From a virus (lineage: Duplodnaviria > Caudoviricetes), in the IMG/VR virus record IMGVR_UViG_2863231158_000001: a stretch of DNA of 64,000 bases; one strand, written 5' to 3'. The notes below the pieces were generated by a model. It had not been told where the DNA came from. It did not search any database and saw nothing but the letters and a program-made list of their open reading frames with translations. Made by a program: the position numbers and the translations under genes. This document shows positions 1 through 64,000 of this stretch, piece after piece (position 1 is the stretch's first letter; each line of letters begins with the position of its first letter).

Positions 1-1584
1 TCACGTCTCCGCAGGGGCAGCCTCCGCTTGCGCCCGCCGGGCTCGGGGCACCAGCGCCGCCGCCTTCTCGGCGATCTCCAGGTCGACCTCCTTCAGCAAG
101 GAGGTGTACGTGTCGGACGCGAGCTTGATGGTGGAGTGCCGCAGCGTCTCCTTGATCGCGTGAAGGTCCCCTCCGCCGGCATGGATGAGCGTCGCCGCGC
201 AGTGCCGGAGATCCCGGAGATTGATCGGAGGCAGGTCCGCCCGCTCGGAGATACGCCGGAACTCATCCGACACCTTCTCCGGATGCAGCCACGCCCCGTC
301 GACGTCAACGAACTCCTTTCCCGTCTCCGCCCAGTCCGGCGTGTCCTTGCCCTCAGACCGCTCCCTCGCCGCCTTCTCATTCCACGCCGCCCTCTCCGCC
401 GCCTTGCGGACGCGGTGCTCACGGATCACGGCCACGTTCAGCGAGTCGAGCCCGATCGTCCCGGCCGAGCCATCCGTCTTCGGCTCGTCCTCGAACGGCA
501 CCCACCCGTCGACCACGATCTCCTTGGCGATCGTGATCTCTTGCCCGTCGAGGTCGACGTTCGCCTCGTCCTGCCCGACCCCCTCGCCACGGCGCAGCCC
601 CCGGAAGGCGATCAGGTGGAAGAGCGCATACAGGCGCGACGACTCCGCCTCATCGAGGAACGCGCCGATCTGGGCAGGCGTCCACACCATGACCGGCGAC
701 GGCTTCTCGCCCGTCCTGCGCCAGTGCTCAACGTGCCGGTCGGTCCACAGCACTGCCTTCGGGCGCTTGCCCGAAGCGAGCTCGACGTGGGAGGCCGGGT
801 TGAAGGTGATGAGCTGCCGCTTGATCGCCGCGTTCAGCGCGGTGCGGAGCGTCGATCGGATCCGCTGCTTCGTCGCCGGTCCCGTGATCTCCCGGTATGG
901 GGGCATCGCCGCCAGCTTCTCCCGCTCCACCGCCAGGCGCGCCGACTCCGCGGCCGGCGGGCGGGAGTTCTTCCCCCACTTACAGCGGGCCTCCTGCTCA
1001 CGCCGGGCCTGGTTCTCCGCCGCGACGACCTCGTTGCGTTCGTCGATCGCGTCGAAGAACTCCTGCGCGTGGCCAACGTTGAAGCGGTCGAGACGGTAGT
1101 GCCCGACACCAGGCTTGAGGTGCACACGAATGTGGGAACGGTAGCCGTTCGTGGTGGTCGTCTTCGTCTTCTTCGACGCCACCCACGTCTCCAGCCACTC
1201 CCCCACGGTCGTCTTGCCGTCGAGGGGTACGCCGACGCCGAGCTTGCGGGACACCGCGGCGGGCTCGGGTATGTCACCGCGGGTGGTCTGCAGTTCGGCG
1301 AGGAGGTCGCCGACGCGGCGCTGCCCGTCCTCGTCGTCGCCGGGCAGGTCGAGGATCGCGCGGATGCGGTCGAGATCCTTCTGCGCGTCCTTGAGTTCGG
1401 CGTAGCCGGTGCGTTGGAACCGTCTGCGGTTCCCGTCGGCGTCCGGCGGGAGTTCCTGGGACACCCGGGGCCGTCCATGGGACCGCTTGGTCAGCTGCGG
1501 GCAGGCCACGCCGAGCCGTTTACCGTCCGGGCCGCGGCATTCACACCGCTTACTGATACCGCCAGCACGGCGCGTACCGGGCAT
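1..1584 (-). CDS. int: Tyrosine recombinase / phage integrase
   Basis: GLRRGE (catalytic R), LRDLRH, LRHS...TYT (catalytic Y); N-terminal SAM-like region. Confidence 0.95.
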   Translation of the reverse strand: MPGTRRAGGISKRCECRGPDGKRLGVACPQLTKRSHGRPRVSQELPPDADGNRRRFQRTGYAELKDAQKDLDRIRAILDLPGDDEDGQRRVGDLLAELQTTRGDIPEPAAVSRKLGVGVPLDGKTTVGEWLETWVASKKTKTTTTNGYRSHIRVHLKPGVGHYRLDRFNVGHAQEFFDAIDERNEVVAAENQARREQEARCKWGKNSRPPAAESARLAVEREKLAAMPPYREITGPATKQRIRSTLRTALNAAIKRQLITFNPASHVELASGKRPKAVLWTDRHVEHWRRTGEKPSPVMVWTPAQIGAFLDEAESSRLYALFHLIAFRGLRRGEGVGQDEANVDLDGQEITIAKEIVVDGWVPFEDEPKTDGSAGTIGLDSLNVAVIREHRVRKAAERAAWNEKAARERSEGKDTPDWAETGKEFVDVDGAWLHPEKVSDEFRRISERADLPPINLRDLRHCAATLIHAGGGDLHAIKETLRHSTIKLASDTYTSLLKEVDLEIAEKAAALVPRARRAQAEAAPAET

Positions 1585-1635
1585 GTTCTTAGCCTCCCCA
1601 GTAATGAAGTGCTGCGACTGCCTCGAATCGGCCCT

Positions 1636-2196
1636 CTACCCTGCCTTCTCGGGTTCAGCAGAACTATCGTCCGGGCCTGGCACCACACGTAGCCGGTTAC
1701 GAGGGTTGGAGTGGTGCGCGTGAAGTGTGGGGTACTTCTGGATCCCCTCCAGGAACCCCATCATCCTCTCCTCGGCCATGCGCTCCTCTCGGATTTCTCG
1801 CAGCGCCTTCTTCTCCCGTTCGAACCGCTCACTGAGTTCGGCGATACCTTCGATCAACACCTCTTCGCGCTTCATGAGACGTGCGATCCGGTGCGCGTGC
1901 ACCACGTGCATCCACTCGTCAGCCTGCTTCGCTTTGATATGCGGAAGAGCCGTATCGCCGTAGCTCAGCAGTCCGCACCCCACGATGAAGAGCGCCACCC
2001 CTGTAGACACAGCACTCCAGAACGCGTGGGTGCTTCCGGTCGACAAGGCCAGGACAGCGCACGCTACAGCGAAAACACCGGCGAGGAAGCAACGAACCGA
2101 AATGATGGCAAGGTCTGCAGGAAGCTGCGCCCAACTCCTACCTGTTGGAGGGAAGAGCCCCCAGGACGCGCGGCCTCTATGACGTCCTATGCTCAC
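1636..2196 (-). CDS. Membrane protein (two hydrophobic helices plus coiled coil), translationally coupled to the repressor
   Basis: Segments FLAGVFAVACAVLAL and AVSTGVALFIVGCGLL; GTGA overlap with the repressor stop. Confidence 0.65.
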   Translation of the reverse strand: MSIGRHRGRASWGLFPPTGRSWAQLPADLAIISVRCFLAGVFAVACAVLALSTGSTHAFWSAVSTGVALFIVGCGLLSYGDTALPHIKAKQADEWMHVVHAHRIARLMKREEVLIEGIAELSERFEREKKALREIREERMAEERMMGFLEGIQKYPTLHAHHSNPRNRLRVVPGPDDSSAEPEKAG

Positions 2197-2627
2197 GCGA
2201 CCTCGCCTTCGTCGGCACGTCCCCCTGAAGCAATGTTCTGATCGGTCAGAAGCGCTCGCACCATCGTCTCGAACAGCTCAACCTTCGCAGGGTCCTTGAT
2301 CCCCAAGTCGGCGGCTGCCTCCCGCGGCGACACCGCGCGAGGGGGTTGCTCTTCCGCCGCGAAAGCGTCGCGCGAGATCAAGCCGGACAGCACTAGCAGC
2401 TCAGGCAGCGGCACTCTCACAGCCCTCGCGAGAGGCTCCAGATATGCCGGATCCGGCACGGCCTTGCCTGCCAGCATGCGCCCCACCGATGACGGGGACA
2501 TGCCGGTGTCGCGGGCGAGGGCGGTCTTACCTCCCCCGCGAGGCGAATCGATGTCGTAGCCAGCTCGGCGAGCGGCTTCGCGGACATATGCAGCGAACTG
2601 CTCCGTCCGTTCGTCATGGTCAGGCAT
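2193..2627 (-). CDS. XRE-family immunity repressor (CI-like)
   Basis: HTH KTALARDTGMSPSSVGRMLAG; divergent from the Cro-like gene; TAGCAT -10-like hexamer 7 nt before the ATG suggests a leaderless mRNA. Confidence 0.85.
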   Translation of the reverse strand: MPDHDERTEQFAAYVREAARRAGYDIDSPRGGGKTALARDTGMSPSSVGRMLAGKAVPDPAYLEPLARAVRVPLPELLVLSGLISRDAFAAEEQPPRAVSPREAAADLGIKDPAKVELFETMVRALLTDQNIASGGRADEGEVA

Positions 2628-2777
2628 GCCTTACATGCTAGCGCGCAAGTAAGTATCCGCCTACCCCGGCAGCAAGCCCCCCGTTGCTGCCGCAACAGCC
2701 AGATACTTGCAGTAGAGGCAGTATGGGGCGTATGTTTCCTGCATCGGCAGGCACTACCTGCCGAGCAAGGAGAGTTC
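2628..2777. promoter_or_regulatory. Divergent lysis/lysogeny switch with candidate operators
   Basis: Palindrome CCTGC-ATCG-GCAGG 2738-2751, related CCTGC-CGA-GCAAG at 2757, TTGCAG-N18-TATGTT. Confidence 0.5.
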
Positions 2778-3020
2778 ATGTCCAGCTACCAGCTACGAAG
2801 CGACTCGCTCCTCAAAGCCGCTTCAGCGCGCGGCGACCGGAGCTGCTACGCCATTTCGAAGCGGACAGGTATCGCGGAGTCCACGCTCTCGCGGTTGCGC
2901 CGCGGTGTGGCGAGGCCAGCGACCGAAACGCTGCTTATCCTCGCCGCCGCCTACGGGCTCAGCATCGACGACCTCATCGACCAGGGTGCCGACGACCAGA
3001 GCGAGGAGGGCGCGGCATGA
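2778..3020 (+). CDS. Cro-like HTH protein
   Basis: YAISKRTGIAESTLSRLRRG HTH; AAGGAG RBS before ATG 2778. Confidence 0.8.
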   Translation: MSSYQLRSDSLLKAASARGDRSCYAISKRTGIAESTLSRLRRGVARPATETLLILAAAYGLSIDDLIDQGADDQSEEGAA

Positions 3021-3331
3021 CCCGGGCCCTAACGGTCGACGAAGTCCTCGCCCTCCCCGCCATGCCCAACGCCTGGCCGGACGGCGCAGGCGCCTGCGGC
3101 GGCATCTCCCGCACCACCTGGTACTCGCTGATCTCCAGCAACCAAACCCCCGTCCCGGTGATCCGCGTCGGCCGCTGCCTCAAGGTCCGCAGAAGCGACC
3201 TCCTGAACTTCCTCGGAATCAAGGAGTCCGCCGCCGAGGTCGAGTCGGCAACAGGCACCGAAGAAAACGACGACGCCCCGGGAGTCGAGCCCGGGGCGCC
3301 AATCGAGCAATCCGCACCTACCGCAAAGTAA
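3017..3331 (+). CDS. Excisionase-like DNA-binding protein
   Basis: GISRTTWYSLI...PVPVIRVGRCLKVRRSDLLNFLG winged-helix pattern; ATGA overlap with Cro. Confidence 0.75.
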   Translation: MTRALTVDEVLALPAMPNAWPDGAGACGGISRTTWYSLISSNQTPVPVIRVGRCLKVRRSDLLNFLGIKESAAEVESATGTEENDDAPGVEPGAPIEQSAPTAK

Positions 3332-3348
3332 GAGAACGGAACACGCTC

Positions 3349-3606
3349 ATGAGCACAGTATCCGAGACGGCAACGGCGCCGTCGACCCTGCCCGAGCAGA
3401 GCATCCGCATCACCCTCGCCGTCGAGATCATGATCGACCTCGACACCGGCCGCCCCATGCTCCTCGCCAGCACCGACGCCAACGAAGGCGACATCCACGA
3501 AGTCACCCCCGACGAGTTCCTCGCCCTCGCCCACCAGGCCCGCGCCGAGATCGACCGCATGGCCCGCCTCGCCCTCACCCACGCCCGACAGGCGGTGCGG
3601 TCATGA
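3349..3606 (+). CDS. Hypothetical early protein
   Basis: Coupled to the next gene by an ATGA overlap; GC3-rich codons. Confidence 0.65.
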   Translation: MSTVSETATAPSTLPEQSIRITLAVEIMIDLDTGRPMLLASTDANEGDIHEVTPDEFLALAHQARAEIDRMARLALTHARQAVRS

Positions 3607-4052
3607 CCGTCATGGACAACACCAGGCCTCGCACCTGGGAATTCACCGACGTCGACACCGGCCAGACCCGCACCATCACCTGCACGCCCTGGTGCAACAT
3701 CAGCCACGCCTCGGACATCGCGCACCCCTGCCTGCCGTCAGAGATCTCCTGCATCTCCTACGACCGGGCCAACACCGCCGCACTGCCTGTCGCCTGCGGA
3801 CACGACGCAGAAGACGTCTACGTGATGAGCGCCCTCATCGAGGTCGACCACTTCGACCCCGACCCGGCCCGCCGCGCCCCGCACGCCATCGTCGAGATCG
3901 TCCAGGACCACTTCACCGGCGCCCTCGACCCCGACGGACTCCAGGCCCTCATCGGCCTGTTCGAGCAGCGAGTCGCCGCCCTCCGCATCCGGCACGCCGA
4001 ACTCGTCACCGCCCGCGCCGAGCACCAGCCGCAGAAGGAGGCGCAGGCGTGA
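3603..4052 (+). CDS. Hypothetical protein (CxPWC..H motif, DUF6907-like)
   Basis: TITCTPWCNISH motif and C-terminal LDPDGL helix. Confidence 0.65.
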   Translation: MTVMDNTRPRTWEFTDVDTGQTRTITCTPWCNISHASDIAHPCLPSEISCISYDRANTAALPVACGHDAEDVYVMSALIEVDHFDPDPARRAPHAIVEIVQDHFTGALDPDGLQALIGLFEQRVAALRIRHAELVTARAEHQPQKEAQA

Positions 4053-4516
4053 GCGACAACACCCAGATTCCCGAGCGCGTCATGAGCGTGACCAACTTCC
4101 TCAACGAGGACAGTCCGCTCACCGCAGCACAGCGCACGCTCACCCTCGACACCGGGCTCGCCGCGCACCGCACTACCCCGATCGAGACCGCACTGCGGGA
4201 CATCGACTGCGAGTCGGAACACGCCGATCTGCCGTGGCTCTCCGCCGAGATCGTCGTGCTCGACGACAAGCCGCAGGCATACGGACGCACGACCAACGTG
4301 TGGCTGGCCTACGGCGCCGCCGTGACAGAGATGCTCCCGGTGCAGGGCCGCGAGGCGCTGGCGGCCATGAGGGAGTTCGCCGACCGGTACGAGGCCTTGC
4401 TCGACCTCGCCGACGAGATCGCCAAGGGCGACTTCGAGGGAGACCCCGAGATCACCCGCCTCGACCAGGAAGCCATGGACCGGCACATCCGGGCCGTCAA
4501 CGAGGGCCGCGCATGA
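4049..4516 (+). CDS. Hypothetical early protein
   Basis: GGAGG RBS, GTG start overlapping the previous stop. Confidence 0.65.
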   Translation: MSDNTQIPERVMSVTNFLNEDSPLTAAQRTLTLDTGLAAHRTTPIETALRDIDCESEHADLPWLSAEIVVLDDKPQAYGRTTNVWLAYGAAVTEMLPVQGREALAAMREFADRYEALLDLADEIAKGDFEGDPEITRLDQEAMDRHIRAVNEGRA

Positions 4517-4680
4517 GCGCCCCGTCGGCTCGCCCGGTCCGCTTCGAGGACCCCGCGCGCAACACCGCGTACTGGCAGCGCAGCACGCGCATCGTCGACG
4601 CCGCCCCGCCCCTCACCGACGCACAGCGCGCGATCATCCGCACCGCGTTCCACCAGCCCACCGAACGGAGGGCGGCGTGA
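4513..4680 (+). CDS. Small hypothetical protein
   Basis: ATGA/GTGA coupling on both sides. Confidence 0.55.
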   Translation: MSAPSARPVRFEDPARNTAYWQRSTRIVDAAPPLTDAQRAIIRTAFHQPTERRAA

Positions 4681-4871
4681 ACGACGACAAACCCCGCCCC
4701 GACTGCACCCACTGGATCGGCACGGAGCACCGCCACTGCCGCGAGGGTGACGGCGTCCGCCAGTACCTCACCGGCCCGCGCTGCCCCGCCCACACCCCCG
4801 CCGCCCTCGCCTCACGCCCCGAACCTCAGCCCGGCCCCGGCTGGCCCATCCACCGCCAGGAGGCGACGTGA
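4677..4871 (+). CDS. Small Cys/His-rich (Zn-binding?) protein
   Basis: CTHW...HC...RCPAH. Confidence 0.6.
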   Translation: MNDDKPRPDCTHWIGTEHRHCREGDGVRQYLTGPRCPAHTPAALASRPEPQPGPGWPIHRQEAT

Positions 4872-5590
4872 CTGCCACGTTCCGCAAGCTCGCCGAGCAG
4901 GTCGTCGCTCGCCACGACGATCACCTTCTCGACTACGGGCCCGACAAGCAGGCCGACCGCGTCGTCGCCGCCCTGCAACGGCTCAACCGAATCGTCGACC
5001 TGACACCCGCCATCGGCACCGACATCGACCTCGCCGGCTTCGGCAAGGTTCCCGCGCAGTACGCCTCCGGCAACGACTCCTACTTCCTGCTCTCCGACGC
5101 CAGCGAACAGCTCGGCTGGTTCCACCCCCGCGCCTGCAAGTGGGCCGAGAAGCGGTTCGCCTGGGCCGTACAGGAGCAGCGCCGCATCGACGAGGAACGC
5201 GGAGACGGCCGCCTCGGCTGGGAATGCCTGACGGGCCACGTCGACCTCGAGCTGCACCTGTGCGTCGACGACCCGCAGGCCAAGCCCGACGCGGGCGGCC
5301 GCCGCTGGTCCGACTCCGGGGACTGGCTGATCTCCACCGACCGCATCCCGGACCTGCTCGCCTCCAGCCCCTGGGGCAAGGAGTTCATGGACAACTCCAT
5401 GGACGCGTTCCGGCACGCCGCCCGCGAGATCTTCGGCGACAAGCTGAAGCAGTCCCCGGTCATCGGCCCCGACGGACAGCCCACCGGCAGCAACGCCTAC
5501 GACCTGTTCGAACCGCAACTCCCGAAGGACGAAGCGCTCCGCCGGGCCCGCCGCGGCCCCGCCCTCGACGACGAGGAAGGCCTATCGTGA
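4868..5590 (+). CDS. Hypothetical protein, weak Bro-N/antirepressor resemblance
   Basis: YFLLSDASEQLGW segment; early-operon position. Confidence 0.6.
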   Translation: MTATFRKLAEQVVARHDDHLLDYGPDKQADRVVAALQRLNRIVDLTPAIGTDIDLAGFGKVPAQYASGNDSYFLLSDASEQLGWFHPRACKWAEKRFAWAVQEQRRIDEERGDGRLGWECLTGHVDLELHLCVDDPQAKPDAGGRRWSDSGDWLISTDRIPDLLASSPWGKEFMDNSMDAFRHAAREIFGDKLKQSPVIGPDGQPTGSNAYDLFEPQLPKDEALRRARRGPALDDEEGLS

Positions 5591-5865
5591 CCGATCGCCG
5601 CCCCGGCCAGTGGCCGGTCGAGCAGCCCGCCAACCTCGACAAGATCGAGAAGGGGTACTCGCTGACGAGTACCCCCGGTGAGGACGAGCTGTACATGCAG
5701 CGCGCTGCCGAAAGGGCCCTGCACGAGATGGTCATGGACTCCATCCGCCACGACCTCCAGCAGCAGCCCAGCACGCTGTCCGTCCTCAGCGCGGCCCGCC
5801 ACTGGTGCGAACGCATCACCGCCACCGCCGACGAGATCGCCCGCACCAAGCGCCGCACCGCATGA
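5587..5865 (+). CDS. Hypothetical protein
   Basis: GTG start coupled to the previous stop. Confidence 0.6.
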   Translation: MTDRRPGQWPVEQPANLDKIEKGYSLTSTPGEDELYMQRAAERALHEMVMDSIRHDLQQQPSTLSVLSAARHWCERITATADEIARTKRRTA

Positions 5866-5955
5866 GCCGCGGGCCGGGCAACGCCATCCCCCCCGCCGCG
5901 CCCGGCCCGCACCCCCACGAACCACCTACTCCAGCTCGCAGAAGAGAGCACGTTC

Positions 5956-6816
5956 GTGAACGACACCATCGCCTACAACAGACTCGCGGACCTCCTGCGC
6001 GACATGGGCGAACCCACGCGGTACCAGGGCGGCGCTCTTCGCACCCGAGGTCTCTGCCACGACGGCGACGCCCCGGGCACCGTCGCCATCCGGCCCGGCA
6101 ACAACGGCAGCGTCGTGATCCACTGCCACAAGTGCGGCGGCAACGCGGGCTTCCTGGCCGCCATCGGCTGGAGCGAGACCGACCTGTTCGACACGCCCCT
6201 CGAGCGGCAGCGCGACCGGCCCGCCGACGACACGTGGATCCCCTGCCGAGACCGCGACCATAAGAGGGTCGCCCAGTACGTGTACCGCGACGAGAACAGC
6301 GCCGTCGTCCACGGCGTCACCCGCTGCGACCACAAATGCTTCGCCCAGTGGCGGCCGTCGCACGAGACGAAGACCGGCCGACGCTGGAGCCTCAACGACA
6401 AGGAGGGCAACCGGCTCGTCCGCACCGTGCCCTACCGGCTCCCCGAACTCCTCAAGGCGAAGGAGGCCGACCGGGTCATCTGGATCGCCGAGGGCGAGAA
6501 GGACGTCCACGCCCTCGGCGACCACGGCCTGCCCGCCACCTGTAACGCGGGCGGCTCGGGCAAGTGGACGGCCGAGCACGCCCGGCACCTCGAAGGCGCC
6601 GACGTCACCATCGTCGCCGACCGCGACGCCAAGGGGCGCGAGCACGCCACCGTCGTCGTCGAAACGCTGCGCGGCCTGGCCCGTTCCGTGTACGTCGTCC
6701 AGGCCCGCACCGGCAAGGACGCCGCCGACCACTTCGCCGCCGGACACAAGGACGCCCAGTTCGTACAGGTGTGGGCGCCCGTCCCCCACCCCAGCGACCC
6801 GGCGGTGGCTGCGTGA
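5956..6816 (+). CDS. DNA primase (Zn-binding + TOPRIM)
   Basis: CHD...HCHKC; IAEGEKD and IVADRDAKG TOPRIM motifs; GKDAAD. Confidence 0.9.
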   Translation: MNDTIAYNRLADLLRDMGEPTRYQGGALRTRGLCHDGDAPGTVAIRPGNNGSVVIHCHKCGGNAGFLAAIGWSETDLFDTPLERQRDRPADDTWIPCRDRDHKRVAQYVYRDENSAVVHGVTRCDHKCFAQWRPSHETKTGRRWSLNDKEGNRLVRTVPYRLPELLKAKEADRVIWIAEGEKDVHALGDHGLPATCNAGGSGKWTAEHARHLEGADVTIVADRDAKGREHATVVVETLRGLARSVYVVQARTGKDAADHFAAGHKDAQFVQVWAPVPHPSDPAVAA

Positions 6817-7982
6817 ACGACACCCCGAGCTGGCAGCCCAACGTCGACTCTGACAAGGAGGACGAGGCGCCTCGGCGCCTCGTCCTTACCCCAGCGTCGA
6901 CCATCCGGATCCGTCCGGTCCGCTGGCTGTGGGACACCACCCCCGAAGGGGCTCCGCCCACCTCGCACGGCCGCATCCCGCTCAACTCCCTGGCCATCGC
7001 TGCAGGCGGACCAGGCTTGGGCAAGTCGCAGTTCTCTGTCTGGCTCACGGCCCGAATTACCACCGGCACCCTGCCTGGCGAGTTGTGGGGGAAACCCCGT
7101 GGCGTCATCTACGCGGCCACCGAGGACTCGTGGACATACACGATCGCCCCGCGCCTCATCGCGGCCGGGGCCGACATGGACCTGGTATTCCGTGTCGACG
7201 TCCGCGACGACGAGGAGCTACACGCCCGGCTCACCCTGCCCAAGGACATCTCCCTCATGGGCAAAGCCGCAGAGGCGTACAGCGTCGGTCTGCTCGTCGC
7301 CGACCCACTGCTCTCGATGATCGACGCCAGCATCAACGACTACCGGGCTGCCGAAGTCCGCGCCGCCCTGGAGCCGTTGGTCGCAGCCGCCGACCGGCAC
7401 TGCTTCACCATCCTGGGCTTGGCCCACTTCACCAAGGCGGGCGGCTCCGACCCTCTCAGCCGCATCGCGGGATCCGGCGCGTTCGGCCAGCTCATCCGCA
7501 GCCTCATCGCGTTCGCCAAACAGGAAGGAGAGGACGGCGTGGACGAATTCGTCATGAGCCTGGAGAAGAACAACCTCGGCCGCCTCGGACTGCCCTCGCA
7601 CACCTACGAGATTCAGTCCGTGACCGTCGACACCGACGAGGGCCCGACCTACGTCTCCCGCTTCGTACTCGGCCCCGAATCGACGACGTCGGTCCGCGAC
7701 GTCATGCGAGCCGAGACGAACGGAGACACGGGCAGCCTGTCCAGCGAGGTAGCCGAGTGGCTACAGGGCTGGCTCACCGACGTCGGCGGATCCGACGAGG
7801 CGCGCGCGATCAAGAAGGCCGCGCGTAAGGAGGGCTACAGCGACTCCGCCGTCGACCGCGCCAAGAAGAAGTTGAGCATTCAGTCGAAGCAGCAGGGCTT
7901 CGGGCGCGAGCGGACCGCCCACTGGTACCTGCCCGAGGCGTGGGCGAAGGCGGGCCACGCCGACCTCCCCCGTACAGCCTGA
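6813..7982 (+). CDS. RecA/DnaB-like (AAA_25-type) replicative helicase
   Basis: Walker A GGPGLGKS, Walker B LLVADP, LAHFTK, GSGAF. Confidence 0.9.
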   Translation: MNDTPSWQPNVDSDKEDEAPRRLVLTPASTIRIRPVRWLWDTTPEGAPPTSHGRIPLNSLAIAAGGPGLGKSQFSVWLTARITTGTLPGELWGKPRGVIYAATEDSWTYTIAPRLIAAGADMDLVFRVDVRDDEELHARLTLPKDISLMGKAAEAYSVGLLVADPLLSMIDASINDYRAAEVRAALEPLVAAADRHCFTILGLAHFTKAGGSDPLSRIAGSGAFGQLIRSLIAFAKQEGEDGVDEFVMSLEKNNLGRLGLPSHTYEIQSVTVDTDEGPTYVSRFVLGPESTTSVRDVMRAETNGDTGSLSSEVAEWLQGWLTDVGGSDEARAIKKAARKEGYSDSAVDRAKKKLSIQSKQQGFGRERTAHWYLPEAWAKAGHADLPRTA

Positions 7983-7988
7983 CGAACA

Positions 7989-8192
7989 TGACGAGATTGG
8001 TGAGATTGGCTCCGACCTGCGGTTTCTTGCGCACCTGTCACTGACGAGATTGGTGAGATTGGTGACGAGATTGAGGAGCCCATTCTCACCATTCTCGTCA
8101 CCCCGATCCCCAATCTCGTCACCATTCTCGTCACCGCAAAACAGCAGGTCAGATCCATTCTCACCAATCTCATCAATCAAAATTGTGTGTAA
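7989..8192. repeat. Putative phage replication origin: iterons in two opposed blocks plus an AT-rich tract
   Basis: GAGATTG x5 on + (7993, 8002, 8046, 8055, 8067); CA(A/T)TCTC x6 (8081, 8090, 8111, 8123, 8156, 8165); directly after the helicase. Confidence 0.75.
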
Positions 8193-8207
8193 GGGAGACG
8201 GACGATC

Positions 8208-8633
8208 ATGGGGCAACATCATCCCGGCGAATGCTCCTGTCCGGAATGCCGCACTCGGGCCCGCCTGGCAGCCCCGACCCTGTATGGCTTCATCGGCCGA
8301 CGGGCCGGCGAGCCCGAAACCGCCCAGCAGGTCTTCGCCTGGTGCCCTTGGTGCGCCAACTGGCACCGGCACGGCGACCGAACTAACCAACCTGGCGACG
8401 TCCTCCACCGGTCCCCGCACTGCGCCACCGGCACTCCCGGGCCCTACGAAGAGACCGGCTACCTGATCGCCGTCACGAACATCCCCCTGAGCGAGGTGTG
8501 GGGACAGATGAGGCGGTCTTCAGACGCCCAACGGCTTGCCATCGGAGACGGGCGAGTCACACCGGCTATCGAGCGACTGCGCGCCCAGTTGCTGCCCATC
8601 CTGCGGCCCCAGCACCATGGCGGGCGAACGTGA
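8208..8633 (+). CDS. Cys/His-rich hypothetical protein
   Basis: CSCPEC, WCPWC..WHRH. Confidence 0.65.
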   Translation: MGQHHPGECSCPECRTRARLAAPTLYGFIGRRAGEPETAQQVFAWCPWCANWHRHGDRTNQPGDVLHRSPHCATGTPGPYEETGYLIAVTNIPLSEVWGQMRRSSDAQRLAIGDGRVTPAIERLRAQLLPILRPQHHGGRT

Positions 8634-8845
8634 ACGTCGACGACGTCATAGCCGAGCGGATAGCCGCAGCCCGCCGCCGCATCGAAGCGGCCAAGAAGCG
8701 CCGCGCCGCCCTCAACGCCTCCCGTCAGCGCGGCCTCGCCATCCGGCACGCCGCCAAGCTCCGCAACCAGGCCGGCGCCCGCGCGGCCAACGGAACTGCG
8801 GGGGTCACTCCGACCCCCGCAAACAGCACCGAGGAGAACCAGTGA
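8630..8845 (+). CDS. Small basic hypothetical protein
   Basis: GTG start coupled to the previous stop. Confidence 0.55.
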   Translation: MNVDDVIAERIAAARRRIEAAKKRRAALNASRQRGLAIRHAAKLRNQAGARAANGTAGVTPTPANSTEENQ

Positions 8846-9231
8846 CCGACATCGACCTGACGACCCGGGCCCTTGAGCCCGTCTCCCAGTTCGTCCTCAC
8901 CACCTCCCACGGCGACAACGACCCGCACCGCCTGCTCGCTTTCCACCGCACCTTCGGCGCGGCCATGGAGGCATACGAGATCCGGTACCACCAAGCTCGC
9001 CACCACGAAGAGCAGCCCGAGGCCACCGCCCGCGAGGAAGCCCTGTACGCCGCGCTCGCCGCAGCCGGGCGCCCCTACGCTGCTGCCGCCCTCAGCCGAG
9101 CCGCCAGCGTTCTCGGCGACAAGTTCAACGAGACCACATTCCTGGCACTCGGCGACACCGCCGCCGCGCTCGACCTGGCCATCGTCGAAGACCTCAACGG
9201 GGCCAACGGCACGGGCGAGGACGACGCCTGA
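8842..9231 (+). CDS. Hypothetical protein
   Basis: GAGGAG RBS, GTG start. Confidence 0.6.
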
Positions 9232-9331
9232 CCCGCACGACACCGGCCTGCCCCGACGCAACCGGGCCCGGCCTCCCACCCAGCACCCCAGGTGCTCCAG
9301 ATGGAACACCTCTCCACCGAAGGAGTCCGCC

Positions 9332-9823
9332 ATGTCTGGCGAGACAGTGATCACGGTCGTCGGCAATCTGGTCGATGATCCCGAGCTGCGCTTCACCCCG
9401 GCCGGCGCCGCCGTCGCCAAGTTCCGTATCGCATCCACCCCGCGCCGCTTCAACAAGACGACGAACGCTTGGGAAGACGGCGACGCCCTGTTCCTCACCT
9501 GCTCGGTGTGGCGGCAGGCCGCCGAGAACGCCGCCGAGTCCCTCACCCGCGGGATGCGCGTCATCGTGCAGGGCCGCCTCAAGCAGCGCTCCTACGAGGA
9601 CCGGGAAGGCGTGAAGCGCACCGTCTACGAGCTCGACGTCGACGACGTCGGCCCGTCCCTGGCCCGCGCCACCGCGAAAGTCACCAAGAACCCGGCCGGT
9701 GGCGGGCACCCGGCAGCTGACCCAAATGGGTCACCTGACCCGTGGGCGAGCGCCCGGCCCGCGAACGGCCAGCAGCAGCCGGCCGGGCAGAGTGCGGGGT
9801 ACTCCGATGAGCCCCCTTTTTGA
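9332..9823 (+). CDS. ssb: Single-stranded DNA-binding protein
   Basis: [36 protein letters not shown]; acidic tail DEPPF. Confidence 0.95.
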
Positions 9824-9850
9824 TCAACGCTGCCCCGGCGAGGAGACACC

Positions 9851-10474
9851 GTGAACGCGTGCGGACTTTGCGAACGGCCGTCGGAGCACAGCTACCTGTG
9901 CCCCGGCTGCGCCCGCGGCCTGGCCGAGAGCCTCGACCAACTGCCGGTCCTGCACGACGAGCTGGTCGAGTGTCTGGTGCCGCGCCGGTACGGCTTCGGT
10001 GACATCGTCGCCACCAGGGGCGCGGCGGGCCCGCGGTCCCCGCTCGACGAGGACGTCCTCGACGAGATGAACAGCGGGCACATGGCGGCCGTCGTGCACC
10101 TGTGGCGGGTGGACGTACAGCGGGTGCGCTGGCCCTCGCACGGGGAGCCACCGCCCGCCGGGCTGGCCGCGGACTGCCGGTGGCTGGCGATGGAACTCAA
10201 CTGGATCGCCGCCGAGTACGTGGCCGCCGGGGACCTGGCGCGCGAGGTGAGCGACCTGGAGCGCGACGCCCGCTCGATCGTCGGCGATCCGGCGCCGCGG
10301 CCGCAGCGGCTCGGCACGTGCGTGGCGGTCGACACCGGGGGCGTCGTGTGCGGGGCCGTCATCAAGCGCATGCCGGGGCAGACCCGGCTCCGGTGCCGGT
10401 GGTGCGGCTACACCTACGAGACCGCGCAGGACTGGATGCGCCTTCAGCATTTTCAGCCGGAAGAAGTAGCGTGA
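9851..10474 (+). CDS. Zn-finger phage protein (possible late regulator)
   Basis: CGLC...CPGC at the N-terminus; C...C...CRWC at the C-terminus. Confidence 0.7.
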   Translation: MNACGLCERPSEHSYLCPGCARGLAESLDQLPVLHDELVECLVPRRYGFGDIVATRGAAGPRSPLDEDVLDEMNSGHMAAVVHLWRVDVQRVRWPSHGEPPPAGLAADCRWLAMELNWIAAEYVAAGDLAREVSDLERDARSIVGDPAPRPQRLGTCVAVDTGGVVCGAVIKRMPGQTRLRCRWCGYTYETAQDWMRLQHFQPEEVA

Positions 10475-10479
10475 AATCC

Positions 10480-10508
10480 TTGCGTCAAACCCCCGGGTTG
10501 GATACCTT
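10480..10508 (+). promoter_or_regulatory. Sigma70-type promoter of the transfer cassette with a palindromic operator in the spacer
   Basis: TTGCGT-N17-TACCTT, spacer contains AACCC-CC-GGGTT, ATG 7 nt downstream. Confidence 0.55.
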
Positions 10509-10515
10509 ACTGGGG

Positions 10516-10758
10516 ATGGAACCGCAACCCTGGCGGGAGCGGATACGCGACGAGGACAAGCTGTTGGAGCAGCTCAACCAACTCGCCTCCCAGGCCGCCG
10601 ACCGCCGCGCTCAAGCGCTGCTCGACGGCGTGGACGAACTCGGCACGATCGCCGACGTCGCCCGCGACCTCGGCAAGAGCTGGACCGCCGTCGACAAGGC
10701 GATCAAAAAGTACGAGAGCAAGAAGGCGTCCACCACAGACGCCCCCACAACCGAATAG
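10516..10758 (+). CDS. Small HTH regulator (Kor-like role inferred)
   Basis: GTIADVARDLGKSWTAVDKAIKK HTH; first gene of the cassette. Confidence 0.7.
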   Translation: MEPQPWRERIRDEDKLLEQLNQLASQAADRRAQALLDGVDELGTIADVARDLGKSWTAVDKAIKKYESKKASTTDAPTTE

Positions 10759-10854
10759 ACGAGGGCCGGACAGCAGCTCTCAGGTGTTGGAGCACCCGAG
10801 GCGCGCGCACCGCCCGACCCTCTACCGAACATCCTGACTAGACCAGGAGTCGGC

Positions 10855-11016
10855 ATGACCGATCATGTCGCGGGCCGTTCCGTGCCCGCAAGTTCCCTAC
10901 CGTCCCGGCGTCTCGTCGCTGCGGGCATCATCCGCCGCACCCCGGGCCGCACCCTCACAGTGCGCGCCACCCCGGCGGGCGTCACCGGCATCATCCGCAA
11001 GGCGGTGACCCGGTGA
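10855..11016 (+). CDS. 53-aa basic peptide (below the ORF-track cutoff)
   Basis: AGGAG RBS; MTDHVAGRSVP...; GTGA overlap with the next gene. Confidence 0.55.
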   Translation: MTDHVAGRSVPASSLPSRRLVAAGIIRRTPGRTLTVRATPAGVTGIIRKAVTR

Positions 11017-11213
11017 CCCACACGGCCATCCACCCTGTGGATAACCCAACCCCGCCCAGCACCCTCACCACCGCGGTCCACGTCGCGCAGCAGATGCTCG
11101 GCGCCTACGGCAGCAGCAGCCGCGACGGCTTCGACTACGCCGAGGCCTACGGCGCCCTCCGCGAATCCCTGCGCATCCTGCTCCGCGCCGTCGAGGCGGG
11201 TGAGAACGCATGA
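11013..11213 (+). CDS. Small plasmid/AICE-type hypothetical protein
   Basis: Coupled on both sides; YGALRESLRILLRA helix. Confidence 0.65.
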   Translation: MTHTAIHPVDNPTPPSTLTTAVHVAQQMLGAYGSSSRDGFDYAEAYGALRESLRILLRAVEAGENA

Positions 11214-11938
11214 GGTACCCACACCTGCCTGCCTACGGGCCCACCGAAGCCCACGCCGACGAGGACGCCAGGCCCGACGTCGTCGTGCGTGTCGCCTACG
11301 CCTTGGACCGTGAGCAGCTGCTGGCGGCCCTGTCGATCGGCTTCACGGAGCTGGACCCGGACCGCGCGCCTGAGGACCTGACGGTCGACGAGGTGCGGCG
11401 GGAGGTCGAGGGCTGGCTGGCCGCGCAGGGGATCATCGAGCTTGAGCGCTATGTGATCCAGGGGCAGCTGACCGCGTACCCGCCCAAGCAGCAGGCCGTG
11501 ATGGATGCGCTTGCCGCCGCCCTGGTCCGCGCGTATCCGCCGCCTCCCGCCGAGGAGCCGGACACCGGCCCCCGCTACGGCGACGGCACCGTGAACGTGC
11601 ACACGCGCGACGCCGGACGCATCACGCTGCGCGAGCCCCGGTGGTGCATCGGCGAGCACCGCGGCGGCGAGTACCGCGTCGACGTCCACCATATGGGCGC
11701 CACCCAGCACACGCGGTTCCACACCCCCATGGGCCCGGCCTATGTCGCCCTGAGTGCGGCGCAGAGCCCCCTCTCATCCCAGCCGCAGCCGGAGCTCCAT
11801 GCGGAGGTTTCGGGCAGCTGGTCGATGACGTGCGACACGCACGTCGCGCGGGCCGCCGACGCCCTCGAAGAGATGGCCGCTCACCTGCGCGGTCAGCAAG
11901 CCCTACTCGCTCAGCTCGAGGACGGAGGCCCTCGGTAA
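11210..11938 (+). CDS. Hypothetical protein with C-terminal EPxWC..H (DUF6907-like) domain
   Basis: TLREPRWCIGEH...HHMG. Confidence 0.65.
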   Translation: MRYPHLPAYGPTEAHADEDARPDVVVRVAYALDREQLLAALSIGFTELDPDRAPEDLTVDEVRREVEGWLAAQGIIELERYVIQGQLTAYPPKQQAVMDALAAALVRAYPPPPAEEPDTGPRYGDGTVNVHTRDAGRITLREPRWCIGEHRGGEYRVDVHHMGATQHTRFHTPMGPAYVALSAAQSPLSSQPQPELHAEVSGSWSMTCDTHVARAADALEEMAAHLRGQQALLAQLEDGGPR

Positions 11939-12183
11939 TGCTCAAGAAGACACGAGCCCGGCGCGCCGCCGCTGTGCGCCACCGCCAGCTGCTCGACACC
12001 GCCGAGCGAGTCGTCCGCCGCCACATCCTCGAGGGGCAGTCCGGCAGCGACGCCACTCCCGCCGAGATGGTCGCTCTCGCGTTTGGCCGCCTCGCTCTGC
12101 ACATCGACGAGGACGAGGCCCGCGACTACCTCAACGCTGTCCTCGTCGAGCGCGGATACCCGCTCCCCGGGGGTGCCCAGTGA
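11938..12183 (+). CDS. Small hypothetical protein
   Basis: TAATG overlap, GGAGG RBS. Confidence 0.6.
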   Translation: MLKKTRARRAAAVRHRQLLDTAERVVRRHILEGQSGSDATPAEMVALAFGRLALHIDEDEARDYLNAVLVERGYPLPGGAQ

Positions 12184-13289
12184 GCACCCGCGAACTCACC
12201 CGCCCCCAGAAGGGCATGCTGGCGGCCGCCGCCGTCCCGATGCTCGCCGTCGGCGGCTTCGGCGCCTGGGGCACCTACACCAACGTCGTCACCGAGTTCC
12301 ACCGTGCCGCGACCGCCATGGGCGTCGTCGCCGCCGGCGAGGGCCTCACCCTCGTCCTGGCGCTCACCATGCTGGCCCTGACCCTCCTCGGGCAGGCCAC
12401 GCCCCGCCCTGTCCACATCGGCCTGTGGCTGGCCCCGGTCGCCGCCTCCGGTGTCGGCATCTCCATCGCCGACACCGTCACCGAGGCCGTCGTCTACGCC
12501 GCCACCCCGCTCGCCATGAGCGGCGCCGCCGAGGGCCTCGGCCTGATTGCCCGCCGCATCGTCATCTACACCACCGGCATCGACGCCGAAGCACGCCGCC
12601 GCATCGCCGACACCGTGCAGCGCTTGGCCTACGAGCAGGCCGTGGCCGAGCGGCACCCCGACGAGGACAAGCGCGAGGCCGCGCTGCGCAAGTCCTGGAA
12701 GCTCGCCCAGGACATCGGCCGCGACGACCCCGAGCTGGCCGAGGGCCTCGTCGCAGTACAGCGCGAGCGCCTGAGGCAGGGAGCCGACGGGGCCTTGGCG
12801 GGCATGCTCACCGCGGCGCCCGCCCCGAAGCAGGTCGGCCCCGCCCGGCAGGAAACAGCCGAGGAAGTCCTGCGCCGGAAGCTCGCCACGATGGGCGCCG
12901 AGGATGCGGTGCGCCTCGTGCGTGATGCGCACCCGGATGCGCCACTGGCCGAACTCGTGGAGATCTGCAACGACCACGGTGTGCACGTCACTCCCGTACA
13001 GGTCGCTGTCATCCTCGACCAGCGGCCCGAGCAGCACACCGTGTATCGACAGGATGCACCTGATGCGCCGCTGGTCAGCGGTCTGCCGCTCGTCACCGTC
13101 GAGGGCGCCGTCGTCGAAGCTGCATCCTTCCTCGGCCCGGACGCCAAGGCCCGCCAGATCTCCGAGCATCTCGCTCGCCACCGGCGCCTCGTCGTCGCCG
13201 AACCGTACATCCGCACCGCACTCTCCCGCGAAGCCAAGCGCCAGCAGGGCCAGGCCCCGGCCAAGCCGATGGAGGGCGGATACGCATGA
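12180..13289 (+). CDS. Spd-like multi-pass membrane conjugal transfer protein
   Basis: Three to four N-terminal hydrophobic helices followed by a helical/coiled-coil region, as in Streptomyces SpdB2-type proteins; upstream of TraB. Confidence 0.7.
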   Translation: MSTRELTRPQKGMLAAAAVPMLAVGGFGAWGTYTNVVTEFHRAATAMGVVAAGEGLTLVLALTMLALTLLGQATPRPVHIGLWLAPVAASGVGISIADTVTEAVVYAATPLAMSGAAEGLGLIARRIVIYTTGIDAEARRRIADTVQRLAYEQAVAERHPDEDKREAALRKSWKLAQDIGRDDPELAEGLVAVQRERLRQGADGALAGMLTAAPAPKQVGPARQETAEEVLRRKLATMGAEDAVRLVRDAHPDAPLAELVEICNDHGVHVTPVQVAVILDQRPEQHTVYRQDAPDAPLVSGLPLVTVEGAVVEAASFLGPDAKARQISEHLARHRRLVVAEPYIRTALSREAKRQQGQAPAKPMEGGYA

Positions 13290-13462
13290 TGCGCATCATC
13301 ATCGGCATCACCCTCGGCGTGCTCTACATCCTGTGGCCGCCCCTCCCCGCCGCCACCGCCGCCATCCTCGGCTGGCTCATCTCCCAGCCACTCGTGATCG
13401 CCTTCGTGCTCGGCGCCGTCGCCCGCCCGCACCTCCACATGCCGAAGGGGTGGACAAAGTGA
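13286..13462 (+). CDS. 58-aa hydrophobic Spd-like membrane peptide (below the ORF-track cutoff)
   Basis: MMRIIIGITLGVLYILWPPL...LVIAFVLGAVA; coupled on both sides. Confidence 0.65.
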   Translation: MMRIIIGITLGVLYILWPPLPAATAAILGWLISQPLVIAFVLGAVARPHLHMPKGWTK

Positions 13463-13788
13463 ACGAGCCCCTCGCTAAAGCCGAGGCCGCCGTGACCGAG
13501 GCGGAGAGCAACACCGCCGCCGTGCAGCTGGCGCTCGCCGCCGTCGAACTCGCCAAGGCCGCCCAGCAGCCGCAGCACCAGGGATGCCAGCACACGCCAC
13601 AGCAGCAGTTCGACGCCAAGAAGTGGCTCACCATCGGCGGCCTCGCCTGCGTGGGCGGCTGCGTCGTCTGCGCCCTCGCCCTGGCGTTCGCCATCGCGGC
13701 CATCGCCGTCGCTATCGGCGGCACCTGCGCGACCGCCTGCCTGCTCATCCTCCGCTCCATCTGGCGCGGGCACCGGAAGGGGCGCTGA
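13459..13788 (+). CDS. SpdD-like membrane protein
   Basis: Long hydrophobic stretch LALAFAIAAIAVAIGGTCATACLLILRSIW. Confidence 0.7.
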   Translation: MNEPLAKAEAAVTEAESNTAAVQLALAAVELAKAAQQPQHQGCQHTPQQQFDAKKWLTIGGLACVGGCVVCALALAFAIAAIAVAIGGTCATACLLILRSIWRGHRKGR

Positions 13789-13789
13789 C

Positions 13790-14008
13790 ATGGGCATCTT
13801 CCGCCGCAAAGAGAACGCGGCCGCCGACGAGGCGCGCACCGACCGACTGCTCAACGGCGTCGATCAGGCGTACACCGCCCGCACCGGCCACGTCGGCGGC
13901 GCGGCCAGCCCCGACCTCGACGAGTTCGAGGAGACCGTCCTCCACGCCGTCGCCCGCGACCCCGAAGCCCCGTACCCGCCGCCCGGCCACGGCTACCCCC
14001 GCCGCTGA
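13790..14008 (+). CDS. Small hypothetical protein
   Basis: MGIFRRK start; operon context. Confidence 0.55.
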   Translation: MGIFRRKENAAADEARTDRLLNGVDQAYTARTGHVGGAASPDLDEFEETVLHAVARDPEAPYPPPGHGYPRR

Positions 14009-14074
14009 CCGGCCCGCCGTGCGGTGGGGCCGGACAGCCCGGCCCGACGAATCGACCCGGAAGGGAACCCCGCT

Positions 14075-14242
14075 ATGCCTGACCCGCAGCACGCTGTCGA
14101 CGCGGCCAAGGTCACCGCGCAAGCCATCAACGACTACGGCCCCGACTCCCCAGAGGCCCTCGGCGCGATGGAGTCCGCCCTCGACGCCGTTCGCCAGGCC
14201 CGCGCCGCTGGCTACACCGACGAGGAGATCCGCCGTGGCTGA
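14075..14242 (+). CDS. Small hypothetical protein
   Basis: AAGGGA RBS; ARAAGYTDEEI. Confidence 0.55.
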   Translation: MPDPQHAVDAAKVTAQAINDYGPDSPEALGAMESALDAVRQARAAGYTDEEIRRG

Positions 14243-14399
14243 GATCAAGTACACCGCCTGGGAGCGGATGCAGATCGCCGCCATCGAGGCCCGCGGCCTC
14301 AAGGACTCCGCTGCCCTCGGCTGGGACGCCCACATCGAACGGCGCCGCGCGCTCAAGCGCATCGAGGGCAAGGCCCGCCGCCGCGCCAACCGCACGTAG
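14235..14399 (+). CDS. Small basic hypothetical protein upstream of TraB
   Basis: GTG start overlapping the previous gene. Confidence 0.55.
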   Translation: MAEIKYTAWERMQIAAIEARGLKDSAALGWDAHIERRRALKRIEGKARRRANRT

Positions 14400-14486
14400 C
14401 TCTGCCCCGGGGGCGGCGCACCACGACCAAGAAGTAGAGCCGCCCCCGGGCCCCGGACCGCCCAACAGAACGACCGGAAGGCCAGC

Positions 14487-16613
14487 ATGACCGATCTTCA
14501 CGCACCGGCCAACACCGAGACGCCGGACGCACCCACACCCGCCCTGACATCCGAGCCCGGCAGCTCTCCGGCCCCCGCGCCCGCCGAGGCAGGACCCCGG
14601 CGCCGTGTCCGTATCGACCACCTGCGTCGCGTGATCGTCGAGGCCCGCCAGCACACCGCCTACCGCTTCACCGTCCGCCACAGCGCCTACCTCACCGGCG
14701 GCGCCCGCGTCCTTTCCCGCCGCGCCTGGGACTCCCGCACCACCGCCCGCCACGAGCGCATGATGCGCATCGCCGAAGCAGGCGGCAACGAAGAGCTCGT
14801 ACAGAAGTGGGAACAGCGCGCCTACGCGTTCAGGTTCGCCCGCCACCGGCGCCGCGTCGAACTCCTCCAGATGGCCATCAACGCGCCCAAGGCCATCGCC
14901 ACCGCCTCAGCGGCCGGCGCGGGCACCCTCCTGCTGCTCGGCTGCATGCTGGCCGCCGCCACCGACGACCTCAACGACGTCCTCACGCCGCTCAACACCG
15001 TCGTCTCCTTCGTGGGCTGGGTGGCGTTCATCGGCGGCATCGTCTGGGAGCCCATGCTCTACTCCCTGCCGCTCCTGGCCCTGGCCGGGGTGTGGGCCGT
15101 CGGCCGCAACCGGAAGACCGCGCCCTCATGGGCGCTGCCCGCGGACACCGGCGAGCTGGACGTGCTGCCCGACGAGAACGCCATCATGCGGGCCCTGGGC
15201 AAGCTGTCGATTCCCCAGCTCAACGCGGCTATCAAGGAAGGGTGGACGCCGCGCTGGGTGCAGCCCACGACCCGCCTCGGCAACGGCTACCACACCCAGC
15301 TGCAGCTGCCGATGGGCGTCACCGTCGAGATGGTCAACGCCAAGAAGAACGTCCTCGCACACAACCTGATGCGCAAGCCCGTCGAGACCTGGCCCACCGA
15401 GCCGCCCAACATGCCCGGCGTCCTCGACCTGTGGGTCGCCGACCAAGGCTCCCTCAACGGCGTGGTGCCGCCGTGGCCACTGCTGACCGAAGGCGTCACC
15501 GACTACTTCAAGGGCGTCCCGGTCGCCGTGTCCCAGCGGGGCGAACCCATCATCGGCAAGCTCATGGCCGCCAACTGGATCGTCGGCGGCATCATGGGCT
15601 CCGGCAAGACGTCCATCGTGGTCGCGCTGCTCCTCGGTGCCATCCTCGACCCGCTGGTCATCGCCGAGGTCTACGTGATGGCCACCAACGTCGACTACGA
15701 CCCGCTCAAGCCCCGCCTGCGTACCCTCGTCAAGGGCGACGACCCCGAGCAGCTGCGCGCCGCTCTCGACGCCCTGCGGGCCCTGTCCAACGAGGTCACC
15801 GAGCGCGGCAAGCTTCTGGAGGACCTCGGCGGCGAGTCGACCAAGCTCACCCGCGAACTGGCCCTGAAGGACCCGCGGATGCGGCCCAAGGTCGTCGTCT
15901 TCGACGAGTGCCACGAGCTGTTCATGAGCAAGGACTACGGCAAAGAGGCCAGTGAACTGGCCATCCGCGTCATGAAGAAGGCCCGCAAGGTCGGCATCAC
16001 TCTCATCTGGGTCACCGTCTCCCCGACTGCCGACAGCATCCCGCGTGACGTCACCCGCAACACCAGCCATCGCGTGGCGTTCGCGGTCGGCGACCAGGTC
16101 GCCAACGACGGCCTCCTCGGCTCCGGCAAGTACAAGGCCGGGATCCGCGCCACCGAGCTCGTCCCCGGCCAGGACGTAGGCACCGCCGTCACCTACGGCT
16201 TCACGTCAAAGCCGTTCGAGATCATCCGGTCCCACTACGTCGCCCGCGATCCGGAGAAGGGCATCGATGAGGTGACGCCGGTCGTCGAGCGCGCCCTCAA
16301 GGCCTACGAGAACGACGACGGCGTGTGGGAGGTCCCCGGCACACAGCCCGTCGACCACCTCGCCGACGTCGCCGCCGTCCTCGGCGACGAACTCCGCATG
16401 CTCGTCCAGGAGGTCCTGCACCGGCTCGCCGAGCGCACCCCGGGCGCCTACCGAGACTGGGGGCCGACCGATCTCAAGAAGGCCCTGGAACCCTACGGCG
16501 CCGAGCAGTACAAGTCCGCCGGACGCATGGTCATCTCCCGCGACCGCGTCCACGAAGCCATCCTCACCCGGCTCGCTGAGGACACCGGCGACGAGGGAGG
16601 CGACGAAATCTGA
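14487..16613 (+). CDS. traB: TraB-type FtsK/SpoIIIE dsDNA translocase
   Basis: N-terminal membrane anchor (two hydrophobic helices), Walker A GIMGSGKT, Walker B VVVFDECH, ARKVGI, small C-terminal domain; spd/kilB context. Confidence 0.85.
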   Translation: MTDLHAPANTETPDAPTPALTSEPGSSPAPAPAEAGPRRRVRIDHLRRVIVEARQHTAYRFTVRHSAYLTGGARVLSRRAWDSRTTARHERMMRIAEAGGNEELVQKWEQRAYAFRFARHRRRVELLQMAINAPKAIATASAAGAGTLLLLGCMLAAATDDLNDVLTPLNTVVSFVGWVAFIGGIVWEPMLYSLPLLALAGVWAVGRNRKTAPSWALPADTGELDVLPDENAIMRALGKLSIPQLNAAIKEGWTPRWVQPTTRLGNGYHTQLQLPMGVTVEMVNAKKNVLAHNLMRKPVETWPTEPPNMPGVLDLWVADQGSLNGVVPPWPLLTEGVTDYFKGVPVAVSQRGEPIIGKLMAANWIVGGIMGSGKTSIVVALLLGAILDPLVIAEVYVMATNVDYDPLKPRLRTLVKGDDPEQLRAALDALRALSNEVTERGKLLEDLGGESTKLTRELALKDPRMRPKVVVFDECHELFMSKDYGKEASELAIRVMKKARKVGITLIWVTVSPTADSIPRDVTRNTSHRVAFAVGDQVANDGLLGSGKYKAGIRATELVPGQDVGTAVTYGFTSKPFEIIRSHYVARDPEKGIDEVTPVVERALKAYENDDGVWEVPGTQPVDHLADVAAVLGDELRMLVQEVLHRLAERTPGAYRDWGPTDLKKALEPYGAEQYKSAGRMVISRDRVHEAILTRLAEDTGDEGGDEI

Positions 16614-16757
16614 GGGAGTTCTCCCCACCCGCCTCCCTCACCCGCCTCCCTGTACATGACCTGCGCAAATGGCCAGTCAGGGAGGCGAGGGAGGCAAGGG
16701 AAGACCAGGCCCGGAGGCCGCGAGCATGAGGCCCGGGCTCCCCTCCGGCGCCTCCCT
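16594..16757. repeat. clt-like locus: six copies of 8-mer GCCTCCCT/AGGGAGGC at the traB 3' end
   Basis: AGGGAGGC at 16594, 16679, 16688; GCCTCCCT at 16631, 16644, 16750. Confidence 0.6.
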
Positions 16758-16815
16758 CCCTACGACACGGCAGGATGCACCCACCGCGAACACGCCGCCG
16801 CCCAGAGGGGGACCC

Positions 16816-17319
16816 ATGTGGCCGACCTTGATCGCCGTGCTTGGCACGCTCGCTGGTGCCGCCTTGGCCAGCCTCACCGCGCACTGGACAGACCGCAGCG
16901 CCCGCGCAGCCGAACACCGCCAGCGGGTCCTCGACGCCACCGGGCAGCTCCTCGCCGCTGTGCTGGCGTACCGGGAGGTCTACTGGTTTCAGATCGCCAA
17001 CCTGCGCAATGGCGTGCCTCGGACCAGCGAAGACGTGGCAGCCCTGTTCCGCGCCCGCACAGTCACGACGAACGCCTTCGACCGCCTCGCGCTCACTGCT
17101 GCCGATTCAGCCCTGCTCGCCGTCGCCGCAGAGGCCGCATGGTCGGCCATCGAGCTGGCCGACATCGAACTCAGCGCGGTCACCGGTGGACAGTTCAGCA
17201 CCACCGTCGAGGCCGCACTCGCCGCCGGACGGGAGCGGAGCCGGGACGCCCACACAGCCCTGCGCGAGGCAGGCGTCCGGTACATCCACGGCGCAGCACC
17301 CATCCACGGCGACGGCTAG
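16816..17319 (+). CDS. kilB: KilB-like protein
   Basis: MWPTLIAVLGTLAGAALA N-terminal helix followed by HR...LLAAVLAYR, recalling Streptomyces plasmid KilB; AGAGGGGG RBS; follows traB. Confidence 0.65.
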   Translation: MWPTLIAVLGTLAGAALASLTAHWTDRSARAAEHRQRVLDATGQLLAAVLAYREVYWFQIANLRNGVPRTSEDVAALFRARTVTTNAFDRLALTAADSALLAVAAEAAWSAIELADIELSAVTGGQFSTTVEAALAAGRERSRDAHTALREAGVRYIHGAAPIHGDG

Positions 17320-17349
17320 CCCACCACCCGACGACCCTGAGGAGCCATC

Positions 17350-17526
17350 GTGAGCAACGACCCCATCGACCACGCACACACCCACGCCGCCTCATGCCCG
17401 ATGATCCTCTGGCCCGAAGGCGGCACCTGCAACTGCGGGCAGATCGAACAGGAGGGCATCGCCGACGCCTCCGCCGACTACCGCCACGACCCGCTCGACA
17501 CGACAGCCTTCGACACCATCGACTAG
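17350..17526 (+). CDS. 58-aa His/Cys peptide
   Basis: GAGGAG RBS; HTHAASCP...CNC. Confidence 0.5.
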   Translation: MSNDPIDHAHTHAASCPMILWPEGGTCNCGQIEQEGIADASADYRHDPLDTTAFDTID

Positions 17527-17590
17527 GCCCCTCCCAGTGAGCATCCGCATACAGCCACGAGACCACCGGCCGCCACGAGAGGATGACCCC

Positions 17591-17860
17591 ATGCCCGAGG
17601 AACGCACCGCCGTCCTGCTGGTCGACAGCTACACCACGACGTGCAGCAAGTGCCGCAACGGCGCCTTCACCAAGGACATCCGCCACGACCGAATCGCGAC
17701 CGGATGGGGGACCCCCGACCCGCGCGACAAGCCGTGCGGCGCCCGCTTCGTCGCCATCTCCACCAAACGCCAGGAATACACGCAAGACGACCTGCACCAG
17801 CTGCGCCCTGACCTCCCTGCCTACGAGGCTGGCAAGGCGCCACGAGACCTCACCACCTGA
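17591..17860 (+). CDS. Small Cys-containing hypothetical protein
   Basis: GAGGA RBS; CSKC...H...CGARF. Confidence 0.55.
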   Translation: MPEERTAVLLVDSYTTTCSKCRNGAFTKDIRHDRIATGWGTPDPRDKPCGARFVAISTKRQEYTQDDLHQLRPDLPAYEAGKAPRDLTT

Positions 17861-17883
17861 TTAGGTCGCGGCATCATGGGGGC

Positions 17884-18084
17884 ATGGAGTCGCAGATGAT
17901 CCGGCCCGGCCACCTCACCGCCCACCAGACCGCGACCGTCCTCGGCATCACCCTCGACGGCGTCCGCCAGCTCGTCCGCCGCGGCCACCTCACCCGCTCC
18001 GGCGGCACCCCCCGCCAGCCCTGGTACGCACTCGCCGACGTCCAGGCCCTCGACACCAAGCGGCGCACACGCGACGCCGCTTGA
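17884..18084 (+). CDS. MerR/HTH_17-like DNA-binding protein
   Basis: LTAHQTATVLGITLDGVRQLVRRGHL...YALADV. Confidence 0.75.
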   Translation: MESQMIRPGHLTAHQTATVLGITLDGVRQLVRRGHLTRSGGTPRQPWYALADVQALDTKRRTRDAA

Positions 18085-18150
18085 CCGCAGGTCAGCGCCG
18101 TGTCACGATCCCGGTGTACAACTGTGTCCTCAAACGGACGCCGCAGACAC

Positions 18151-18193
18151 ACGACGAAGCCCCGGCCCGCATCCCCGGCCGGGGCTTCGTCGT
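18151..18193. terminator. Long hairpin between the early/transfer genes and the late operon
   Basis: ACGACGAAGCCCCGGCC ... GGCCGGGGCTTCGTCGT. Confidence 0.7.
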
Positions 18194-18209
18194 ACTTCGG
18201 GGGGACTCC

Positions 18210-18389
18210 ATGCCGCGCATCCAGATCCTCGAACTGCCCGCCGAGCGCCACGGAGACGACGTGACGACGCCGTTCGTTCTCGTCGTCGACCAGTGGACAT
18301 CGCCCCTGCACGGTCACCTGACGAAACTTGCCGAGAAGAGCGGAGCCCGCGCCGTCATGGTGTTCGAAGAGACCATGGACGTGGCCTAG
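18210..18389 (+). CDS. Small hypothetical protein
   Basis: MPRIQILELP...TPFVLVVDQ. Confidence 0.6.
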   Translation: MPRIQILELPAERHGDDVTTPFVLVVDQWTSPLHGHLTKLAEKSGARAVMVFEETMDVA

Positions 18390-18392
18390 CCC

Positions 18393-18764
18393 ATGCCCCG
18401 CAAAGCCCTCCAGGTCTGCCCCACCCCCGGATGCCCCACCCTCACCACGACAGGCCGCTGCGAGACCTGCCAGGCGCGCGCCACACGCACGCGCGCGAGC
18501 GCCACATCCAAGGGCTACGACGCCAGATGGGCCCGCACCAGCTCGGCCTACCTGCGAGCACACCCCTACTGCGAGTGCGACGAGTGCGAGGCGCTGCCCC
18601 CGCTGCTCAGGTCACGAGCCACCGAGGTCAACCACCGAGACGGACTCGGACCAAGGGGACCAAGGGGCCATGACTGGACGAACCTCCAGGCCATGACCAA
18701 GGCCCACCACTCACGCGAGACAGCGAAGCACCAGCCCGGAGGCTGGAACGATCGCGATCAGTGA
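18393..18764 (+). CDS. Packaging-associated HNH endonuclease
   Basis: CPTPGC...RCETC; HPYCEC; EVNHRDG...NLQAM...HH; upstream of terminase. Confidence 0.85.
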   Translation: MPRKALQVCPTPGCPTLTTTGRCETCQARATRTRASATSKGYDARWARTSSAYLRAHPYCECDECEALPPLLRSRATEVNHRDGLGPRGPRGHDWTNLQAMTKAHHSRETAKHQPGGWNDRDQ

Positions 18765-18975
18765 CTCACAGGCATCAGTGCAGGTCAGAGGCCTGCCGAG
18801 ATACCCATGTGGGGCAAAACCGCAGCTCAGAGGGGTGGGGGTGGACCCCTTCGGTCTAGGGGTCCCGGAACGCCGGGGAGGGCTCCGGGAAGTCCGCCAG
18901 GTTCAGAAGACCTTGATCGTCACGCAAGGTGACGGACGTCGGTGCTGCGCAACGCAGCGGCGAGGAGTGATCGCT

Positions 18976-19455
18976 ATGCCCCGTGGTGGTGCCCGTGTCG
19001 TGTCCGGTCCGCCGCCGGACCCCAACGCGCTGCGCCGGAATCGCCCGTCGGACAAGGCGGGATGGACGACGCTCCCGGCCGAGGGCCGCGCCGGCGTCGC
19101 GCCGGTGTTCCCGCTGGAGATGATGACGCCGCGCGAGGACGAGCTGTGGGTGGACCTCTGGTCCCGGCCGCAAGCCGTCGCGTGGGAGGCCCTGGAGCAG
19201 ACCTACGAGGTCGCGCTGTTCGTGCGCACGCTCGCGCAGGCCGAGAAGCCCAACGCCCGCGTGGACGTGCAGCGCATCATCCGCAGCTACCTGGATTCGC
19301 TCGGCCTGTCCGTGCAGGGGATGCTGCGCAACCGGTGGAAGATCGGCCCCGCCACCGAGGCCGACGAGCCCGCGCTGGCGCCGGAGGCGGCGCCGCGGCG
19401 ACGGGCGAGCGCGCGGGACCGGCTCAAGGTCGTGCCCCGTGACGAAGGCGCCTGA
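18976..19455 (+). CDS. Terminase small subunit
   Basis: MPRGGARVVSGPPPDPNALRR; LGLS...LRNRW; GAGGAG RBS. Confidence 0.8.
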   Translation: MPRGGARVVSGPPPDPNALRRNRPSDKAGWTTLPAEGRAGVAPVFPLEMMTPREDELWVDLWSRPQAVAWEALEQTYEVALFVRTLAQAEKPNARVDVQRIIRSYLDSLGLSVQGMLRNRWKIGPATEADEPALAPEAAPRRRASARDRLKVVPRDEGA

Positions 19456-21076
19456 CCACGGGTTCGTCGTCGATTTCCCCACCCTGTGGATCGTCCCGGA
19501 CTGGATCGAAGCGCACTGCCCGGTGCCGGACGGGTTCCGCGCGGGCGAGTCCCTCGAGCTGTATCCGTGGCAACTGTGGTGCACGGTCAACCACTACCGC
19601 ATCAAGGCGACGGCGACGCGCGGGCAGCTGGCGCCTGCGTTCCACTACCGGCGCTCGCAGGTGGTGGCGCCGCAGAAGACCGGCAAGGGCCCGTGGTCGG
19701 CGACCATCGTCTTGGCCGAAGCCGTGGGCCCGGTCGTGTTCAACGGGTGGGCCCGCGGCGGCGAACGCTTCCGGTGCGCGGATCACGGCTGCTCGTGCGG
19801 CTGGTGGTACGAGTACGAGGCGGGCGAGCCCATGGGCATGCCGTGGCCGAGTCCGTTGATCCAGCTGACGGCGACGTCCGAGGACCAGGTGGCCAACGTC
19901 TACCGGCCGCTGCAGAGCATGGTGAAGCAGGGCCCGCTCGGCGACCTGATGCGGGTGGGCGAGGAGTTCGTGCGCATCGGCGAGCGCGGCCGCATCGACG
20001 TCGTCACGTCCTCGGCCCTGTCCCGGCTCGGCAACCCGATCACGGCAGCCGTGCAGGACGAGACGGGCACGTGGACCGAGGCGAACAAGCTGCGCCGGGT
20101 CGCGGAGACGCAGCGGCGCGGCCTGGCCGGGATGGGCGGCCGGGCGCTGGAGACCACGAACTCGTGGGACCCGTCCGAGGACTCGGTGGCGCAGCGCACC
20201 AGCGAGGCCAAGGCCCGCGACATCTTCAAGTACCACCCGCAGGCACCCAGGACGCTGTCCTACAGCAACAAGCGGGAGCGCCGGAAGATCCACGCGGTGG
20301 TGTACGCGGGGTCGACGCACGTGGACCTGGACGCGATCGAGGCCGAGGCCGTCGAGTTGATGGAGAAGGACCCGGCGCAGGCCGAGCGGTTCTTCGGCAA
20401 CCGCTGCGTCGCAGGCAGCGCCGGGTGGCTGGACGGCTCGAAGTGGGCGGCGAAGGCGAAGCCGCGGCGGGTGCGCGCGTACACGCGGATCGTGCTCGGC
20501 TTCGACGGCTCGGACATGGACGACTGGACGGCGATCCGCGCGGAGACGATGGACGGCTACCAGTTCACGCCGGTGTTCGGCGCGAACGACGAGCCGACGA
20601 TCTGGAACCCGGCCGACCACGGTGGGCAGGTCCCGCGCGCGGAGGTCCGCGCGGCAATGGACCAGTTGATGAACCGTTACGACGTGGTGCGCCTGTACGC
20701 GGATCCGCCGTACTGGGACACCGAGGTCGATGAGTGGGTGGACCTGTACGGCGAGGAGCGGGTGATCCGCTGGTACACGCGCCGCATGGTCCAGATGCAT
20801 GCGGCGGCCGAGCGGCTGAAGACGGACGTAGTCAAGCGGAACACCGAGGGGGCGCGGGCGGCCGCGTTCACGCACGACGGGTGCCCGCTGACGCAGTCGC
20901 ACATCGAGAACACGCGCATGGCCGAGCGCCCCTCCGGGCTGTACGTGCTGCGCAAGGCGAGCCCTGCCCAGAAGATCGACAGTTCGGTGGCGTCGGTGCT
21001 CGCGCACGAGGCGCTCGGCGACGTCATCGCGGCGGGCCTGGCCGAGCGAGAAGAGTCCTTCTACTACTCGGCGTGA
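19439..21076 (+). CDS. Terminase large subunit
   Basis: LYPWQ, PQKTGKG Walker A, VQDE Walker B, LGFDGS nuclease motif, KID. Confidence 0.92.
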   Translation: MTKAPDHGFVVDFPTLWIVPDWIEAHCPVPDGFRAGESLELYPWQLWCTVNHYRIKATATRGQLAPAFHYRRSQVVAPQKTGKGPWSATIVLAEAVGPVVFNGWARGGERFRCADHGCSCGWWYEYEAGEPMGMPWPSPLIQLTATSEDQVANVYRPLQSMVKQGPLGDLMRVGEEFVRIGERGRIDVVTSSALSRLGNPITAAVQDETGTWTEANKLRRVAETQRRGLAGMGGRALETTNSWDPSEDSVAQRTSEAKARDIFKYHPQAPRTLSYSNKRERRKIHAVVYAGSTHVDLDAIEAEAVELMEKDPAQAERFFGNRCVAGSAGWLDGSKWAAKAKPRRVRAYTRIVLGFDGSDMDDWTAIRAETMDGYQFTPVFGANDEPTIWNPADHGGQVPRAEVRAAMDQLMNRYDVVRLYADPPYWDTEVDEWVDLYGEERVIRWYTRRMVQMHAAAERLKTDVVKRNTEGARAAAFTHDGCPLTQSHIENTRMAERPSGLYVLRKASPAQKIDSSVASVLAHEALGDVIAAGLAEREESFYYSA

Positions 21077-21085
21077 GGGGGTCGC

Positions 21086-22561
21086 ATGGCCACGCTGGCG
21101 CAGGCCCTCCAACTGGTGTCGCTCCTGGAGTCGGAGTTGATCCGCCGCCGGTCGGAGATCGACCGGAACGGCGACTACTACCGCGGCAAGCACCCGCTGA
21201 AGTTCGCCTCGGACGACTTCGCGAAGTACCACGGCGACCGATACCGGGACTTCTCCGATAACTGGACGCAGGTCGTCGCCGACAGCCCAGTGGAGCGGCT
21301 GACGGTCACCGGGTTCCAGGCCTCCGGGCAGGAGCGGGCCGACAAGGACCTGTGGGAGGTGTGGCAGGTCAACGGCCTGGACGCTGACTCGCAGTTGGGG
21401 TTCCTCGGCGCGGTCACCAGCGCGCGCAGCTTCGTGCTGGTGTGGGGCGACCCGGACGACCCCGACATGCCTGTGGTCACCTTCGAGGACGCGGGGCAGT
21501 GCATCGTGGCCTACGAGCCCGGATCCCGGCGGATGCGGCGGGCAGGGCTGAAGCGCTGGCAGGACGGCAACCGCGACTTTGCGACGCTGTATCTGCCCAC
21601 CGAGGTGTGGAAGTTCTCCCGGCCGTTGGCCCGGCAGGACAAGAGCCCGCAGATGGCCGACGTCGATGAGCAGCTGCGGACGTGGGAGCCGCGGGAGATG
21701 GCGGATGAGCCGAACCCGCAGCCCAACCCGATGCTGGCGGTGCCGCTCGTGGAGCTGCCGAACAAGCCGATGTTGGTGGAGGACCCGATCTCGGACGTGT
21801 CCGGCGTGGTGGCGATGCAGGATGCGATCAACCTGCTGTGGGCGCAGCTGTTCACCGCCTCTGATTACGCGTCGTTCCCGCAGCGCGTCGTGCTCGGCGC
21901 CGAGCGGCCGATGATCCCGAAGCTGAATGCGGCGGGCGAGATCGTCGGCAAGCAGCCCGTCGACCTGTCGAAGTTCGCGGTCGACCGGGTTGCGTGGATC
22001 ACGGGCAAGGACGCGAAGATCGCGGAGTGGCAGGCCGCCAACCTGGGAGCGTACTCGTCGATCATCGAGGTTGCTGTCGGGCACCTCGCCGCGCAGACCC
22101 GCACCCCGCAGCACTACCTGGTCGGCAAAATGGCCAACCTGTCCGGTGACGCGCTGCTGGCCGCTGAGACCGGGCTGGTCAAGCGGGTGGACGAGAAGAA
22201 GCTGTGGTTCGGGCAGTCCCTGCGGGAGGTCACCCGTCTGATCTACCTTGCGCGCGGCGAGGACGAGCGGGCGCGGGCGATGCGCGCGGGCGCGGTGCTG
22301 TGGGCGGACTCCGAGTCCCGCTCGCACTCCCAGCTCGCGGACGCGCTCGTGAAGCTGAAGGACATCGGGTTCCCCTTCGAGTGGCTGGCCCTGCGCTACG
22401 GGCTTACCCCCACCGAGGTCGCGGACGTGGTCGCGATGCGGGAGCGGGAGATGGAGATGGACCCGGTGGGCGCGGCCGCGCAGCTGCTTGCCCAGCGTCC
22501 CGTCCCGGACACCGAGACGGAACCGGGCGAGGACCCGGTTCCCGATGAGGCGGCGTCGTGA
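21086..22561 (+). CDS. Portal protein (SPP1 gp6-like)
   Basis: DNW...ERL, VPLVELPN, QDAIN, FPQR, NLSGDAL. Confidence 0.92.
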   Translation: MATLAQALQLVSLLESELIRRRSEIDRNGDYYRGKHPLKFASDDFAKYHGDRYRDFSDNWTQVVADSPVERLTVTGFQASGQERADKDLWEVWQVNGLDADSQLGFLGAVTSARSFVLVWGDPDDPDMPVVTFEDAGQCIVAYEPGSRRMRRAGLKRWQDGNRDFATLYLPTEVWKFSRPLARQDKSPQMADVDEQLRTWEPREMADEPNPQPNPMLAVPLVELPNKPMLVEDPISDVSGVVAMQDAINLLWAQLFTASDYASFPQRVVLGAERPMIPKLNAAGEIVGKQPVDLSKFAVDRVAWITGKDAKIAEWQAANLGAYSSIIEVAVGHLAAQTRTPQHYLVGKMANLSGDALLAAETGLVKRVDEKKLWFGQSLREVTRLIYLARGEDERARAMRAGAVLWADSESRSHSQLADALVKLKDIGFPFEWLALRYGLTPTEVADVVAMREREMEMDPVGAAAQLLAQRPVPDTETEPGEDPVPDEAAS

Positions 22562-23502
22562 CGCCGCCGGTATCCGCTCAGCAGCACCAGGAGCAGCGGG
22601 CCGTGCAGGCGGCGACGGCGGCGGCCGCGGTGCGCGCGATCTGGACGGGCGTTGACGAGGAGCGGCTGGAGGCGTCGTGGCTGGCGCGGGCGCCGCTGGC
22701 CGCCGAGCTCATTCGCACCGGGCAGCTCGCTGCGGCCTCGTCGGCCGAGCCCTGGCTGGCCGCCGAGGTCGGCGAGGGCGAGGGCACCGTGGACGCGGAG
22801 GCCGCGGTGGCGGCGACCGGGGACCTGACGCTGCCGCTGCTGTATCCGCTGCTGATCGCTTTCAACCGGATCGCCCGCGGCTTCTCCACGGCGTTGTCGA
22901 TCCTGTCGGGGGCGGCGTTTCTGGAGATGGTGACCCGCAGCCTGATCGCGGACGCGGGCCGCATCGCGGACATGGCCGGAATGATCGCCCGGCCGCGCGT
23001 CGTGTCCTACGTCCGCGTCGTGCACCTGCCCGCGTGCGCGCGCTGCATCATCCTCGCCGGACGCGAATACAGCCTCAGCGAAGGGTTCCTGCGGCATCCG
23101 CGGTGCGACTGCACCATGGCGCCGAAGCGGCCCGGCGACAGCTGGGTGCCGCTGCTTCCTGAGGACCTGGCCGCGCAGATGACCGAGGGCCAGATGCGGC
23201 GCGCGTTCGGCGAGGCCGGCGCGCAGGCCATCGCCGACGGCGCGGACGTCGCGCAGGTCGTCAACGCGCGGCGCGGCATGACCACGGCCACCCGCTACCG
23301 GCGCACCGTGCAGGCCACCACCGAAGGCACCACCCGCCGGGGCCTGTACGGGTCGCGGAGGTCGAAGTTCGAGAAGGTCCCCGGCGCCCGGTACGCGCGC
23401 GCGAGCACGCCGCGGCTGATGCCGGAGGAGATCTACCGGCTGGCCGACGGCGACCGTGCGCACGCGATCCGCCTGCTGCGCCGCAACGGCTACCTCTTCT
23501 GA
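22558..23502 (+). CDS. Minor capsid / head morphogenesis protein
   Basis: ACARC...FLRHPRCDC; follows portal. Confidence 0.8.
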   Translation: MTPPVSAQQHQEQRAVQAATAAAAVRAIWTGVDEERLEASWLARAPLAAELIRTGQLAAASSAEPWLAAEVGEGEGTVDAEAAVAATGDLTLPLLYPLLIAFNRIARGFSTALSILSGAAFLEMVTRSLIADAGRIADMAGMIARPRVVSYVRVVHLPACARCIILAGREYSLSEGFLRHPRCDCTMAPKRPGDSWVPLLPEDLAAQMTEGQMRRAFGEAGAQAIADGADVAQVVNARRGMTTATRYRRTVQATTEGTTRRGLYGSRRSKFEKVPGARYARASTPRLMPEEIYRLADGDRAHAIRLLRRNGYLF

Positions 23503-23549
23503 CCTGGCGCAACGCCCGGTCCACACCGCACCCGCAACGGGAGATCAGC

Positions 23550-24299
23550 ATGCACGCACCCCTGCCCACGCACCCGCGTACCGGCGCCCGCGCGCTGGGC
23601 TGGCGCAAGGCCCGCCCTGGCGAGGACGACGACGCCCTGTATCCGGTCTGGCCGATCCTCGGCGGCGCCGAGGACGAGGACGGCCAGGACGACGACACGG
23701 ACGACGACACGGACGAGGGCGCCGACGACGACGGTGGCCAGGACGACGACACGGCGGACGGAGGCGACCAGGACGACGCGGACCCCGAGGGCGCCGACCA
23801 GCTCGGCGACCGCGGCAAGCGGGCCCTGGCCGCGATGAAGGGCAAGTGGAAGTCCGAGCGCGACAAGCGCCGCGCGCTCGAGACCCGCATGGCCGAGCAG
23901 GGCCAGGACGACGACGCGGTCACCAAGGCGACCGCGGCCGCAACGGCCGCAGCCAACACGCGGATCCTCAAGGCCGAGGTCCGCGCCGCCGCCAAGGGCC
24001 GCCTGGCCGACCCCAAGGACGCGCTCACCTTCCTCGACCTCGAGCAGTTCGAGGTCGACGAGGACGGCGCGATCGACGAGGACGAGATCGCCGAGGCGAT
24101 CGAGACCCTCCTGAAGAAGAAGCCCTATCTGGCCGCTCAGAGCGGCCGCCGGTTCCAGGGCACCGGTGATGGCGGAGCAGCGCGCAAGGCGGGCCGTCCG
24201 AAGCAGCTCGGCGAGAAAGACCTCAAGAACATGAGCGCCGACGACATCGTCAAGGCCCAGGACGCGGGCCAGCTCGACGACTACCTCGGCGCCGGATAA
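23550..24299 (+). CDS. Capsid scaffolding protein
   Basis: Acidic N-region, coiled coil, KPYLA; precedes capsid. Confidence 0.8.
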   Translation: MHAPLPTHPRTGARALGWRKARPGEDDDALYPVWPILGGAEDEDGQDDDTDDDTDEGADDDGGQDDDTADGGDQDDADPEGADQLGDRGKRALAAMKGKWKSERDKRRALETRMAEQGQDDDAVTKATAAATAAANTRILKAEVRAAAKGRLADPKDALTFLDLEQFEVDEDGAIDEDEIAEAIETLLKKKPYLAAQSGRRFQGTGDGGAARKAGRPKQLGEKDLKNMSADDIVKAQDAGQLDDYLGAG

Positions 24300-24314
24300 C
24301 CCAAGGAGGGCCCC

Positions 24315-25157
24315 GTGGCCATCACCCGCTTCAGGCCGGAGGTCTGGTCGGCGCGACTGCTCGTCGCCACCCGGACCCGGCTCGTCTACGCGCAGCCCGG
24401 CGTCGTCAACCGCGACTACGAGGGCGAGATCGCCGAGTCCGGCGACACCGTGCGCATCACATCGATCTCGGACCCGACGATCGGCACGTACACCCCGAAC
24501 TCGACGGTCATCACGCCCGAAGAGCTCACCGACGCGCAGCGCACGCTGCTGATCGACCAGTCGAAGTACTTCTCGTTCAAGGTCGACGACGTCGACAAGC
24601 GGCAGGCCAAGGGCACCGTCATGCCCGAGGCCATGAACCGCTCCGCCTACCAGCTGGCCCGCGTCGCCGACTCCTACGTGGCGAACCTGTACACGCAGAC
24701 CGCGGTCGGCAACCAGCTCGGCACGGTGGCCGTCACCACGGCGGACCTGGCGTACACGCAGCTGCGCCTGCTGAAGCTGAAGATGGACGAGGCGGACATC
24801 CCCGAAGAGGGCCGCTACGTCGTCGGCCCGCCGTGGTTCTTCTCCCTGCTGCTGGAGTCTCCCAAGTTCCTGGACGCCTCCGCGTCCGGGACCACCGAGC
24901 CGCTGCGCAACGGCTTCATCGGCCGCACCCTCGGCTTCAACCTGGCGCAGTCCAACCAGGCCCCCAACCCCACCGGAGACGACTTCGTCGTCCAGGCCGG
25001 GGTGCCGGAAGCGATCTCCTACGCCGAGCAGATCAACAAGACCGAGGCCTACCGGCCCGAGTCGAGCTTCTCGGACGCCATCAAGGGCCTGCACCTGTAC
25101 GGGGCCAAGGTGATCCGCCCCACCCACCTCGTCACGCTGCTCGCGTCGAAGACCTGA
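24315..25157 (+). CDS. Major capsid protein
   Basis: FRPEVWSARLL, NRDYEGEI...GDTVRI, IPEEGRY, GLHLYGAKVIRP. Confidence 0.9.
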   Translation: MAITRFRPEVWSARLLVATRTRLVYAQPGVVNRDYEGEIAESGDTVRITSISDPTIGTYTPNSTVITPEELTDAQRTLLIDQSKYFSFKVDDVDKRQAKGTVMPEAMNRSAYQLARVADSYVANLYTQTAVGNQLGTVAVTTADLAYTQLRLLKLKMDEADIPEEGRYVVGPPWFFSLLLESPKFLDASASGTTEPLRNGFIGRTLGFNLAQSNQAPNPTGDDFVVQAGVPEAISYAEQINKTEAYRPESSFSDAIKGLHLYGAKVIRPTHLVTLLASKT

Positions 25158-25172
25158 TAGGAGCCCGCCACC

Positions 25173-25541
25173 ATGGCACGTACCGCTGTCCCGTACAGCA
25201 ACCTCGTTCCGAACGGCAACCTGGCGCAGCCCGCGGGCACCGCCCTGGACGCCACCAACGACCACGTCATCAACAACGCGGTGCCCGAGCTCACGGTGCT
25301 GCGGGTGACCAACACGGACGGCTCGCCGCACACCGTGACGGTCAAGGCCGGGGACAACCCGCCCGCGCTCGCGGCCGGGCAGGGCGACCTGACCGTGTCC
25401 GTCGCCGCGACGACCGGCGTGCAGCTGATCGGCCCCTTCGAGTCCGGCCGTTTCCTCCAGGCCAACGGCACGATGGAGATCGACATCGAGGCCTCCCACG
25501 CCGGAACGATCACCGCGCTGCGCGTCCCGAGGAACACCTGA
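25173..25541 (+). CDS. Beta-rich virion (decoration-like) protein
   Basis: Follows capsid; VLRVTN...HTVTV. Confidence 0.6.
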   Translation: MARTAVPYSNLVPNGNLAQPAGTALDATNDHVINNAVPELTVLRVTNTDGSPHTVTVKAGDNPPALAAGQGDLTVSVAATTGVQLIGPFESGRFLQANGTMEIDIEASHAGTITALRVPRNT

Positions 25542-25542
25542 C

Positions 25543-25872
25543 ATGGCAGAGACGATCTATCTGCGCGGCGAAGGCGGCGGCATCCACGCCATGGATCTGC
25601 CCCTGCACGAGTCGATTCAGCAGCGCCTGGAGCGCGGGCAGCTGCGCCGCGTCAACGCCGACGGCAGCCCGCTGGCCGCCGAACAGGCGCCCGCAGGCCC
25701 GGCGGACGACAGCACCCCGGACGCCGACCCCGCCGCCCCGTCCGGGCGGCCGCCGGTCAACGCGCCCAAGGCGGACTGGATCTCCTACATCGTCGCCCAG
25801 GGGCAGCTGTCCTTCGACGACGCCGCGAACCTGACCAAGGCCGACCTGATCGACCTCGCGGATGCGAGCTGA
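25543..25872 (+). CDS. Virion-associated hypothetical protein
   Basis: C-terminal KADW...LTKADLI helix-extension-helix-like motif. Confidence 0.6.
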   Translation: MAETIYLRGEGGGIHAMDLPLHESIQQRLERGQLRRVNADGSPLAAEQAPAGPADDSTPDADPAAPSGRPPVNAPKADWISYIVAQGQLSFDDAANLTKADLIDLADAS

Positions 25873-25884
25873 GGGGAGGCCGCC

Positions 25885-26481
25885 GTGGCACTCGCCCCGC
25901 TGGCGACGGTGGCCGACCTGGAGGCCCGCGGCCTGGCCATCGCAGCTGAAGAGGTCGCCGTCGTCGGTGTCTACCTCGAGGAGGCCTCGGCCGCCGTCCG
26001 GGAGGCCGCCGGGGTGCCCATCAGCCAGACGACGTCGACGCTCACCCTGGAGGGCCCGGACGACTCGCAGTGGCTGCACCTGCCCGGACCCCCGATCCAG
26101 GCGGTGGCGTCGGTCGCGATCGACGGGCAGACGGTCACCGACTGGAAGCTGACCGCGCACAAGCTGTGGCGTGCGAACGGCTGGCGCACCGGCTGCGAGC
26201 CGTCCGACGTCGAGGTGGTGCAGACCCACGGCCTGCCCACCGTGCCGGCGGACCTCGTCGGCCTGGTGTGCCGGATCGCTGCCGCGGTCCTGGTCCACCA
26301 GCGGGCGCAGCCCGACGGCGAGGGCCTCGCAGCGAAGGACATCAGGTCTGAGCGGATCGGGGACTACTCCGTGACCTACGGCGACAGCGGCCGCATCACC
26401 GACATCGAGCTGCCCGACTACCTGCGCGAGCAGCTCGCCGCCCGCTTCGGCGGCGGGGCCACGCTGGTGAGGTCCCGGTGA
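25885..26481 (+). CDS. Head-tail adaptor
   Basis: LATVADL, VPADL, SERIGDYSVTY. Confidence 0.8.
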   Translation: MALAPLATVADLEARGLAIAAEEVAVVGVYLEEASAAVREAAGVPISQTTSTLTLEGPDDSQWLHLPGPPIQAVASVAIDGQTVTDWKLTAHKLWRANGWRTGCEPSDVEVVQTHGLPTVPADLVGLVCRIAAAVLVHQRAQPDGEGLAAKDIRSERIGDYSVTYGDSGRITDIELPDYLREQLAARFGGGATLVRSR

Positions 26482-26810
26482 GCCGCGTCGGGCACCTGCT
26501 GAACGGCCGCGTGGAAGTGTGGCGGCCGGTCACCGCCGACGACGGGGGCGGCGGGCAGGACACCACCTGGGTCCTCCAGGCCACGCTGCGGGCCCGCCTG
26601 GCGCAGCCCTCGGCGCGCGAGCGCCAGGCCGCCGACCAGGCCGAGGCCGACCTGACGCACATCGTCTACCTGACGCCGGGCGCGGACGTGCGCCGCGGCG
26701 ACGAACTCCGCACGACGGCGGCCGTCGTGCTGGAGGTGACGGCTGTCTTCGAGCCGTCGGCGCCCGGCACCTATCTGAGGGCGGACTGCACCGCCCGCCA
26801 GCACGAATAG
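26478..26810 (+). CDS. Head closure / stopper protein
   Basis: DDGGGG, DVRRGDEL; position. Confidence 0.75.
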   Translation: MSRVGHLLNGRVEVWRPVTADDGGGGQDTTWVLQATLRARLAQPSARERQAADQAEADLTHIVYLTPGADVRRGDELRTTAAVVLEVTAVFEPSAPGTYLRADCTARQHE

Positions 26811-26821
26811 AGGAGTTCCTC

Positions 26822-27148
26822 ATGGCCGTCCTGTCCGCGCAGTCCGTCGCCCTCGGCGGCCTGCAGCCCACCTACGCCAACGCCGCGGGCGGCGGCGACC
26901 AGGCGCCCACCGGCGAGAAGCTGGTCCTGCACGTCCGCAACGACGACGCCTCCTCCAAGACCGTCACGCTCACCACCCCGGGCACGGTCGGCGGCCTGGC
27001 CATCGCGGACGCCGCGCAGACCATTCCGGCGGGCGGGGACGCGTTCATCCCGCTGAAGCCGACGTACCGGGACCCGGCGACCGGGCGGGCCTCCATCACC
27101 TACAGCGCCGCCACGTCCGTCACCGTGGCCGTCCTGCAGCTGCCCTGA
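26822..27148 (+). CDS. Beta-rich virion protein resembling 25173-25541
   Basis: AGGAG RBS; VLHVRN...KTVTL. Confidence 0.6.
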   Translation: MAVLSAQSVALGGLQPTYANAAGGGDQAPTGEKLVLHVRNDDASSKTVTLTTPGTVGGLAIADAAQTIPAGGDAFIPLKPTYRDPATGRASITYSAATSVTVAVLQLP

Positions 27149-27522
27149 TGGCCCGCCGCGCACGCCTGGAGGGCCTTGGCCGCGCGCTCGCCGCTATCGC
27201 GCGCGTGCCCGAAGCGATGCGCGAGGCCCGCACCGAGACGCTGCACGAGTGGGCGGAGAACGTGCAGGACACCGCCGAGGACCGTGTTCCGCGCCGCACT
27301 GGCAACCTGTGGCAGTCCCTGGACCACCGCGTCTCCGAGCAGTACGGGCGGGCCGAGGTCGGCGTGTGGGAGCCCGACCAGCTCGAGTACGCGTACTACG
27401 TGGAGAAGGGCACCAGCTCCATGACCGATCAGCCCTACCTGGTTCCCGCGTTCAACGAACACCGCCGCCAAGTGGTGCGCACCTACCGGGCCGCCGTCCG
27501 CCGACGCCTGGGAGGCGAGTGA
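27148..27522 (+). CDS. HK97 gp10-like tail component
   Basis: PRRTGNL, YAYYVEKGTS, QPYLVPA. Confidence 0.85.
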   Translation: MARRARLEGLGRALAAIARVPEAMREARTETLHEWAENVQDTAEDRVPRRTGNLWQSLDHRVSEQYGRAEVGVWEPDQLEYAYYVEKGTSSMTDQPYLVPAFNEHRRQVVRTYRAAVRRRLGGE

Positions 27523-27524
27523 TC

Positions 27525-27719
27525 ATGGCTGCCCCTGTGACAGTGTCCTTGCCCGTCTTCATCCGCGTCGGCGACGGAGCAGAGGTGCAGGCGGGCACCA
27601 TCACCGCAGACTCGGCGACCGGCATGCAGCTCGGCCAAGTTGATCTCCTGCGCGCCGTCGCAGACGAGATCCAGCGCCTGATCGCTGACCGGCCAGCGGA
27701 CGAGGGACAGAGCGGGTGA
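27525..27719 (+). CDS. Small hypothetical protein
   Basis: GGAGG RBS; coupled to the next gene. Confidence 0.5.
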   Translation: MAAPVTVSLPVFIRVGDGAEVQAGTITADSATGMQLGQVDLLRAVADEIQRLIADRPADEGQSG

Positions 27720-28117
27720 CGTCCGCGCTGTGGCCGCTCCAGACGGCCGTGTACGCCAAGCTGACCGGCCACGTCCCGCTCATGGCCCTCGTGTCGGGCG
27801 TGTACGACGAGGTGCCCGAGCAGGCCGCGCACCCCTACGTGTCGCTCGGCTCGATCACGGAGAGCGTCGACGACGCCCACAATCAGCGCGGTCTGGAGGC
27901 TGCCGTGGTGCTGCACGTGTGGTCGAAGTACCGCGGCTTCCGCGAGGCCGCGGCCATCCTCGCCGCCCTCGATGCCGCGCTGGACCGGCAGCCGCTGACC
28001 GTCTCCGGCTACCGGGACGTGTCCATCGCGCACGACCAGCACCAGCAGTTGCGCGACCCTGACCCCCAGATCAGGCACATCAACGTGTCGTACCGGGTCT
28101 GGCTCACCAAGATCTGA
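27716..28117 (+). CDS. Tail terminator (DUF3168-like)
   Basis: LQTAVYAKL, VYDEVP...PYV, LHVWS. Confidence 0.85.
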   Translation: MTSALWPLQTAVYAKLTGHVPLMALVSGVYDEVPEQAAHPYVSLGSITESVDDAHNQRGLEAAVVLHVWSKYRGFREAAAILAALDAALDRQPLTVSGYRDVSIAHDQHQQLRDPDPQIRHINVSYRVWLTKI

Positions 28118-28129
28118 CAGGAGGAAGCC

Positions 28130-28552
28130 ATGGCTGGACTCGACGCGTTCGGGACGCAGCTTCAGCGCGGCGACGGCGCCACCCCGACCGAGACGTTCTC
28201 GCCGATCGCGAACGTCACCGACATCACCCCGCCCGGCGTCGAGCGGGAAACCTACGACGTCACTGCCCACGATTCCCCGGAGGCGTGGCGGGAGTTCATC
28301 GGCGGCCTGAAGGACGGCGGCGAGGTCGAGATCGAAGTGAACTACGACCCGCGCGAGCACGACAGCCTGTTCGCCGACTTCTCCGACGCGCTGCCCCGCT
28401 CCTACAAGGTCGTCTGGCCGGGCACGCTCGGCTCGTGGGCGTTCGCGGCGATCCTGACGAACTTCGAGCCGGAGGCGCCGCACGACGACAAGCTCGCCGC
28501 GTCCCTGACGTTCAAGGTGTCCGGCAAGCCGGCCATCACCACGGGGGCCTGA
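28130..28552 (+). CDS. Major tail tube protein
   Basis: DVTAHDS...REFIGGLKDGGE, FKVSGKP. Confidence 0.88.
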   Translation: MAGLDAFGTQLQRGDGATPTETFSPIANVTDITPPGVERETYDVTAHDSPEAWREFIGGLKDGGEVEIEVNYDPREHDSLFADFSDALPRSYKVVWPGTLGSWAFAAILTNFEPEAPHDDKLAASLTFKVSGKPAITTGA

Positions 28553-28554
28553 GC

Positions 28555-28920
28555 ATGGGATACCTGTCCGCAGAACAGATCCTCGGCGCCGACGACCTCG
28601 CGTATGAGGACGTCGAAGTGCCGGAGTGGGGCGGCACGGTGCGGGTGCGGGAGATGCCCGGCACCGAGCGCGACAAGTTCGAGTCCCACTTCGTCGGCAA
28701 GGACGGCGCCTCGGTGCGCATGGAGGGCCTGGAGGGGTTCCGGGCCCGGCTCGCCGCCGCGACGATCGTCGACGAGCACGGTAAGCAGATGTTCCGCTCG
28801 GCGGCCGAAGTGAAGCGGCTCGGCGAGAAGAACGCGGCCGCCCTCCAGCGGGTATGCGACGCCGCGATGCGGCTGTCGAAGATGAGCGAGGCCGACGTCA
28901 AGGAGCTCGCGGGAAACTGA
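28555..28920 (+). CDS. Tail assembly chaperone (gpG-like)
   Basis: VEVPEWGGTVRVRE; ends in slippery G GGA AAC TGA. Confidence 0.85.
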   Translation: MGYLSAEQILGADDLAYEDVEVPEWGGTVRVREMPGTERDKFESHFVGKDGASVRMEGLEGFRARLAAATIVDEHGKQMFRSAAEVKRLGEKNAAALQRVCDAAMRLSKMSEADVKELAGN

Positions 28921-29264
28921 GGGCGCGGCCACAGCGGGCCTTCTACTTCCGCTTGGCCGCGCACCTCGGCGCCCGCTCCGTGCGCCACATGCTCGCCGAC
29001 ATCGGGGCGGCCGAGCTCGCCGAGTGGCGCGCGTATGAGGAGATCAGCGGCCCTCTCGGCGGAGCCCGCGGCGACTACAACGCGGCTGTGGTCGCCGCCG
29101 CGATCGTCGCGGTGAACCGCGGCAAGAACCAGAAGGCCCCGCCGCTGGGGGACTTCATCCCCCGCTGGGACCGCACGAGGATCCGCAAGACGCCCGAGGA
29201 GCTGTTCCAGAAGGCCATGGCCGCGAACACCGCCCTCGGCGGGCAGGTGATCACCCACAACTGA
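28911..29264 (+). CDS. Tail assembly chaperone -1 frameshift extension (gpT-like)
   Basis: Heptamer GGGAAAC 28911-28917; -1 frame reads ...FYFRLAAHLG...ELAEWRAY. Confidence 0.8.
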   Translation, partial: GKLRARPQRAFYFRLAAHLGARSVRHMLADIGAAELAEWRAYEEISGPLGGARGDYNAAVVAAAIVAVNRGKNQKAPPLGDFIPRWDRTRIRKTPEELFQKAMAANTALGGQVITHN

Positions 29265-29288
29265 ACAACGGCGAGGGGGTGATGGCCG

Positions 29289-31421
29289 GTGGCCACCCTC
29301 GCCTCGATGACCGTCCGTCTCGGCATCGACACCGACGCGCTGAGCGCCGACGCCGAGAAGGCCAAGAAGGTCCTGACCAATATCGGCAAGGCCGTCGGCG
29401 GCCTGGCCGGTGCCCCCGCCGCGGCCGCGATCGTCGCGGGGGTAGGCGGCATGGCTGCCGCGTTCGCCACTGCGGGCATCGCGGCCAAGGCCTTTCAGCT
29501 GGCTGTGGGCCCGCAGATGGAGGCCGTGGCCGAGGCCGCCACGCTCGCCGAGGAAGCCGAGAAGGCGGCCGCCGCCGGGGCGGAGGACGCCGCCGAGAAA
29601 CAGAAGGCCTACACCGACGCCCTCGCGGCCATGCCCCCGCACACGCGCGCGATGGCCAAGGAGTTCATCGGCCTCAAGAAGGACTACTCGGCCTGGTCCG
29701 ACAGCCTCTCCTCGAGCACCATGCCGGTGTTCACCAAGGGCCTCCAGGTCGCCCGGCGCCTGCTGCCGCTGCTCACCCCCTTCGTCAAGGAAGCGTCCAA
29801 GGCCTTCGGGGAGTTCGTCGACGAGATCGACCGCGGCACCCGCGGCAAGGGCCTGGAGACGGTCGCCGCGTCCCTCGCGAAGATCGCCGGACGCAACCTC
29901 AAGAGCCTGCTGACCGGGCTGAAGAACATCGCGGTCGGCATCGCCGGAGTGATCAAGGCGTTCATCCCCCTCTCCGACGAGATGAGCGGCGGCTTCGAGG
30001 AATCCACGGCCGCGTTCGCCAAGTGGGGGCAGGGCCTCGGCCAGTCGCAGGGCTTCGCCGATTTCATGACGATGGTCCGCCAGGGAGCACAGACCCTCAG
30101 CGTCCTTGCCCAGGCCGCGGTGCGCCTGCTCATCGCGCTCGCGCCGCTCATCGGTGTCACGGCGGCCATCGCCATGGGGCTTTCGAGCATCATCGAAGCT
30201 CTCCCGCCCTCGGTGATCTCGGCGCTGGCCGGAGCCATCCTGACCGCCGTCGTCGCGTTCAAGGCGTACAAGGCCGTCTCCTCCACGGTGGATGCGGCCA
30301 ACGACCTGATGAACTCCCGCCTCGGCCAGCTCGCGCGCGGCTGGGTGCGCACGGCGGCCACCAGCGTCGCCGCGCAGGGCCGCATCGCCGCGCGCGCCGT
30401 CGTCACCGCGGCCCGCACCGCGGCCGCGTGGGCGATGGCGGCAGCGCGGGCGACGGCGACGTGGCTGGTCACGATCATCCGCGTGGCCGCGTTGACCATC
30501 GCCCGCTTCGCCATGATGGCGGCGCGCGCCATCGCGTGGGCTGCGGTCATGGCCGCGCAGTGGCTGATCGCCATGGGTCCGATCGGCTGGGTGATCGCCG
30601 CTGTGATCGCCCTCGTTGCGCTGGTCATCGCCAACTGGGACAAGGTCAAGGCCTGGACGCTCGTTGCCTGGACGGCCGTGCGCACGGCTGTTGCCGCCGC
30701 CGTTCAGGGTGTCCTGGCCGCCGTCGCCTGGCTCGGCCAGGTGCCCGGCATGATCCTGGGCTGGTTCACCAGCGCCAAGGACTTCGCGATCGCCGCCATG
30801 GTCGCGCTCGTCGCCTGGCTGGCCGGGCTTCCCGGCCGCGTCCGCTCCGCGATCGCGGGTCTCCTCGGTGTTCTGCGCTCGGCAGCCACAGCTGGTTTCA
30901 ACGCCTTCCGCGCCGCCGCGGCCGCGCGGGTGTCCTCGTTCCTCGGCTGGATCCGCGGCCTGCCCGGCCGCATCTCCTCCGCGATCGGCTCTCTGAAGAG
31001 CCTCCTCATGGGCAAGGGCAAGGACCTGGTGCGCGGCCTGATGGCTGGCGTGCGCTCGATGGGCGGCTGGCTCAAGTCGAGCCTGATGTCTTTCGCCAAG
31101 TCGATCATCCCGGGGCCGATCGCCAAGGCCCTGAACATCGGCTCGCCGTCGCGGCTCATGGCCGACGAGATCGGCCGGTGGATCCCGCCCGGCATCGCCA
31201 TGGGCGCCGAGGCCGCCGCCCCCGCCATGAACAAGTCCCTGGCCGGGCTCGTCGACGTGCCCGGCCTCACCACCGTGTCCCGGCCCGGCGCCGCTGGAGC
31301 CGCCCGCCAGGCCGTCGACGTCCGCATCACCGTCGACGGGCCCGAGGCCGTCAAGCGCCTCATCCGCTCCATCGTCGCCGCCGACGGCCGCGGCTCCGTC
31401 CAGACAGCCTTCGGCAAGTAA
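29289..31421 (+). CDS. Tape measure protein (710 aa)
   Basis: Ala-rich helical, periodic W, IGSPSR near the C-terminus. Confidence 0.9.
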   Translation: MATLASMTVRLGIDTDALSADAEKAKKVLTNIGKAVGGLAGAPAAAAIVAGVGGMAAAFATAGIAAKAFQLAVGPQMEAVAEAATLAEEAEKAAAAGAEDAAEKQKAYTDALAAMPPHTRAMAKEFIGLKKDYSAWSDSLSSSTMPVFTKGLQVARRLLPLLTPFVKEASKAFGEFVDEIDRGTRGKGLETVAASLAKIAGRNLKSLLTGLKNIAVGIAGVIKAFIPLSDEMSGGFEESTAAFAKWGQGLGQSQGFADFMTMVRQGAQTLSVLAQAAVRLLIALAPLIGVTAAIAMGLSSIIEALPPSVISALAGAILTAVVAFKAYKAVSSTVDAANDLMNSRLGQLARGWVRTAATSVAAQGRIAARAVVTAARTAAAWAMAAARATATWLVTIIRVAALTIARFAMMAARAIAWAAVMAAQWLIAMGPIGWVIAAVIALVALVIANWDKVKAWTLVAWTAVRTAVAAAVQGVLAAVAWLGQVPGMILGWFTSAKDFAIAAMVALVAWLAGLPGRVRSAIAGLLGVLRSAATAGFNAFRAAAAARVSSFLGWIRGLPGRISSAIGSLKSLLMGKGKDLVRGLMAGVRSMGGWLKSSLMSFAKSIIPGPIAKALNIGSPSRLMADEIGRWIPPGIAMGAEAAAPAMNKSLAGLVDVPGLTTVSRPGAAGAARQAVDVRITVDGPEAVKRLIRSIVAADGRGSVQTAFGK

Positions 31422-31432
31422 GGAGGCGCCGC

Positions 31433-34400
31433 GTGGCGTTCCCCAGCACCCCGCTGGACATCCGCACCGACCTCCAGCTGGCCGGTGTGTGGACCAACAT
31501 CTCGGGCGACGTCTACGTGCGCGACCCGAAGATCATCGACGTGGGCCGCCGGGACCAGGGCACGCGCACCGACCCCGGCAGCCTGTCCCTGACCATCAAC
31601 AACGCGGGCGGCAAGTACTCGCCGAGGAACCCCGTCAGCCCGCTGTACGGGCTGATCGGCCGCAACAGCCGCGTGCGCGTGTCCGTGCCCGGCACCGTCC
31701 GCTACCTCGACCTCACCGGCGCCTCCGACTCCTACGCCTCCACCCCCGACGCGGCGCCGCTGGACATCACCGGCGACCTCGACGTGCGCTGGGAAGGGGA
31801 AGCGTCCTGGTACGCGGCGGGCGCCCGCACCCTGATCGGCAAGTGGGAGACCACCGGCGACCAGCGGTCGTACCTGATGCGGATCCAGGACGGCCAGCTG
31901 TACCTCAGCTACTCGACGGACGGCACCGCGGCGCAGGCCTTCGCCCACTTCCGCCCCCTGCCCACCCTGCCCCGCCGCGCGGCCCTGCGCGCCACCCTCG
32001 ACGTCGACAACGGCACCGGGGGCCGCACCGTCCTCTTCTACTGGGCTCCCTCCCTGGCCGGGCCGTGGACGCCGTTCGGCACCACCTCCACGCTCACCGG
32101 CACCATCACCGTGTTCTCCGGGACGGCGCCGCTCACCGTCGCCCCGACCGACCTCACCGCGTCCACGCCCCGGCGGCCCCTCGAGGGCCGCGTGTACGGA
32201 GCCGAGGTCCGCTCGGGCATCGGCGGCAGCGCCGTGGCGAACCCGGATTTCAGCGCGCAGACGGTCGGCGCGACCGGCTTCACCGACGGCGCCGGCCGCG
32301 CATGGACGCTCACCGCGGCCGCAGCCATCACCGACCGCGAGCCGCGCTTCGTCGGCGAGATCGCCTCATGGCCTACAAAGTGGCAGCCCGACGGCTCCGA
32401 CGTGTGGACCACCGTCGAAGCCGCGGGCATCCTGCGCCGCTACGGCCAGGGCGCCAAGCCCCTCGACTCGACGCTGCGGCGCCGGATCCCGTCCGGGGCC
32501 CCGATCGCGTACTGGCCGATGGAGGAGGAGCGGGAGGCCACCCGTGCCTACTCGCCCATCAAGGGCGTGAGTGCGGCGGCCCTGACCGGCGTGGAGTTCG
32601 GCGCGGTCGACACGCTGCCCAGTTCGCGCGCGCTGCCCCGGCTGTCCGCGGCCGCCACCCTGTCCGCGATCGTGCCCACCCACGCCGACCCTGGCCAGTG
32701 GCAGGTCGAATTCGTCTACAACGCCGACGACAAGGCCCCGCCGGGCGCCGGGGACTGGGCCGAGGTCATCGGCGTTTCCACCACCGGCACCGTGCGCCGC
32801 TGGGTGATCGGCATGCGCGCGGGTGCCGCCCGCATCTACGGCTTCGACGCGTCCGGCACTGACGTCATCTTCCGCAGCGTCGGCCTCGGAAGTGACGTTT
32901 TCCATGGCTGGGTGCGCATGCGTTTCTGGGCCAGGGCCAACGGCAGCGCCGTCGACTGGCGCCTGGACTTCCAGGACGTCGGCGGCGACGCGGGCGGCCT
33001 CGGCGACACCCTCGCCGCCGCTACGCCGGGCCGCGTCACCGCCGTCACCGCCACCTGGGGCGCCCTCACCGAGGGCTGGGCACTCGGGCACCTGTCCGTC
33101 CTGCCGACCGCCGCCAACGGGCTCTACACCGGCAGCGACAACGGGTACGCGGGGGAGACCGCATGGCAGCGGATGCTGCGCCTGGCCAACGAAGAGGGCA
33201 TTCCTCTCGGCCGGAGTGCGGGCCCGCTCACGCCCGAACGCGTGGGCCCGCAGCGCCCCGAGACGCTGCTGTCCCTGCTGGAGGCCGCGGCCGAGGTCGA
33301 CGGCGGCCTCCTCCTCGAGGACCGCGCCCGCGTCGGCCTCGTCTACCGCGACCGCTCCACCCTCTACACCCAGGACCCCGCGCTCACCCTCGCCTACGAC
33401 GAGCCCGGCCTGGCCTACCCGCTCGAGCCCGTCGACGACGACGAGGCCACCCGCAACGACCGCACCATCACCCGCGAAGGCGGATCCTCCGCGCGCGCCG
33501 TCCTGGAAGAGGGCCGCCTGTCCGTGCAGGACCCGCCGGACGGCATCGGCCTGTACGACGACGCGCAGACGCTCGCGCTGGATGACGACGTGCAGCCCGA
33601 GATGCACGCCTTCTGGCAGCTGCACCTGGGCACCTACGACGGCGCCCGCTTCCCCGCGGTGTCCGTCATGCTCCACAAGGCCCCGGCCCTCATCCCGGCC
33701 GTTCTCGCGCTGCGCGAGGGCGACGTGATCCGTCTGACCGGGCTCCCGCCGTGGGTGTCCTACGACGACGTCGACCTGATCGTGCAGGGCTGGCACGAAG
33801 TGATCGACCTGCACAAGTGGGACATCACGTTCAACTGCTCGCCCGGGGGCCCCTGGAACACCGCCGTCGCCGACCACGCGGTGTACGGCAAGGCCGACAC
33901 GGACGGCTGCGAGCTGCTCGCCGCGGCGACGTCGACGGCGACCGAGCTGGACGTGGTCAGCGCGGGCCTGCCCTGGACCGAGGACCCGGTCGAGATGCCG
34001 ATCCTGCTGCGCCTGGGCGGCGAGGTCGTGGAGACGACCGCAGTGGCGCCGCTCGCCGACAGCTACACGCGCACCGTGTCGAACGGCTGGGGCACCGCGT
34101 CCAGCGGCCTGGTGTGGGCCACCGCCGGCGGCGCCGCCTCCGAGCGGTCCGTGGACGGCGCCCGCGGCGTCGTCACCCTGCCCAGCTCCGTGAGCAGCAT
34201 CCGCTTCCAGCACCTCGTGCCCGGGGTGCAGGACTGCGAGGTGCGGTGCCGGATGCAGGCCGGGCAGGTGTCGACCGGCGCGAGCATCGTCCCCGCGGTC
34301 CTGCTCCGCTACGTCAACACCTCGACGTACTACCGGGCCCGGCTGCACTTCGCCGTGGGCGGCGAAGTTTTCCTGTCTGTCACCCGCGACACCACGCAGG

Positions 34401-34759
34401 TCGGCGGCACCCCGCAGCTGTCCGGCGTCACGTACACGCCGTCCGATGAGTTCGAGCTGCGTGTGCGCCTGGAGGGCCACCGGATCCTGATGCGCGCGTG
34501 GAAGGTGGGCGCCGCCGAGCCGAGTGAGTGGCAGCACGACGTGACGATCACCTCGAACACGATCGCGGAAGGCGCCGTGGGCCTGTCCTGCTCCGGGTTC
34601 GCGGGCAACACGAACACCTCGCCCCTCGTGCGCTTCGACGCCTTCGAGGTGGTCGGCGGTCAGCGCCTGACCGTCACCCGTTCCGTCAACCGCGTCGTGA
34701 AGGCGCACGCCGTCGGCACCGCCGTGCGGCTGGCCCATCCCGCGATCGCGTCCCTGTAG
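31433..34759 (+). CDS. Large minor tail/baseplate protein with lectin (LamG)-like inserts
   Basis: AGGAGG RBS before GTG 31433; LTINN.GGKYSPRNP, PIAYWPME. Confidence 0.8.
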   Translation: MAFPSTPLDIRTDLQLAGVWTNISGDVYVRDPKIIDVGRRDQGTRTDPGSLSLTINNAGGKYSPRNPVSPLYGLIGRNSRVRVSVPGTVRYLDLTGASDSYASTPDAAPLDITGDLDVRWEGEASWYAAGARTLIGKWETTGDQRSYLMRIQDGQLYLSYSTDGTAAQAFAHFRPLPTLPRRAALRATLDVDNGTGGRTVLFYWAPSLAGPWTPFGTTSTLTGTITVFSGTAPLTVAPTDLTASTPRRPLEGRVYGAEVRSGIGGSAVANPDFSAQTVGATGFTDGAGRAWTLTAAAAITDREPRFVGEIASWPTKWQPDGSDVWTTVEAAGILRRYGQGAKPLDSTLRRRIPSGAPIAYWPMEEEREATRAYSPIKGVSAAALTGVEFGAVDTLPSSRALPRLSAAATLSAIVPTHADPGQWQVEFVYNADDKAPPGAGDWAEVIGVSTTGTVRRWVIGMRAGAARIYGFDASGTDVIFRSVGLGSDVFHGWVRMRFWARANGSAVDWRLDFQDVGGDAGGLGDTLAAATPGRVTAVTATWGALTEGWALGHLSVLPTAANGLYTGSDNGYAGETAWQRMLRLANEEGIPLGRSAGPLTPERVGPQRPETLLSLLEAAAEVDGGLLLEDRARVGLVYRDRSTLYTQDPALTLAYDEPGLAYPLEPVDDDEATRNDRTITREGGSSARAVLEEGRLSVQDPPDGIGLYDDAQTLALDDDVQPEMHAFWQLHLGTYDGARFPAVSVMLHKAPALIPAVLALREGDVIRLTGLPPWVSYDDVDLIVQGWHEVIDLHKWDITFNCSPGGPWNTAVADHAVYGKADTDGCELLAAATSTATELDVVSAGLPWTEDPVEMPILLRLGGEVVETTAVAPLADSYTRTVSNGWGTASSGLVWATAGGAASERSVDGARGVVTLPSSVSSIRFQHLVPGVQDCEVRCRMQAGQVSTGASIVPAVLLRYVNTSTYYRARLHFAVGGEVFLSVTRDTTQVGGTPQLSGVTYTPSDEFELRVRLEGHRILMRAWKVGAAEPSEWQHDVTITSNTIAEGAVGLSCSGFAGNTNTSPLVRFDAFEVVGGQRLTVTRSVNRVVKAHAVGTAVRLAHPAIASL

Positions 34760-34771
34760 GAGGAGGTCCTC

Positions 34772-36385
34772 GTGGCGACACCTGTCGAGCAGTGGCTGCC
34801 GGGCATGGACGTGACCGCGGGCCGCCTGGAGTCCATGAACCAGCGCTCGTCGTTCATGGTCACCAACTTCGGGGCGGACTCCTCCGGCAGCACGAACGCG
34901 GCGCCGGGTATCCAGATCGCCCTGGATCTGGCGCGCGACCTCGGCGGCGCGCAGGTGTACGTGCCACCTGGGGTGTACCTGATCGGCGCCACCCTGCGGA
35001 TCTACAACAACACTCGGTTGACGCTCATGGCCGGGGCCGAGTTTCGGCGGAACTTCGCCGGAACGATGATCATCAACGGGGACGCCGGGCAGGCCTTCGG
35101 CGGCTACACCGGCCATTCCCGGATCACCATCGAGGGCGGCCTGTGGAACATGAGGGGCACGACCGTCGGGCTCACCGGCAGCGCCATGTGCATCTCCATC
35201 GGCCACGCCACCGACATCGTCATCCAGGACCTGGAGATCCGGGACGTGCCGGGCTTCCACGCCGTCGAGCTGAACAGCACCAGCCACGGTGTGATCAGGA
35301 ACTGCAAGTTCCGGGGCTACATCGACCCTGGCGGCCGGGACTTCAGCGAGGCCGTCCAGATTGACTTGGCCAAGAGCGTTGGGGTCTTCGGCGGCTTCGG
35401 GCCCTACGACCACACGCCGTGCGAGGACGTGCTGGTCATGGGCTGCCACGTCGGCGCCTCCGGCACCGCGGGCACGACCGCCTGGCCGCGCGGCGTGGGC
35501 AGCCACAGCGCGACGATCACGAAGTTCCACCGGCGCATCCGCATCCTCGGGTGCAGCTTCGAGGGCCTCCTCCAGTACGCCGTGTCCGCGTACAACTGGG
35601 AAGACGTCACCGTCACCGCCAACACGTTCGTAACCTGCGGCTCCGGGGTGCGGCTGCGCACCGTCATCGCCTCCGACCCCGAGGACACCAAGGACCCGTC
35701 CGGCACGCCGACCGGCGGCAGCCAGAACATGCGCAACCTCACCGTCGTCGGCAACACCTTCCGCGACGGGCAGGGCTACGACGAGCCGATCGTGGCCCTC
35801 GGCGAGACCACCGGCACCGTCCTGAACGTGTCGATCTGCGGCAACGTCATCGACGGCTCGACGTCCGGGCAGAACGGCATCCGCCTCCAGGAGTGCAGCC
35901 GCATCACGGTCGGCGACAACTCGATCAACAACATCAACGGCAGCGGCATCAGCACGGAGGACTGCAACACGCTGACGATCACCGGCAACAACATCTACAA
36001 CTGCGCCGGTCACGGCATCACGATCATCGACAACAGCAACTCCAACGTCGTCGGCAACCAGGTCCGCGAGCCCGGCAACAACGGCATCCTCGTGCAGTCC
36101 AGCACCTTCGTGCACCTGCGGGAGAACTTCATCCGATCGCCCGGCCGGGCCACCAACAACACGTACTACGGCATCCGCCTGTCCACCAACGCGGACAGCA
36201 TCAACATGTCCGGCAACAAGGTCCGCCCGCACGGCTCGGGCAACGAAGCCGCCTACGCGTTCGCCGCCACGAACACCGTGACCACGCTGTCCCGCTTCGG
36301 CAACGACTGGCGCGGCACCTACGCGGCCGGCCAGATGCAGGACCTGTCCGTCACGCCGAACACGTCGGCCACCGACCTCACTTGA
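34772..36385 (+). CDS. Tail spike with parallel beta-helix (pectate-lyase-like)
   Basis: VTNFGA...VYVPPGVYLI; repeated ITGNNI/GI-x motifs. Confidence 0.8.
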   Translation: MATPVEQWLPGMDVTAGRLESMNQRSSFMVTNFGADSSGSTNAAPGIQIALDLARDLGGAQVYVPPGVYLIGATLRIYNNTRLTLMAGAEFRRNFAGTMIINGDAGQAFGGYTGHSRITIEGGLWNMRGTTVGLTGSAMCISIGHATDIVIQDLEIRDVPGFHAVELNSTSHGVIRNCKFRGYIDPGGRDFSEAVQIDLAKSVGVFGGFGPYDHTPCEDVLVMGCHVGASGTAGTTAWPRGVGSHSATITKFHRRIRILGCSFEGLLQYAVSAYNWEDVTVTANTFVTCGSGVRLRTVIASDPEDTKDPSGTPTGGSQNMRNLTVVGNTFRDGQGYDEPIVALGETTGTVLNVSICGNVIDGSTSGQNGIRLQECSRITVGDNSINNINGSGISTEDCNTLTITGNNIYNCAGHGITIIDNSNSNVVGNQVREPGNNGILVQSSTFVHLRENFIRSPGRATNNTYYGIRLSTNADSINMSGNKVRPHGSGNEAAYAFAATNTVTTLSRFGNDWRGTYAAGQMQDLSVTPNTSATDLT

Positions 36386-36436
36386 CCCGCCGCCCCGCGC
36401 CCGAACGGCCGGGGCATTCCTGTGCCTGGAGGCCCC

Positions 36437-37150
36437 ATGGCCGCACCCCTGTCCGCTTCCCGCCTCCTCGACGCGCTGCGCGCTGAGGGTGTGCGCGTCG
36501 TCGAGGTCGGCGACTGGCGTACGCACAACCGCAATTCGAAGGGCCCGTGGGGTCCGGTGCACGGCGTGATGATCCACCACACCGTGACCAAGGGGTCCGC
36601 CACCACGGTCCGGATCTGCCGCGACGGATACGCGGGCCTGCCGGGCCCGCTGTGCCACGGCGTCATCACCAAGGACGGCCGCGTGCACCTCGTCGGCTAC
36701 GGCCGAGCGAATCACGCCGGGCTCGGCGACGACGACGTGCTCCAGGCCGTCATCGCTGAGCGCACGCTGCCCGCCGACAACGAGGCCAACACGGACGGCA
36801 ACCGGCACTTCTACGGATTCGAGTGCGAGAACTTCGGCGACGGCGAGGACCCGTGGCCTGCCGCGCAGGTGGAGGCGGTCGTCCGCGCCTCGGCCGCGCT
36901 CTGCCGCGCGCACGGCTGGGGCACCGACGGGCCCACCTCCGTGATCGGACATGCCGAGTGGCAGCCCGGCAAGCAGGATCCGCGCGGCCCCGGCATCACC
37001 ATGGCCGCCGTCCGGGCCCGCGTCGCCGAACGCCTCCGCCACCCCGCCTCGTGGTCGCCCGGCACGACCACGCCGACCCCGAAGCCGCCCACTGTCGAGG
37101 AGCGGCTGACCGCTCTGGAGAAGCGCGTCAACGCGCTGGAGAGGAACTGA
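36437..37150 (+). CDS. Endolysin, N-acetylmuramoyl-L-alanine amidase
   Basis: GVMIHHT, ANHAG, GFECEN, VIGHAE, KQDP. Confidence 0.92.
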   Translation: MAAPLSASRLLDALRAEGVRVVEVGDWRTHNRNSKGPWGPVHGVMIHHTVTKGSATTVRICRDGYAGLPGPLCHGVITKDGRVHLVGYGRANHAGLGDDDVLQAVIAERTLPADNEANTDGNRHFYGFECENFGDGEDPWPAAQVEAVVRASAALCRAHGWGTDGPTSVIGHAEWQPGKQDPRGPGITMAAVRARVAERLRHPASWSPGTTTPTPKPPTVEERLTALEKRVNALERN

Positions 37151-37152
37151 CC

Positions 37153-37407
37153 ATGGGAACTGGCGCTTTCTGGAAGGCCACCGCCGAGCGGGCCGCGCGT
37201 ACCTTCGCGCAGTCCGTGCTCGCGCTCATCACCGGTGACGGCCTCGGCGTCCTCGACGTCGACTGGGGCCAGGCCGCCAGCATCGGGGGCCTGGCGGCGA
37301 TCGCCGCGGTGCTCACCGGGATCGTCACCAGCGGCGGCCCGGTCGGGCCCGGGCTGACGGAGACCGTGGCCACCGCGGACACCCCGCGCAGGCCGACCTC
37401 GATCTGA
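37153..37407 (+). CDS. Holin (r1t-like)
   Basis: FWKATAERAARTFAQ, VDW, hydrophobic helices. Confidence 0.85.
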   Translation: MGTGAFWKATAERAARTFAQSVLALITGDGLGVLDVDWGQAASIGGLAAIAAVLTGIVTSGGPVGPGLTETVATADTPRRPTSI

Positions 37408-37423
37408 CCGTGGGAGGGCCGGC

Positions 37424-37732
37424 GTGGCTGACGAGCCGACGATCGGGGAAGTCGTCCGCCGCCTGGAGGACGTCCGCCAGGACCTGAAGGAGGACATCCA
37501 CGGAGTCGTCGCGCTCGTCAACCAGAAGGTCGACGGAGAGATCTTGCGCCTCGGCCAGCAGGCCCAAGACGAGCGGCACACCGCCCTCGTCGACCGCGTC
37601 GCCAAGCTGGAGCAGCAGGCCGCGGAGAGGGAACGTCAGCGCATCGCCGACCGGCGCCTGATCTTCTTCTCCCTTGTCGTGCCCGTGCTGCTGCTGGCGA
37701 TCCAGCTGTACAACGCCAACCGGGGGGCGTGA
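37424..37732 (+). CDS. Coiled-coil protein with C-terminal membrane helix (lysis accessory)
   Basis: [15 protein letters not shown]; lysis module. Confidence 0.7.
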
Positions 37733-38370
37733 TGCACAAGGTGCCCCGCCGCGACCCCGTGGCGCTCATCCTCGGCCTGCTCCTGGCCGCGCTCGTGGCG
37801 TACATCTGGTGGCAGACCGCCGAGTTGTCCCGGGACCTGCGCACCGCCAATGCCGCACGGGACGCCCTCGCGCGGCAGGTACAGGGCCTGGGTGAGAAGC
37901 CGGTGGCTGGGCCGCCCGGGAGCCGCGGTGAGCCGGGCCGGAGCGTGACCGGGCCGCGCGGCCCCAGCGGTCCGGCGGGCGAGCCCGGCGAGGCGGGCCC
38001 GTCCGGGCAGCCGGGGAGCGCGGGCAAGGACGGCAAGGCGGGCGCCACGGGCCGGGACGGCGAGGACGGTGCCGCCGGAGGACCGGGCCCGAGCGGCGCC
38101 CCGGGAGCGCCCGGGGCCGACGGCGCCGCAGGCCCGCCCGGGCCGCAGGGCGAACCGGGGCCAGCTGGCGCGCGCGGCGAGCCAGGGCCACCCGGCGAGC
38201 CCGGCCGGGACGGGCAGGTCTGCCCGGACGGATACAGCCTCCAGCCACCGCCCGACGACCCCGACGCCCTCGTGTGCCGACGCGACGGCGCACCGAGTCC
38301 CGCACCTACCCCCGAGCGGCGCGGCCCGCAGGCCGCCGCGCTCGACCCCACCCGACGCCAGTACGCGTGA
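37729..38370 (+). CDS. Membrane-anchored collagen-like protein
   Basis: N-terminal hydrophobic helix, long Gly-X-Y run, CPDGY...LVC. Confidence 0.8.
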
Positions 38371-38372
38371 AC

Positions 38373-38411
38373 GCGCCCCGGCCCCCGCCTTCGTGGCGGG
38401 GGCCGGGGCGC
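38373..38411. terminator. Late-operon terminator hairpin
   Basis: GCGCCCCGGCCCCCGCC-TTCGT-GGCGGGGGCCGGGGCGC. Confidence 0.75.
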
Positions 38412-38506
38412 TTCGTCATGCACGAGAGTGGGCGATCCGCGCCCCCATGCCCACGCCGCCTGACAGCAGTACCGTGGACGCACATGACCTTCTGGCGGGG
38501 GTACGC

Positions 38507-39727
38507 ATGAACGCAACCATCGGCGACCGCATCAGGCACCTGCGGGAGTTCCGCGACATCACCCAGGAAGAACTCGCCTCACACGCTCATGTCAGCGTCG
38601 ACACGATCCGCAAGTTGGAGCAGAACCGGAGGCAGTCGGCGCGCATCGACACCCTCCGCGCACTCGCGCGCGCTCTCGACGTGGAACTCGAACGCCTGCT
38701 AGGACAACCCACCGTGACGCAGCAACTTTCGTCAGACGACGGTGGCCTTCTTGCACTGCGCGACGCGATCCAAGACGTCGGCGCCCTACCGGGCGTTCTC
38801 GTCGAGCAGGACGTAGAGGACCCGCCCGCGCCCGATGCGTGGATGGAGGAGGTGAAGGCCGCGACGTCCCTGTACTGGGAGGGGAACTACGCGGAACTCT
38901 CCAGCGTGACGCCGCTTCTGCTGCGCGACGGCCGGGCGGTGGCCCGTGAAGCCCAAGGCTCGATCGCTGAACGCGTGTGGCGGCAGCTCGGCTTGGCCTA
39001 CCAACTGGCGGCATCTCTGGCCACGCAGAGCGGCCATCCGGACTGGGCGTTCGCCGCCGTCGAGAAGCAGCTGGCGGCCGCGCAGAAGGCCAGCGACCCC
39101 CTCCTGGAGGGGATGGGCGTTTCCACCTTGTCGTGGGTCCTGCTGCGGCAGGGCCGCTGGGAGCATGCGCAGAGTGTGGCCGAGCAGAAGGCAGACGCGC
39201 TGGAGCCCCGGTCCATGCGCCGGGCCCGGCCGGCGGAACTCGCGGTGCATGGCAACTTGCTGCTCGCCGCCGCCACACCGGCCGCCCGGCGGGACCGCAG
39301 AAGCGAGGCGAGGAACCTGCTGAACCTGGCCGAGGTCTCGGCCACCCGCTCTGGCCCTGTGCGTGCCTATGGGTCCGCGTTCTCCGTCATGGATGTGAAG
39401 ACGCAGCAGGTGAACATCGCCCTCGCGGGCCGGAACAGCGAACCCGATGAGGCTCTCACCCTGGCAGGCAGCGTCGACCTGGCCGCGATCGAACGGCCCG
39501 TACACGCCGCCTCTCACCGCCTTGACGTGGCCCATGCCCGCTACCAGACCGGGGACGCTGACGGCGCCCTGGTGGATCTGCTGGACATTGAGGAGGACCA
39601 GCCGCAGTGGATCCGATACCAGACGCTCGCAGCCGCGACGGTGCGGGAGATGCTAGAGGCGGAGCGGCGCCGGAACACCGAGCTGCGTGGACTCGCTGCT
39701 CGGCTCGGCGTCGACCCCACCTTGTGA
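38507..39727 (+). CDS. XRE-family regulator with long helical (TPR-like) C-terminus
   Basis: IGDRIRHLRE...ITQEELA...VSVDTIRKLEQ. Confidence 0.85.
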   Translation: MNATIGDRIRHLREFRDITQEELASHAHVSVDTIRKLEQNRRQSARIDTLRALARALDVELERLLGQPTVTQQLSSDDGGLLALRDAIQDVGALPGVLVEQDVEDPPAPDAWMEEVKAATSLYWEGNYAELSSVTPLLLRDGRAVAREAQGSIAERVWRQLGLAYQLAASLATQSGHPDWAFAAVEKQLAAAQKASDPLLEGMGVSTLSWVLLRQGRWEHAQSVAEQKADALEPRSMRRARPAELAVHGNLLLAAATPAARRDRRSEARNLLNLAEVSATRSGPVRAYGSAFSVMDVKTQQVNIALAGRNSEPDEALTLAGSVDLAAIERPVHAASHRLDVAHARYQTGDADGALVDLLDIEEDQPQWIRYQTLAAATVREMLEAERRRNTELRGLAARLGVDPTL

Positions 39728-39732
39728 GCCGG

Positions 39733-39831
39733 TAGGACAACGCGTCCTAGTTCAGGGAAAATTGACGCCGCGACTGGTGGCTTCTGTCACTGGGCTGTGA
39801 CGGCACGCATTCATAGCGTGACACCCGTCAC
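39733..39831. promoter_or_regulatory. Inverted repeats downstream of the XRE gene (candidate operators)
   Basis: TAGGAC-N5-GTCCTA 39733-39749; GTCAC-N6-GTGAC 39786-39801; GTGAC-N4-GTCAC 39818-39831. Confidence 0.45.
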
Positions 39832-39898
39832 ATGGTGCCGCCCCTTACCCCCGCCAAGGTCGGGGCGGCACCACCGCCCATCGACTGGGGAGTCCGTT

Positions 39899-40363
39899 GT
39901 GGACGCCAACCTACAGAGAGCCGTATCGCAGTGGCTGGCCGAGGCCGACCCTCGACCGGGCAAAGTGTGGGCGGAGTGGGAGAAGCACGGCATAGCGCTG
40001 CTCCCGCTCGGCCGCCGCTTCGACGCGATCCGCGTCCCCGCCGAGCGCATCCACGCCGCGGCGGACAGCGACAAACCAGAGGTCGTCGCCACCGTCCTGC
40101 ACGCCTGGATCGATGGCCCGGTGTTCCGGGACTTCCGCAGCAGTATGGGCCCGTACTACGTGCTCATCTCGACTGGGGCCGACTGGGATGGCCCCGACGA
40201 GCGCCTCACCACCGACACGTACCTCGGCGTTCCCCGCCCTGGCCACTCGACGATGCTCTCCCGCTGGGTCGTCCTGCCCTCGCACCCGGGTGCCCTGTGC
40301 GACACCCGGCACGTCCAGACGCTGCTGGCCACGGCCACTCCGATCAGGACGGTGGGCCAATGA
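39899..40363 (+). CDS. Hypothetical protein
   Basis: WLAEADP...LLPLGRRFDAIRVP...YYVL...YLGVP. Confidence 0.7.
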   Translation: MDANLQRAVSQWLAEADPRPGKVWAEWEKHGIALLPLGRRFDAIRVPAERIHAAADSDKPEVVATVLHAWIDGPVFRDFRSSMGPYYVLISTGADWDGPDERLTTDTYLGVPRPGHSTMLSRWVVLPSHPGALCDTRHVQTLLATATPIRTVGQ

Positions 40364-40584
40364 TGACCGCCGACCACAACGACTACGTGGACGACTATGA
40401 GTTCCCGGACCTGTACAGGCCCTACCGCGAGCACCTCGACACCTGCCCCGGTATCCACACCGGCCTCCTTGCGAACTGCGTCGAAGGCGCCCGCCTCGCC
40501 GCCGCCTGGCTGAACGAGGACTGGCCCGGCTACGGAGCCGCCGGAACCATCGAGCACTTCCGGGGAGTACGCGTTCATGCGTGA
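40360..40584 (+). CDS. Small hypothetical protein
   Basis: ATGA coupling; HLDTC...C. Confidence 0.55.
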   Translation: MMTADHNDYVDDYEFPDLYRPYREHLDTCPGIHTGLLANCVEGARLAAAWLNEDWPGYGAAGTIEHFRGVRVHA

Positions 40585-41029
40585 CGTGACCGAACCCCTG
40601 CGCCTGTTCGTCGTACCCCCGCTGAGCTCCCTCGCCCCGGAGCAGCGGGCCGGTGCCGTGTGCGTGTGGTGCCCGCGGGCGCTCCCGCCCGGCGAGGGCG
40701 TCGACCTCGGCACCATCGGCACCTCACGGCTACGCGCCTGCTCCGCCTGCCACCTTTTGCAGAGCCGCGCCCTGCGGACATACCTCGACTGGTACGACCA
40801 CGGCATCGACTGCCTGCGCTGCCCCCTCGGGCCCTGCGAGCAGGCACGCGTCTTGCGGGAGGGGCACCTTGACGCGCGGCAGCGGGCCGGGAAGCCGCCG
40901 CTGTGGTGCGTGCACTGCCGGACCACCATCGAGCCCGGCTTCGAGGCCCGCCCGCACCTGTGGCAGGGCCTGAGCGGCCCGGTGTACTCCTACGTCCACG
41001 CCCGCAGGTGCCCGACGAACGCCCCGTAG
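40577..41029 (+). CDS. Cys-rich hypothetical protein
   Basis: CVWC, CSAC, H...CLRC, CVHC. Confidence 0.65.
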   Translation: MRDVTEPLRLFVVPPLSSLAPEQRAGAVCVWCPRALPPGEGVDLGTIGTSRLRACSACHLLQSRALRTYLDWYDHGIDCLRCPLGPCEQARVLREGHLDARQRAGKPPLWCVHCRTTIEPGFEARPHLWQGLSGPVYSYVHARRCPTNAP

Positions 41030-41170
41030 GCCCCGCCCGCCCTGCACCCCCCAGGTCACGGCGGCGAGCGGGTACAGCAGCCCCGGCCAGTGCATGTCTC
41101 CCGGCCGGGGCTGCGGCGCGTCTTGATCGATTGCACTTCGGTTGAGCGTCGGCTGAGCTAACGATCACCG

Positions 41171-41197
41171 GCCGGATCCTCACAACGAGGATCCGGC
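41171..41197. terminator. Hairpin just inside the prophage end, downstream of the tRNA
   Basis: GCCGGATCCTC-ACAAC-GAGGATCCGGC. Confidence 0.55.
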
Positions 41198-41252
41198 AAC
41201 GCGGTGCAGTGTTGACGCAGGTGGAATCGTTCCTGCTTCTCGGGCACCTGAG

Positions 41253-41326
41253 TGGGGCGGGTGGGACTCGAACCCACGGCCGACGGATTATGAGTCCGCT
41301 GCTCTAACCGGCTGAGCTACCGCCCC
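41253..41326 (-). tRNA. tRNA with anticodon CAT, most likely tRNA-Ile2; likely attB of prophage 1
   Basis: GGGGCGGTAGCTCAG...GCGGA-CTCATAA-TCCGT...GGTTCGAGTCC...CCGCCCCA cloverleaf; no initiator features. Confidence 0.9.
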
Positions 41327-41590
41327 TAACGGCGCGTCGCGCACATTTGTGCGCGCCGTCTGCCGCAGCATAGCCGCTCATACGATCTCCTGCTTCGGCT
41401 GGTCGGCATCGCACGACCATGAGGACCCCGCCGCGGCCCGCGCGGTTCCACCAGGGGTGGAGTGAGTTCGCGCGGGCGGGCCTGGAGGGCCCGGCCGAGG
41501 GGGCGTTGGGGAGCGGCACAGGGGGCGGCTCCGGCACGCGCGAGGACCCCTGGGCGCCGTGGTGGTGCCTCAGGGGTCCTCGTCGTACAG

Positions 41591-41663
41591 CTCTCCCGAC
41601 TGGACTCGAACCAGTAACCTGCCGGTTAACAGCCGGCTGCTCTGCCAATTGAGCTACAGGAGA
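41591..41663 (-). tRNA. tRNA-Asn (GTT)
   Basis: TCTCCTGTAGCTCAATTGG...CTGTTAA...GGTTCGAGTCC cloverleaf. Confidence 0.95.
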
Positions 41664-41668
41664 CCGAG

Positions 41669-41741
41669 CTCCCCCGACTGGACTCGAACCAGTAACCTGC
41701 CGGTTAACAGCCGGCTGCTCTGCCAATTGAGCTACAGGGGA
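41669..41741 (-). tRNA. tRNA-Asn (GTT)
   Basis: Tandem near-identical copy; acceptor TCCCCTG/CGGGGGA. Confidence 0.95.
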
Positions 41742-41909
41742 ATGACTCTTGGTGACGGAGTCACTGCAACAATGTCACTTGCCTGGGGATTCCCGGGCGG
41801 CGTGCGCTCGCTGCGACACATACATTAGCGCAAGCAGGGGGGTGCTCCGCCAATCGGTATCCCCAGGCGACCGACGTCGGCAGTCGAGGCAAGGGAAAGG
41901 GTGGCCGTC

Positions 41910-42215
41910 ATGCGCTACCGGCTCACGTTCGTGGCAGGACTGGCTCTGGGGTACGTGCTCGGGACGCGCGCCGGGCGCGAGCGTTACGAGCAGCTGAAGA
42001 AGTCCTTCCGTGAGGTGTCCCAGAACCCCGCCGTGCGCAACACCGTCGAGTCCGCCGCCCAGCAGGGCCGCGACGTGGCGGGCAAGGCCTTCCACACCGT
42101 CTCGGAGAAGGTGGGCGACCGCATGCCCGACTCCGTGGCGGAGCGGGTGCGGTCGCTGCGCGAGCGCGGGCAGGGCGATGCCACCGAGGACGACTGGGGC
42201 ACCAGCAACACCTAG
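41910..42215 (+). CDS. YtxH-like small membrane protein
   Basis: MRYRLTFVAGLALGYVLGTRAGRERYEQL. Confidence 0.8.
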   Translation: MRYRLTFVAGLALGYVLGTRAGRERYEQLKKSFREVSQNPAVRNTVESAAQQGRDVAGKAFHTVSEKVGDRMPDSVAERVRSLRERGQGDATEDDWGTSNT

Positions 42216-42388
42216 AGGGGCCGTCGGGCGGGTCCGGCCGCCGCATCCGCCCGACCGCACCGACAACCGCACCGCAACGACAACCGCACCGCCCCGGGAC
42301 CGGAGCCTCCGCCCGGGGCGGACGCGTTCCCGGGGCCTTCCCGGACGTATGTGCGGGGCATCCCCCCGGGTGCGGCAGAATCCTCGGC

Positions 42389-43816
42389 ATGGGGATAGTC
42401 GCGGGGTTGGACAGTTCGCCCGATTTCACACGCATCGTGGTCTGTGACACCGACACGGGAGCCGTACTCAGGCAGGGGTACGCCCCGCATCCACTGGAGG
42501 GCCCCGACGGCGCGCGACCGACCGACGTCGATCCGCAGGCCTGGTTGCTCTCCCTCGGCGAGGCGGCGGGCGGCGGGCTCCTCGAAGGCGTCCAGGCGAT
42601 CGGCGTGTGCGCGCAGGAACACGCCCTCGTGCCCCTCGACGCGCAGGGCGCGACGGTGCGTCCCGCGCTCGTCGGCAACAACCCGCGCGCCCAGGTGGCC
42701 GCCGCCGACCTCGTCGACGGGCTCGGCAGCCGCCAGGCCTGGGCCCAGGCCGTGGGCTCCGTCCCGCAGGCCGCGCAGCCGGTGGCGAAGCTGCGCTGGC
42801 TGGCCAGGCACGAGCCGGAGGCGGCGCTCCGCACGAGCCTGCTCATGCAGGCCCCCGACTGGCTGGTGTGGCAGCTCCTGGGGCGGCCCACGCGGCGCAC
42901 GACGGACCGGGGCGGCGCGTCCGGCACCGGCTACTGGTCGGCGGCGACCGGCGCCTACCGGCCCGACCTGGTGGAGCTCGCGCTCGGGCACCAGGCGATG
43001 CTGCCCGAGGTCATCGGGCCCGCGGACGCCGCGGGCACGACGCCCGAGGGGCTGCTGATATCGGCGGGCACGGGCGCGACCATGGCGGCGGCGTTCGGGC
43101 TCGGCGTGATGCGGGGCGACGCGGTGGTGTCGCTCGGCGCCTCCGGGTCCGTGATGGCCGTCCACCACGAGGCCCTGGTCGACCCGAGCGGCACGATCAC
43201 CTCGCTCGCCGACGCCACCGGCATGCACCTGCCCGTGGTCCACACGTCGAACGCGGTGCGCGCGCTGCGCGGCACCGCCGAGATGCTGGGCGTCCCGGAC
43301 CTGGAGACCCTCTCCGACCTGGCGCTCAAGTCGACCCCCGGCGCCCACGGCCTCGTCCTGCTGCCCTATCTGGAGGGCGAGAAGACGCCGAACCTGCCGC
43401 ACGCGGCGGGCACCCTGACCGGGCTGCGCCGGGAGTCCATGAAGCCGGAGCACCTGGCGCGGGCCGCCTTCGAGGGCATGCTCTGCGGGCTCGGCGACGC
43501 GCTCGACGTGCTGCGCGGGCGGGGCGTGGAGGTGCGGCGGGTGTTCCTGCTCGGGTCCGCGGCGGACCTGCCCGCCGTGCGGGCCGCCGCGCCGATGCTC
43601 TTCGGCACGCAGGTCGTGGTGGTCCAGCCGGCCGACTACGCCGCGATCGGCGCCGCGCGCCAGGCGACGTGGGCGCTGACCGGGCAGCTGCCGCAGTGGC
43701 AGGGCGCGGTGGCGCAGGTCTTCGAGCCGGGCGAGGAGCTCGCGGTGGGGCAGGCGGTGCGCCAGCAGTACGCAGCGGTGCGCGAGCAGGCGCACCCGGG
43801 AGCGTTCGCGCCCTGA
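42389..43816 (+). CDS. FGGY-family carbohydrate (xylulose-like) kinase
   Basis: VAGLDSS, TTDRGGASGTG, SLGASG, LPYLEGEKTP, RAAFEG. Confidence 0.9.
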   Translation: MGIVAGLDSSPDFTRIVVCDTDTGAVLRQGYAPHPLEGPDGARPTDVDPQAWLLSLGEAAGGGLLEGVQAIGVCAQEHALVPLDAQGATVRPALVGNNPRAQVAAADLVDGLGSRQAWAQAVGSVPQAAQPVAKLRWLARHEPEAALRTSLLMQAPDWLVWQLLGRPTRRTTDRGGASGTGYWSAATGAYRPDLVELALGHQAMLPEVIGPADAAGTTPEGLLISAGTGATMAAAFGLGVMRGDAVVSLGASGSVMAVHHEALVDPSGTITSLADATGMHLPVVHTSNAVRALRGTAEMLGVPDLETLSDLALKSTPGAHGLVLLPYLEGEKTPNLPHAAGTLTGLRRESMKPEHLARAAFEGMLCGLGDALDVLRGRGVEVRRVFLLGSAADLPAVRAAAPMLFGTQVVVVQPADYAAIGAARQATWALTGQLPQWQGAVAQVFEPGEELAVGQAVRQQYAAVREQAHPGAFAP

Positions 43817-44080
43817 GCGGGACACCCTCGGGGCGTTCGCGCCCCGAGCCAGACACCCCCAGAGCCTCTGCGCCCCGAGCCCGGAATGTGGCATTCCGCC
43901 ACGTTCCGTGAGGGAAACAAAGCGTTCAGTGTGCCCAGAACTTGACCAGGGCTGATTTTTGACCGGGTCATGGGTTAATCGCTTGCCCACGGCCGGGGTC
44001 GGTGACGCAGGATGGTGGGCGGCTTTCGCCCGGCCCCCGGGGACGCCGCCCCACTGCCGAGACTCTGCCGAGAGACGAGC

Positions 44081-45814
44081 GTGCTCATACGACTCCTGCG
44101 GACCCACCTGGGTCCGTACAAGAAGCCCATCGCCCTGCTGGTGCTCCTGCAGTTCCTGCAGACCTGCGCCTCTCTCTATCTGCCCACCCTGAACGCCGAC
44201 ATCATCGACAAGGGCGTCGTGAAGGGCGACACCGGCTACATCCTGTCGTTCGGCGCCGTCATGCTGGCCGTCACCGTGGTCCAGATGGCGTGCAACATCG
44301 GCGCGGTCCTGTACGGCGCGCGCACCTCCGCCGAGGTCGGCCGTGACCTGCGGTCCGCCGTCTTCGACCGCGTGCAGTCCTTCTCCGCGCGCGAGATGGG
44401 CCAGTTCGGCGCGCCCACCCTGATCACGCGGACCACCAACGACGTGCAGCAGGTGCAGACGCTCGTCCTGATGGCGTTCACCCTGATGGTGTCGGCGCCG
44501 ATCATGTGCGTCGGCGGCATCGTCATGGCGCTCGGCCAGGACGTGCCGCTCTCCGGCGTGCTGCTCGCCGTCGTGCCGGTGCTCGGCATCAGCGTCAGCC
44601 TGATCGTGCGCCGGCTGCGGCCGCTGTTCCGCACCATGCAGGAGCGGCTCGACACGGTGAACCGCGTACTGCGCGAGCAGATCACCGGCAACCGCGTGAT
44701 CCGCGCCTTCGTGCGCGACGGCTACGAGAAGGAGCGCTTCCGCGGTGCCAACGGCGAGCTGACCGAGGTCTCGCTCGCCAGCGGCAAGCTGCTCGCGCTG
44801 ATGTTCCCGGTGGTCATGACGGTGGTGAACCTGTCGTCGATCGCCGTCGTCTGGTTCGGCGCGCACCGCATCGACAGCGGGGACATGGAGATCGGCGCGC
44901 TGACCGCGTTCCTGGCGTATCTGCTGCAGATCGTCATGGCCGTGATGATGGCCACGTTCATGTTCATGATGATCCCGCGGGCCGAGGTGTGCGCCGAGCG
45001 CATCCAGGAGGTCCTGGACACCGAGGCGAGCGTCGTGCCGCCCGCCGAGCCCGTCCGGGAGCTGCGCGGCCACGGCCACCTGGAGCTGCGCGACGCCGGA
45101 TTCCGCTACCCGGGCGCCGAGGAACCGGTGCTCAAGGGCATCGACCTGACCGCGCGGCCCGGCGAGACGACCGCCGTGATCGGCTCCACCGGCAGCGGCA
45201 AGTCGACGCTCCTGAGCCTCGTACCGCGTCTGATGGACGTCACCGAGGGCGAGGTGCTCGTCAACGGCGTCGCGGTGAGCGCCGTGGAGCCCGCGCTGCT
45301 CGCCCGGACCGTGGGGCTCGTACCGCAGAAGCCGTATCTGTTCGCCGGGACCGTGGCGAGCAATCTGCGGTACGGCAACCCGGACGCCACCGACGACGAG
45401 CTGTGGCACGCCCTGGAGGTGGCGCAGGCCAAGGGCTTCGTGGAGTCCCTGGAGGAGGGGCTCGACGCGCCCATCGCGCAGGGCGGCACGAATGTGTCCG
45501 GCGGGCAGCGGCAGCGGCTCTCGATCGCCCGCACGCTGGTGCAGCGCCCGGAGATCTATCTGTTCGACGACTCGTTCTCGGCGCTCGACTACGCCACCGA
45601 CGCGGCGCTGCGGTCCGCGCTCGCCCGGGAGACCCGCGAGGCCACGGTCGTGATCGTCGCCCAGCGCGTGTCGACGATCCGCGACGCCGACCGGATCGTC
45701 GTCCTGGACGAGGGCCGGGTCGTGGGCGTCGGCCGCCACCACGAGCTGATGGATGACAACGAGACGTACCGGGAGATCGTCCTCTCCCAGCTGACGGAAG
45801 CGGAGGCCGCGTAA
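44081..45814 (+). CDS. ABC exporter subunit (TMD+NBD)
   Basis: GSTGSGKS, NVSGGQRQR, YLFDD (degenerate site). Confidence 0.95.
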   Translation: MLIRLLRTHLGPYKKPIALLVLLQFLQTCASLYLPTLNADIIDKGVVKGDTGYILSFGAVMLAVTVVQMACNIGAVLYGARTSAEVGRDLRSAVFDRVQSFSAREMGQFGAPTLITRTTNDVQQVQTLVLMAFTLMVSAPIMCVGGIVMALGQDVPLSGVLLAVVPVLGISVSLIVRRLRPLFRTMQERLDTVNRVLREQITGNRVIRAFVRDGYEKERFRGANGELTEVSLASGKLLALMFPVVMTVVNLSSIAVVWFGAHRIDSGDMEIGALTAFLAYLLQIVMAVMMATFMFMMIPRAEVCAERIQEVLDTEASVVPPAEPVRELRGHGHLELRDAGFRYPGAEEPVLKGIDLTARPGETTAVIGSTGSGKSTLLSLVPRLMDVTEGEVLVNGVAVSAVEPALLARTVGLVPQKPYLFAGTVASNLRYGNPDATDDELWHALEVAQAKGFVESLEEGLDAPIAQGGTNVSGGQRQRLSIARTLVQRPEIYLFDDSFSALDYATDAALRSALARETREATVVIVAQRVSTIRDADRIVVLDEGRVVGVGRHHELMDDNETYREIVLSQLTEAEAA

Positions 45815-47739
45815 TGCCCCCTGGTGGCATGGGTGGACCCATGATGGGCCCCGACTCCCGGTCCATGGACTTCAAGGGCTCGGGCAAGCGGCTGCTCGCG
45901 CAGTTCCGGCCGGAGCGGGCCACGATGTACGGGATGCTCGCCGCGGTCGTCCTGAGCGTCGCGATGTCCGTGCTGGGGCCGAAGATCCTCGGGCACGCCA
46001 CCGACCTGGTGTTCGCGGGCATCGTCGGGCGGACCATGCCCGAGGGCGAGTCCAAGGCCGAGGCGATCGAGCGGCTGCGCGAGCACGGCGACGGCGGCAT
46101 GGCCGACATGCTCACCGGGCTCGACTTCACACCGGGCCGGGGTATCGACTTCGGCGCGGTCGGCGAGGTGCTGCTGCTCGCCACGGCCGTGTTCGCGGTG
46201 GCGGGCCTGATGATGACCGTGGGCACGCGCCTCGCGAACCGCGCCATCAACCGCACCGTGTTCCGGCTGCGGGGCGACGTCCAGGCGAAGATGTCGCGCC
46301 TGCCGCTGTCGTACTTCGACAAGCGCCAGCGCGGTGAGGTGCTCAGCCGGGCCACGAACGACATCGACAACATCAACCAGACGCTCCAGCAGACGCTCGG
46401 CCAGCTCATCAGCTCGCTGCTCACGATCGTCGGCGTCCTGGTCATGATGTTCTGGATCTCGCCGCTGCTCGCGCTCGTCGCCCTGGTGACGGTGCCGCTG
46501 TCGTTCGTCGTGGCGACGAAGGTCGGCAAGCGCTCGCAGCCGCAGTTCGTGCAGCAGTGGAAGTCCACCGGCTCGCTGAACGCGCACGTGGAGGAGATGT
46601 ACACCGGGCACACCCTGGTGAAGGTCTTCGGCCGCCAGGAGGAGTCCGCGAAGGCGTTCGCCGCGCACAACGACGCGCTGTACGAGGCCTCGTACAAGGC
46701 ACAGTTCAACAGCGGGCTCATGCAGCCGCTGCTGTTCTTCATGTCGAACGTCAACTACGTCCTGGTGGCCGTGGTCGGCGGTCTGCGGGTGGCCTCCGGG
46801 GCGCTCTCGATCGGTGACGTCCAGGCCTTCATCCAGTACTCGCGGCAGTTCTCGATGCCGCTCACGCAGGTCGCGTCGATGGCGAACCTCGTGCAGTCGG
46901 GCGTGGCGTCGGCCGAGCGCGTCTTCGAGCTCCTCGACGCCGAGGAGCAGGAGGCGGACCCCGCCCCCGGCGAGCGCCCCGCCGAGCTGCGCGGCCGCGT
47001 GGAGATGGAGCACGTGTCCTTCCGCTACGCCGAGGACAAGCCGCTCATCGAGGACCTCTCGCTCGTCGTGAAGCCGGGCCACACGGTCGCCATCGTCGGT
47101 CCCACCGGCGCGGGCAAGACCACGCTCGTGAACCTGCTCATGCGGTTCTACGAGGTCACGGGCGGCCGCATCACGCTGGACGGCACGGACGTCACGAAGA
47201 TGACGCGGGACGAACTGCGCGGCTCCATCGGCATGGTGCTCCAGGACACCTGGCTGTTCGGCGGCAGCATCGCGGACAACATCGCGTACGGCGCCGCGGG
47301 TGAGGTCACGCGCGAGCAGGTGGAGGAGGCCGCGCGGGCCGCCCACGCCGACCGGTTCGTCCGCACCCTGCCCGACGGGTACGACACCGTCATCGACGAC
47401 GAGGGCACGGGCGTCAGCGCGGGCGAGAAGCAGCTCATCACCATCGCGCGGGCGTTCCTGTCGGACCCGGTGATCCTCGTCCTCGACGAGGCGACCAGCT
47501 CGGTCGACACCCGCACCGAGGTCCTCATCCAGAAGGCCATGGCGCGGCTCGCGCACGGGCGCACGTCGTTCGTGATCGCGCACCGCCTGTCCACCATCCG
47601 CGACGCCGACACCATCCTGGTGATGGAGGACGGGGCGATCGTGGAACAGGGCACGCACGACGCGCTGCTGGCCGCAGGCGGGGCGTATTCCCGCCTGTAC
47701 GCCGCTCAGTTCGCCGAGGCGGTGGCGGAGGTCGGCTGA
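45814..47739 (+). CDS. ABC exporter subunit (TMD+NBD), heterodimer partner
   Basis: GPTGAGKT, VSAGEKQ, ILVLDEATS, IAHRLS. Confidence 0.95.
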   Translation: MPPGGMGGPMMGPDSRSMDFKGSGKRLLAQFRPERATMYGMLAAVVLSVAMSVLGPKILGHATDLVFAGIVGRTMPEGESKAEAIERLREHGDGGMADMLTGLDFTPGRGIDFGAVGEVLLLATAVFAVAGLMMTVGTRLANRAINRTVFRLRGDVQAKMSRLPLSYFDKRQRGEVLSRATNDIDNINQTLQQTLGQLISSLLTIVGVLVMMFWISPLLALVALVTVPLSFVVATKVGKRSQPQFVQQWKSTGSLNAHVEEMYTGHTLVKVFGRQEESAKAFAAHNDALYEASYKAQFNSGLMQPLLFFMSNVNYVLVAVVGGLRVASGALSIGDVQAFIQYSRQFSMPLTQVASMANLVQSGVASAERVFELLDAEEQEADPAPGERPAELRGRVEMEHVSFRYAEDKPLIEDLSLVVKPGHTVAIVGPTGAGKTTLVNLLMRFYEVTGGRITLDGTDVTKMTRDELRGSIGMVLQDTWLFGGSIADNIAYGAAGEVTREQVEEAARAAHADRFVRTLPDGYDTVIDDEGTGVSAGEKQLITIARAFLSDPVILVLDEATSSVDTRTEVLIQKAMARLAHGRTSFVIAHRLSTIRDADTILVMEDGAIVEQGTHDALLAAGGAYSRLYAAQFAEAVAEVG

Positions 47740-47741
47740 CC

Positions 47742-49124
47742 TCAGTCCAGATAGCCGCGCAGCTGGTCCGCGAAGGCGTGGTCCCGCAGCTTGTTGAGGG
47801 TCTTGGACTCGATCTGGCGGATGCGTTCGCGCGTCACGCCGAAGATCCGGCCGATCTCCTCCAGGGTGCGGGGCCTGCCGTCCGCGAGGCCGTAGCGGAG
47901 CTGGACGACCTTGCGCTCGCGCTCGCCGAGCGTGGAGAGCACGGCCTCCAGGTGCTCGCGCAGGAGCAGGAAGGCGGCCGACTCCACGGGGCTCGCCGCG
48001 TCGCCGTCCTCGATGAGGTCGCCGAGCGCCACGTCGTCCTCCTCGCCCACGGGCGCGTGCAGCGACACCGGCTCCTGCGCGAGCCTGAGCACCTCGCTGA
48101 CGCGCTCGTGCGGCAGGTCGAGGTGGGCGGCGACCTCCTCGGGCGTCGGCTCGTACCCGCGCTCCTGGAGCATGCGGCGCTGCACGCGGACGACCCGGTT
48201 GATCAGCTCGACGACGTGCACCGGCACGCGGATGGTGCGGGCCTGGTCGGCGAGCGCCCGGGACATGGCCTGGCGGATCCACCAGGTCGCGTACGTGGAG
48301 AACTTGTAGCCGCGCGCGTAGTCGAACTTCTCGACCGCCCGGATGAGGCCCAGGTTGCCCTCCTGGACGAGGTCGAGCATCGTCAGGCCGCGCCCCACGT
48401 ACCGCTTCGCCACGGACACCACGAGGCGGAGGTTCGCCTCGATGAGGCGGCGCTTGGCCATGCGGCCCACGACGACGAGCTTGTCCAGGTCGAGGGCCAG
48501 CTGGGAGTCCAGGTCGGGGGTGCCGGCCAGCTTCTCCTCGGCGAAGAGCCCGGCCTCGACGGCGCGCGCGAGCTCGACCTCCTCGGCGGCGGTGAGCAGG
48601 GGTATGCGGCCGATCTCGCGCAGGTACTGGCGGAACAGGTCGGAGGAGGGGCCGCCGGTATCGGCCCGGCCGCGCGGGCTCGGCAGCTCGATCGCCTCGA
48701 CCGTGGCCTCGGTGGCCTCGGTGGCCTCGGTGGCCTCGGTGGCCTCGGTGGCGTCGGCGGTATCGGCCGGCTCGGCGGCCCCGGCGGGCTCCGTCTCCGG
48801 CGCGAGCTCCGGGTGCCGGGTGCCACGGCCCTGCTGCGGCACGGTCGCGATGACGTCGGCTTCCGCCTCCACGTCCGCGCTCGGCGCGGTGTCGGTCTGG
48901 GTGAGGGTCTGGGTCTGCACGGGGGCGACCTCCAGGGTGATCGCTGCTGAGGCGTGGGGCAGCGGTACAACGGGACCGGCGTTGACGGCCTCGCCGCTGT
49001 CCGTCCCGAACACGATGTGTGGAACCGCGGAATAGTCGGACCCGCACTCGCTGTCTGCGGTCCGGCCGCGCTCCGAGGACTCAGGCACCGCACCCCAGTG
49101 TGGAGTACGACACACGGCCGCCAC
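47742..49124 (-). CDS. hrdA: Principal-like sigma70 factor HrdA (start uncertain, may be downstream)
   Basis: [58 protein letters not shown]; [14 protein letters not shown]; neighbourhood of ABC pair and kinase. Confidence 0.88.
48703..48756. repeat. 9-bp coding tandem repeat (TEA)n in the hrdA N-terminus
   Basis: GTGGCCTCG x5 plus one variant. Confidence 0.85.
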
Positions 49125-49203
49125 GAGGGGCGTGCGGTGACTTTTTGAGTCCGGTCCGTAACCGACCGGTTACCCCTCGCGGGGCGCCCCAGACCCGCCC
49201 CTT

Positions 49204-49240
49204 CCCGATGTTCCAGAGTGACACTTCTGGAGTGATCGGG
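49204..49240. other. Candidate att junction of prophage 2
   Basis: Imperfect inverted repeat CCCGAT..TCCAGAGTG-A-CACTTCTGGA..ATCGGG immediately upstream of the serine integrase. Confidence 0.5.
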
Positions 49241-49242
49241 TC

Positions 49243-51096
49243 ATGGCGGTATCTACGCAGGTCAGGGACGCGCGGCAACCGTTGCTCTCCACGGGGGCCA
49301 TGGAGAACGACACCACACCTGTAAAGGATCTGCCTACCGAAACCCTGCGCGGTGTCCGCTGCATCCGGCTGTCCGTCCGCACCGACGAGACCACCAGCCC
49401 GGAGCGGCAGCGCGAGGCCGACGACGCAGCGGCGGCAGCCCTCGGCATCACCTTCGGCGAGGGCGCCGCCCTGCGTGAAGCGGTCGACCTGGACGTATCC
49501 GCGTCCCTGGTCGGCCCCTTCGACCGTCCGCAGCTCGGCGGATGGCTCAAGCGCCCCGAGGACTTTGACGCCCTGGTGTTCTGGCGCTTCGACCGCGCCA
49601 TCCGGGACATGGACGACATGCACGAGCTTGCCAAGTGGGCACGCAGCCACCGCAAGATGATCGTCTTTGCCGAGGGCATCGGCGGGGGTCGGCTCGTGTT
49701 CGACTTCCGCAACCCCATGGACCCCATGGGTCAGCTCATGATGTTGATGTTGGCCTTTGCTGCTCAGGTCGAGTCGCAGAGCATCAAGGAACGCGTCGCC
49801 GGGGCACAGGCAGCCATGCGGAAGATGCCGCTGCGGTGGCGCGGTGGCGGCAAGCCCGCATACGGCTACCTGCCCGCTGCGATGCCCGCCGAGCACGGCG
49901 GAGTGGGCTGGACCCTGGTTCCGGACCCGGACGCGGTGAAGATCATTGAGCGGATCATTGCCGAGCTGATGGACGGCCGCGGACTGCACAGCATCGCGCG
50001 CGCTCTCAACGCGGACGGCGTGCTGTCCCCCTCCGCGCACTGGACTGCCTACCAGGCGCGCACCAAGAAGCGCACCGCCGTGGCCACGGACCAGCCCGTC
50101 AAGAAGCCCGCACAGTGGCGTGCACAGACCATCGAGAAGATGCTGACCAACGAAGCGCTCATGGGCTGGAAGATGCACCGCGGCAAGCCCGTGCGCGACG
50201 ACGCGGGCAACCCCGTCATGGCCACCACATCCCCGATCTTCAGCCGCGAAGAGTTCGACCAGGTCGGCGCACTGCTCGCACCGAAGCCGATCACGGAGAA
50301 GGCGCCCGAGCGCAAGGACTCCACCGCGCTGTTGCTGCGGGTCGCCCACTGCAACGGGTGCGGTGAGCGGATGTACCTGAACCGGTCCTCGGGCACCTAC
50401 CGGTGCTCGTCGTACAAGTACGGGACACACTGCCCCGCCCCGTGCACCGTGCGCGCTCCGTGGGTCGACGACTACGTGACCGAACAGTTCCTCAAGGCTG
50501 CCGGACAGATCCAGATCAACCGCGTCATCGAGATACCGGGCTACGACCCGCAGACCGAGATAGACGCGACAGCGGCAGAGTTCGCCGAGCACCAGCAGGA
50601 CAAGGGGCGCCAGAAGTCCAAGACCGCGAAAGCCGAGTGGCAGCGCCGTGCGGACGCCCTTGACGCGAGGCTTGCAGAGCTGGAATCCCGGGAGAAGCGC
50701 GAGCCCCGCCGAGAAGTCGTCCCCACCGGGCGCGCGTACGCCGACGACTGGCACCAGGGCGACACCGCAGCACGCCGCGCCATGCTCATAGCCGCGGGAG
50801 CACGCCTGATGATCAAGCCCGGCGGTAAGGGCGGATGGCGACGGCTCGACCTACGACGGGTGGAGTTCACCATCACCGGGGAACTGGACCCCGCTATTGC
50901 CGAGCTTGCGACCGTCACCAGAGACGCGGAAGCCGAAGCACGCAACGACGCTCCCCCGGCTCCGGGCAGCGCGGCACGGCTCGCCGAGCCCGGGCCCGAG
51001 CACGCCCATGCCGAGCCCGCCACGAGCCCCGTGCGTGAGCGCCCCGAGCCCGAGCCTGCCCCTGCCGAGCCCGCGCGGGAACTGGTCGCCGCGTAG
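49243..51096 (+). CDS. Large serine recombinase (integrase)
   Basis: IRLS (catalytic S)...SPERQR, DVSAS, WRFDRAIRD, YGY recombinase domain, CNGC...YRC Zn ribbon, coiled coil. Confidence 0.95.
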   Translation: MAVSTQVRDARQPLLSTGAMENDTTPVKDLPTETLRGVRCIRLSVRTDETTSPERQREADDAAAAALGITFGEGAALREAVDLDVSASLVGPFDRPQLGGWLKRPEDFDALVFWRFDRAIRDMDDMHELAKWARSHRKMIVFAEGIGGGRLVFDFRNPMDPMGQLMMLMLAFAAQVESQSIKERVAGAQAAMRKMPLRWRGGGKPAYGYLPAAMPAEHGGVGWTLVPDPDAVKIIERIIAELMDGRGLHSIARALNADGVLSPSAHWTAYQARTKKRTAVATDQPVKKPAQWRAQTIEKMLTNEALMGWKMHRGKPVRDDAGNPVMATTSPIFSREEFDQVGALLAPKPITEKAPERKDSTALLLRVAHCNGCGERMYLNRSSGTYRCSSYKYGTHCPAPCTVRAPWVDDYVTEQFLKAAGQIQINRVIEIPGYDPQTEIDATAAEFAEHQQDKGRQKSKTAKAEWQRRADALDARLAELESREKREPRREVVPTGRAYADDWHQGDTAARRAMLIAAGARLMIKPGGKGGWRRLDLRRVEFTITGELDPAIAELATVTRDAEAEARNDAPPAPGSAARLAEPGPEHAHAEPATSPVRERPEPEPAPAEPARELVAA

Positions 51097-51414
51097 ACGC
51101 GCCGTAGGTCCGGGACTGTCCCGGCGGTCCCTGCCGACTGCCGGGGCTCTCGGCTGCCCCGGTACAGTCCCTGAGCGGCTAGGTATCCGGTTGTATGCGG
51201 TGCAGTACAGCTAGCCGCGAGAGCCCCGGTCGGTCCCCGTGACTGCCCGGGGCTTTCCGCTGCCCGCCCTCGGCTGCTCCGGGGGCGGCTCGACAGCGGG
51301 AGGTGAAGGGTGGTGGTGGAGTGACGGTTTACACCACTTTTTTGGAACGCATAGAAAAAATCCAAGAAAAGAGAGCCCGGTACCTCAAACGGCACTCCAC
51401 CACCGGTCAGCCCT

Positions 51415-51617
51415 CGGGCAACCCTTGCTCTCCACATAGGACCGGGAGAGAAGCCGGTTCGCCCCCAACGGGCGCGGGCAACCCTTGCTCTCCACATAGG
51501 TCCGGAAGAGGGACAGGTTCGGTCGCCCCGAGCGCGGGCAACCCTTGCTCTCCACATAGGTCCGAGAGAGAAGCCGGTTCGCTCGTCCAACGGAGGCGGG
51601 CAACCCTTGCTCTCCAC
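51415..51617. repeat. Four-copy direct-repeat array, period 60/60/62 bp
   Basis: CGGGCAACCCTTGCTCTCCAC(ATAGGWCCG) at 51415, 51475, 51535, 51597, with partly variable intervening segments. Confidence 0.9.
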
Positions 51618-51876
51618 TACTTGCCGAGAGCGGGATTACCGCGCACCCGCCCTACAGGGGGACACACGGCGGACTGAGTGTCCGCTCTCGGCGACAAGCG
51701 CTGTTCATGCACCACGCACCCCGCGTTACTCGGGGTGGCCGCGGGGGTCGTGTGGCAGCGTGCGGGGGTCGTACCGCCCATCAGTAACCCACTCGTCCGC
51801 GAGTGCGCCGAACGGGGTTGGAAGCCCGTACGGCCCCCACCACGTCCGGACCGGTCCTCGCCGGCGAGGACGACCA

Positions 51877-51984
51877 TGCCCGCTGACCCAACGGCTAGAG
51901 GTGCGCGGTACCGGCCCCCTCGGGGAGACCCGGAAGCAACCCGCAGAGTTCCCCGGTTCGAGTCCGGGGGCGGGCACTCCACCA
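51877..51984 (+). ncRNA. tRNA-like RNA with an expanded anticodon arm
   Basis: Acceptor TGCCCGC/GCGGGCA; D-loop-like AACGGCTAGA; T-arm CCCGG-TTCGAGT-CCGGG; 3' CTCCACCA. Confidence 0.6.
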
Positions 51985-52007
51985 CAACGACGACCAGGCG
52001 GTGACCC

Positions 52008-52358
52008 ATGACCCCATGCATTGAGTGCCCCGACACGGCAACTCGCCGAGGACGCTGCGACGTTCACGACACACAGCACCAGGCGCGTCCCTCGGTTCGT
52101 ACCCGACGTGCACGCGGTAGGCGCCGAGCGAGACGCCATGATGCGGCGGCGCGGCTCCGCGCACGGATACGGGAGCGCGGTCACGCGTGGTGTGACTGGT
52201 GCTTGGGCGACTTCCCCGCGGATGCGGTGGACGTGGACCATGTGCGGCCCCTCGCCATGGGCGGGACGGACACGGCGGGCAACGTGCAAGTGCTGTGCCG
52301 CGGGTGCCACGGGCTCAAGACGAGCACGGAGTTCGGGGCCGCGAGGGTCGCCGCGTAG
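52008..52358 (+). CDS. HNH endonuclease
   Basis: CDWC, DVDHVRPLAMGG, NVQVLCRGCH. Confidence 0.88.
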   Translation: MTPCIECPDTATRRGRCDVHDTQHQARPSVRTRRARGRRRARRHDAAARLRARIRERGHAWCDWCLGDFPADAVDVDHVRPLAMGGTDTAGNVQVLCRGCHGLKTSTEFGAARVAA

Positions 52359-52518
52359 AGACGCCGCCCTGCTCCATCCTTCTGGCCGACCCCGGTTCGT
52401 TCGGGGCCGACGTCAGGTAGAACTCCCCGTGCCCACGGTGCAGTGCTCAGGGTGACCGTTGAGACGCCGACACGTTGAGGCCGCCCTGAAGCGCCCTCAA
52501 CGTGTGCCGCGTGTGGCC

Positions 52519-52854
52519 CTACAACTGGCCGAAGTACACCGAGTGCGGGACGTCTGCGCCGCCGTAGGCTCCCGAGTTGCCCGGATAGAGCGTGTCCTGC
52601 GGGACGGAGCAGCCCTCGTCCCGGAAGACCGTCGCGACGGTGTCTGTGATGTTGTTGACGACGCCTCCGCCACCGGGCATGACGATGCATTCCTCGTCCG
52701 GCGGGTTCAGCATGGTCCGCAGGAATCCCGTATCGGCCCGGTTGTACGTGAACGTGCCCGTAGCTGCCTGTGCGCTGGTCGATACTCCGGTCACCAGCAT
52801 GACCGCCGAACCCGCGACGAGTGACAGCCTCGCCAGTCGTTTGTGCCTGTACAT
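52519..52854 (-). CDS. Small secreted protein (moron)
   Basis: Basic-hydrophobic signal peptide ending AQA; two Cys; antisense to phage genes. Confidence 0.75.
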   Translation of the reverse strand: MYRHKRLARLSLVAGSAVMLVTGVSTSAQAATGTFTYNRADTGFLRTMLNPPDEECIVMPGGGGVVNNITDTVATVFRDEGCSVPQDTLYPGNSGAYGGADVPHSVYFGQL

Positions 52855-53187
52855 GTGAGCCTCTTTCCGGTGATTTCTGCGATGAATCTCACGAGTGCTG
52901 CATTCAGAGCAGCACGGATTCTTCGGCCATACAGCTACTGCGCATATAAACCACCTGAAAGGGTCCAGGAGGGGGCTACCTGGACATCACGCGCATCATC
53001 CGAACCGGCGGGCGGGGACTGCCTCGTGATGAGCGTGGAGCAGCGGGCGCCTGATCCAACCCGCCCACACGTAAGCCAGACGCCGCCTGCACGCGTGGAA
53101 CGTCACCTCGTGCCTCCAGCCTGCGGTTGTCAGGAACTCCCCACTCACCTAGCACCCCTGACCAGCACCCATCGGGAGGTGATCCAC

Positions 53188-53562
53188 GTGCCCCGTAAGC
53201 CCCGTACCCCCTGCACGGTCCCCGGGTGTCCCGAGCTGACGGACGGGGGACGCTGCCCGACGCACGAGCGCGAGGCGCAACAGCAGCGAGGCACGACGGC
53301 CGAGCGTGGCTATGACACCCGCTGGCAGCGGGTACGGCGCCGGTACTTGTACGCGCATCCGTGGTGCGTGCTGTGCTCGCGCATCGCGACGGTGGCGGAT
53401 CACTTCCCGGAGTCGCGCCGCTCGCTGGTGGCCCGGGGCGTGGCCGATCCGGATGCGTGGTCGCGTCTACGTCCGCTGTGCACGTCGTGCCACAACCGTG
53501 AGACCGCGAAGCATCAACCGGGCGGTTGGGCTGCCGAGCGCGTGAAGCCTCGCCGGCTCTGA
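53188..53562 (+). CDS. Packaging-associated HNH endonuclease
   Basis: GGAGGT RBS; CTVPGC...RCPTH; HPWCVLC, VADH, LCTSCHN. Confidence 0.85.
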   Translation: MPRKPRTPCTVPGCPELTDGGRCPTHEREAQQQRGTTAERGYDTRWQRVRRRYLYAHPWCVLCSRIATVADHFPESRRSLVARGVADPDAWSRLRPLCTSCHNRETAKHQPGGWAAERVKPRRL

Positions 53563-53665
53563 CTCGGCGACCAGGGGGGTACTCCCTCGCCCCGCCGAGA
53601 TTGATCGGCAGGGAGGTAAAAAACTCGCATGGCTCATTTGAGCGTTCCTATGGAGGTGATGAGCC

Positions 53666-54145
53666 GTGGCCGTTCCGGGCCAGAAACCGAAGCCGCACAT
53701 TCAGGCTGTCCGTGAGGGGACGTTCCGTCCCGACCGGAATTCCGAGGGGGCGCGGTTCGCCCCCGAGATCCCCGCCGAGCCGGATTGGTCCGAGCTACTG
53801 CCGGGCGACTCCGCCGAGGACGTGCGGGACAAGGCTGCTGACGTGTGGGCGCGGACGATTCCCGCCCTCGTGGTGTCGGCAGGCTTGACCGACCCGCAGA
53901 GGGAAACCGCTATTGAGTATTGCGTGACAGTCGCTCGCCTTTGGCAGGCAGAGCGGGAGCTATCTCGGACCGGTCTGGTTGTCGAGACAGAGCGCGGGAA
54001 CGTCAAGAGTCCATGGGTGACGATTGCCCACCAGTATCGGAGCCATTTCCGGTCGTTGGTCGGTGAGTTGGGGCTAAGCCCTGCGTCTGCAACCCGGATC
54101 ACCCCGCCTGAGAGCGGGGACGATGATGGGGACATATTCGACTGA
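53666..54145 (+). CDS. Terminase small subunit (P27-like)
   Basis: PGQKPKP, YC, KSPW, ELGLSPAS. Confidence 0.88.
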   Translation: MAVPGQKPKPHIQAVREGTFRPDRNSEGARFAPEIPAEPDWSELLPGDSAEDVRDKAADVWARTIPALVVSAGLTDPQRETAIEYCVTVARLWQAERELSRTGLVVETERGNVKSPWVTIAHQYRSHFRSLVGELGLSPASATRITPPESGDDDGDIFD

Positions 54146-55823
54146 CGAGCTGCCCGTACCGCTGGACGCGCTGTACGAACTCGGGCTTACCGAGGACGAG
54201 ATAGCCGAAGCGGCCGAGTCCCGTCCGCTCGTCCTCGCCCACCAGGCGCCGAAGCGTGAGGGTTCCTATTTCGATGTGCCAGCCGCTCGCCGAGCCATTG
54301 CGGCTATCGAGTCCATGCGGCACACGAAAGGCCGTTGGGGCGGGACTCCGCTCAAGCTCGCGCCGTGGCAAAAGGTGTGGATCATCGCGCCTATCTTCGG
54401 GTGGCTGTGGCGTGACCCGGAGTTGGGCCGTGCCGTGCGGGTGGCTCGTACGGTGTGGATTGAGGTTCCCCGTAAGGCTGGCAAATCCACACTGTCCAGC
54501 GGTATCGGCCTGGTGCTGTTGCTTGCCGACCGTGAGATTGGCGCCGAAGTGTACGCGGCTGCCGGATCGCTTCCGCAAGCCGAACGCGTCTTTGATGACG
54601 CTAAGCGCATGGCGCTGACTTCACGGGCCGCACGGGGTCGCGTAGAGGTTCTACGGGGCCTTATCCGGGTCCCGCGTACGGGCGGTGTGTTCCGGGCGCT
54701 CTCGAAAATCGCTGAGACTGCCCACGGGTTGAACGTGTCCGGCGCCATCGTGGATGAAGTCCACGTGCACAAGCGCCGTGACCTCATTGACGCTATTGAG
54801 ACCGGTACCGGTGCCCGTGATCAACCCCTAGTCGTGTTCATTACGACTGCCGACGAGGGGCAAGAGGGCAGCATCTACGACGAGAAACACACGTACACGC
54901 GCCGCTGTGCGGACGGCATCGTCGATGACCCCGGGCATTACGGCGTGATTTGGGCGGCCGAGGAAGCCGACGACCCTTTCGCCGAGTCCACGTGGCGTAA
55001 GGCGAATCCGGGGCTCGGAGTATCGCCCTCGCTTGCGTACATGCGGCGCGAGGCGGCAAAGGCCAAGTCCACGCCTTCCTACTTCCCTACGTTCTGTCGC
55101 TTGTCCCTCAACCGTCGTATGCGCTCGTCCTCGCGGTGGCTGCCGCTTCCGCTGTGGGACGAGAACAACGGCACGGTGGACGAGAAGCGGTTCCGGTACC
55201 GGCGCGCGTGGGGTGGGGTGGACCTCTCCGCGGTGTCTGACCTCTCGGCGTGGGTCCTTGCGGTTGAATCCCGGGTGCCCGGTGTCGAGTTGGAACTGAT
55301 CTCGCGGTTTTGGCTGCCAGAAGAACGGGTGGACGAGCTAGAGCAACAGCTACAGGTGCCGCTTAGGCAATGGGCTCGGGATGGTCTGCTGACGCTGACC
55401 GAGGGCGACGCCATCGACTATGACGCCATCGAGCGTCAGATAGTGGCGGACTGTCGCCGACTGGACGTGCAGCGGATTTCGTACGACCGGATGTTTGCCG
55501 GGCAGCTCGTCCAGCGAATCGACGCTAAGACGCGTGGGGTTGATGTGGTTCCGGTCGCGCAGACCTATCTAGGGATGAGTCCCGGCAGCAAGGAACTTGA
55601 GCGGCTGTTGCGCGAGGGGCGGATACGGCACGGCGGCAATCCGGTGTTGCGGTGGCATGCCTCTGTTGTGGAGGTCTACCGGGATGGCAACGACAACATG
55701 CGCCCGGTGAAACCGGACCGGGACAAGTCGTCCGCTCGTATCGACGGGATTGCCGCGGCAGTGATGGCGCTTGACGGATATGTGCGGCGCCCGCTGAAAC
55801 GTGCTCGCGCTGCGAGTGCTTAG
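54123..55823 (+). CDS. Terminase large subunit
   Basis: LAPWQ, VPRKAGKST, IVDEVH, ITTA, GVDLS, RIDG. Confidence 0.95.
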   Translation: MMGTYSTDELPVPLDALYELGLTEDEIAEAAESRPLVLAHQAPKREGSYFDVPAARRAIAAIESMRHTKGRWGGTPLKLAPWQKVWIIAPIFGWLWRDPELGRAVRVARTVWIEVPRKAGKSTLSSGIGLVLLLADREIGAEVYAAAGSLPQAERVFDDAKRMALTSRAARGRVEVLRGLIRVPRTGGVFRALSKIAETAHGLNVSGAIVDEVHVHKRRDLIDAIETGTGARDQPLVVFITTADEGQEGSIYDEKHTYTRRCADGIVDDPGHYGVIWAAEEADDPFAESTWRKANPGLGVSPSLAYMRREAAKAKSTPSYFPTFCRLSLNRRMRSSSRWLPLPLWDENNGTVDEKRFRYRRAWGGVDLSAVSDLSAWVLAVESRVPGVELELISRFWLPEERVDELEQQLQVPLRQWARDGLLTLTEGDAIDYDAIERQIVADCRRLDVQRISYDRMFAGQLVQRIDAKTRGVDVVPVAQTYLGMSPGSKELERLLREGRIRHGGNPVLRWHASVVEVYRDGNDNMRPVKPDRDKSSARIDGIAAAVMALDGYVRRPLKRARAASA

Positions 55824-55825
55824 AC

Positions 55826-55859
55826 CGCCCCGTTCGGGTTCCTGCCGACCGGGGCTTTT
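55826..55859 (+). terminator. Hairpin plus T run between terminase and portal
   Basis: GCCCCG...CGGGGC-TTTT. Confidence 0.45.
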
Positions 55860-55879
55860 CCATGCCCGGAGGGGGGAGC

Positions 55880-57304
55880 ATGGCGGAGACTCCGCTACAG
55901 ATGACGGTCCGTCTACGGGCCAAGATCGAACAACGCAAGGCGCGGGCTAAGCGCTGGTCGGATGCGTACGAGGGGGAACGGCCCCTGATGTTTGCAAGCC
56001 CTGAGTTCAGCACGCAGACCGGTGACCTGTTCGCCGATTTCTCGGACAACTGGTGTGCCACGGTTCCGGATGCGACGGTTGAGCGGCTTATGCCGATCGG
56101 TTTCCGGCTTGAGGACGGAAGCATTGATCAGGCGGCGGGGCGAGCGTGGCGCAAGAGCGAGTGTGACGTAGAGATTGGCCTCGCTCTGCTAGAGGCTCTG
56201 ATCACGGGCCGCTCGTACGCGCTGGTTTGGAAGCCCGACGGGATCAATACCGAGATCACGTTTCAGCACGCGTCCAATGCCGTGGTGGAGTACGTGCCTG
56301 GTCGTCGACGGCTCCGTAAGGCGGGGCTCATGGTGTGGCGGGACTCGGGGGTTGAGTTTGCGACGCTGTTTACCCCGGACATGGTGTACCGGTGGCAGCG
56401 TCCGACTCGGAACGGCGGGGCGTGGACCGGGCGTACGGCGGGCCTTTCCCGCGGCGAGCCGAGCCACATTCCCAACCCCCTCGGCGTGGTGCCGCTGGTG
56501 GAGTTGCCCAACCGGTCACGTCTGCACGGGAGTCCGCGCAGTGAGCTTGCAACGGTGCTGCCGCTACAGGATGCGGTGAACACCCTTTGGGCTCACCTCA
56601 TGACGGGTTCTGACTATCTCGCGCTTCCGGCGCGTGCGGTGCTCGGCATGGACCGGCCCGTTCGGGAAATCGTGGACCCCGATTCGGGGGAAGTCGTCGG
56701 CGAAGAGGACTTGCCCCTTGACCGGTTCCGCTCGGACCGTCTGCTGTGGCTGGAGAAGGAGTCCGCGCGCATTGCTGAGTTCTCCGCGGGTGACCTCGGG
56801 AACTACCTCAAGGTGATTGAGGTGGCGGTACAGCACATCGCCGCGCAGACCCGCACCCCGCCTAGCTATCTGGCGGGGCAGCTCGTCAATGTGAGCCCCG
56901 ATGGCGTCGCCGCATCGGAAGCGGGTCTAGTCGCCAAGGTGACGGAGAAGCAACGCCACTTCGGGGCCGCACTGCGGGAAGTCATGCGACTTGAGGCACT
57001 GGCAGCCGGCGAGCGTGCTCGGGCGGAATCCCTCACCCTCGGCTCTGTGGTGTGGAGAGATCCACAGTTCCGCTCGGATGCGCAGTACTCGGACGCACTC
57101 GTGAAGTTGAAGAGCATCGGCGTACCGGACGAAGCACTCTGGGAGCGCATCCCGGGCGTGACCCCGGACGAGATAGCCCGGTGGAAGTCCATGCGCAACG
57201 ACCAGGCGAGCGCGATCCTCGGCGGGAACGTGGCCGAGCTGTTCGGCCCTAAGCCCGAGAGCGAGCCCGACGAGCCCGCAGACGAGCTTGCAGAGGCTGC
57301 CTGA
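55880..57304 (+). CDS. Portal protein (SPP1 gp6-like)
   Basis: FSDNW, VPLVELPN, QDAVN, AAQTRTP. Confidence 0.92.
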   Translation: MAETPLQMTVRLRAKIEQRKARAKRWSDAYEGERPLMFASPEFSTQTGDLFADFSDNWCATVPDATVERLMPIGFRLEDGSIDQAAGRAWRKSECDVEIGLALLEALITGRSYALVWKPDGINTEITFQHASNAVVEYVPGRRRLRKAGLMVWRDSGVEFATLFTPDMVYRWQRPTRNGGAWTGRTAGLSRGEPSHIPNPLGVVPLVELPNRSRLHGSPRSELATVLPLQDAVNTLWAHLMTGSDYLALPARAVLGMDRPVREIVDPDSGEVVGEEDLPLDRFRSDRLLWLEKESARIAEFSAGDLGNYLKVIEVAVQHIAAQTRTPPSYLAGQLVNVSPDGVAASEAGLVAKVTEKQRHFGAALREVMRLEALAAGERARAESLTLGSVVWRDPQFRSDAQYSDALVKLKSIGVPDEALWERIPGVTPDEIARWKSMRNDQASAILGGNVAELFGPKPESEPDEPADELAEAA

Positions 57305-58284
57305 TGGCGGAGCCCGGGACGCTCGCGCAAGCCCGCTATGCCGACGTTCAGGGTATTTCCCGAAGCGTTGTTGAAGCGGTGCAAGCTTTGTGGCGGGACG
57401 TGAGTCCGGACCGGATTCTGTCCGCGATGCAGGGTGAGACCGGGCGGCAGATCCTCGCTGCTGTCATGGCGGGTCAGATGTCTGCCGCCGCGGGTGCACA
57501 GGCTTTCGTCAGCGCTTCAATTCTCGCTGCGGGCGCGGGATTTGGGCCGCTCGGCATGGTGGACCCTGCGGCATTCGTGGGGCTCGCGTCGGACGCGCGT
57601 CCGCTTGCCTCGCTGCTGTACCTTCCGGCGATTCGTACCGCGCAAGCTCTCGCGGTGGGACAGTCCGCGGAAGCTGCCTCGCTCGCGGGGCTGAACCAAC
57701 TGTCCATGTTGGTGGGCACGCAGATTACGGACACCGCGCGTGCGGCTACGTCGGTCGCCATGGCTGCCGAGCCCCGCTGTGTCTCGTACGTCCGGGTGGT
57801 GCGGTTGCCCGCGTGTGCCCGCTGCATCATCCTGTCCGGTCGTCAGTATTCGTACTCGACCGGGTTCAAGCGTCATCCGCGCTGTGACTGTGGAATGCAG
57901 CCGATGACGGATTCCGAGTGGCGGCAGACCAAGACGCCCGAGGACCTGTTCCGTCAGATGAGCCCCGAGGAACAGCGGAAGCGTCTCGGGCCCGCAGCGC
58001 TCAAGGCACTTGAGGCGGGGGCGGACCTTGGGCAGCTCGTCAATGCCCGCCGTGGACTGGCTACGGCTGCCACGGGGCGGGGGCCGGTAAAGGTCACGAC
58101 CGAGGGCACCACCAAACGCGGAATCGGCGGCAAGGCACTGAACGCCGGTTTCCAGAAGAACCCCGGCAGCCGATACGAGCGCTCGAAAGAGTCGCGGCTT
58201 ATGCCGGAAACCATCTTCGACCTCGCAGGGGACTCCCGCGAGCACCAAATAGCGATGCTCAAGAAGCACGGCTACATCACGTAG
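57304..58284 (+). CDS. Minor capsid / head morphogenesis protein
   Basis: LPACARCIIL...FKRHPRCDC. Confidence 0.8.
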   Translation: MAEPGTLAQARYADVQGISRSVVEAVQALWRDVSPDRILSAMQGETGRQILAAVMAGQMSAAAGAQAFVSASILAAGAGFGPLGMVDPAAFVGLASDARPLASLLYLPAIRTAQALAVGQSAEAASLAGLNQLSMLVGTQITDTARAATSVAMAAEPRCVSYVRVVRLPACARCIILSGRQYSYSTGFKRHPRCDCGMQPMTDSEWRQTKTPEDLFRQMSPEEQRKRLGPAALKALEAGADLGQLVNARRGLATAATGRGPVKVTTEGTTKRGIGGKALNAGFQKNPGSRYERSKESRLMPETIFDLAGDSREHQIAMLKKHGYIT

Positions 58285-58292
58285 GGGGACAC

Positions 58293-58883
58293 ATGGCAGA
58301 CGACCCGGAGAACACCCCGGGCAGCGAGCCCGAGGGCGACCAGGGCGAGGCCAAGCACGAGCACCAGGACCAGGGCGACGGCGGCAAGCCCGCGGGGGCG
58401 AGCGGCGACCAGGACCGGGGCGAGGACGAGCACCAGGACCAGGGCGACGAACTGTCCGCGGAGCGCAAGGCGCGTGCGGCTGCCGAGAAGGAAGCGGCTC
58501 GGCTCCGCCGCGCGAATGCAGCGCAGCGAGGCACGGACCTTGACGCTCTGCGGACGGAGATTCGGGGCGAGTTCACGGCACAGCTCGTGCGCGCCGAGGT
58601 CCGCGCGGCTGCCGCTGGTCGGCTCCGTGACCCTGCGGACGCGCTCGCCCTGGTGGACGTTGCCGCTCTAGCCGGCGACGGGGGCGACGTAGACACCGCG
58701 GCCATCAACAAGGCTGTGGACGAACTGTTGAAGGCAAAGCCGTACCTCGCCGCGGAGTCGAGTGCGGGCACGACCACCCCGGCCCCGTGGGGCGACGTGG
58801 GCAGCGGGCAGCGCGAGGACCCGGGCGAGCCCGAGCCCGCCACTCCGCACGAGCGGCTACGGCGCGCGTACGGCACGAGCTGA
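58293..58883 (+). CDS. Capsid scaffolding protein
   Basis: EVRAAAAGRLRDPADAL, KPYLA. Confidence 0.8.
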   Translation: MADDPENTPGSEPEGDQGEAKHEHQDQGDGGKPAGASGDQDRGEDEHQDQGDELSAERKARAAAEKEAARLRRANAAQRGTDLDALRTEIRGEFTAQLVRAEVRAAAAGRLRDPADALALVDVAALAGDGGDVDTAAINKAVDELLKAKPYLAAESSAGTTTPAPWGDVGSGQREDPGEPEPATPHERLRRAYGTS

Positions 58884-58922
58884 CCACCTATATGTAGAAA
58901 CCTTTCTTCTCTTTCCTTTCTG

Positions 58923-58955
58923 AGGGACGCACCCGCCGAGGGTCGTCCCTTTTTT
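58923..58955 (+). terminator. Intrinsic terminator-like hairpin between scaffold and capsid
   Basis: AGGGACG...CGTCCCT followed by a T run, in an AT-rich intergenic region. Confidence 0.55.
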
Positions 58956-58982
58956 CATGCCCAAATCAGGGGGATTTTCTCA

Positions 58983-59939
58983 ATGGCTCTTACTCTGCCC
59001 GAGGCGGCAAAGCTTTCCACGACCGAGCTTCAGCGGGGTGTTGTGGAGACGTTCGTTCAGGAGTCCAGCATTCTGGACCGGATTCCGTTGCTGACGATTG
59101 AGGGCAACGCGTACGCCTACAACGAAGAGGCGACGCTTCCGGGTGTGGCTTTCCGTTCGGTCAATGAGGCGTACCCGGAGTCCACGGGCACCGTGAACCA
59201 GAAGAGCGAGACTCTGACGATTCTCGGCGGTGACGCTGACGTGGACCGGTTCATTGTCCAGACCCGCGGCAACCTCAATGATCAGCGTGCGATTCAGACG
59301 CGCATGAAGGTCAAGGCAGCGTCGTACAAGTTCGCGGAGACGTTCTTCAACGGCGACGTGGCTACCGACCCCAAGTCCTTTGATGGTCTGCGGAAGCGCC
59401 TGACGGGCTCGCAGGTCATTTCGGCGGGCAAGGATGGCGCTCCGATCGTGGGTGCTGGTGCCGAGGACTCGCACAAGTTCTTTGACCTCCTGGACCAGCT
59501 CGTTGCGCAGGTCCCGGGGCTGAACAGCACGAACGGCGCGATCTACGCCAACCGTCAGGTCATTGCGAAGATTCGCAGCGCCGCGCGCCGGATCGGCGGT
59601 TTTGAGATGGTCCGCGAGGCCATTACCGGAAAGCTCGTCTCGACCTACAACGGGGTTCCGCTGCTGGACCCGGGCCAGACTGCCGCGGGCGCGGACATCC
59701 TTCCGCAGACCGAGACGCAGGGCACGGCCACGGACGCGAGTTCCGTCTACGCCGTGAAGTTCGGGCAGTCCGAGGACGACCGGGCCGTGACGGGTCTGAC
59801 CAACGGCGGCATTCAGGTAACGGACCTCGGCGAGATGGAGTCCAAGCCCGCGTACCGCACGCGCATCGAGTTCTACACCGGACTCGCTGTGTTCGGCGGC
59901 AAGGCTGCCGCGCGCCTTAACGGTGTCCTCGCCAAGTAG
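58983..59939 (+). CDS. Major capsid protein
   Basis: MALTLPEAAKL, GNAYAYNEE.TLPGVAFR, GGDADVDRF, FDGL, AARLNGV. Confidence 0.88.
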   Translation: MALTLPEAAKLSTTELQRGVVETFVQESSILDRIPLLTIEGNAYAYNEEATLPGVAFRSVNEAYPESTGTVNQKSETLTILGGDADVDRFIVQTRGNLNDQRAIQTRMKVKAASYKFAETFFNGDVATDPKSFDGLRKRLTGSQVISAGKDGAPIVGAGAEDSHKFFDLLDQLVAQVPGLNSTNGAIYANRQVIAKIRSAARRIGGFEMVREAITGKLVSTYNGVPLLDPGQTAAGADILPQTETQGTATDASSVYAVKFGQSEDDRAVTGLTNGGIQVTDLGEMESKPAYRTRIEFYTGLAVFGGKAAARLNGVLAK

Positions 59940-59956
59940 CCGAGAGGGGCACGGAA

Positions 59957-60115
59957 TTGCCGCCGCGTAAGCGTGCAGCGTCCTCCCCGAAGGTGCCGCA
60001 CACCGATGCGTGCACGGTTCCGGACCGAATCGAGAGCTTCCCGGTTCTCGACTCGGACGGGACCTCGCGCACGGTGACGCGGTGTCTGGCGTGCGGCGCT
60101 CAGACAGTGAAATAG
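59957..60115 (+). CDS. 52-aa Cys-containing peptide (TTG start)
   Basis: GAGAGGGG RBS; MPPRKR...RCLACG. Confidence 0.5.
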   Translation: MPPRKRAASSPKVPHTDACTVPDRIESFPVLDSDGTSRTVTRCLACGAQTVK

Positions 60116-60129
60116 CGGGAGGGCACGTA

Positions 60130-60666
60130 ATGGCTCTCCCCGCATTGGCCACCACGGACCAGCTCGCCGCATGGATGCAGCGCGAGCGGGACGAGCTGCC
60201 CGAGGGCGCTGCCCTGGTCCTCGATGTGGCGTCCCGCATCGTACGGACGGAAGCTCGGCAGAACTTCACGCGGGGCACCAGCTCGGCGACGCTCTACCCC
60301 CGCGAGGGGTGGGCGGCGCTGCCGCAGCGTCCCGTGATCTCCGTGCAGGAGGTTCGGCGCGGCGGGCAGCTCGTCCCCCCGGACCGCTGGCAGCTCGTCC
60401 GGGACCGGGTGCGCGTCCTCGGCGGCGACCAGGCCGTGACCGTCACCTACACCCACGGATACGCGAGCGTCCCCGCGGACGTGCTCGCCGTGGTGCTGAC
60501 CCTCGCATCCCGGGTGCTCACGAACCCGTCCGATCTTCGGCAAGAGTCCGTGGGCAGCGTGTCCGTCACCTACTCCGCCGAGACCATCGGGGCGAGCCTC
60601 GCCCCTGCGGACCGGGACCTACTCGCCCGGTACCGGCGACGTGTGGCGGTGGTGGGTCTGCTGTGA
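60130..60666 (+). CDS. Head-tail adaptor
   Basis: LATTDQL, VTYTHGY..VPADV, ESVGSVSVTY. Confidence 0.8.
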   Translation: MALPALATTDQLAAWMQRERDELPEGAALVLDVASRIVRTEARQNFTRGTSSATLYPREGWAALPQRPVISVQEVRRGGQLVPPDRWQLVRDRVRVLGGDQAVTVTYTHGYASVPADVLAVVLTLASRVLTNPSDLRQESVGSVSVTYSAETIGASLAPADRDLLARYRRRVAVVGLL

Positions 60667-61007
60667 CGCTCCACTACACACAGACGGTCGTGCTCCTGCG
60701 GGCTCCGTTCATCACGGACCGGTACGGCAACACCACGTCGGACCGGGATTGGGACCGGTCCACCAGGACCACGGTCCGCCGCGTGTCCGTGCAGCCCGAC
60801 ACGTCCGCCGAGGACACCGGGGACCGTCCCGTTGTCGTCACCGGGTGGCGCCTGGTCACGCGTACCGGGGTCGACCTAGACCTAGCGCCCGGGGACCGCG
60901 TGGTTGCGCTCGGGCGGGTGCTCGACGTCGACGGGGACGTTGCCCGCTGGACGCTCGGGGGCCGACACCACCACACGGAAGCCCGCCTAAAGGAGGTGAG
61001 CGGGTGA
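60663..61007 (+). CDS. Head-to-tail stopper
   Basis: DRYGN...DW, VQP, DRV...VDG, HHTE. Confidence 0.78.
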   Translation: MTLHYTQTVVLLRAPFITDRYGNTTSDRDWDRSTRTTVRRVSVQPDTSAEDTGDRPVVVTGWRLVTRTGVDLDLAPGDRVVALGRVLDVDGDVARWTLGGRHHHTEARLKEVSG

Positions 61008-61255
61008 GGTTCCAGCCCAACAGGCAAGGGATCAACTCCCTGATGAAAACCCCCGAGACAGGCGCCGAGGTCCGCCGCATTGCCGAGCGCATCGCGTCGG
61101 CTGCCGCGGGCGCCGAGGGCGACTTTCGCACCGACGCAGCGTTGGGCGCCCGTCGATGGCGAGCAGCTGTGATCGGTAACTACAACTGGTCGAAATCCGG
61201 GGGTGCGGCGGGCTCGCGGCGGGACCTGTTGCGCGGGCTCGGCGGTGGTGAATGA
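61004..61255 (+). CDS. Small neck/tail completion protein
   Basis: AAGGAGG RBS; FQPNRQGINSLMK. Confidence 0.65.
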   Translation: MRFQPNRQGINSLMKTPETGAEVRRIAERIASAAAGAEGDFRTDAALGARRWRAAVIGNYNWSKSGGAAGSRRDLLRGLGGGE

Positions 61256-61665
61256 GGAACCGTCCCGCCATCGTCATGCCCGATGCGGTGGCCGTGGTGA
61301 CGGGCTATCTCCGGTCCGCCCTCGCGGCAGCCGGCGAACCCGTCCCGGTTGTCTCCCGCATCCCAACTCCACGCCCCCACCGGTTCGTTCGCGTCGAACG
61401 GATCGGGGGGTCTTCGCCGACTCCGGTCACAGACCGGGCCCGACTCGACTTCCACGCGTGGGCGACGCGCGAGGACCAGGCGCACGACTTGTGCGCGCTG
61501 GTGCGAGGTCTGCTCGGCGCGATTCCCGGAGTCCGCGGCGGGGTCACGGTCTACAGCGTGACCGAGGTGGGGGGCCCGCAGTGGCTCCCCGATGACCAGA
61601 GTTCGCAACCACGCTACGCGTTCGCGGCCGAGGTGCACATGCGCGGGCGGCCATTTTCCTTATAG
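61252..61665 (+). CDS. Tail terminator
   Basis: PDA, FVRVERIGG, GGPQWLPD...PRY. Confidence 0.8.
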   Translation: MRNRPAIVMPDAVAVVTGYLRSALAAAGEPVPVVSRIPTPRPHRFVRVERIGGSSPTPVTDRARLDFHAWATREDQAHDLCALVRGLLGAIPGVRGGVTVYSVTEVGGPQWLPDDQSSQPRYAFAAEVHMRGRPFSL

Positions 61666-61671
61666 GTGCTA

Positions 61672-62229
61672 TCACTCAGCGCCATATTCATCGAGTGCCG
61701 CTCTGGCTTGCTTGATGAATATCTCCAAAGATCCATGAGCGGCGTCGAATGAACACCGAAGCTGCCTCACTGATTGGCTCACGTCACGGCGCGCGTTCTC
61801 CACCGACCTGCCTTCGGAGTTGCGTCGGATGAAAACAAGCATCCCTGTGTGAGCAACGCCGTAGCTGTACACGACGGAGGAGACGGCAGCATGAATCTCT
61901 GATGCGGCTTGGGCCACTGGTTCGGGGCCAGCAAGAGCGACAGCCTGCCAGGCTTTCTGCACTTCTGATTGCTTCTCTATCAGGCGCATATAGAGATCAT
62001 CGCTGAAGTTGACAACACCGGGGCCCCGGTATGCCTCAAGGAAGCTTGAAGTAGCCGAGATCATTTCTCCATAGATTCTTTCTCGCGGCTCACGACGTTG
62101 CCTCAAATGCTCCGCGCGGGCTGCTGTCCGCGCGGAGTGCATTTGTGCCCATGCAGCTGTGAGCGCTGCCACGCCGGTGCCTGTGGCTACTGCAAATGCG
62201 CCAAGTGCGGCTGCTAATCCTGCGTCCAT
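61672..62229 (-). CDS. Antisense moron: N-terminal membrane helix plus helical domain
   Basis: MDAGLAAALGAFAVATGTGVAALTAAW...RREPRERIY; lower GC than neighbours. Confidence 0.7.
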   Translation of the reverse strand: MDAGLAAALGAFAVATGTGVAALTAAWAQMHSARTAARAEHLRQRREPRERIYGEMISATSSFLEAYRGPGVVNFSDDLYMRLIEKQSEVQKAWQAVALAGPEPVAQAASEIHAAVSSVVYSYGVAHTGMLVFIRRNSEGRSVENARRDVSQSVRQLRCSFDAAHGSLEIFIKQARAALDEYGAE

Positions 62230-62293
62230 GAGCGGAAATTCTACATCCATGCGCCTGCCGCAGCACATTTACTAACCAAAAGATGGGGGTCTC

Positions 62294-62857
62294 ATGCCTC
62301 TAAACGCCAATGCCGTGCGCGTCGCTATTACCGGCGCCGCGTACGTGGCTCCACCTAAGTCCAAGCTTCCGACTGATTCCACGAGTGGTTGGGATGCCGC
62401 CTTTGTTGATATCGGCTGGATCTCGGATGACGGGATTACCGAAGCGAACTCGACGGACGCGAGTGAGATCAAGGGATGGCAGGGCGGGCAGACCGTCCGC
62501 AAGGTCATTTCGTCTAGCGAAATGACGTTCCAGTTCACGGCCATTGAGACCAACAAGACGGTCCTTGAGCTGTACCACAAGGGCTCGAAGGTCGCGACGG
62601 CCAGCGGCAAGAGTGTCCTCGCCATCAAGGCACCCGGGCCGGATCGCCGCAGTTTCGGTTTCGACGTCATCGACGGTAACTCTCATATCCGCATTGTTGT
62701 GCCGGACGGCGAGGTGACCGAGACCGGCGATATCACGTATAAGGGCGACGAGGCCATTGCCTACGAGCTGACCATTACCGCTTATCCCGGTGCTGACGGA
62801 ACGGTGGCCTACAAGTACTCCGATGACCCGGCATGGGGGGTAGCGCCTGCCGCTTGA
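62294..62857 (+). CDS. Major tail tube protein
   Basis: TGAAYVAP, IGWISDDG, IKGWQGG..VR, YELTITAYP. Confidence 0.88.
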   Translation: MPLNANAVRVAITGAAYVAPPKSKLPTDSTSGWDAAFVDIGWISDDGITEANSTDASEIKGWQGGQTVRKVISSSEMTFQFTAIETNKTVLELYHKGSKVATASGKSVLAIKAPGPDRRSFGFDVIDGNSHIRIVVPDGEVTETGDITYKGDEAIAYELTITAYPGADGTVAYKYSDDPAWGVAPAA

Positions 62858-62898
62858 TCCTTTTGCAGGAACGTTCCTTCTTTGATTGAGGTATTGCT

Positions 62899-63210
62899 AT
62901 GAGTGCACCTTTTGATCTTGATGTTTGGGTGAAGGAAGCCCGTCGGGAGCCTTTTAAGTTCACGCTCGCGGGCAACATTTTCACGATGCCCGCTGCGGGT
63001 GAGCTGGACAAGTCGATTCTTAACGCGGTCAACGTTGACAATCCGAGCGCCCGGGACATTGAGGCACTGCTCAGGTCCGGGCTCGGCGACCAGTGGACTC
63101 TCTTTGATGAAATACCGGTTCCGCTTGCTGCTCTCGGTGAGCTGTTCCGTCAGTGGCAGAAGCACGAGGGTGCTCCGGTGGGGGAATCCGGGGCCTCTTC
63201 CGGCTCCTGA
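62899..63210 (+). CDS. Tail assembly chaperone
   Basis: FDLD start; slippery G GGG GAA at 63180-63186. Confidence 0.8.
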   Translation: MSAPFDLDVWVKEARREPFKFTLAGNIFTMPAAGELDKSILNAVNVDNPSARDIEALLRSGLGDQWTLFDEIPVPLAALGELFRQWQKHEGAPVGESGASSGS

Positions 63211-63608
63211 GTGAGCACGGGGAGGCCATAGAGGCAGACCTACAGCGTTTTTACGGTCTCGATATTCGGGACCTTTTCAGGCCCGGTGCGGGGCTGACGT
63301 GGCGCCGGTTGCGGGCTCTGATCATGGGGTTGCCCGCGGAATCTGCACTGCACCGGTCGATGGGTGGCGAGGACGCCGTTTGGACCCTTCAAACGCAGTT
63401 GCTTGCCGCGGTGCATGACCGTCTGAGCGAGGCGAATTGGCAGCGCGGTAACGCGGGTTCAAAGACGCCGAGCCGACGTCCCTCGCCGATTCCTCGCCCG
63501 GGTTTCCGGGCCGACCGGATCGGGCGGACCGATCGGAGCCCCGAGCACGTTGCCGCCTATCTCGCGCGGTTTCAGTCGACCCGCGAGGGGGTGACCGATG
63601 GCCGTTGA
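63180..63608 (+). CDS. Tail assembly chaperone -1 frameshift extension
   Basis: -1 frame EHGEAIEADLQRFYG...LTWRRL...PIPRPG. Confidence 0.78.
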   Translation, partial: GGIRGLFRLLSEHGEAIEADLQRFYGLDIRDLFRPGAGLTWRRLRALIMGLPAESALHRSMGGEDAVWTLQTQLLAAVHDRLSEANWQRGNAGSKTPSRRPSPIPRPGFRADRIGRTDRSPEHVAAYLARFQSTREGVTDGR

Positions 63609-64000
63609 GGTCGGCGTGGGCTATGTGTCCGTGGTCCCGGAAGTTCAGGGGTTCGGGCAGCGCCTACAGCAGGAAGTCACCGGCCCCGCGGATGCGGCGG
63701 GGCAGGGTGCGGGCGGGGCAGCCGGCGAGGGCTTCAAGTCCAAGATGGGCGGAGTCCTTAAGGCCGGAATCGCCGGTATCGGTGTGGCCGCTGGTGCGGT
63801 GCTCGTCAAGGGGTTCCAGAATGCGCTAGATCAGCAGTCCATCAACAACCGGATTCAGGCACAGCTCGGCAGCACGCCGAAGGACGCCAAGCGCTATGGC
63901 GATGTCGCCGGACAGCTTTATGCGCACGGGGTCACGGACAACGTGCAGGATGCGGCTAACGTCATCCGGTCGGTCCTGGAATCCGGAATCGCCCCGCCGG
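63598..64000 (+). CDS. Tape measure protein, 5' part (truncated by the window edge)
   Basis: MAVEVGVGYVSVVP..., Ala/Gly-rich open frame to the edge. Confidence 0.85.
   Translation, partial: MAVEVGVGYVSVVPEVQGFGQRLQQEVTGPADAAGQGAGGAAGEGFKSKMGGVLKAGIAGIGVAAGAVLVKGFQNALDQQSINNRIQAQLGSTPKDAKRYGDVAGQLYAHGVTDNVQDAANVIRSVLESGIAPP

Follow-up and report, generated by a model that had tools for sequence, protein, structure and literature searches.

The analysed stretch of 64,000 nt (here called the window) carries, from its first base to about 38-41 kb, a prophage which is well supported as that of a siphovirus-type temperate Streptomyces phage (Table 1). The integrase gene lies at the left end of the prophage and is truncated at its 3′ end by the start of the record. 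Since the record begins within this gene, attL lies outside of it and the att-bounded unit is not visible in the window. There is good support that the prophage is complete in appearance and that a transfer module sits between its replication and packaging modules; as described before, the flanking modules were found to be uninterrupted, with the integrase, primase, helicase and SSB genes on the left and the packaging, head, neck, tail and amidase genes on the right. A Pfam scan of the window gave no match to RepSA, RepAM or prim-pol, the Toprim primase, AAA_25 and SSB proteins being present instead, and no ParA/ParB families were found among the scanned genes, which included some of the small ORFs. 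Terminal repeats were detected in none of ten related viral records checked. The hairpin in front of the late region (-42.8 kcal/mol, z -4.9; none of 200 shuffles folded equally well) is a possible terminator.

Table 1. Features of the prophage and its putative transfer module (positions refer to the window)
Feature	Position	Strand	Basis or remark
Tyrosine integrase of the prophage	1-1464	-	Pfam Phage_integrase 2.4e-7, Phage_int_SAM_3; ORF open to base 1
Phage replication module	5956-9823	+	Toprim primase, AAA_25 helicase-like, SSB
Toprim primase	5956-6816	+	Pfam Toprim_2/3
AAA_25 helicase-like protein	6813-7982	+	Pfam AAA_25 6e-18
SSB	9332-9823	+	Pfam SSB 1.2e-30
Small HTH protein	10516-10758	+	Weak Pfam HTH_29/HTH_23
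242-aa protein, C-terminal DUF6907	11210-11938	+	Pfam DUF6907 5.1e-12
369-aa integral membrane protein, 3-4 TM	12180-13289	+	Hydropathy; phrog_16651 5.5e-40
58-aa membrane protein, 2 TM	13286-13462	+	Hydropathy
109-aa membrane protein, 1 TM	13459-13788	+	Hydropathy
TraB/Tra-type membrane-anchored FtsK-fold dsDNA translocase, 708 aa, C-terminal winged-helix-like domain	14487-16613	+	
clt-like array, six AGGGAGGC 8-mers, orientations + - - + + -	16594-16757	.	8-mer count
Three small non-conserved ORFs: 167 aa (N-terminal TM), 58 aa, 89 aa	16816-17860	+	Between array and phage HTH gene
66-aa protein, helix-turn-helix-like sequence	17884-18084	+	tblastn conservation
Perfect 17-bp GC-rich hairpin	18151-18193	+	Inverted-repeat pair; between early/middle and packaging genes
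Late region	18393-38370	+	Packaging, head, tail, lysis genes
123-aa Cys/His-rich ORF	18393-18764	+	First ORF of late region
TerS, then TerL	TerL 19439-21076	+	Late region
Portal (SPP1-type), VG15, scaffold, capsid	within late region	+	
Neck/tail: adaptors, tail terminator, major tail protein	within late region	+	
Tape measure	29289-31421	+	
1108-aa tail protein, then beta-helix protein	within late region	+	
Amidase (lysis)	36437-37150	+	
Small ORF	37424-37732	+	Possible holin by position only; without family support
Collagen-repeat protein	end part of late region	+	

The module is organised as an operon of co-directional, overlapping genes (11210-16757), whose final gene encodes the 708-aa ATPase and is followed by the 8-mer array. 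The operon noted in the preliminary description was borne out by plus-strand ORFs with stop/start overlaps at seven junctions (11013/11016, 11210/11213, 11938, 12180/12183, 13286/13289, 13459/13462 and 14235/14242). The proposed HTH gene at 10516 was recovered with weak Pfam matches below the cut-offs (HTH_29, E 2e-4; HTH_23, E 2e-3). Like 9851-10474, it belongs to the phage lineage and lies outside the block shared with AICEs; its homologues were confined to loci that carry TerL or are too short for classification (e.g. L009 and L019). The first gene in common with non-phage relatives (tblastn: L027, L030, L038, L048) is the DUF6907 gene. In line with the earlier statement that the cassette lacks its own integrase or Rep, no such family matched any of the 11 cassette ORFs scanned, a set that left out the ORFs 10855-11016, 14075-14242, 14235-14399 and 17350-17526.

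The 708-aa protein was identified as a membrane-anchored FtsK/SpoIIIE ATPase by Pfam PF01580 (FtsK_SpoIIIE, 26.6 bits, cut-off 24), phrog_1358 ('FtsK/SpoIIIE-like', 1.3e-18) and TM helices predicted at about residues 137-205 in its N-terminal part (hydropathy segments 137-155 and 165-183). Its AlphaFold2 model (pLDDT 87.8) comprises helices at 102-208, with long ones at 102-159 and 163-208, a motor at 230-610 and a C-terminal domain at 624-701. Foldseek gave the FtsK motor 2IUS as the best PDB fold (7.7e-17, about 430 columns) and the conjugation coupling protein TcpA at 3.4e-14. Walker A (G373-K374) and Walker B (E474) residues were invariant among 46 aligned relatives. The C-terminal domain, modelled with a pLDDT of 90 and the topology H-b-H-H-b-b-H, had no PDB match at E <= 1e-3 in Foldseek; its best weak fold matches were mostly winged-helix DNA binders (SSV1 F-93, E 0.02).

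Profiles, blastp and the tree all placed the ATPase with plasmid and AICE Tra/TraB proteins and not with FtsK, as had been anticipated. By tblastn against PLSDB it matched 36 records, 35 of them from actinomycetes, the best being small integrase-bearing AICE-type plasmids (33-36% identity over 76-92% of the query). Similarity to TraB of pSVH1 was significant (blastp 2.5e-18; 27% over 295 aa), and that to AICE Tra proteins extended over nearly the full length (pCM32, 3.9e-81; plasmid NZ_CP108827, 2.9e-82). A chromosomal FtsK was rejected, the NCBIfam equivalog NF007615 scoring 27.1 bits against a cut-off of 1566 with a match limited to residues 469-544. Judged by sequence, the ATPase is a member of the Tra/TraB family found in plasmids and AICEs of actinomycetes. 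None of the cultured phages in INPHARED matched it at 1e-5, and in Dubu, the nearest cultured phage by TerL, no such gene is annotated in the 22.0-39.5 kb half.

The repeat cluster noticed previously was confirmed: all six AGGGAGGC copies of the window are located inside 164 bp, while shuffled sequences are expected to contain 3.6 copies scattered across the whole 64 kb. The array begins 20 nt before the stop codon, so that its first copy falls in the final 20 nt of the pump gene, and the middle four repeats form a long imperfect hairpin directly after the stop (-47.3 kcal/mol, z -4.0), which could simply be a terminator. This layout matches that of the proven clt of pWTY27, of which 16 bp lie inside traA and 159 bp follow it (PMC3583192), likewise a short repeat array starting inside the 3′ end of the pump gene. 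Unlike in the TraB-clt plasmids, the repeats of the window occur in both orientations. In 13 of 16 viral loci the positions of the array were conserved, and 46 of 51 genome loci had at least three copies of one 8-mer there. In six canonical-AICE loci every enriched 8-mer (three or more copies) was GGGGAGGC or the one-base-shifted AGGGGAGG. Four of these six loci were represented in the protein alignment, and in three of the four the C-terminal domain was replaced, the preceding motor sequence being alike. The conserved position and the copies changing together in some AICE relatives agree with the earlier clt-like reading and support a cluster that behaves like clt, which we regard as its candidate function.

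Upstream of the pump gene, three membrane genes had been described as Spd-like. This stood as far as the three membrane ORFs, their position and their homology to plasmid transfer operons are concerned; an assignment to named Spd families did not hold. The 369-aa protein is 50-59% identical to proteins on 36 Streptomyces/Kitasatospora plasmids, one of which is annotated as 'conjugal transfer protein'; these relatives adjoin a large ORF, lying directly upstream of it, in GntR-headed operons. It showed no similarity to SpdB2 of pSVH1 (blastp, best E 0.42), and the annotated spdB gene of NZ_CP108827 gave no tblastn match; by these comparisons it was not assigned to the SpdB2/SpdB families. The 109-aa protein matched an ORF in the spd region of NZ_CP108827 (1.7e-4) and, in many of the related loci, ORFs that precede the ATPase gene. 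Thus, the 369-aa protein is a candidate for a functional 'spread' protein from a family of plasmid transfer operons.

A homologue of the 369-aa protein also exists in Woodruffvirus (BayC gp69, 38% identical, E 2e-31), one or two genes away from an FtsK-like ATPase. FtsK-like DNA translocase genes are annotated in the phages TP1604, YDN12, BayC, Mischief19 and Geonosis of this genus. The Woodruffvirus ATPase has no significant blastp similarity to that of the window, Mischief19 gp79 matches pSVH1 TraB at 5e-14, and, differing from the prophage, the genus is virulent (Geonosis), the authors suggesting a replication role for the FtsK-like gene and describing no clt. Because a virulent phage possesses such a pair, pumps of this kind may serve lytic growth otherwise than by transfer. 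As a motor oriented by the 8-mers, the pump of the window might instead handle phage DNA inside the cell, where it would clear or segregate replicated DNA at septa, load spore compartments or resolve concatemers. An FtsK-fold motor would suit this task, and FtsK too is loaded under 8-mer guidance. However, the nearest ATPase relatives are AICE Tra proteins, which serve transfer between cells, the array forms a single clt-like cluster beside the gene and not a genome-wide skewed motif, and the membrane partner comes from a plasmid transfer operon family, so that we consider intracellular handling unlikely.

The ORFs following the array were almost unmatched in related loci (g26 only in L022 at 35%, g28 only in L046 at 53%). 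The first of them (16816-17319) had been called KilB-like, a designation that found no support: apart from the single match among 71 loci (L022), its relatives (tblastn, PLSDB) were genes of 12 large Streptomyces plasmids, 'hypothetical protein' or unannotated and none named KilB. The 66-aa protein behind them, in contrast, had homologues (tblastn, 46-82%) in all nine TerL-bearing genome loci and 11 of 17 viral loci, and in none of the 45 non-phage genome loci. In TerL-bearing loci it lies 0.1-0.6 kb (median 0.2) past the ATPase match, with the exception of L053 (1.7 kb).

The combination of ATPase and 8-mer array recurred in 71 related loci, comprising 17 viral-contig and 54 genome loci, the latter divided into nine TerL-bearing and 45 non-phage loci. 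The search for prophages with a TraB-type pump and a terminase, which the preliminary description had suggested, yielded 24 of 71 loci with TerL downstream of the ATPase (15 of 17 viral-contig and 9 of 54 genome loci). A second prophage (G001), with a serine integrase and HK97-type portal and capsid, carries the module at the same place. The distance from ATPase to TerL was 1.6-7.9 kb in 14 viral loci; in another (L018) TerL is encoded 0.65 kb downstream on the opposite strand. The TerLs fall into at least four clades and are 25-37% identical across clades, the ATPases 57-77%. These data support, at the sequence level, that tailed prophages repeatedly carry the cassette as an integral component. 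Many non-phage loci are classic AICEs with the order GntR, DUF6284, SpdB, RRQRL, DUF6257, Tra, prim-pol, RepAM, Xis and Int. As revealed by tblastn with two plasmid GntR queries, the Kor/TraR-type GntR repressor was absent from all nine phage-type genome loci and present in 14 of the 45 non-phage loci.

Rows from phage and from non-phage loci are intermixed on the tree of the ATPase, where well-supported branches force at least 13 label changes, and L026, the sister of the window ATPase (82%), has no TerL within 10 kb. Such interleaving could also stem from repeated captures in recent times that brought the phage no function. The module may accordingly be selfish or neutral cargo, an AICE block captured at a mosaic hot-spot, which is inert for the phage or mobilises or competes with co-resident AICEs; cassette gene content does differ among the phages, and cross-talk is possible since AICEs and phages use the same 8-mer. 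Yet the module is intact and maintained in phages under purifying selection (dN/dS 0.13-0.39 in seven phage-phage pairs), the array is retained in cis in most viral loci, and the slot of the module between the homologues of 9851-10758 and of 17884-18084 is constant over at least four TerL clades and two integrase types. We therefore think it improbable that the module is mere cargo.

A role in defence, exclusion or host takeover, by which an FtsK/HerA-like ATPase and its membrane partners would block superinfecting DNA or conjugative elements, was weighed because the P-loop core weakly matched mad8 (9.6e-12) and SspH (3.3e-8) in PADLOC and because FtsK-like proteins belong to the PHROGs category 'moron, auxiliary metabolic gene and host takeover'. 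These matches are confined to residues 361-543, though, none of nine other cassette and flanking proteins scanned matched PADLOC, and the homology of the ATPase to Tra proteins is full-length. As a defence system would moreover give no role to the conserved cis array beside the gene, this explanation is highly improbable.

With the TraB-clt(-Spd) systems of plasmids and AICEs the locus shares an FtsK-fold pump that is anchored in the membrane and ends in a putative winged-helix-like domain, encoded after an overlapping operon of small membrane proteins; this ATPase clade and this 8-mer are also present in canonical AICEs. It differs in that the host replicon is a tailed prophage and in that the window lacks a GntR TraR/Kor gene, RepSA/RepAM/prim-pol and a match to named Spd proteins. 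AICEs are defined by Int, Rep (RepSA, RepAM or prim-pol) and Tra without virion genes (Ghinet et al. 2011, PMC3218068). The element of the window is thus not an AICE: Int and Tra are present, but there is no RepSA/RepAM/prim-pol match and a full virion and lysis module exists. Phages that also transfer by a Streptomyces tra gene have been described. The plasmid-phage pZL12 is cited in PMC3583192 as needing a tra gene for conjugal transfer, and pFP4 is a second Streptomyces plasmid-phage (Chen et al. 2012). pZL12/phiZL12 (Zhong et al. 2010) is referred to as 'extrachromosomally replicating' with ParA/ParB (PMC7157519, PMC4487206). By their descriptions both are extrachromosomal plasmid-prophages, in contrast to the integrase-borne element of about 40 kb with its AICE-type Tra clade. 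A pZL12-type plasmid-phage was rejected on account of the integrase at the left end and the lack of ParA/ParB among the scanned genes. Thoma et al. (2015) proposed that SpdB2 homologues of the phages phiC31 and VWB help phage DNA to spread (PMC4447253). These belong to another protein family; the 369-aa protein does not match pSVH1 SpdB2, and phiC31 and VWB were absent from its 15 phage matches. In the light of pZL12, pFP4, the phage SpdB2 homologues and the annotated FtsK-like phage genes, the idea of a dual phage and conjugative element is not wholly unreported. Our literature search found no paper on an AICE-type module in chromosome-integrating tailed prophages.

Taken together, it is well supported that the prophage carries a plasmid/AICE-type DNA-transfer module consisting of the membrane proteins encoded at 12180-13788, a TraB-family pump and a cis 8-mer array. 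The initial interpretation stood with regard to the Tra/TraB grouping, the clt-like array and the integral, recurrent cassette; the KilB call and the named Spd families found no support. For plasmid transfer, TraB and clt in cis are needed, and spreading of the plasmid through the mycelium is the task of the Spd proteins (PMC4447253). By analogy, we hold with moderate confidence that the module would let the phage genome spread through the mycelium without virions. A pump hexamer would dock on the array via its C-terminal domain and, together with its membrane partners, would drive the array-bearing double-stranded phage genome through hyphal cross-walls or hyphal contacts into neighbouring compartments or mycelia, no virions being needed. 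Since the module runs in the direction of the early genes, lacks the GntR repressor that some of its AICE relatives have and is separated from the packaging genes by a strong hairpin, it would be expressed in the early/middle phase after infection or induction. The replicating phage would then spread through the mycelium, and neighbours would possibly be lysogenised. That the phage circle may be transferred 'without lysis', as formerly suggested, is a fair reading. The missing GntR gene in phage-type loci and the analogous pair in a virulent genus favour expression within the lytic/induction programme of the phage, and we consider a lysis-free state under separate regulation less likely.

For Streptomyces phages as a group we suggest, tentatively, that chromosome-integrating tailed members may be widespread dual-mode elements which exchange one TraB-clt module with AICEs in both directions. 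Such phages might push their own dsDNA through cross-walls or hyphal contacts so that infection or lysogeny spreads without free particles, with the pair of 8-mer and winged-helix domain perhaps setting which pump matches which element.

The large ATPase of the cassette, which the preliminary description had read as a TraB translocase, was placed by our searches with the Tra proteins of plasmids and of the integrative and conjugative elements of actinomycetes (AICEs). This protein clears the Pfam FtsK_SpoIIIE cut-off and also matches phrog_1358. It resembles TraB of pSVH1, a protein studied by experiment, at 2.5e-18, and two Tra proteins of AICE type at about 3e-82, the latter along almost the whole sequence, whereas the FtsK equivalog model gave 27 bits where its cut-off is 1566, which rules out a chromosomal FtsK. 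Matches were found in 36 plasmid records, 35 of them from actinomycetes, the best being small plasmids with the gene plan of an AICE (GntR, spd genes, Tra, prim-pol, Rep, Xis, Int); a tblastn search of 50,697 phage records yielded no match at 1e-5. Among 1.84 billion representatives, 2200 relatives were detected at E ≤ 1e-3 and 326 at ≤ 1e-30. When pSVH1 TraB itself was compared with phages by tblastn, 87 records were hit; most belong to Mycobacterium cluster and Bacillus phages with an 'FtsK-like' annotation, one to Streptomyces. This tells no more than that phages commonly have FtsK-like genes. An AlphaFold2 model built from 46 relatives (pLDDT 87.8) has long helices in its N-terminal part, then a motor domain and, at the C-terminus, a small domain. 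The best PDB matches of the motor domain are FtsK motors (7.7e-17), followed by the conjugation coupling protein TcpA. Modelled alone, the C-terminal domain (pLDDT 90) shows a winged-helix-like topology; its PDB matches are weak throughout, the best ones being mostly winged-helix DNA binders. We regard the placement in the TraB/Tra family as secure; an intracellular DNA-handling role for a pump with such a motor appears unlikely.

All six copies of the 8-mer AGGGAGGC present in the 64 kb are clustered at the end of the ATPase gene, the first one within its last 20 nt. Since shuffled sequences lead one to expect 3.6 copies scattered across the whole window, simple arithmetic puts this clustering far beyond chance. 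Position and orientation pattern of the array are kept in 13 of 16 viral loci carrying related ATPases, and at the equivalent place 46 of 51 genome loci contain at least three copies of one 8-mer. In six canonical-AICE loci, every 8-mer enriched in this way (at least three copies) was GGGGAGGC or its one-base-shifted form AGGGGAGG. The copies have changed in concert, as expected of a repeated protein-binding word and unlike a mere hairpin. Furthermore, in three of the four variant loci of the protein alignment the C-terminal domain is strongly unlike that of the AGGGAGGC-type sisters, the preceding sequence being nearly the same; a domain swap may thus track the 8-mer variant, which with few independent events is suggestive only. 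The layout of the array matches that of the proven clt of pWTY27, a TraA-bound site that takes in 16 bp of traA together with the 159 bp after them (PMC3583192). A strong hairpin can form from the middle four copies, which could have a terminator role. A pac or cos site was rejected, as the array travels with the ATPase across at least four clades of the large terminase (TerL) and is present in AICEs without terminase.

The preliminary description had placed the cassette inside an apparently intact tailed phage, and a complete-looking prophage gene set does surround it. The IMG/VR provirus record has 86.8 kb, of which the window covers the initial 64 kb (G+C about 70%). Genes were called by a custom caller, not a standard tool, from third-position G+C (GC3) and a codon score; those on the plus strand form one long array from left to right. 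The left attachment site of the prophage falls outside the record.

Features of the window in order of position
Feature	Coordinates	Strand	Remark
Tyrosine integrase	1-1464	-	3′ end cut by the record start
HTH gene, DUF6907 protein	rightward of the integrase	+	DUF6907 protein: 3603-4052
Toprim primase, AAA_25 helicase-like protein, SSB	between DUF6907 gene and cassette	+	
Left neighbour gene	9851-10474		
Cassette HTH gene	10516-10758		
Coupled ORFs	10855-14399		co-directional
First cassette gene common to non-phage relatives	11210-11938		
Three membrane proteins	12180-13788		first protein: 12180-13289
ATPase	14487-16613		708 aa
8-mer array	16594-16757		164 bp; order + - - + + -
ORF described as KilB-like	16816-17319		
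Right neighbour gene (small protein with helix-turn-helix-like sequence)	17884-18084		
Hairpin	18151-18193		perfect, 17 bp
Cys/His-rich ORF	after the cassette	+	as read from the sequence itself
TerS, TerL, SPP1-type portal, VG15-like protein, scaffold, capsid	after the Cys/His-rich ORF	+	TerL: phrog_19179, 1.7e-159
Head-tail adaptors, tail terminator, major tail protein, tape measure	after the capsid	+	tape measure: 710 aa
1108-aa tail protein, beta-helix protein, amidase, small ORF	after the tape measure	+	tail protein: 31433-34759; small ORF without known family
Collagen-triple-helix repeat protein	37729-38370		after the lysis genes
Host genes: tRNA-Met, two tRNA-Asn, FGGY kinase, ABC transporters, sigma-70 gene	from ~41.2 kb		
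FGGY kinase ORF	42545-43816	+	
tRNA-Ala(ggc) call	43177-43250	-	
Sigma-70 gene	47742-49013	-	
Second mobile element	49282-64000		G+C lower, 0.62-0.69
Large serine recombinase	49282-51096		
Second-element ORFs	56639-58883		

Several further observations were made on the record. The C-terminal part of the 1108-aa tail protein matches phrog_24476 (2.6e-90), whose annotation is phosphodiesterase. The prophage has two DUF6907 copies: one is a separate 149-aa protein close to the lysogeny region (Pfam 1.1e-15), the other forms the C-terminal half of the protein encoded by the first cassette gene common to non-phage relatives (5.1e-12). The tRNA-Ala(ggc) called by ARAGORN within the FGGY kinase ORF is probably false. 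Directly after the sigma-70 gene, a second mobile element opens with the serine recombinase, and some of its ORFs have relatives in three related viral loci (L012, L015, L017); the 'provirus' record is therefore a merger of two elements, separated by about 8 kb of host genes.

The cassette was confirmed as a largely coupled operon, stop and start codons overlapping at seven junctions, and membrane segments were predicted by hydropathy in the three consecutive membrane proteins and in the N-terminal third of the ATPase, in agreement with its proposed membrane anchoring. Family searches with 11 cassette ORFs revealed neither an integrase nor a Rep, in line with the preliminary description, and an AICE nested in the prophage with its own int and rep was discarded. 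The name KilB is unsupported for the ORF behind the array: its only relatives, on 12 large plasmids, are unnamed; among the 71 related loci it has one match (L022, 35%). The first membrane protein belongs to phrog_16651 and has relatives of 50-59% identity on 36 Streptomyces/Kitasatospora plasmids. In the two plasmids examined, the relative is part of an operon of small genes headed by GntR and is closely followed by a large ORF. By blastp, this ORF matches pSVH1 TraB (2e-29) in the S. buecherae plasmid (751 aa), and no Tra protein matched that of the other plasmid (817 aa). The first membrane protein and pSVH1 SpdB2 did not disclose any similarity. The cassette HTH gene and both neighbour genes are confined to phage-type loci and flank the AICE-shared block, which extends from about 11210 to 16757; the hairpin parts this block from the packaging genes. 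A GntR homologue was found in none of nine phage-type genome loci versus 14 of 45 others. A scan of 9500-19500 for consensus promoters and terminators gave no more sites than shuffled sequences.

Related ATPases (58-77% identical) were found at 17 loci in a scan of viral contigs. TerL lies downstream in 15 of them, in 14 at a distance of 1.6-7.9 kb, and the other two have no downstream DNA. At least four clades can be told apart among the terminases, with a between-clade identity of only 25-37%; portals were confirmed in two of the clades. Ten hand-picked records out of the 17 are all classed 'provirus' or 'linear', with no terminal repeats. A scan with a single genome for each species yielded 54 loci, almost all of them from Streptomyces, nine of which have terminase and portal downstream (9 of 47 with at least 10 kb of downstream DNA). 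Many of the remaining loci are, by gene order, canonical AICEs. The label noTerL means that no TerL HMM match occurred within the locus, up to 10 kb per side; about half of the loci so labelled were classed as AICE, solely by tblastn with a few plasmid proteins, and the rest are unclassified. L009 bears this label only because of its 1.8 kb of downstream DNA, and L026, the closest relative (82%), adjoins host genes, no phage gene being visible there. On the 15-kb viral contig L018, TerL is on the strand opposite to the ATPase, 0.65 kb downstream of it, and a search for the 8-mer array found none; this record may be rearranged or chimeric.

One phage-type genome locus (G001), extended to 60 kb, proved to be a full prophage. 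Its left part encodes a serine integrase, a DUF3987 replication protein, SSB and homologues of 9851-10758; then follow the membrane proteins, pump, array and a homologue of the right neighbour gene, and finally terminase, HK97-type portal and capsid, tape measure and amidase. The module thus keeps one place in phages differing in integrase type and virion module. No direct repeat longer than 14 bp was shared by the two flanks of G001, which fits a serine integrase and leaves the borders undefined. Between its HTH gene and membrane proteins, G001 carries a gene for a 215-aa GGDEF diguanylate cyclase (L082:3147-3794, minus strand; Pfam 4.8e-30). Since development of Streptomyces is under c-di-GMP control, this gene may be a phage tool altering host development.

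In a tree of 68 ATPases, which took in 64 of the 71 loci (seven with a called ATPase ORF below 600 aa were dropped), the phage and non-phage rows are intermingled. At least 13 changes between these two labels are required by well-supported branches, and the sister of the window ATPase is a non-phage locus. A module found in both settings might be neutral or selfish cargo, which we hold to be improbable; phage-borne gene pairs gave dN/dS values of 0.13-0.39, rough figures as dS is constrained in high-GC DNA. In two genomes, two ATPases of the clade lie 20-80 kb apart on one contig (L037/L041 and L028/L047), each pair having one phage-type and one non-phage member. The 8-mer is identical in L028, L037 and L041, so that cross-mobilisation between co-resident elements is conceivable; L047 is without an enriched 8-mer.

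The module is real, and its concept has precedents. Woodruffvirus phages likewise possess 38%-identical relatives of the first membrane protein, one or two genes away from an annotated 'FtsK-like DNA translocase'. One of them, Geonosis, is described as virulent (PMC11536984). In Mischief19 (L004) and BayC (L005) the corresponding pair is located at the extreme right genome end. Mischief19 gp79 matches pSVH1 TraB at 5e-14. FtsK-like genes are mentioned in several descriptions of Streptomyces phages, their function being at most putative. Thoma et al. 2015 (PMC4447253) proposed that SpdB2 homologues of phages, known from phiC31 and VWB, assist the spread of phage DNA. The plasmid-phage pZL12 (Zhong et al. 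2010) is reported to combine a lytic cycle with conjugal transfer, for which it needs a tra gene (PMC3583192). The AICE surveys consulted, among them Ghinet et al. 2011 (PMC3218068), treat prophages as exclusions. In the literature searched, we found no account of integrating tailed prophages that have an AICE-type Tra-clt module as a recurring component. Reportedly, Chen et al. in 2012 dealt with another plasmid-phage, pFP4.

On plasmids, the clt repeats are bound by TraB or TraA, which pumps double-stranded DNA in unprocessed form; within the mycelium of the recipient this DNA is spread by Spd proteins (PMC4447253, PMC3583192). In the prophages we observed the homology and architecture of the pump, the conserved cis array and the plasmid-type membrane partner, the module recurring under purifying selection. 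With the array in cis, the phage genome would be the substrate of the pump, which, by analogy, would allow particle-free passage of phage DNA between compartments or hyphae. It is reasonable to propose, from the plasmid systems, that the module would serve the phage in transfer. PADLOC also returned matches, as might be expected if the module had a defence function; these were limited to the P-loop core, and such a function is highly improbable. For the transfer function, gene order and the missing repressor favour expression in the phage's own early/middle programme, once infection or induction has taken place. The separate lysis-free state proposed in the preliminary description is less likely but compatible with this programme.

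If the module acts on the phage genome, adsorption of free virions would no longer be the only way for phages to spread in mycelial bacteria. This would give a new view of plaques, development-based phage containment, lysogenisation and phage-mediated gene flow in Streptomyces. The boundary between AICEs and temperate phages would blur, as one exchangeable transfer module is common to both. Together with one conserved membrane partner, the pump and the array, of which a one-base variant exists in nature, form a compact, testable system. Even should transfer not be borne out, the data show that the annotation 'FtsK-like' in Streptomyces phages also covers genuine proteins of the conjugative Tra family.
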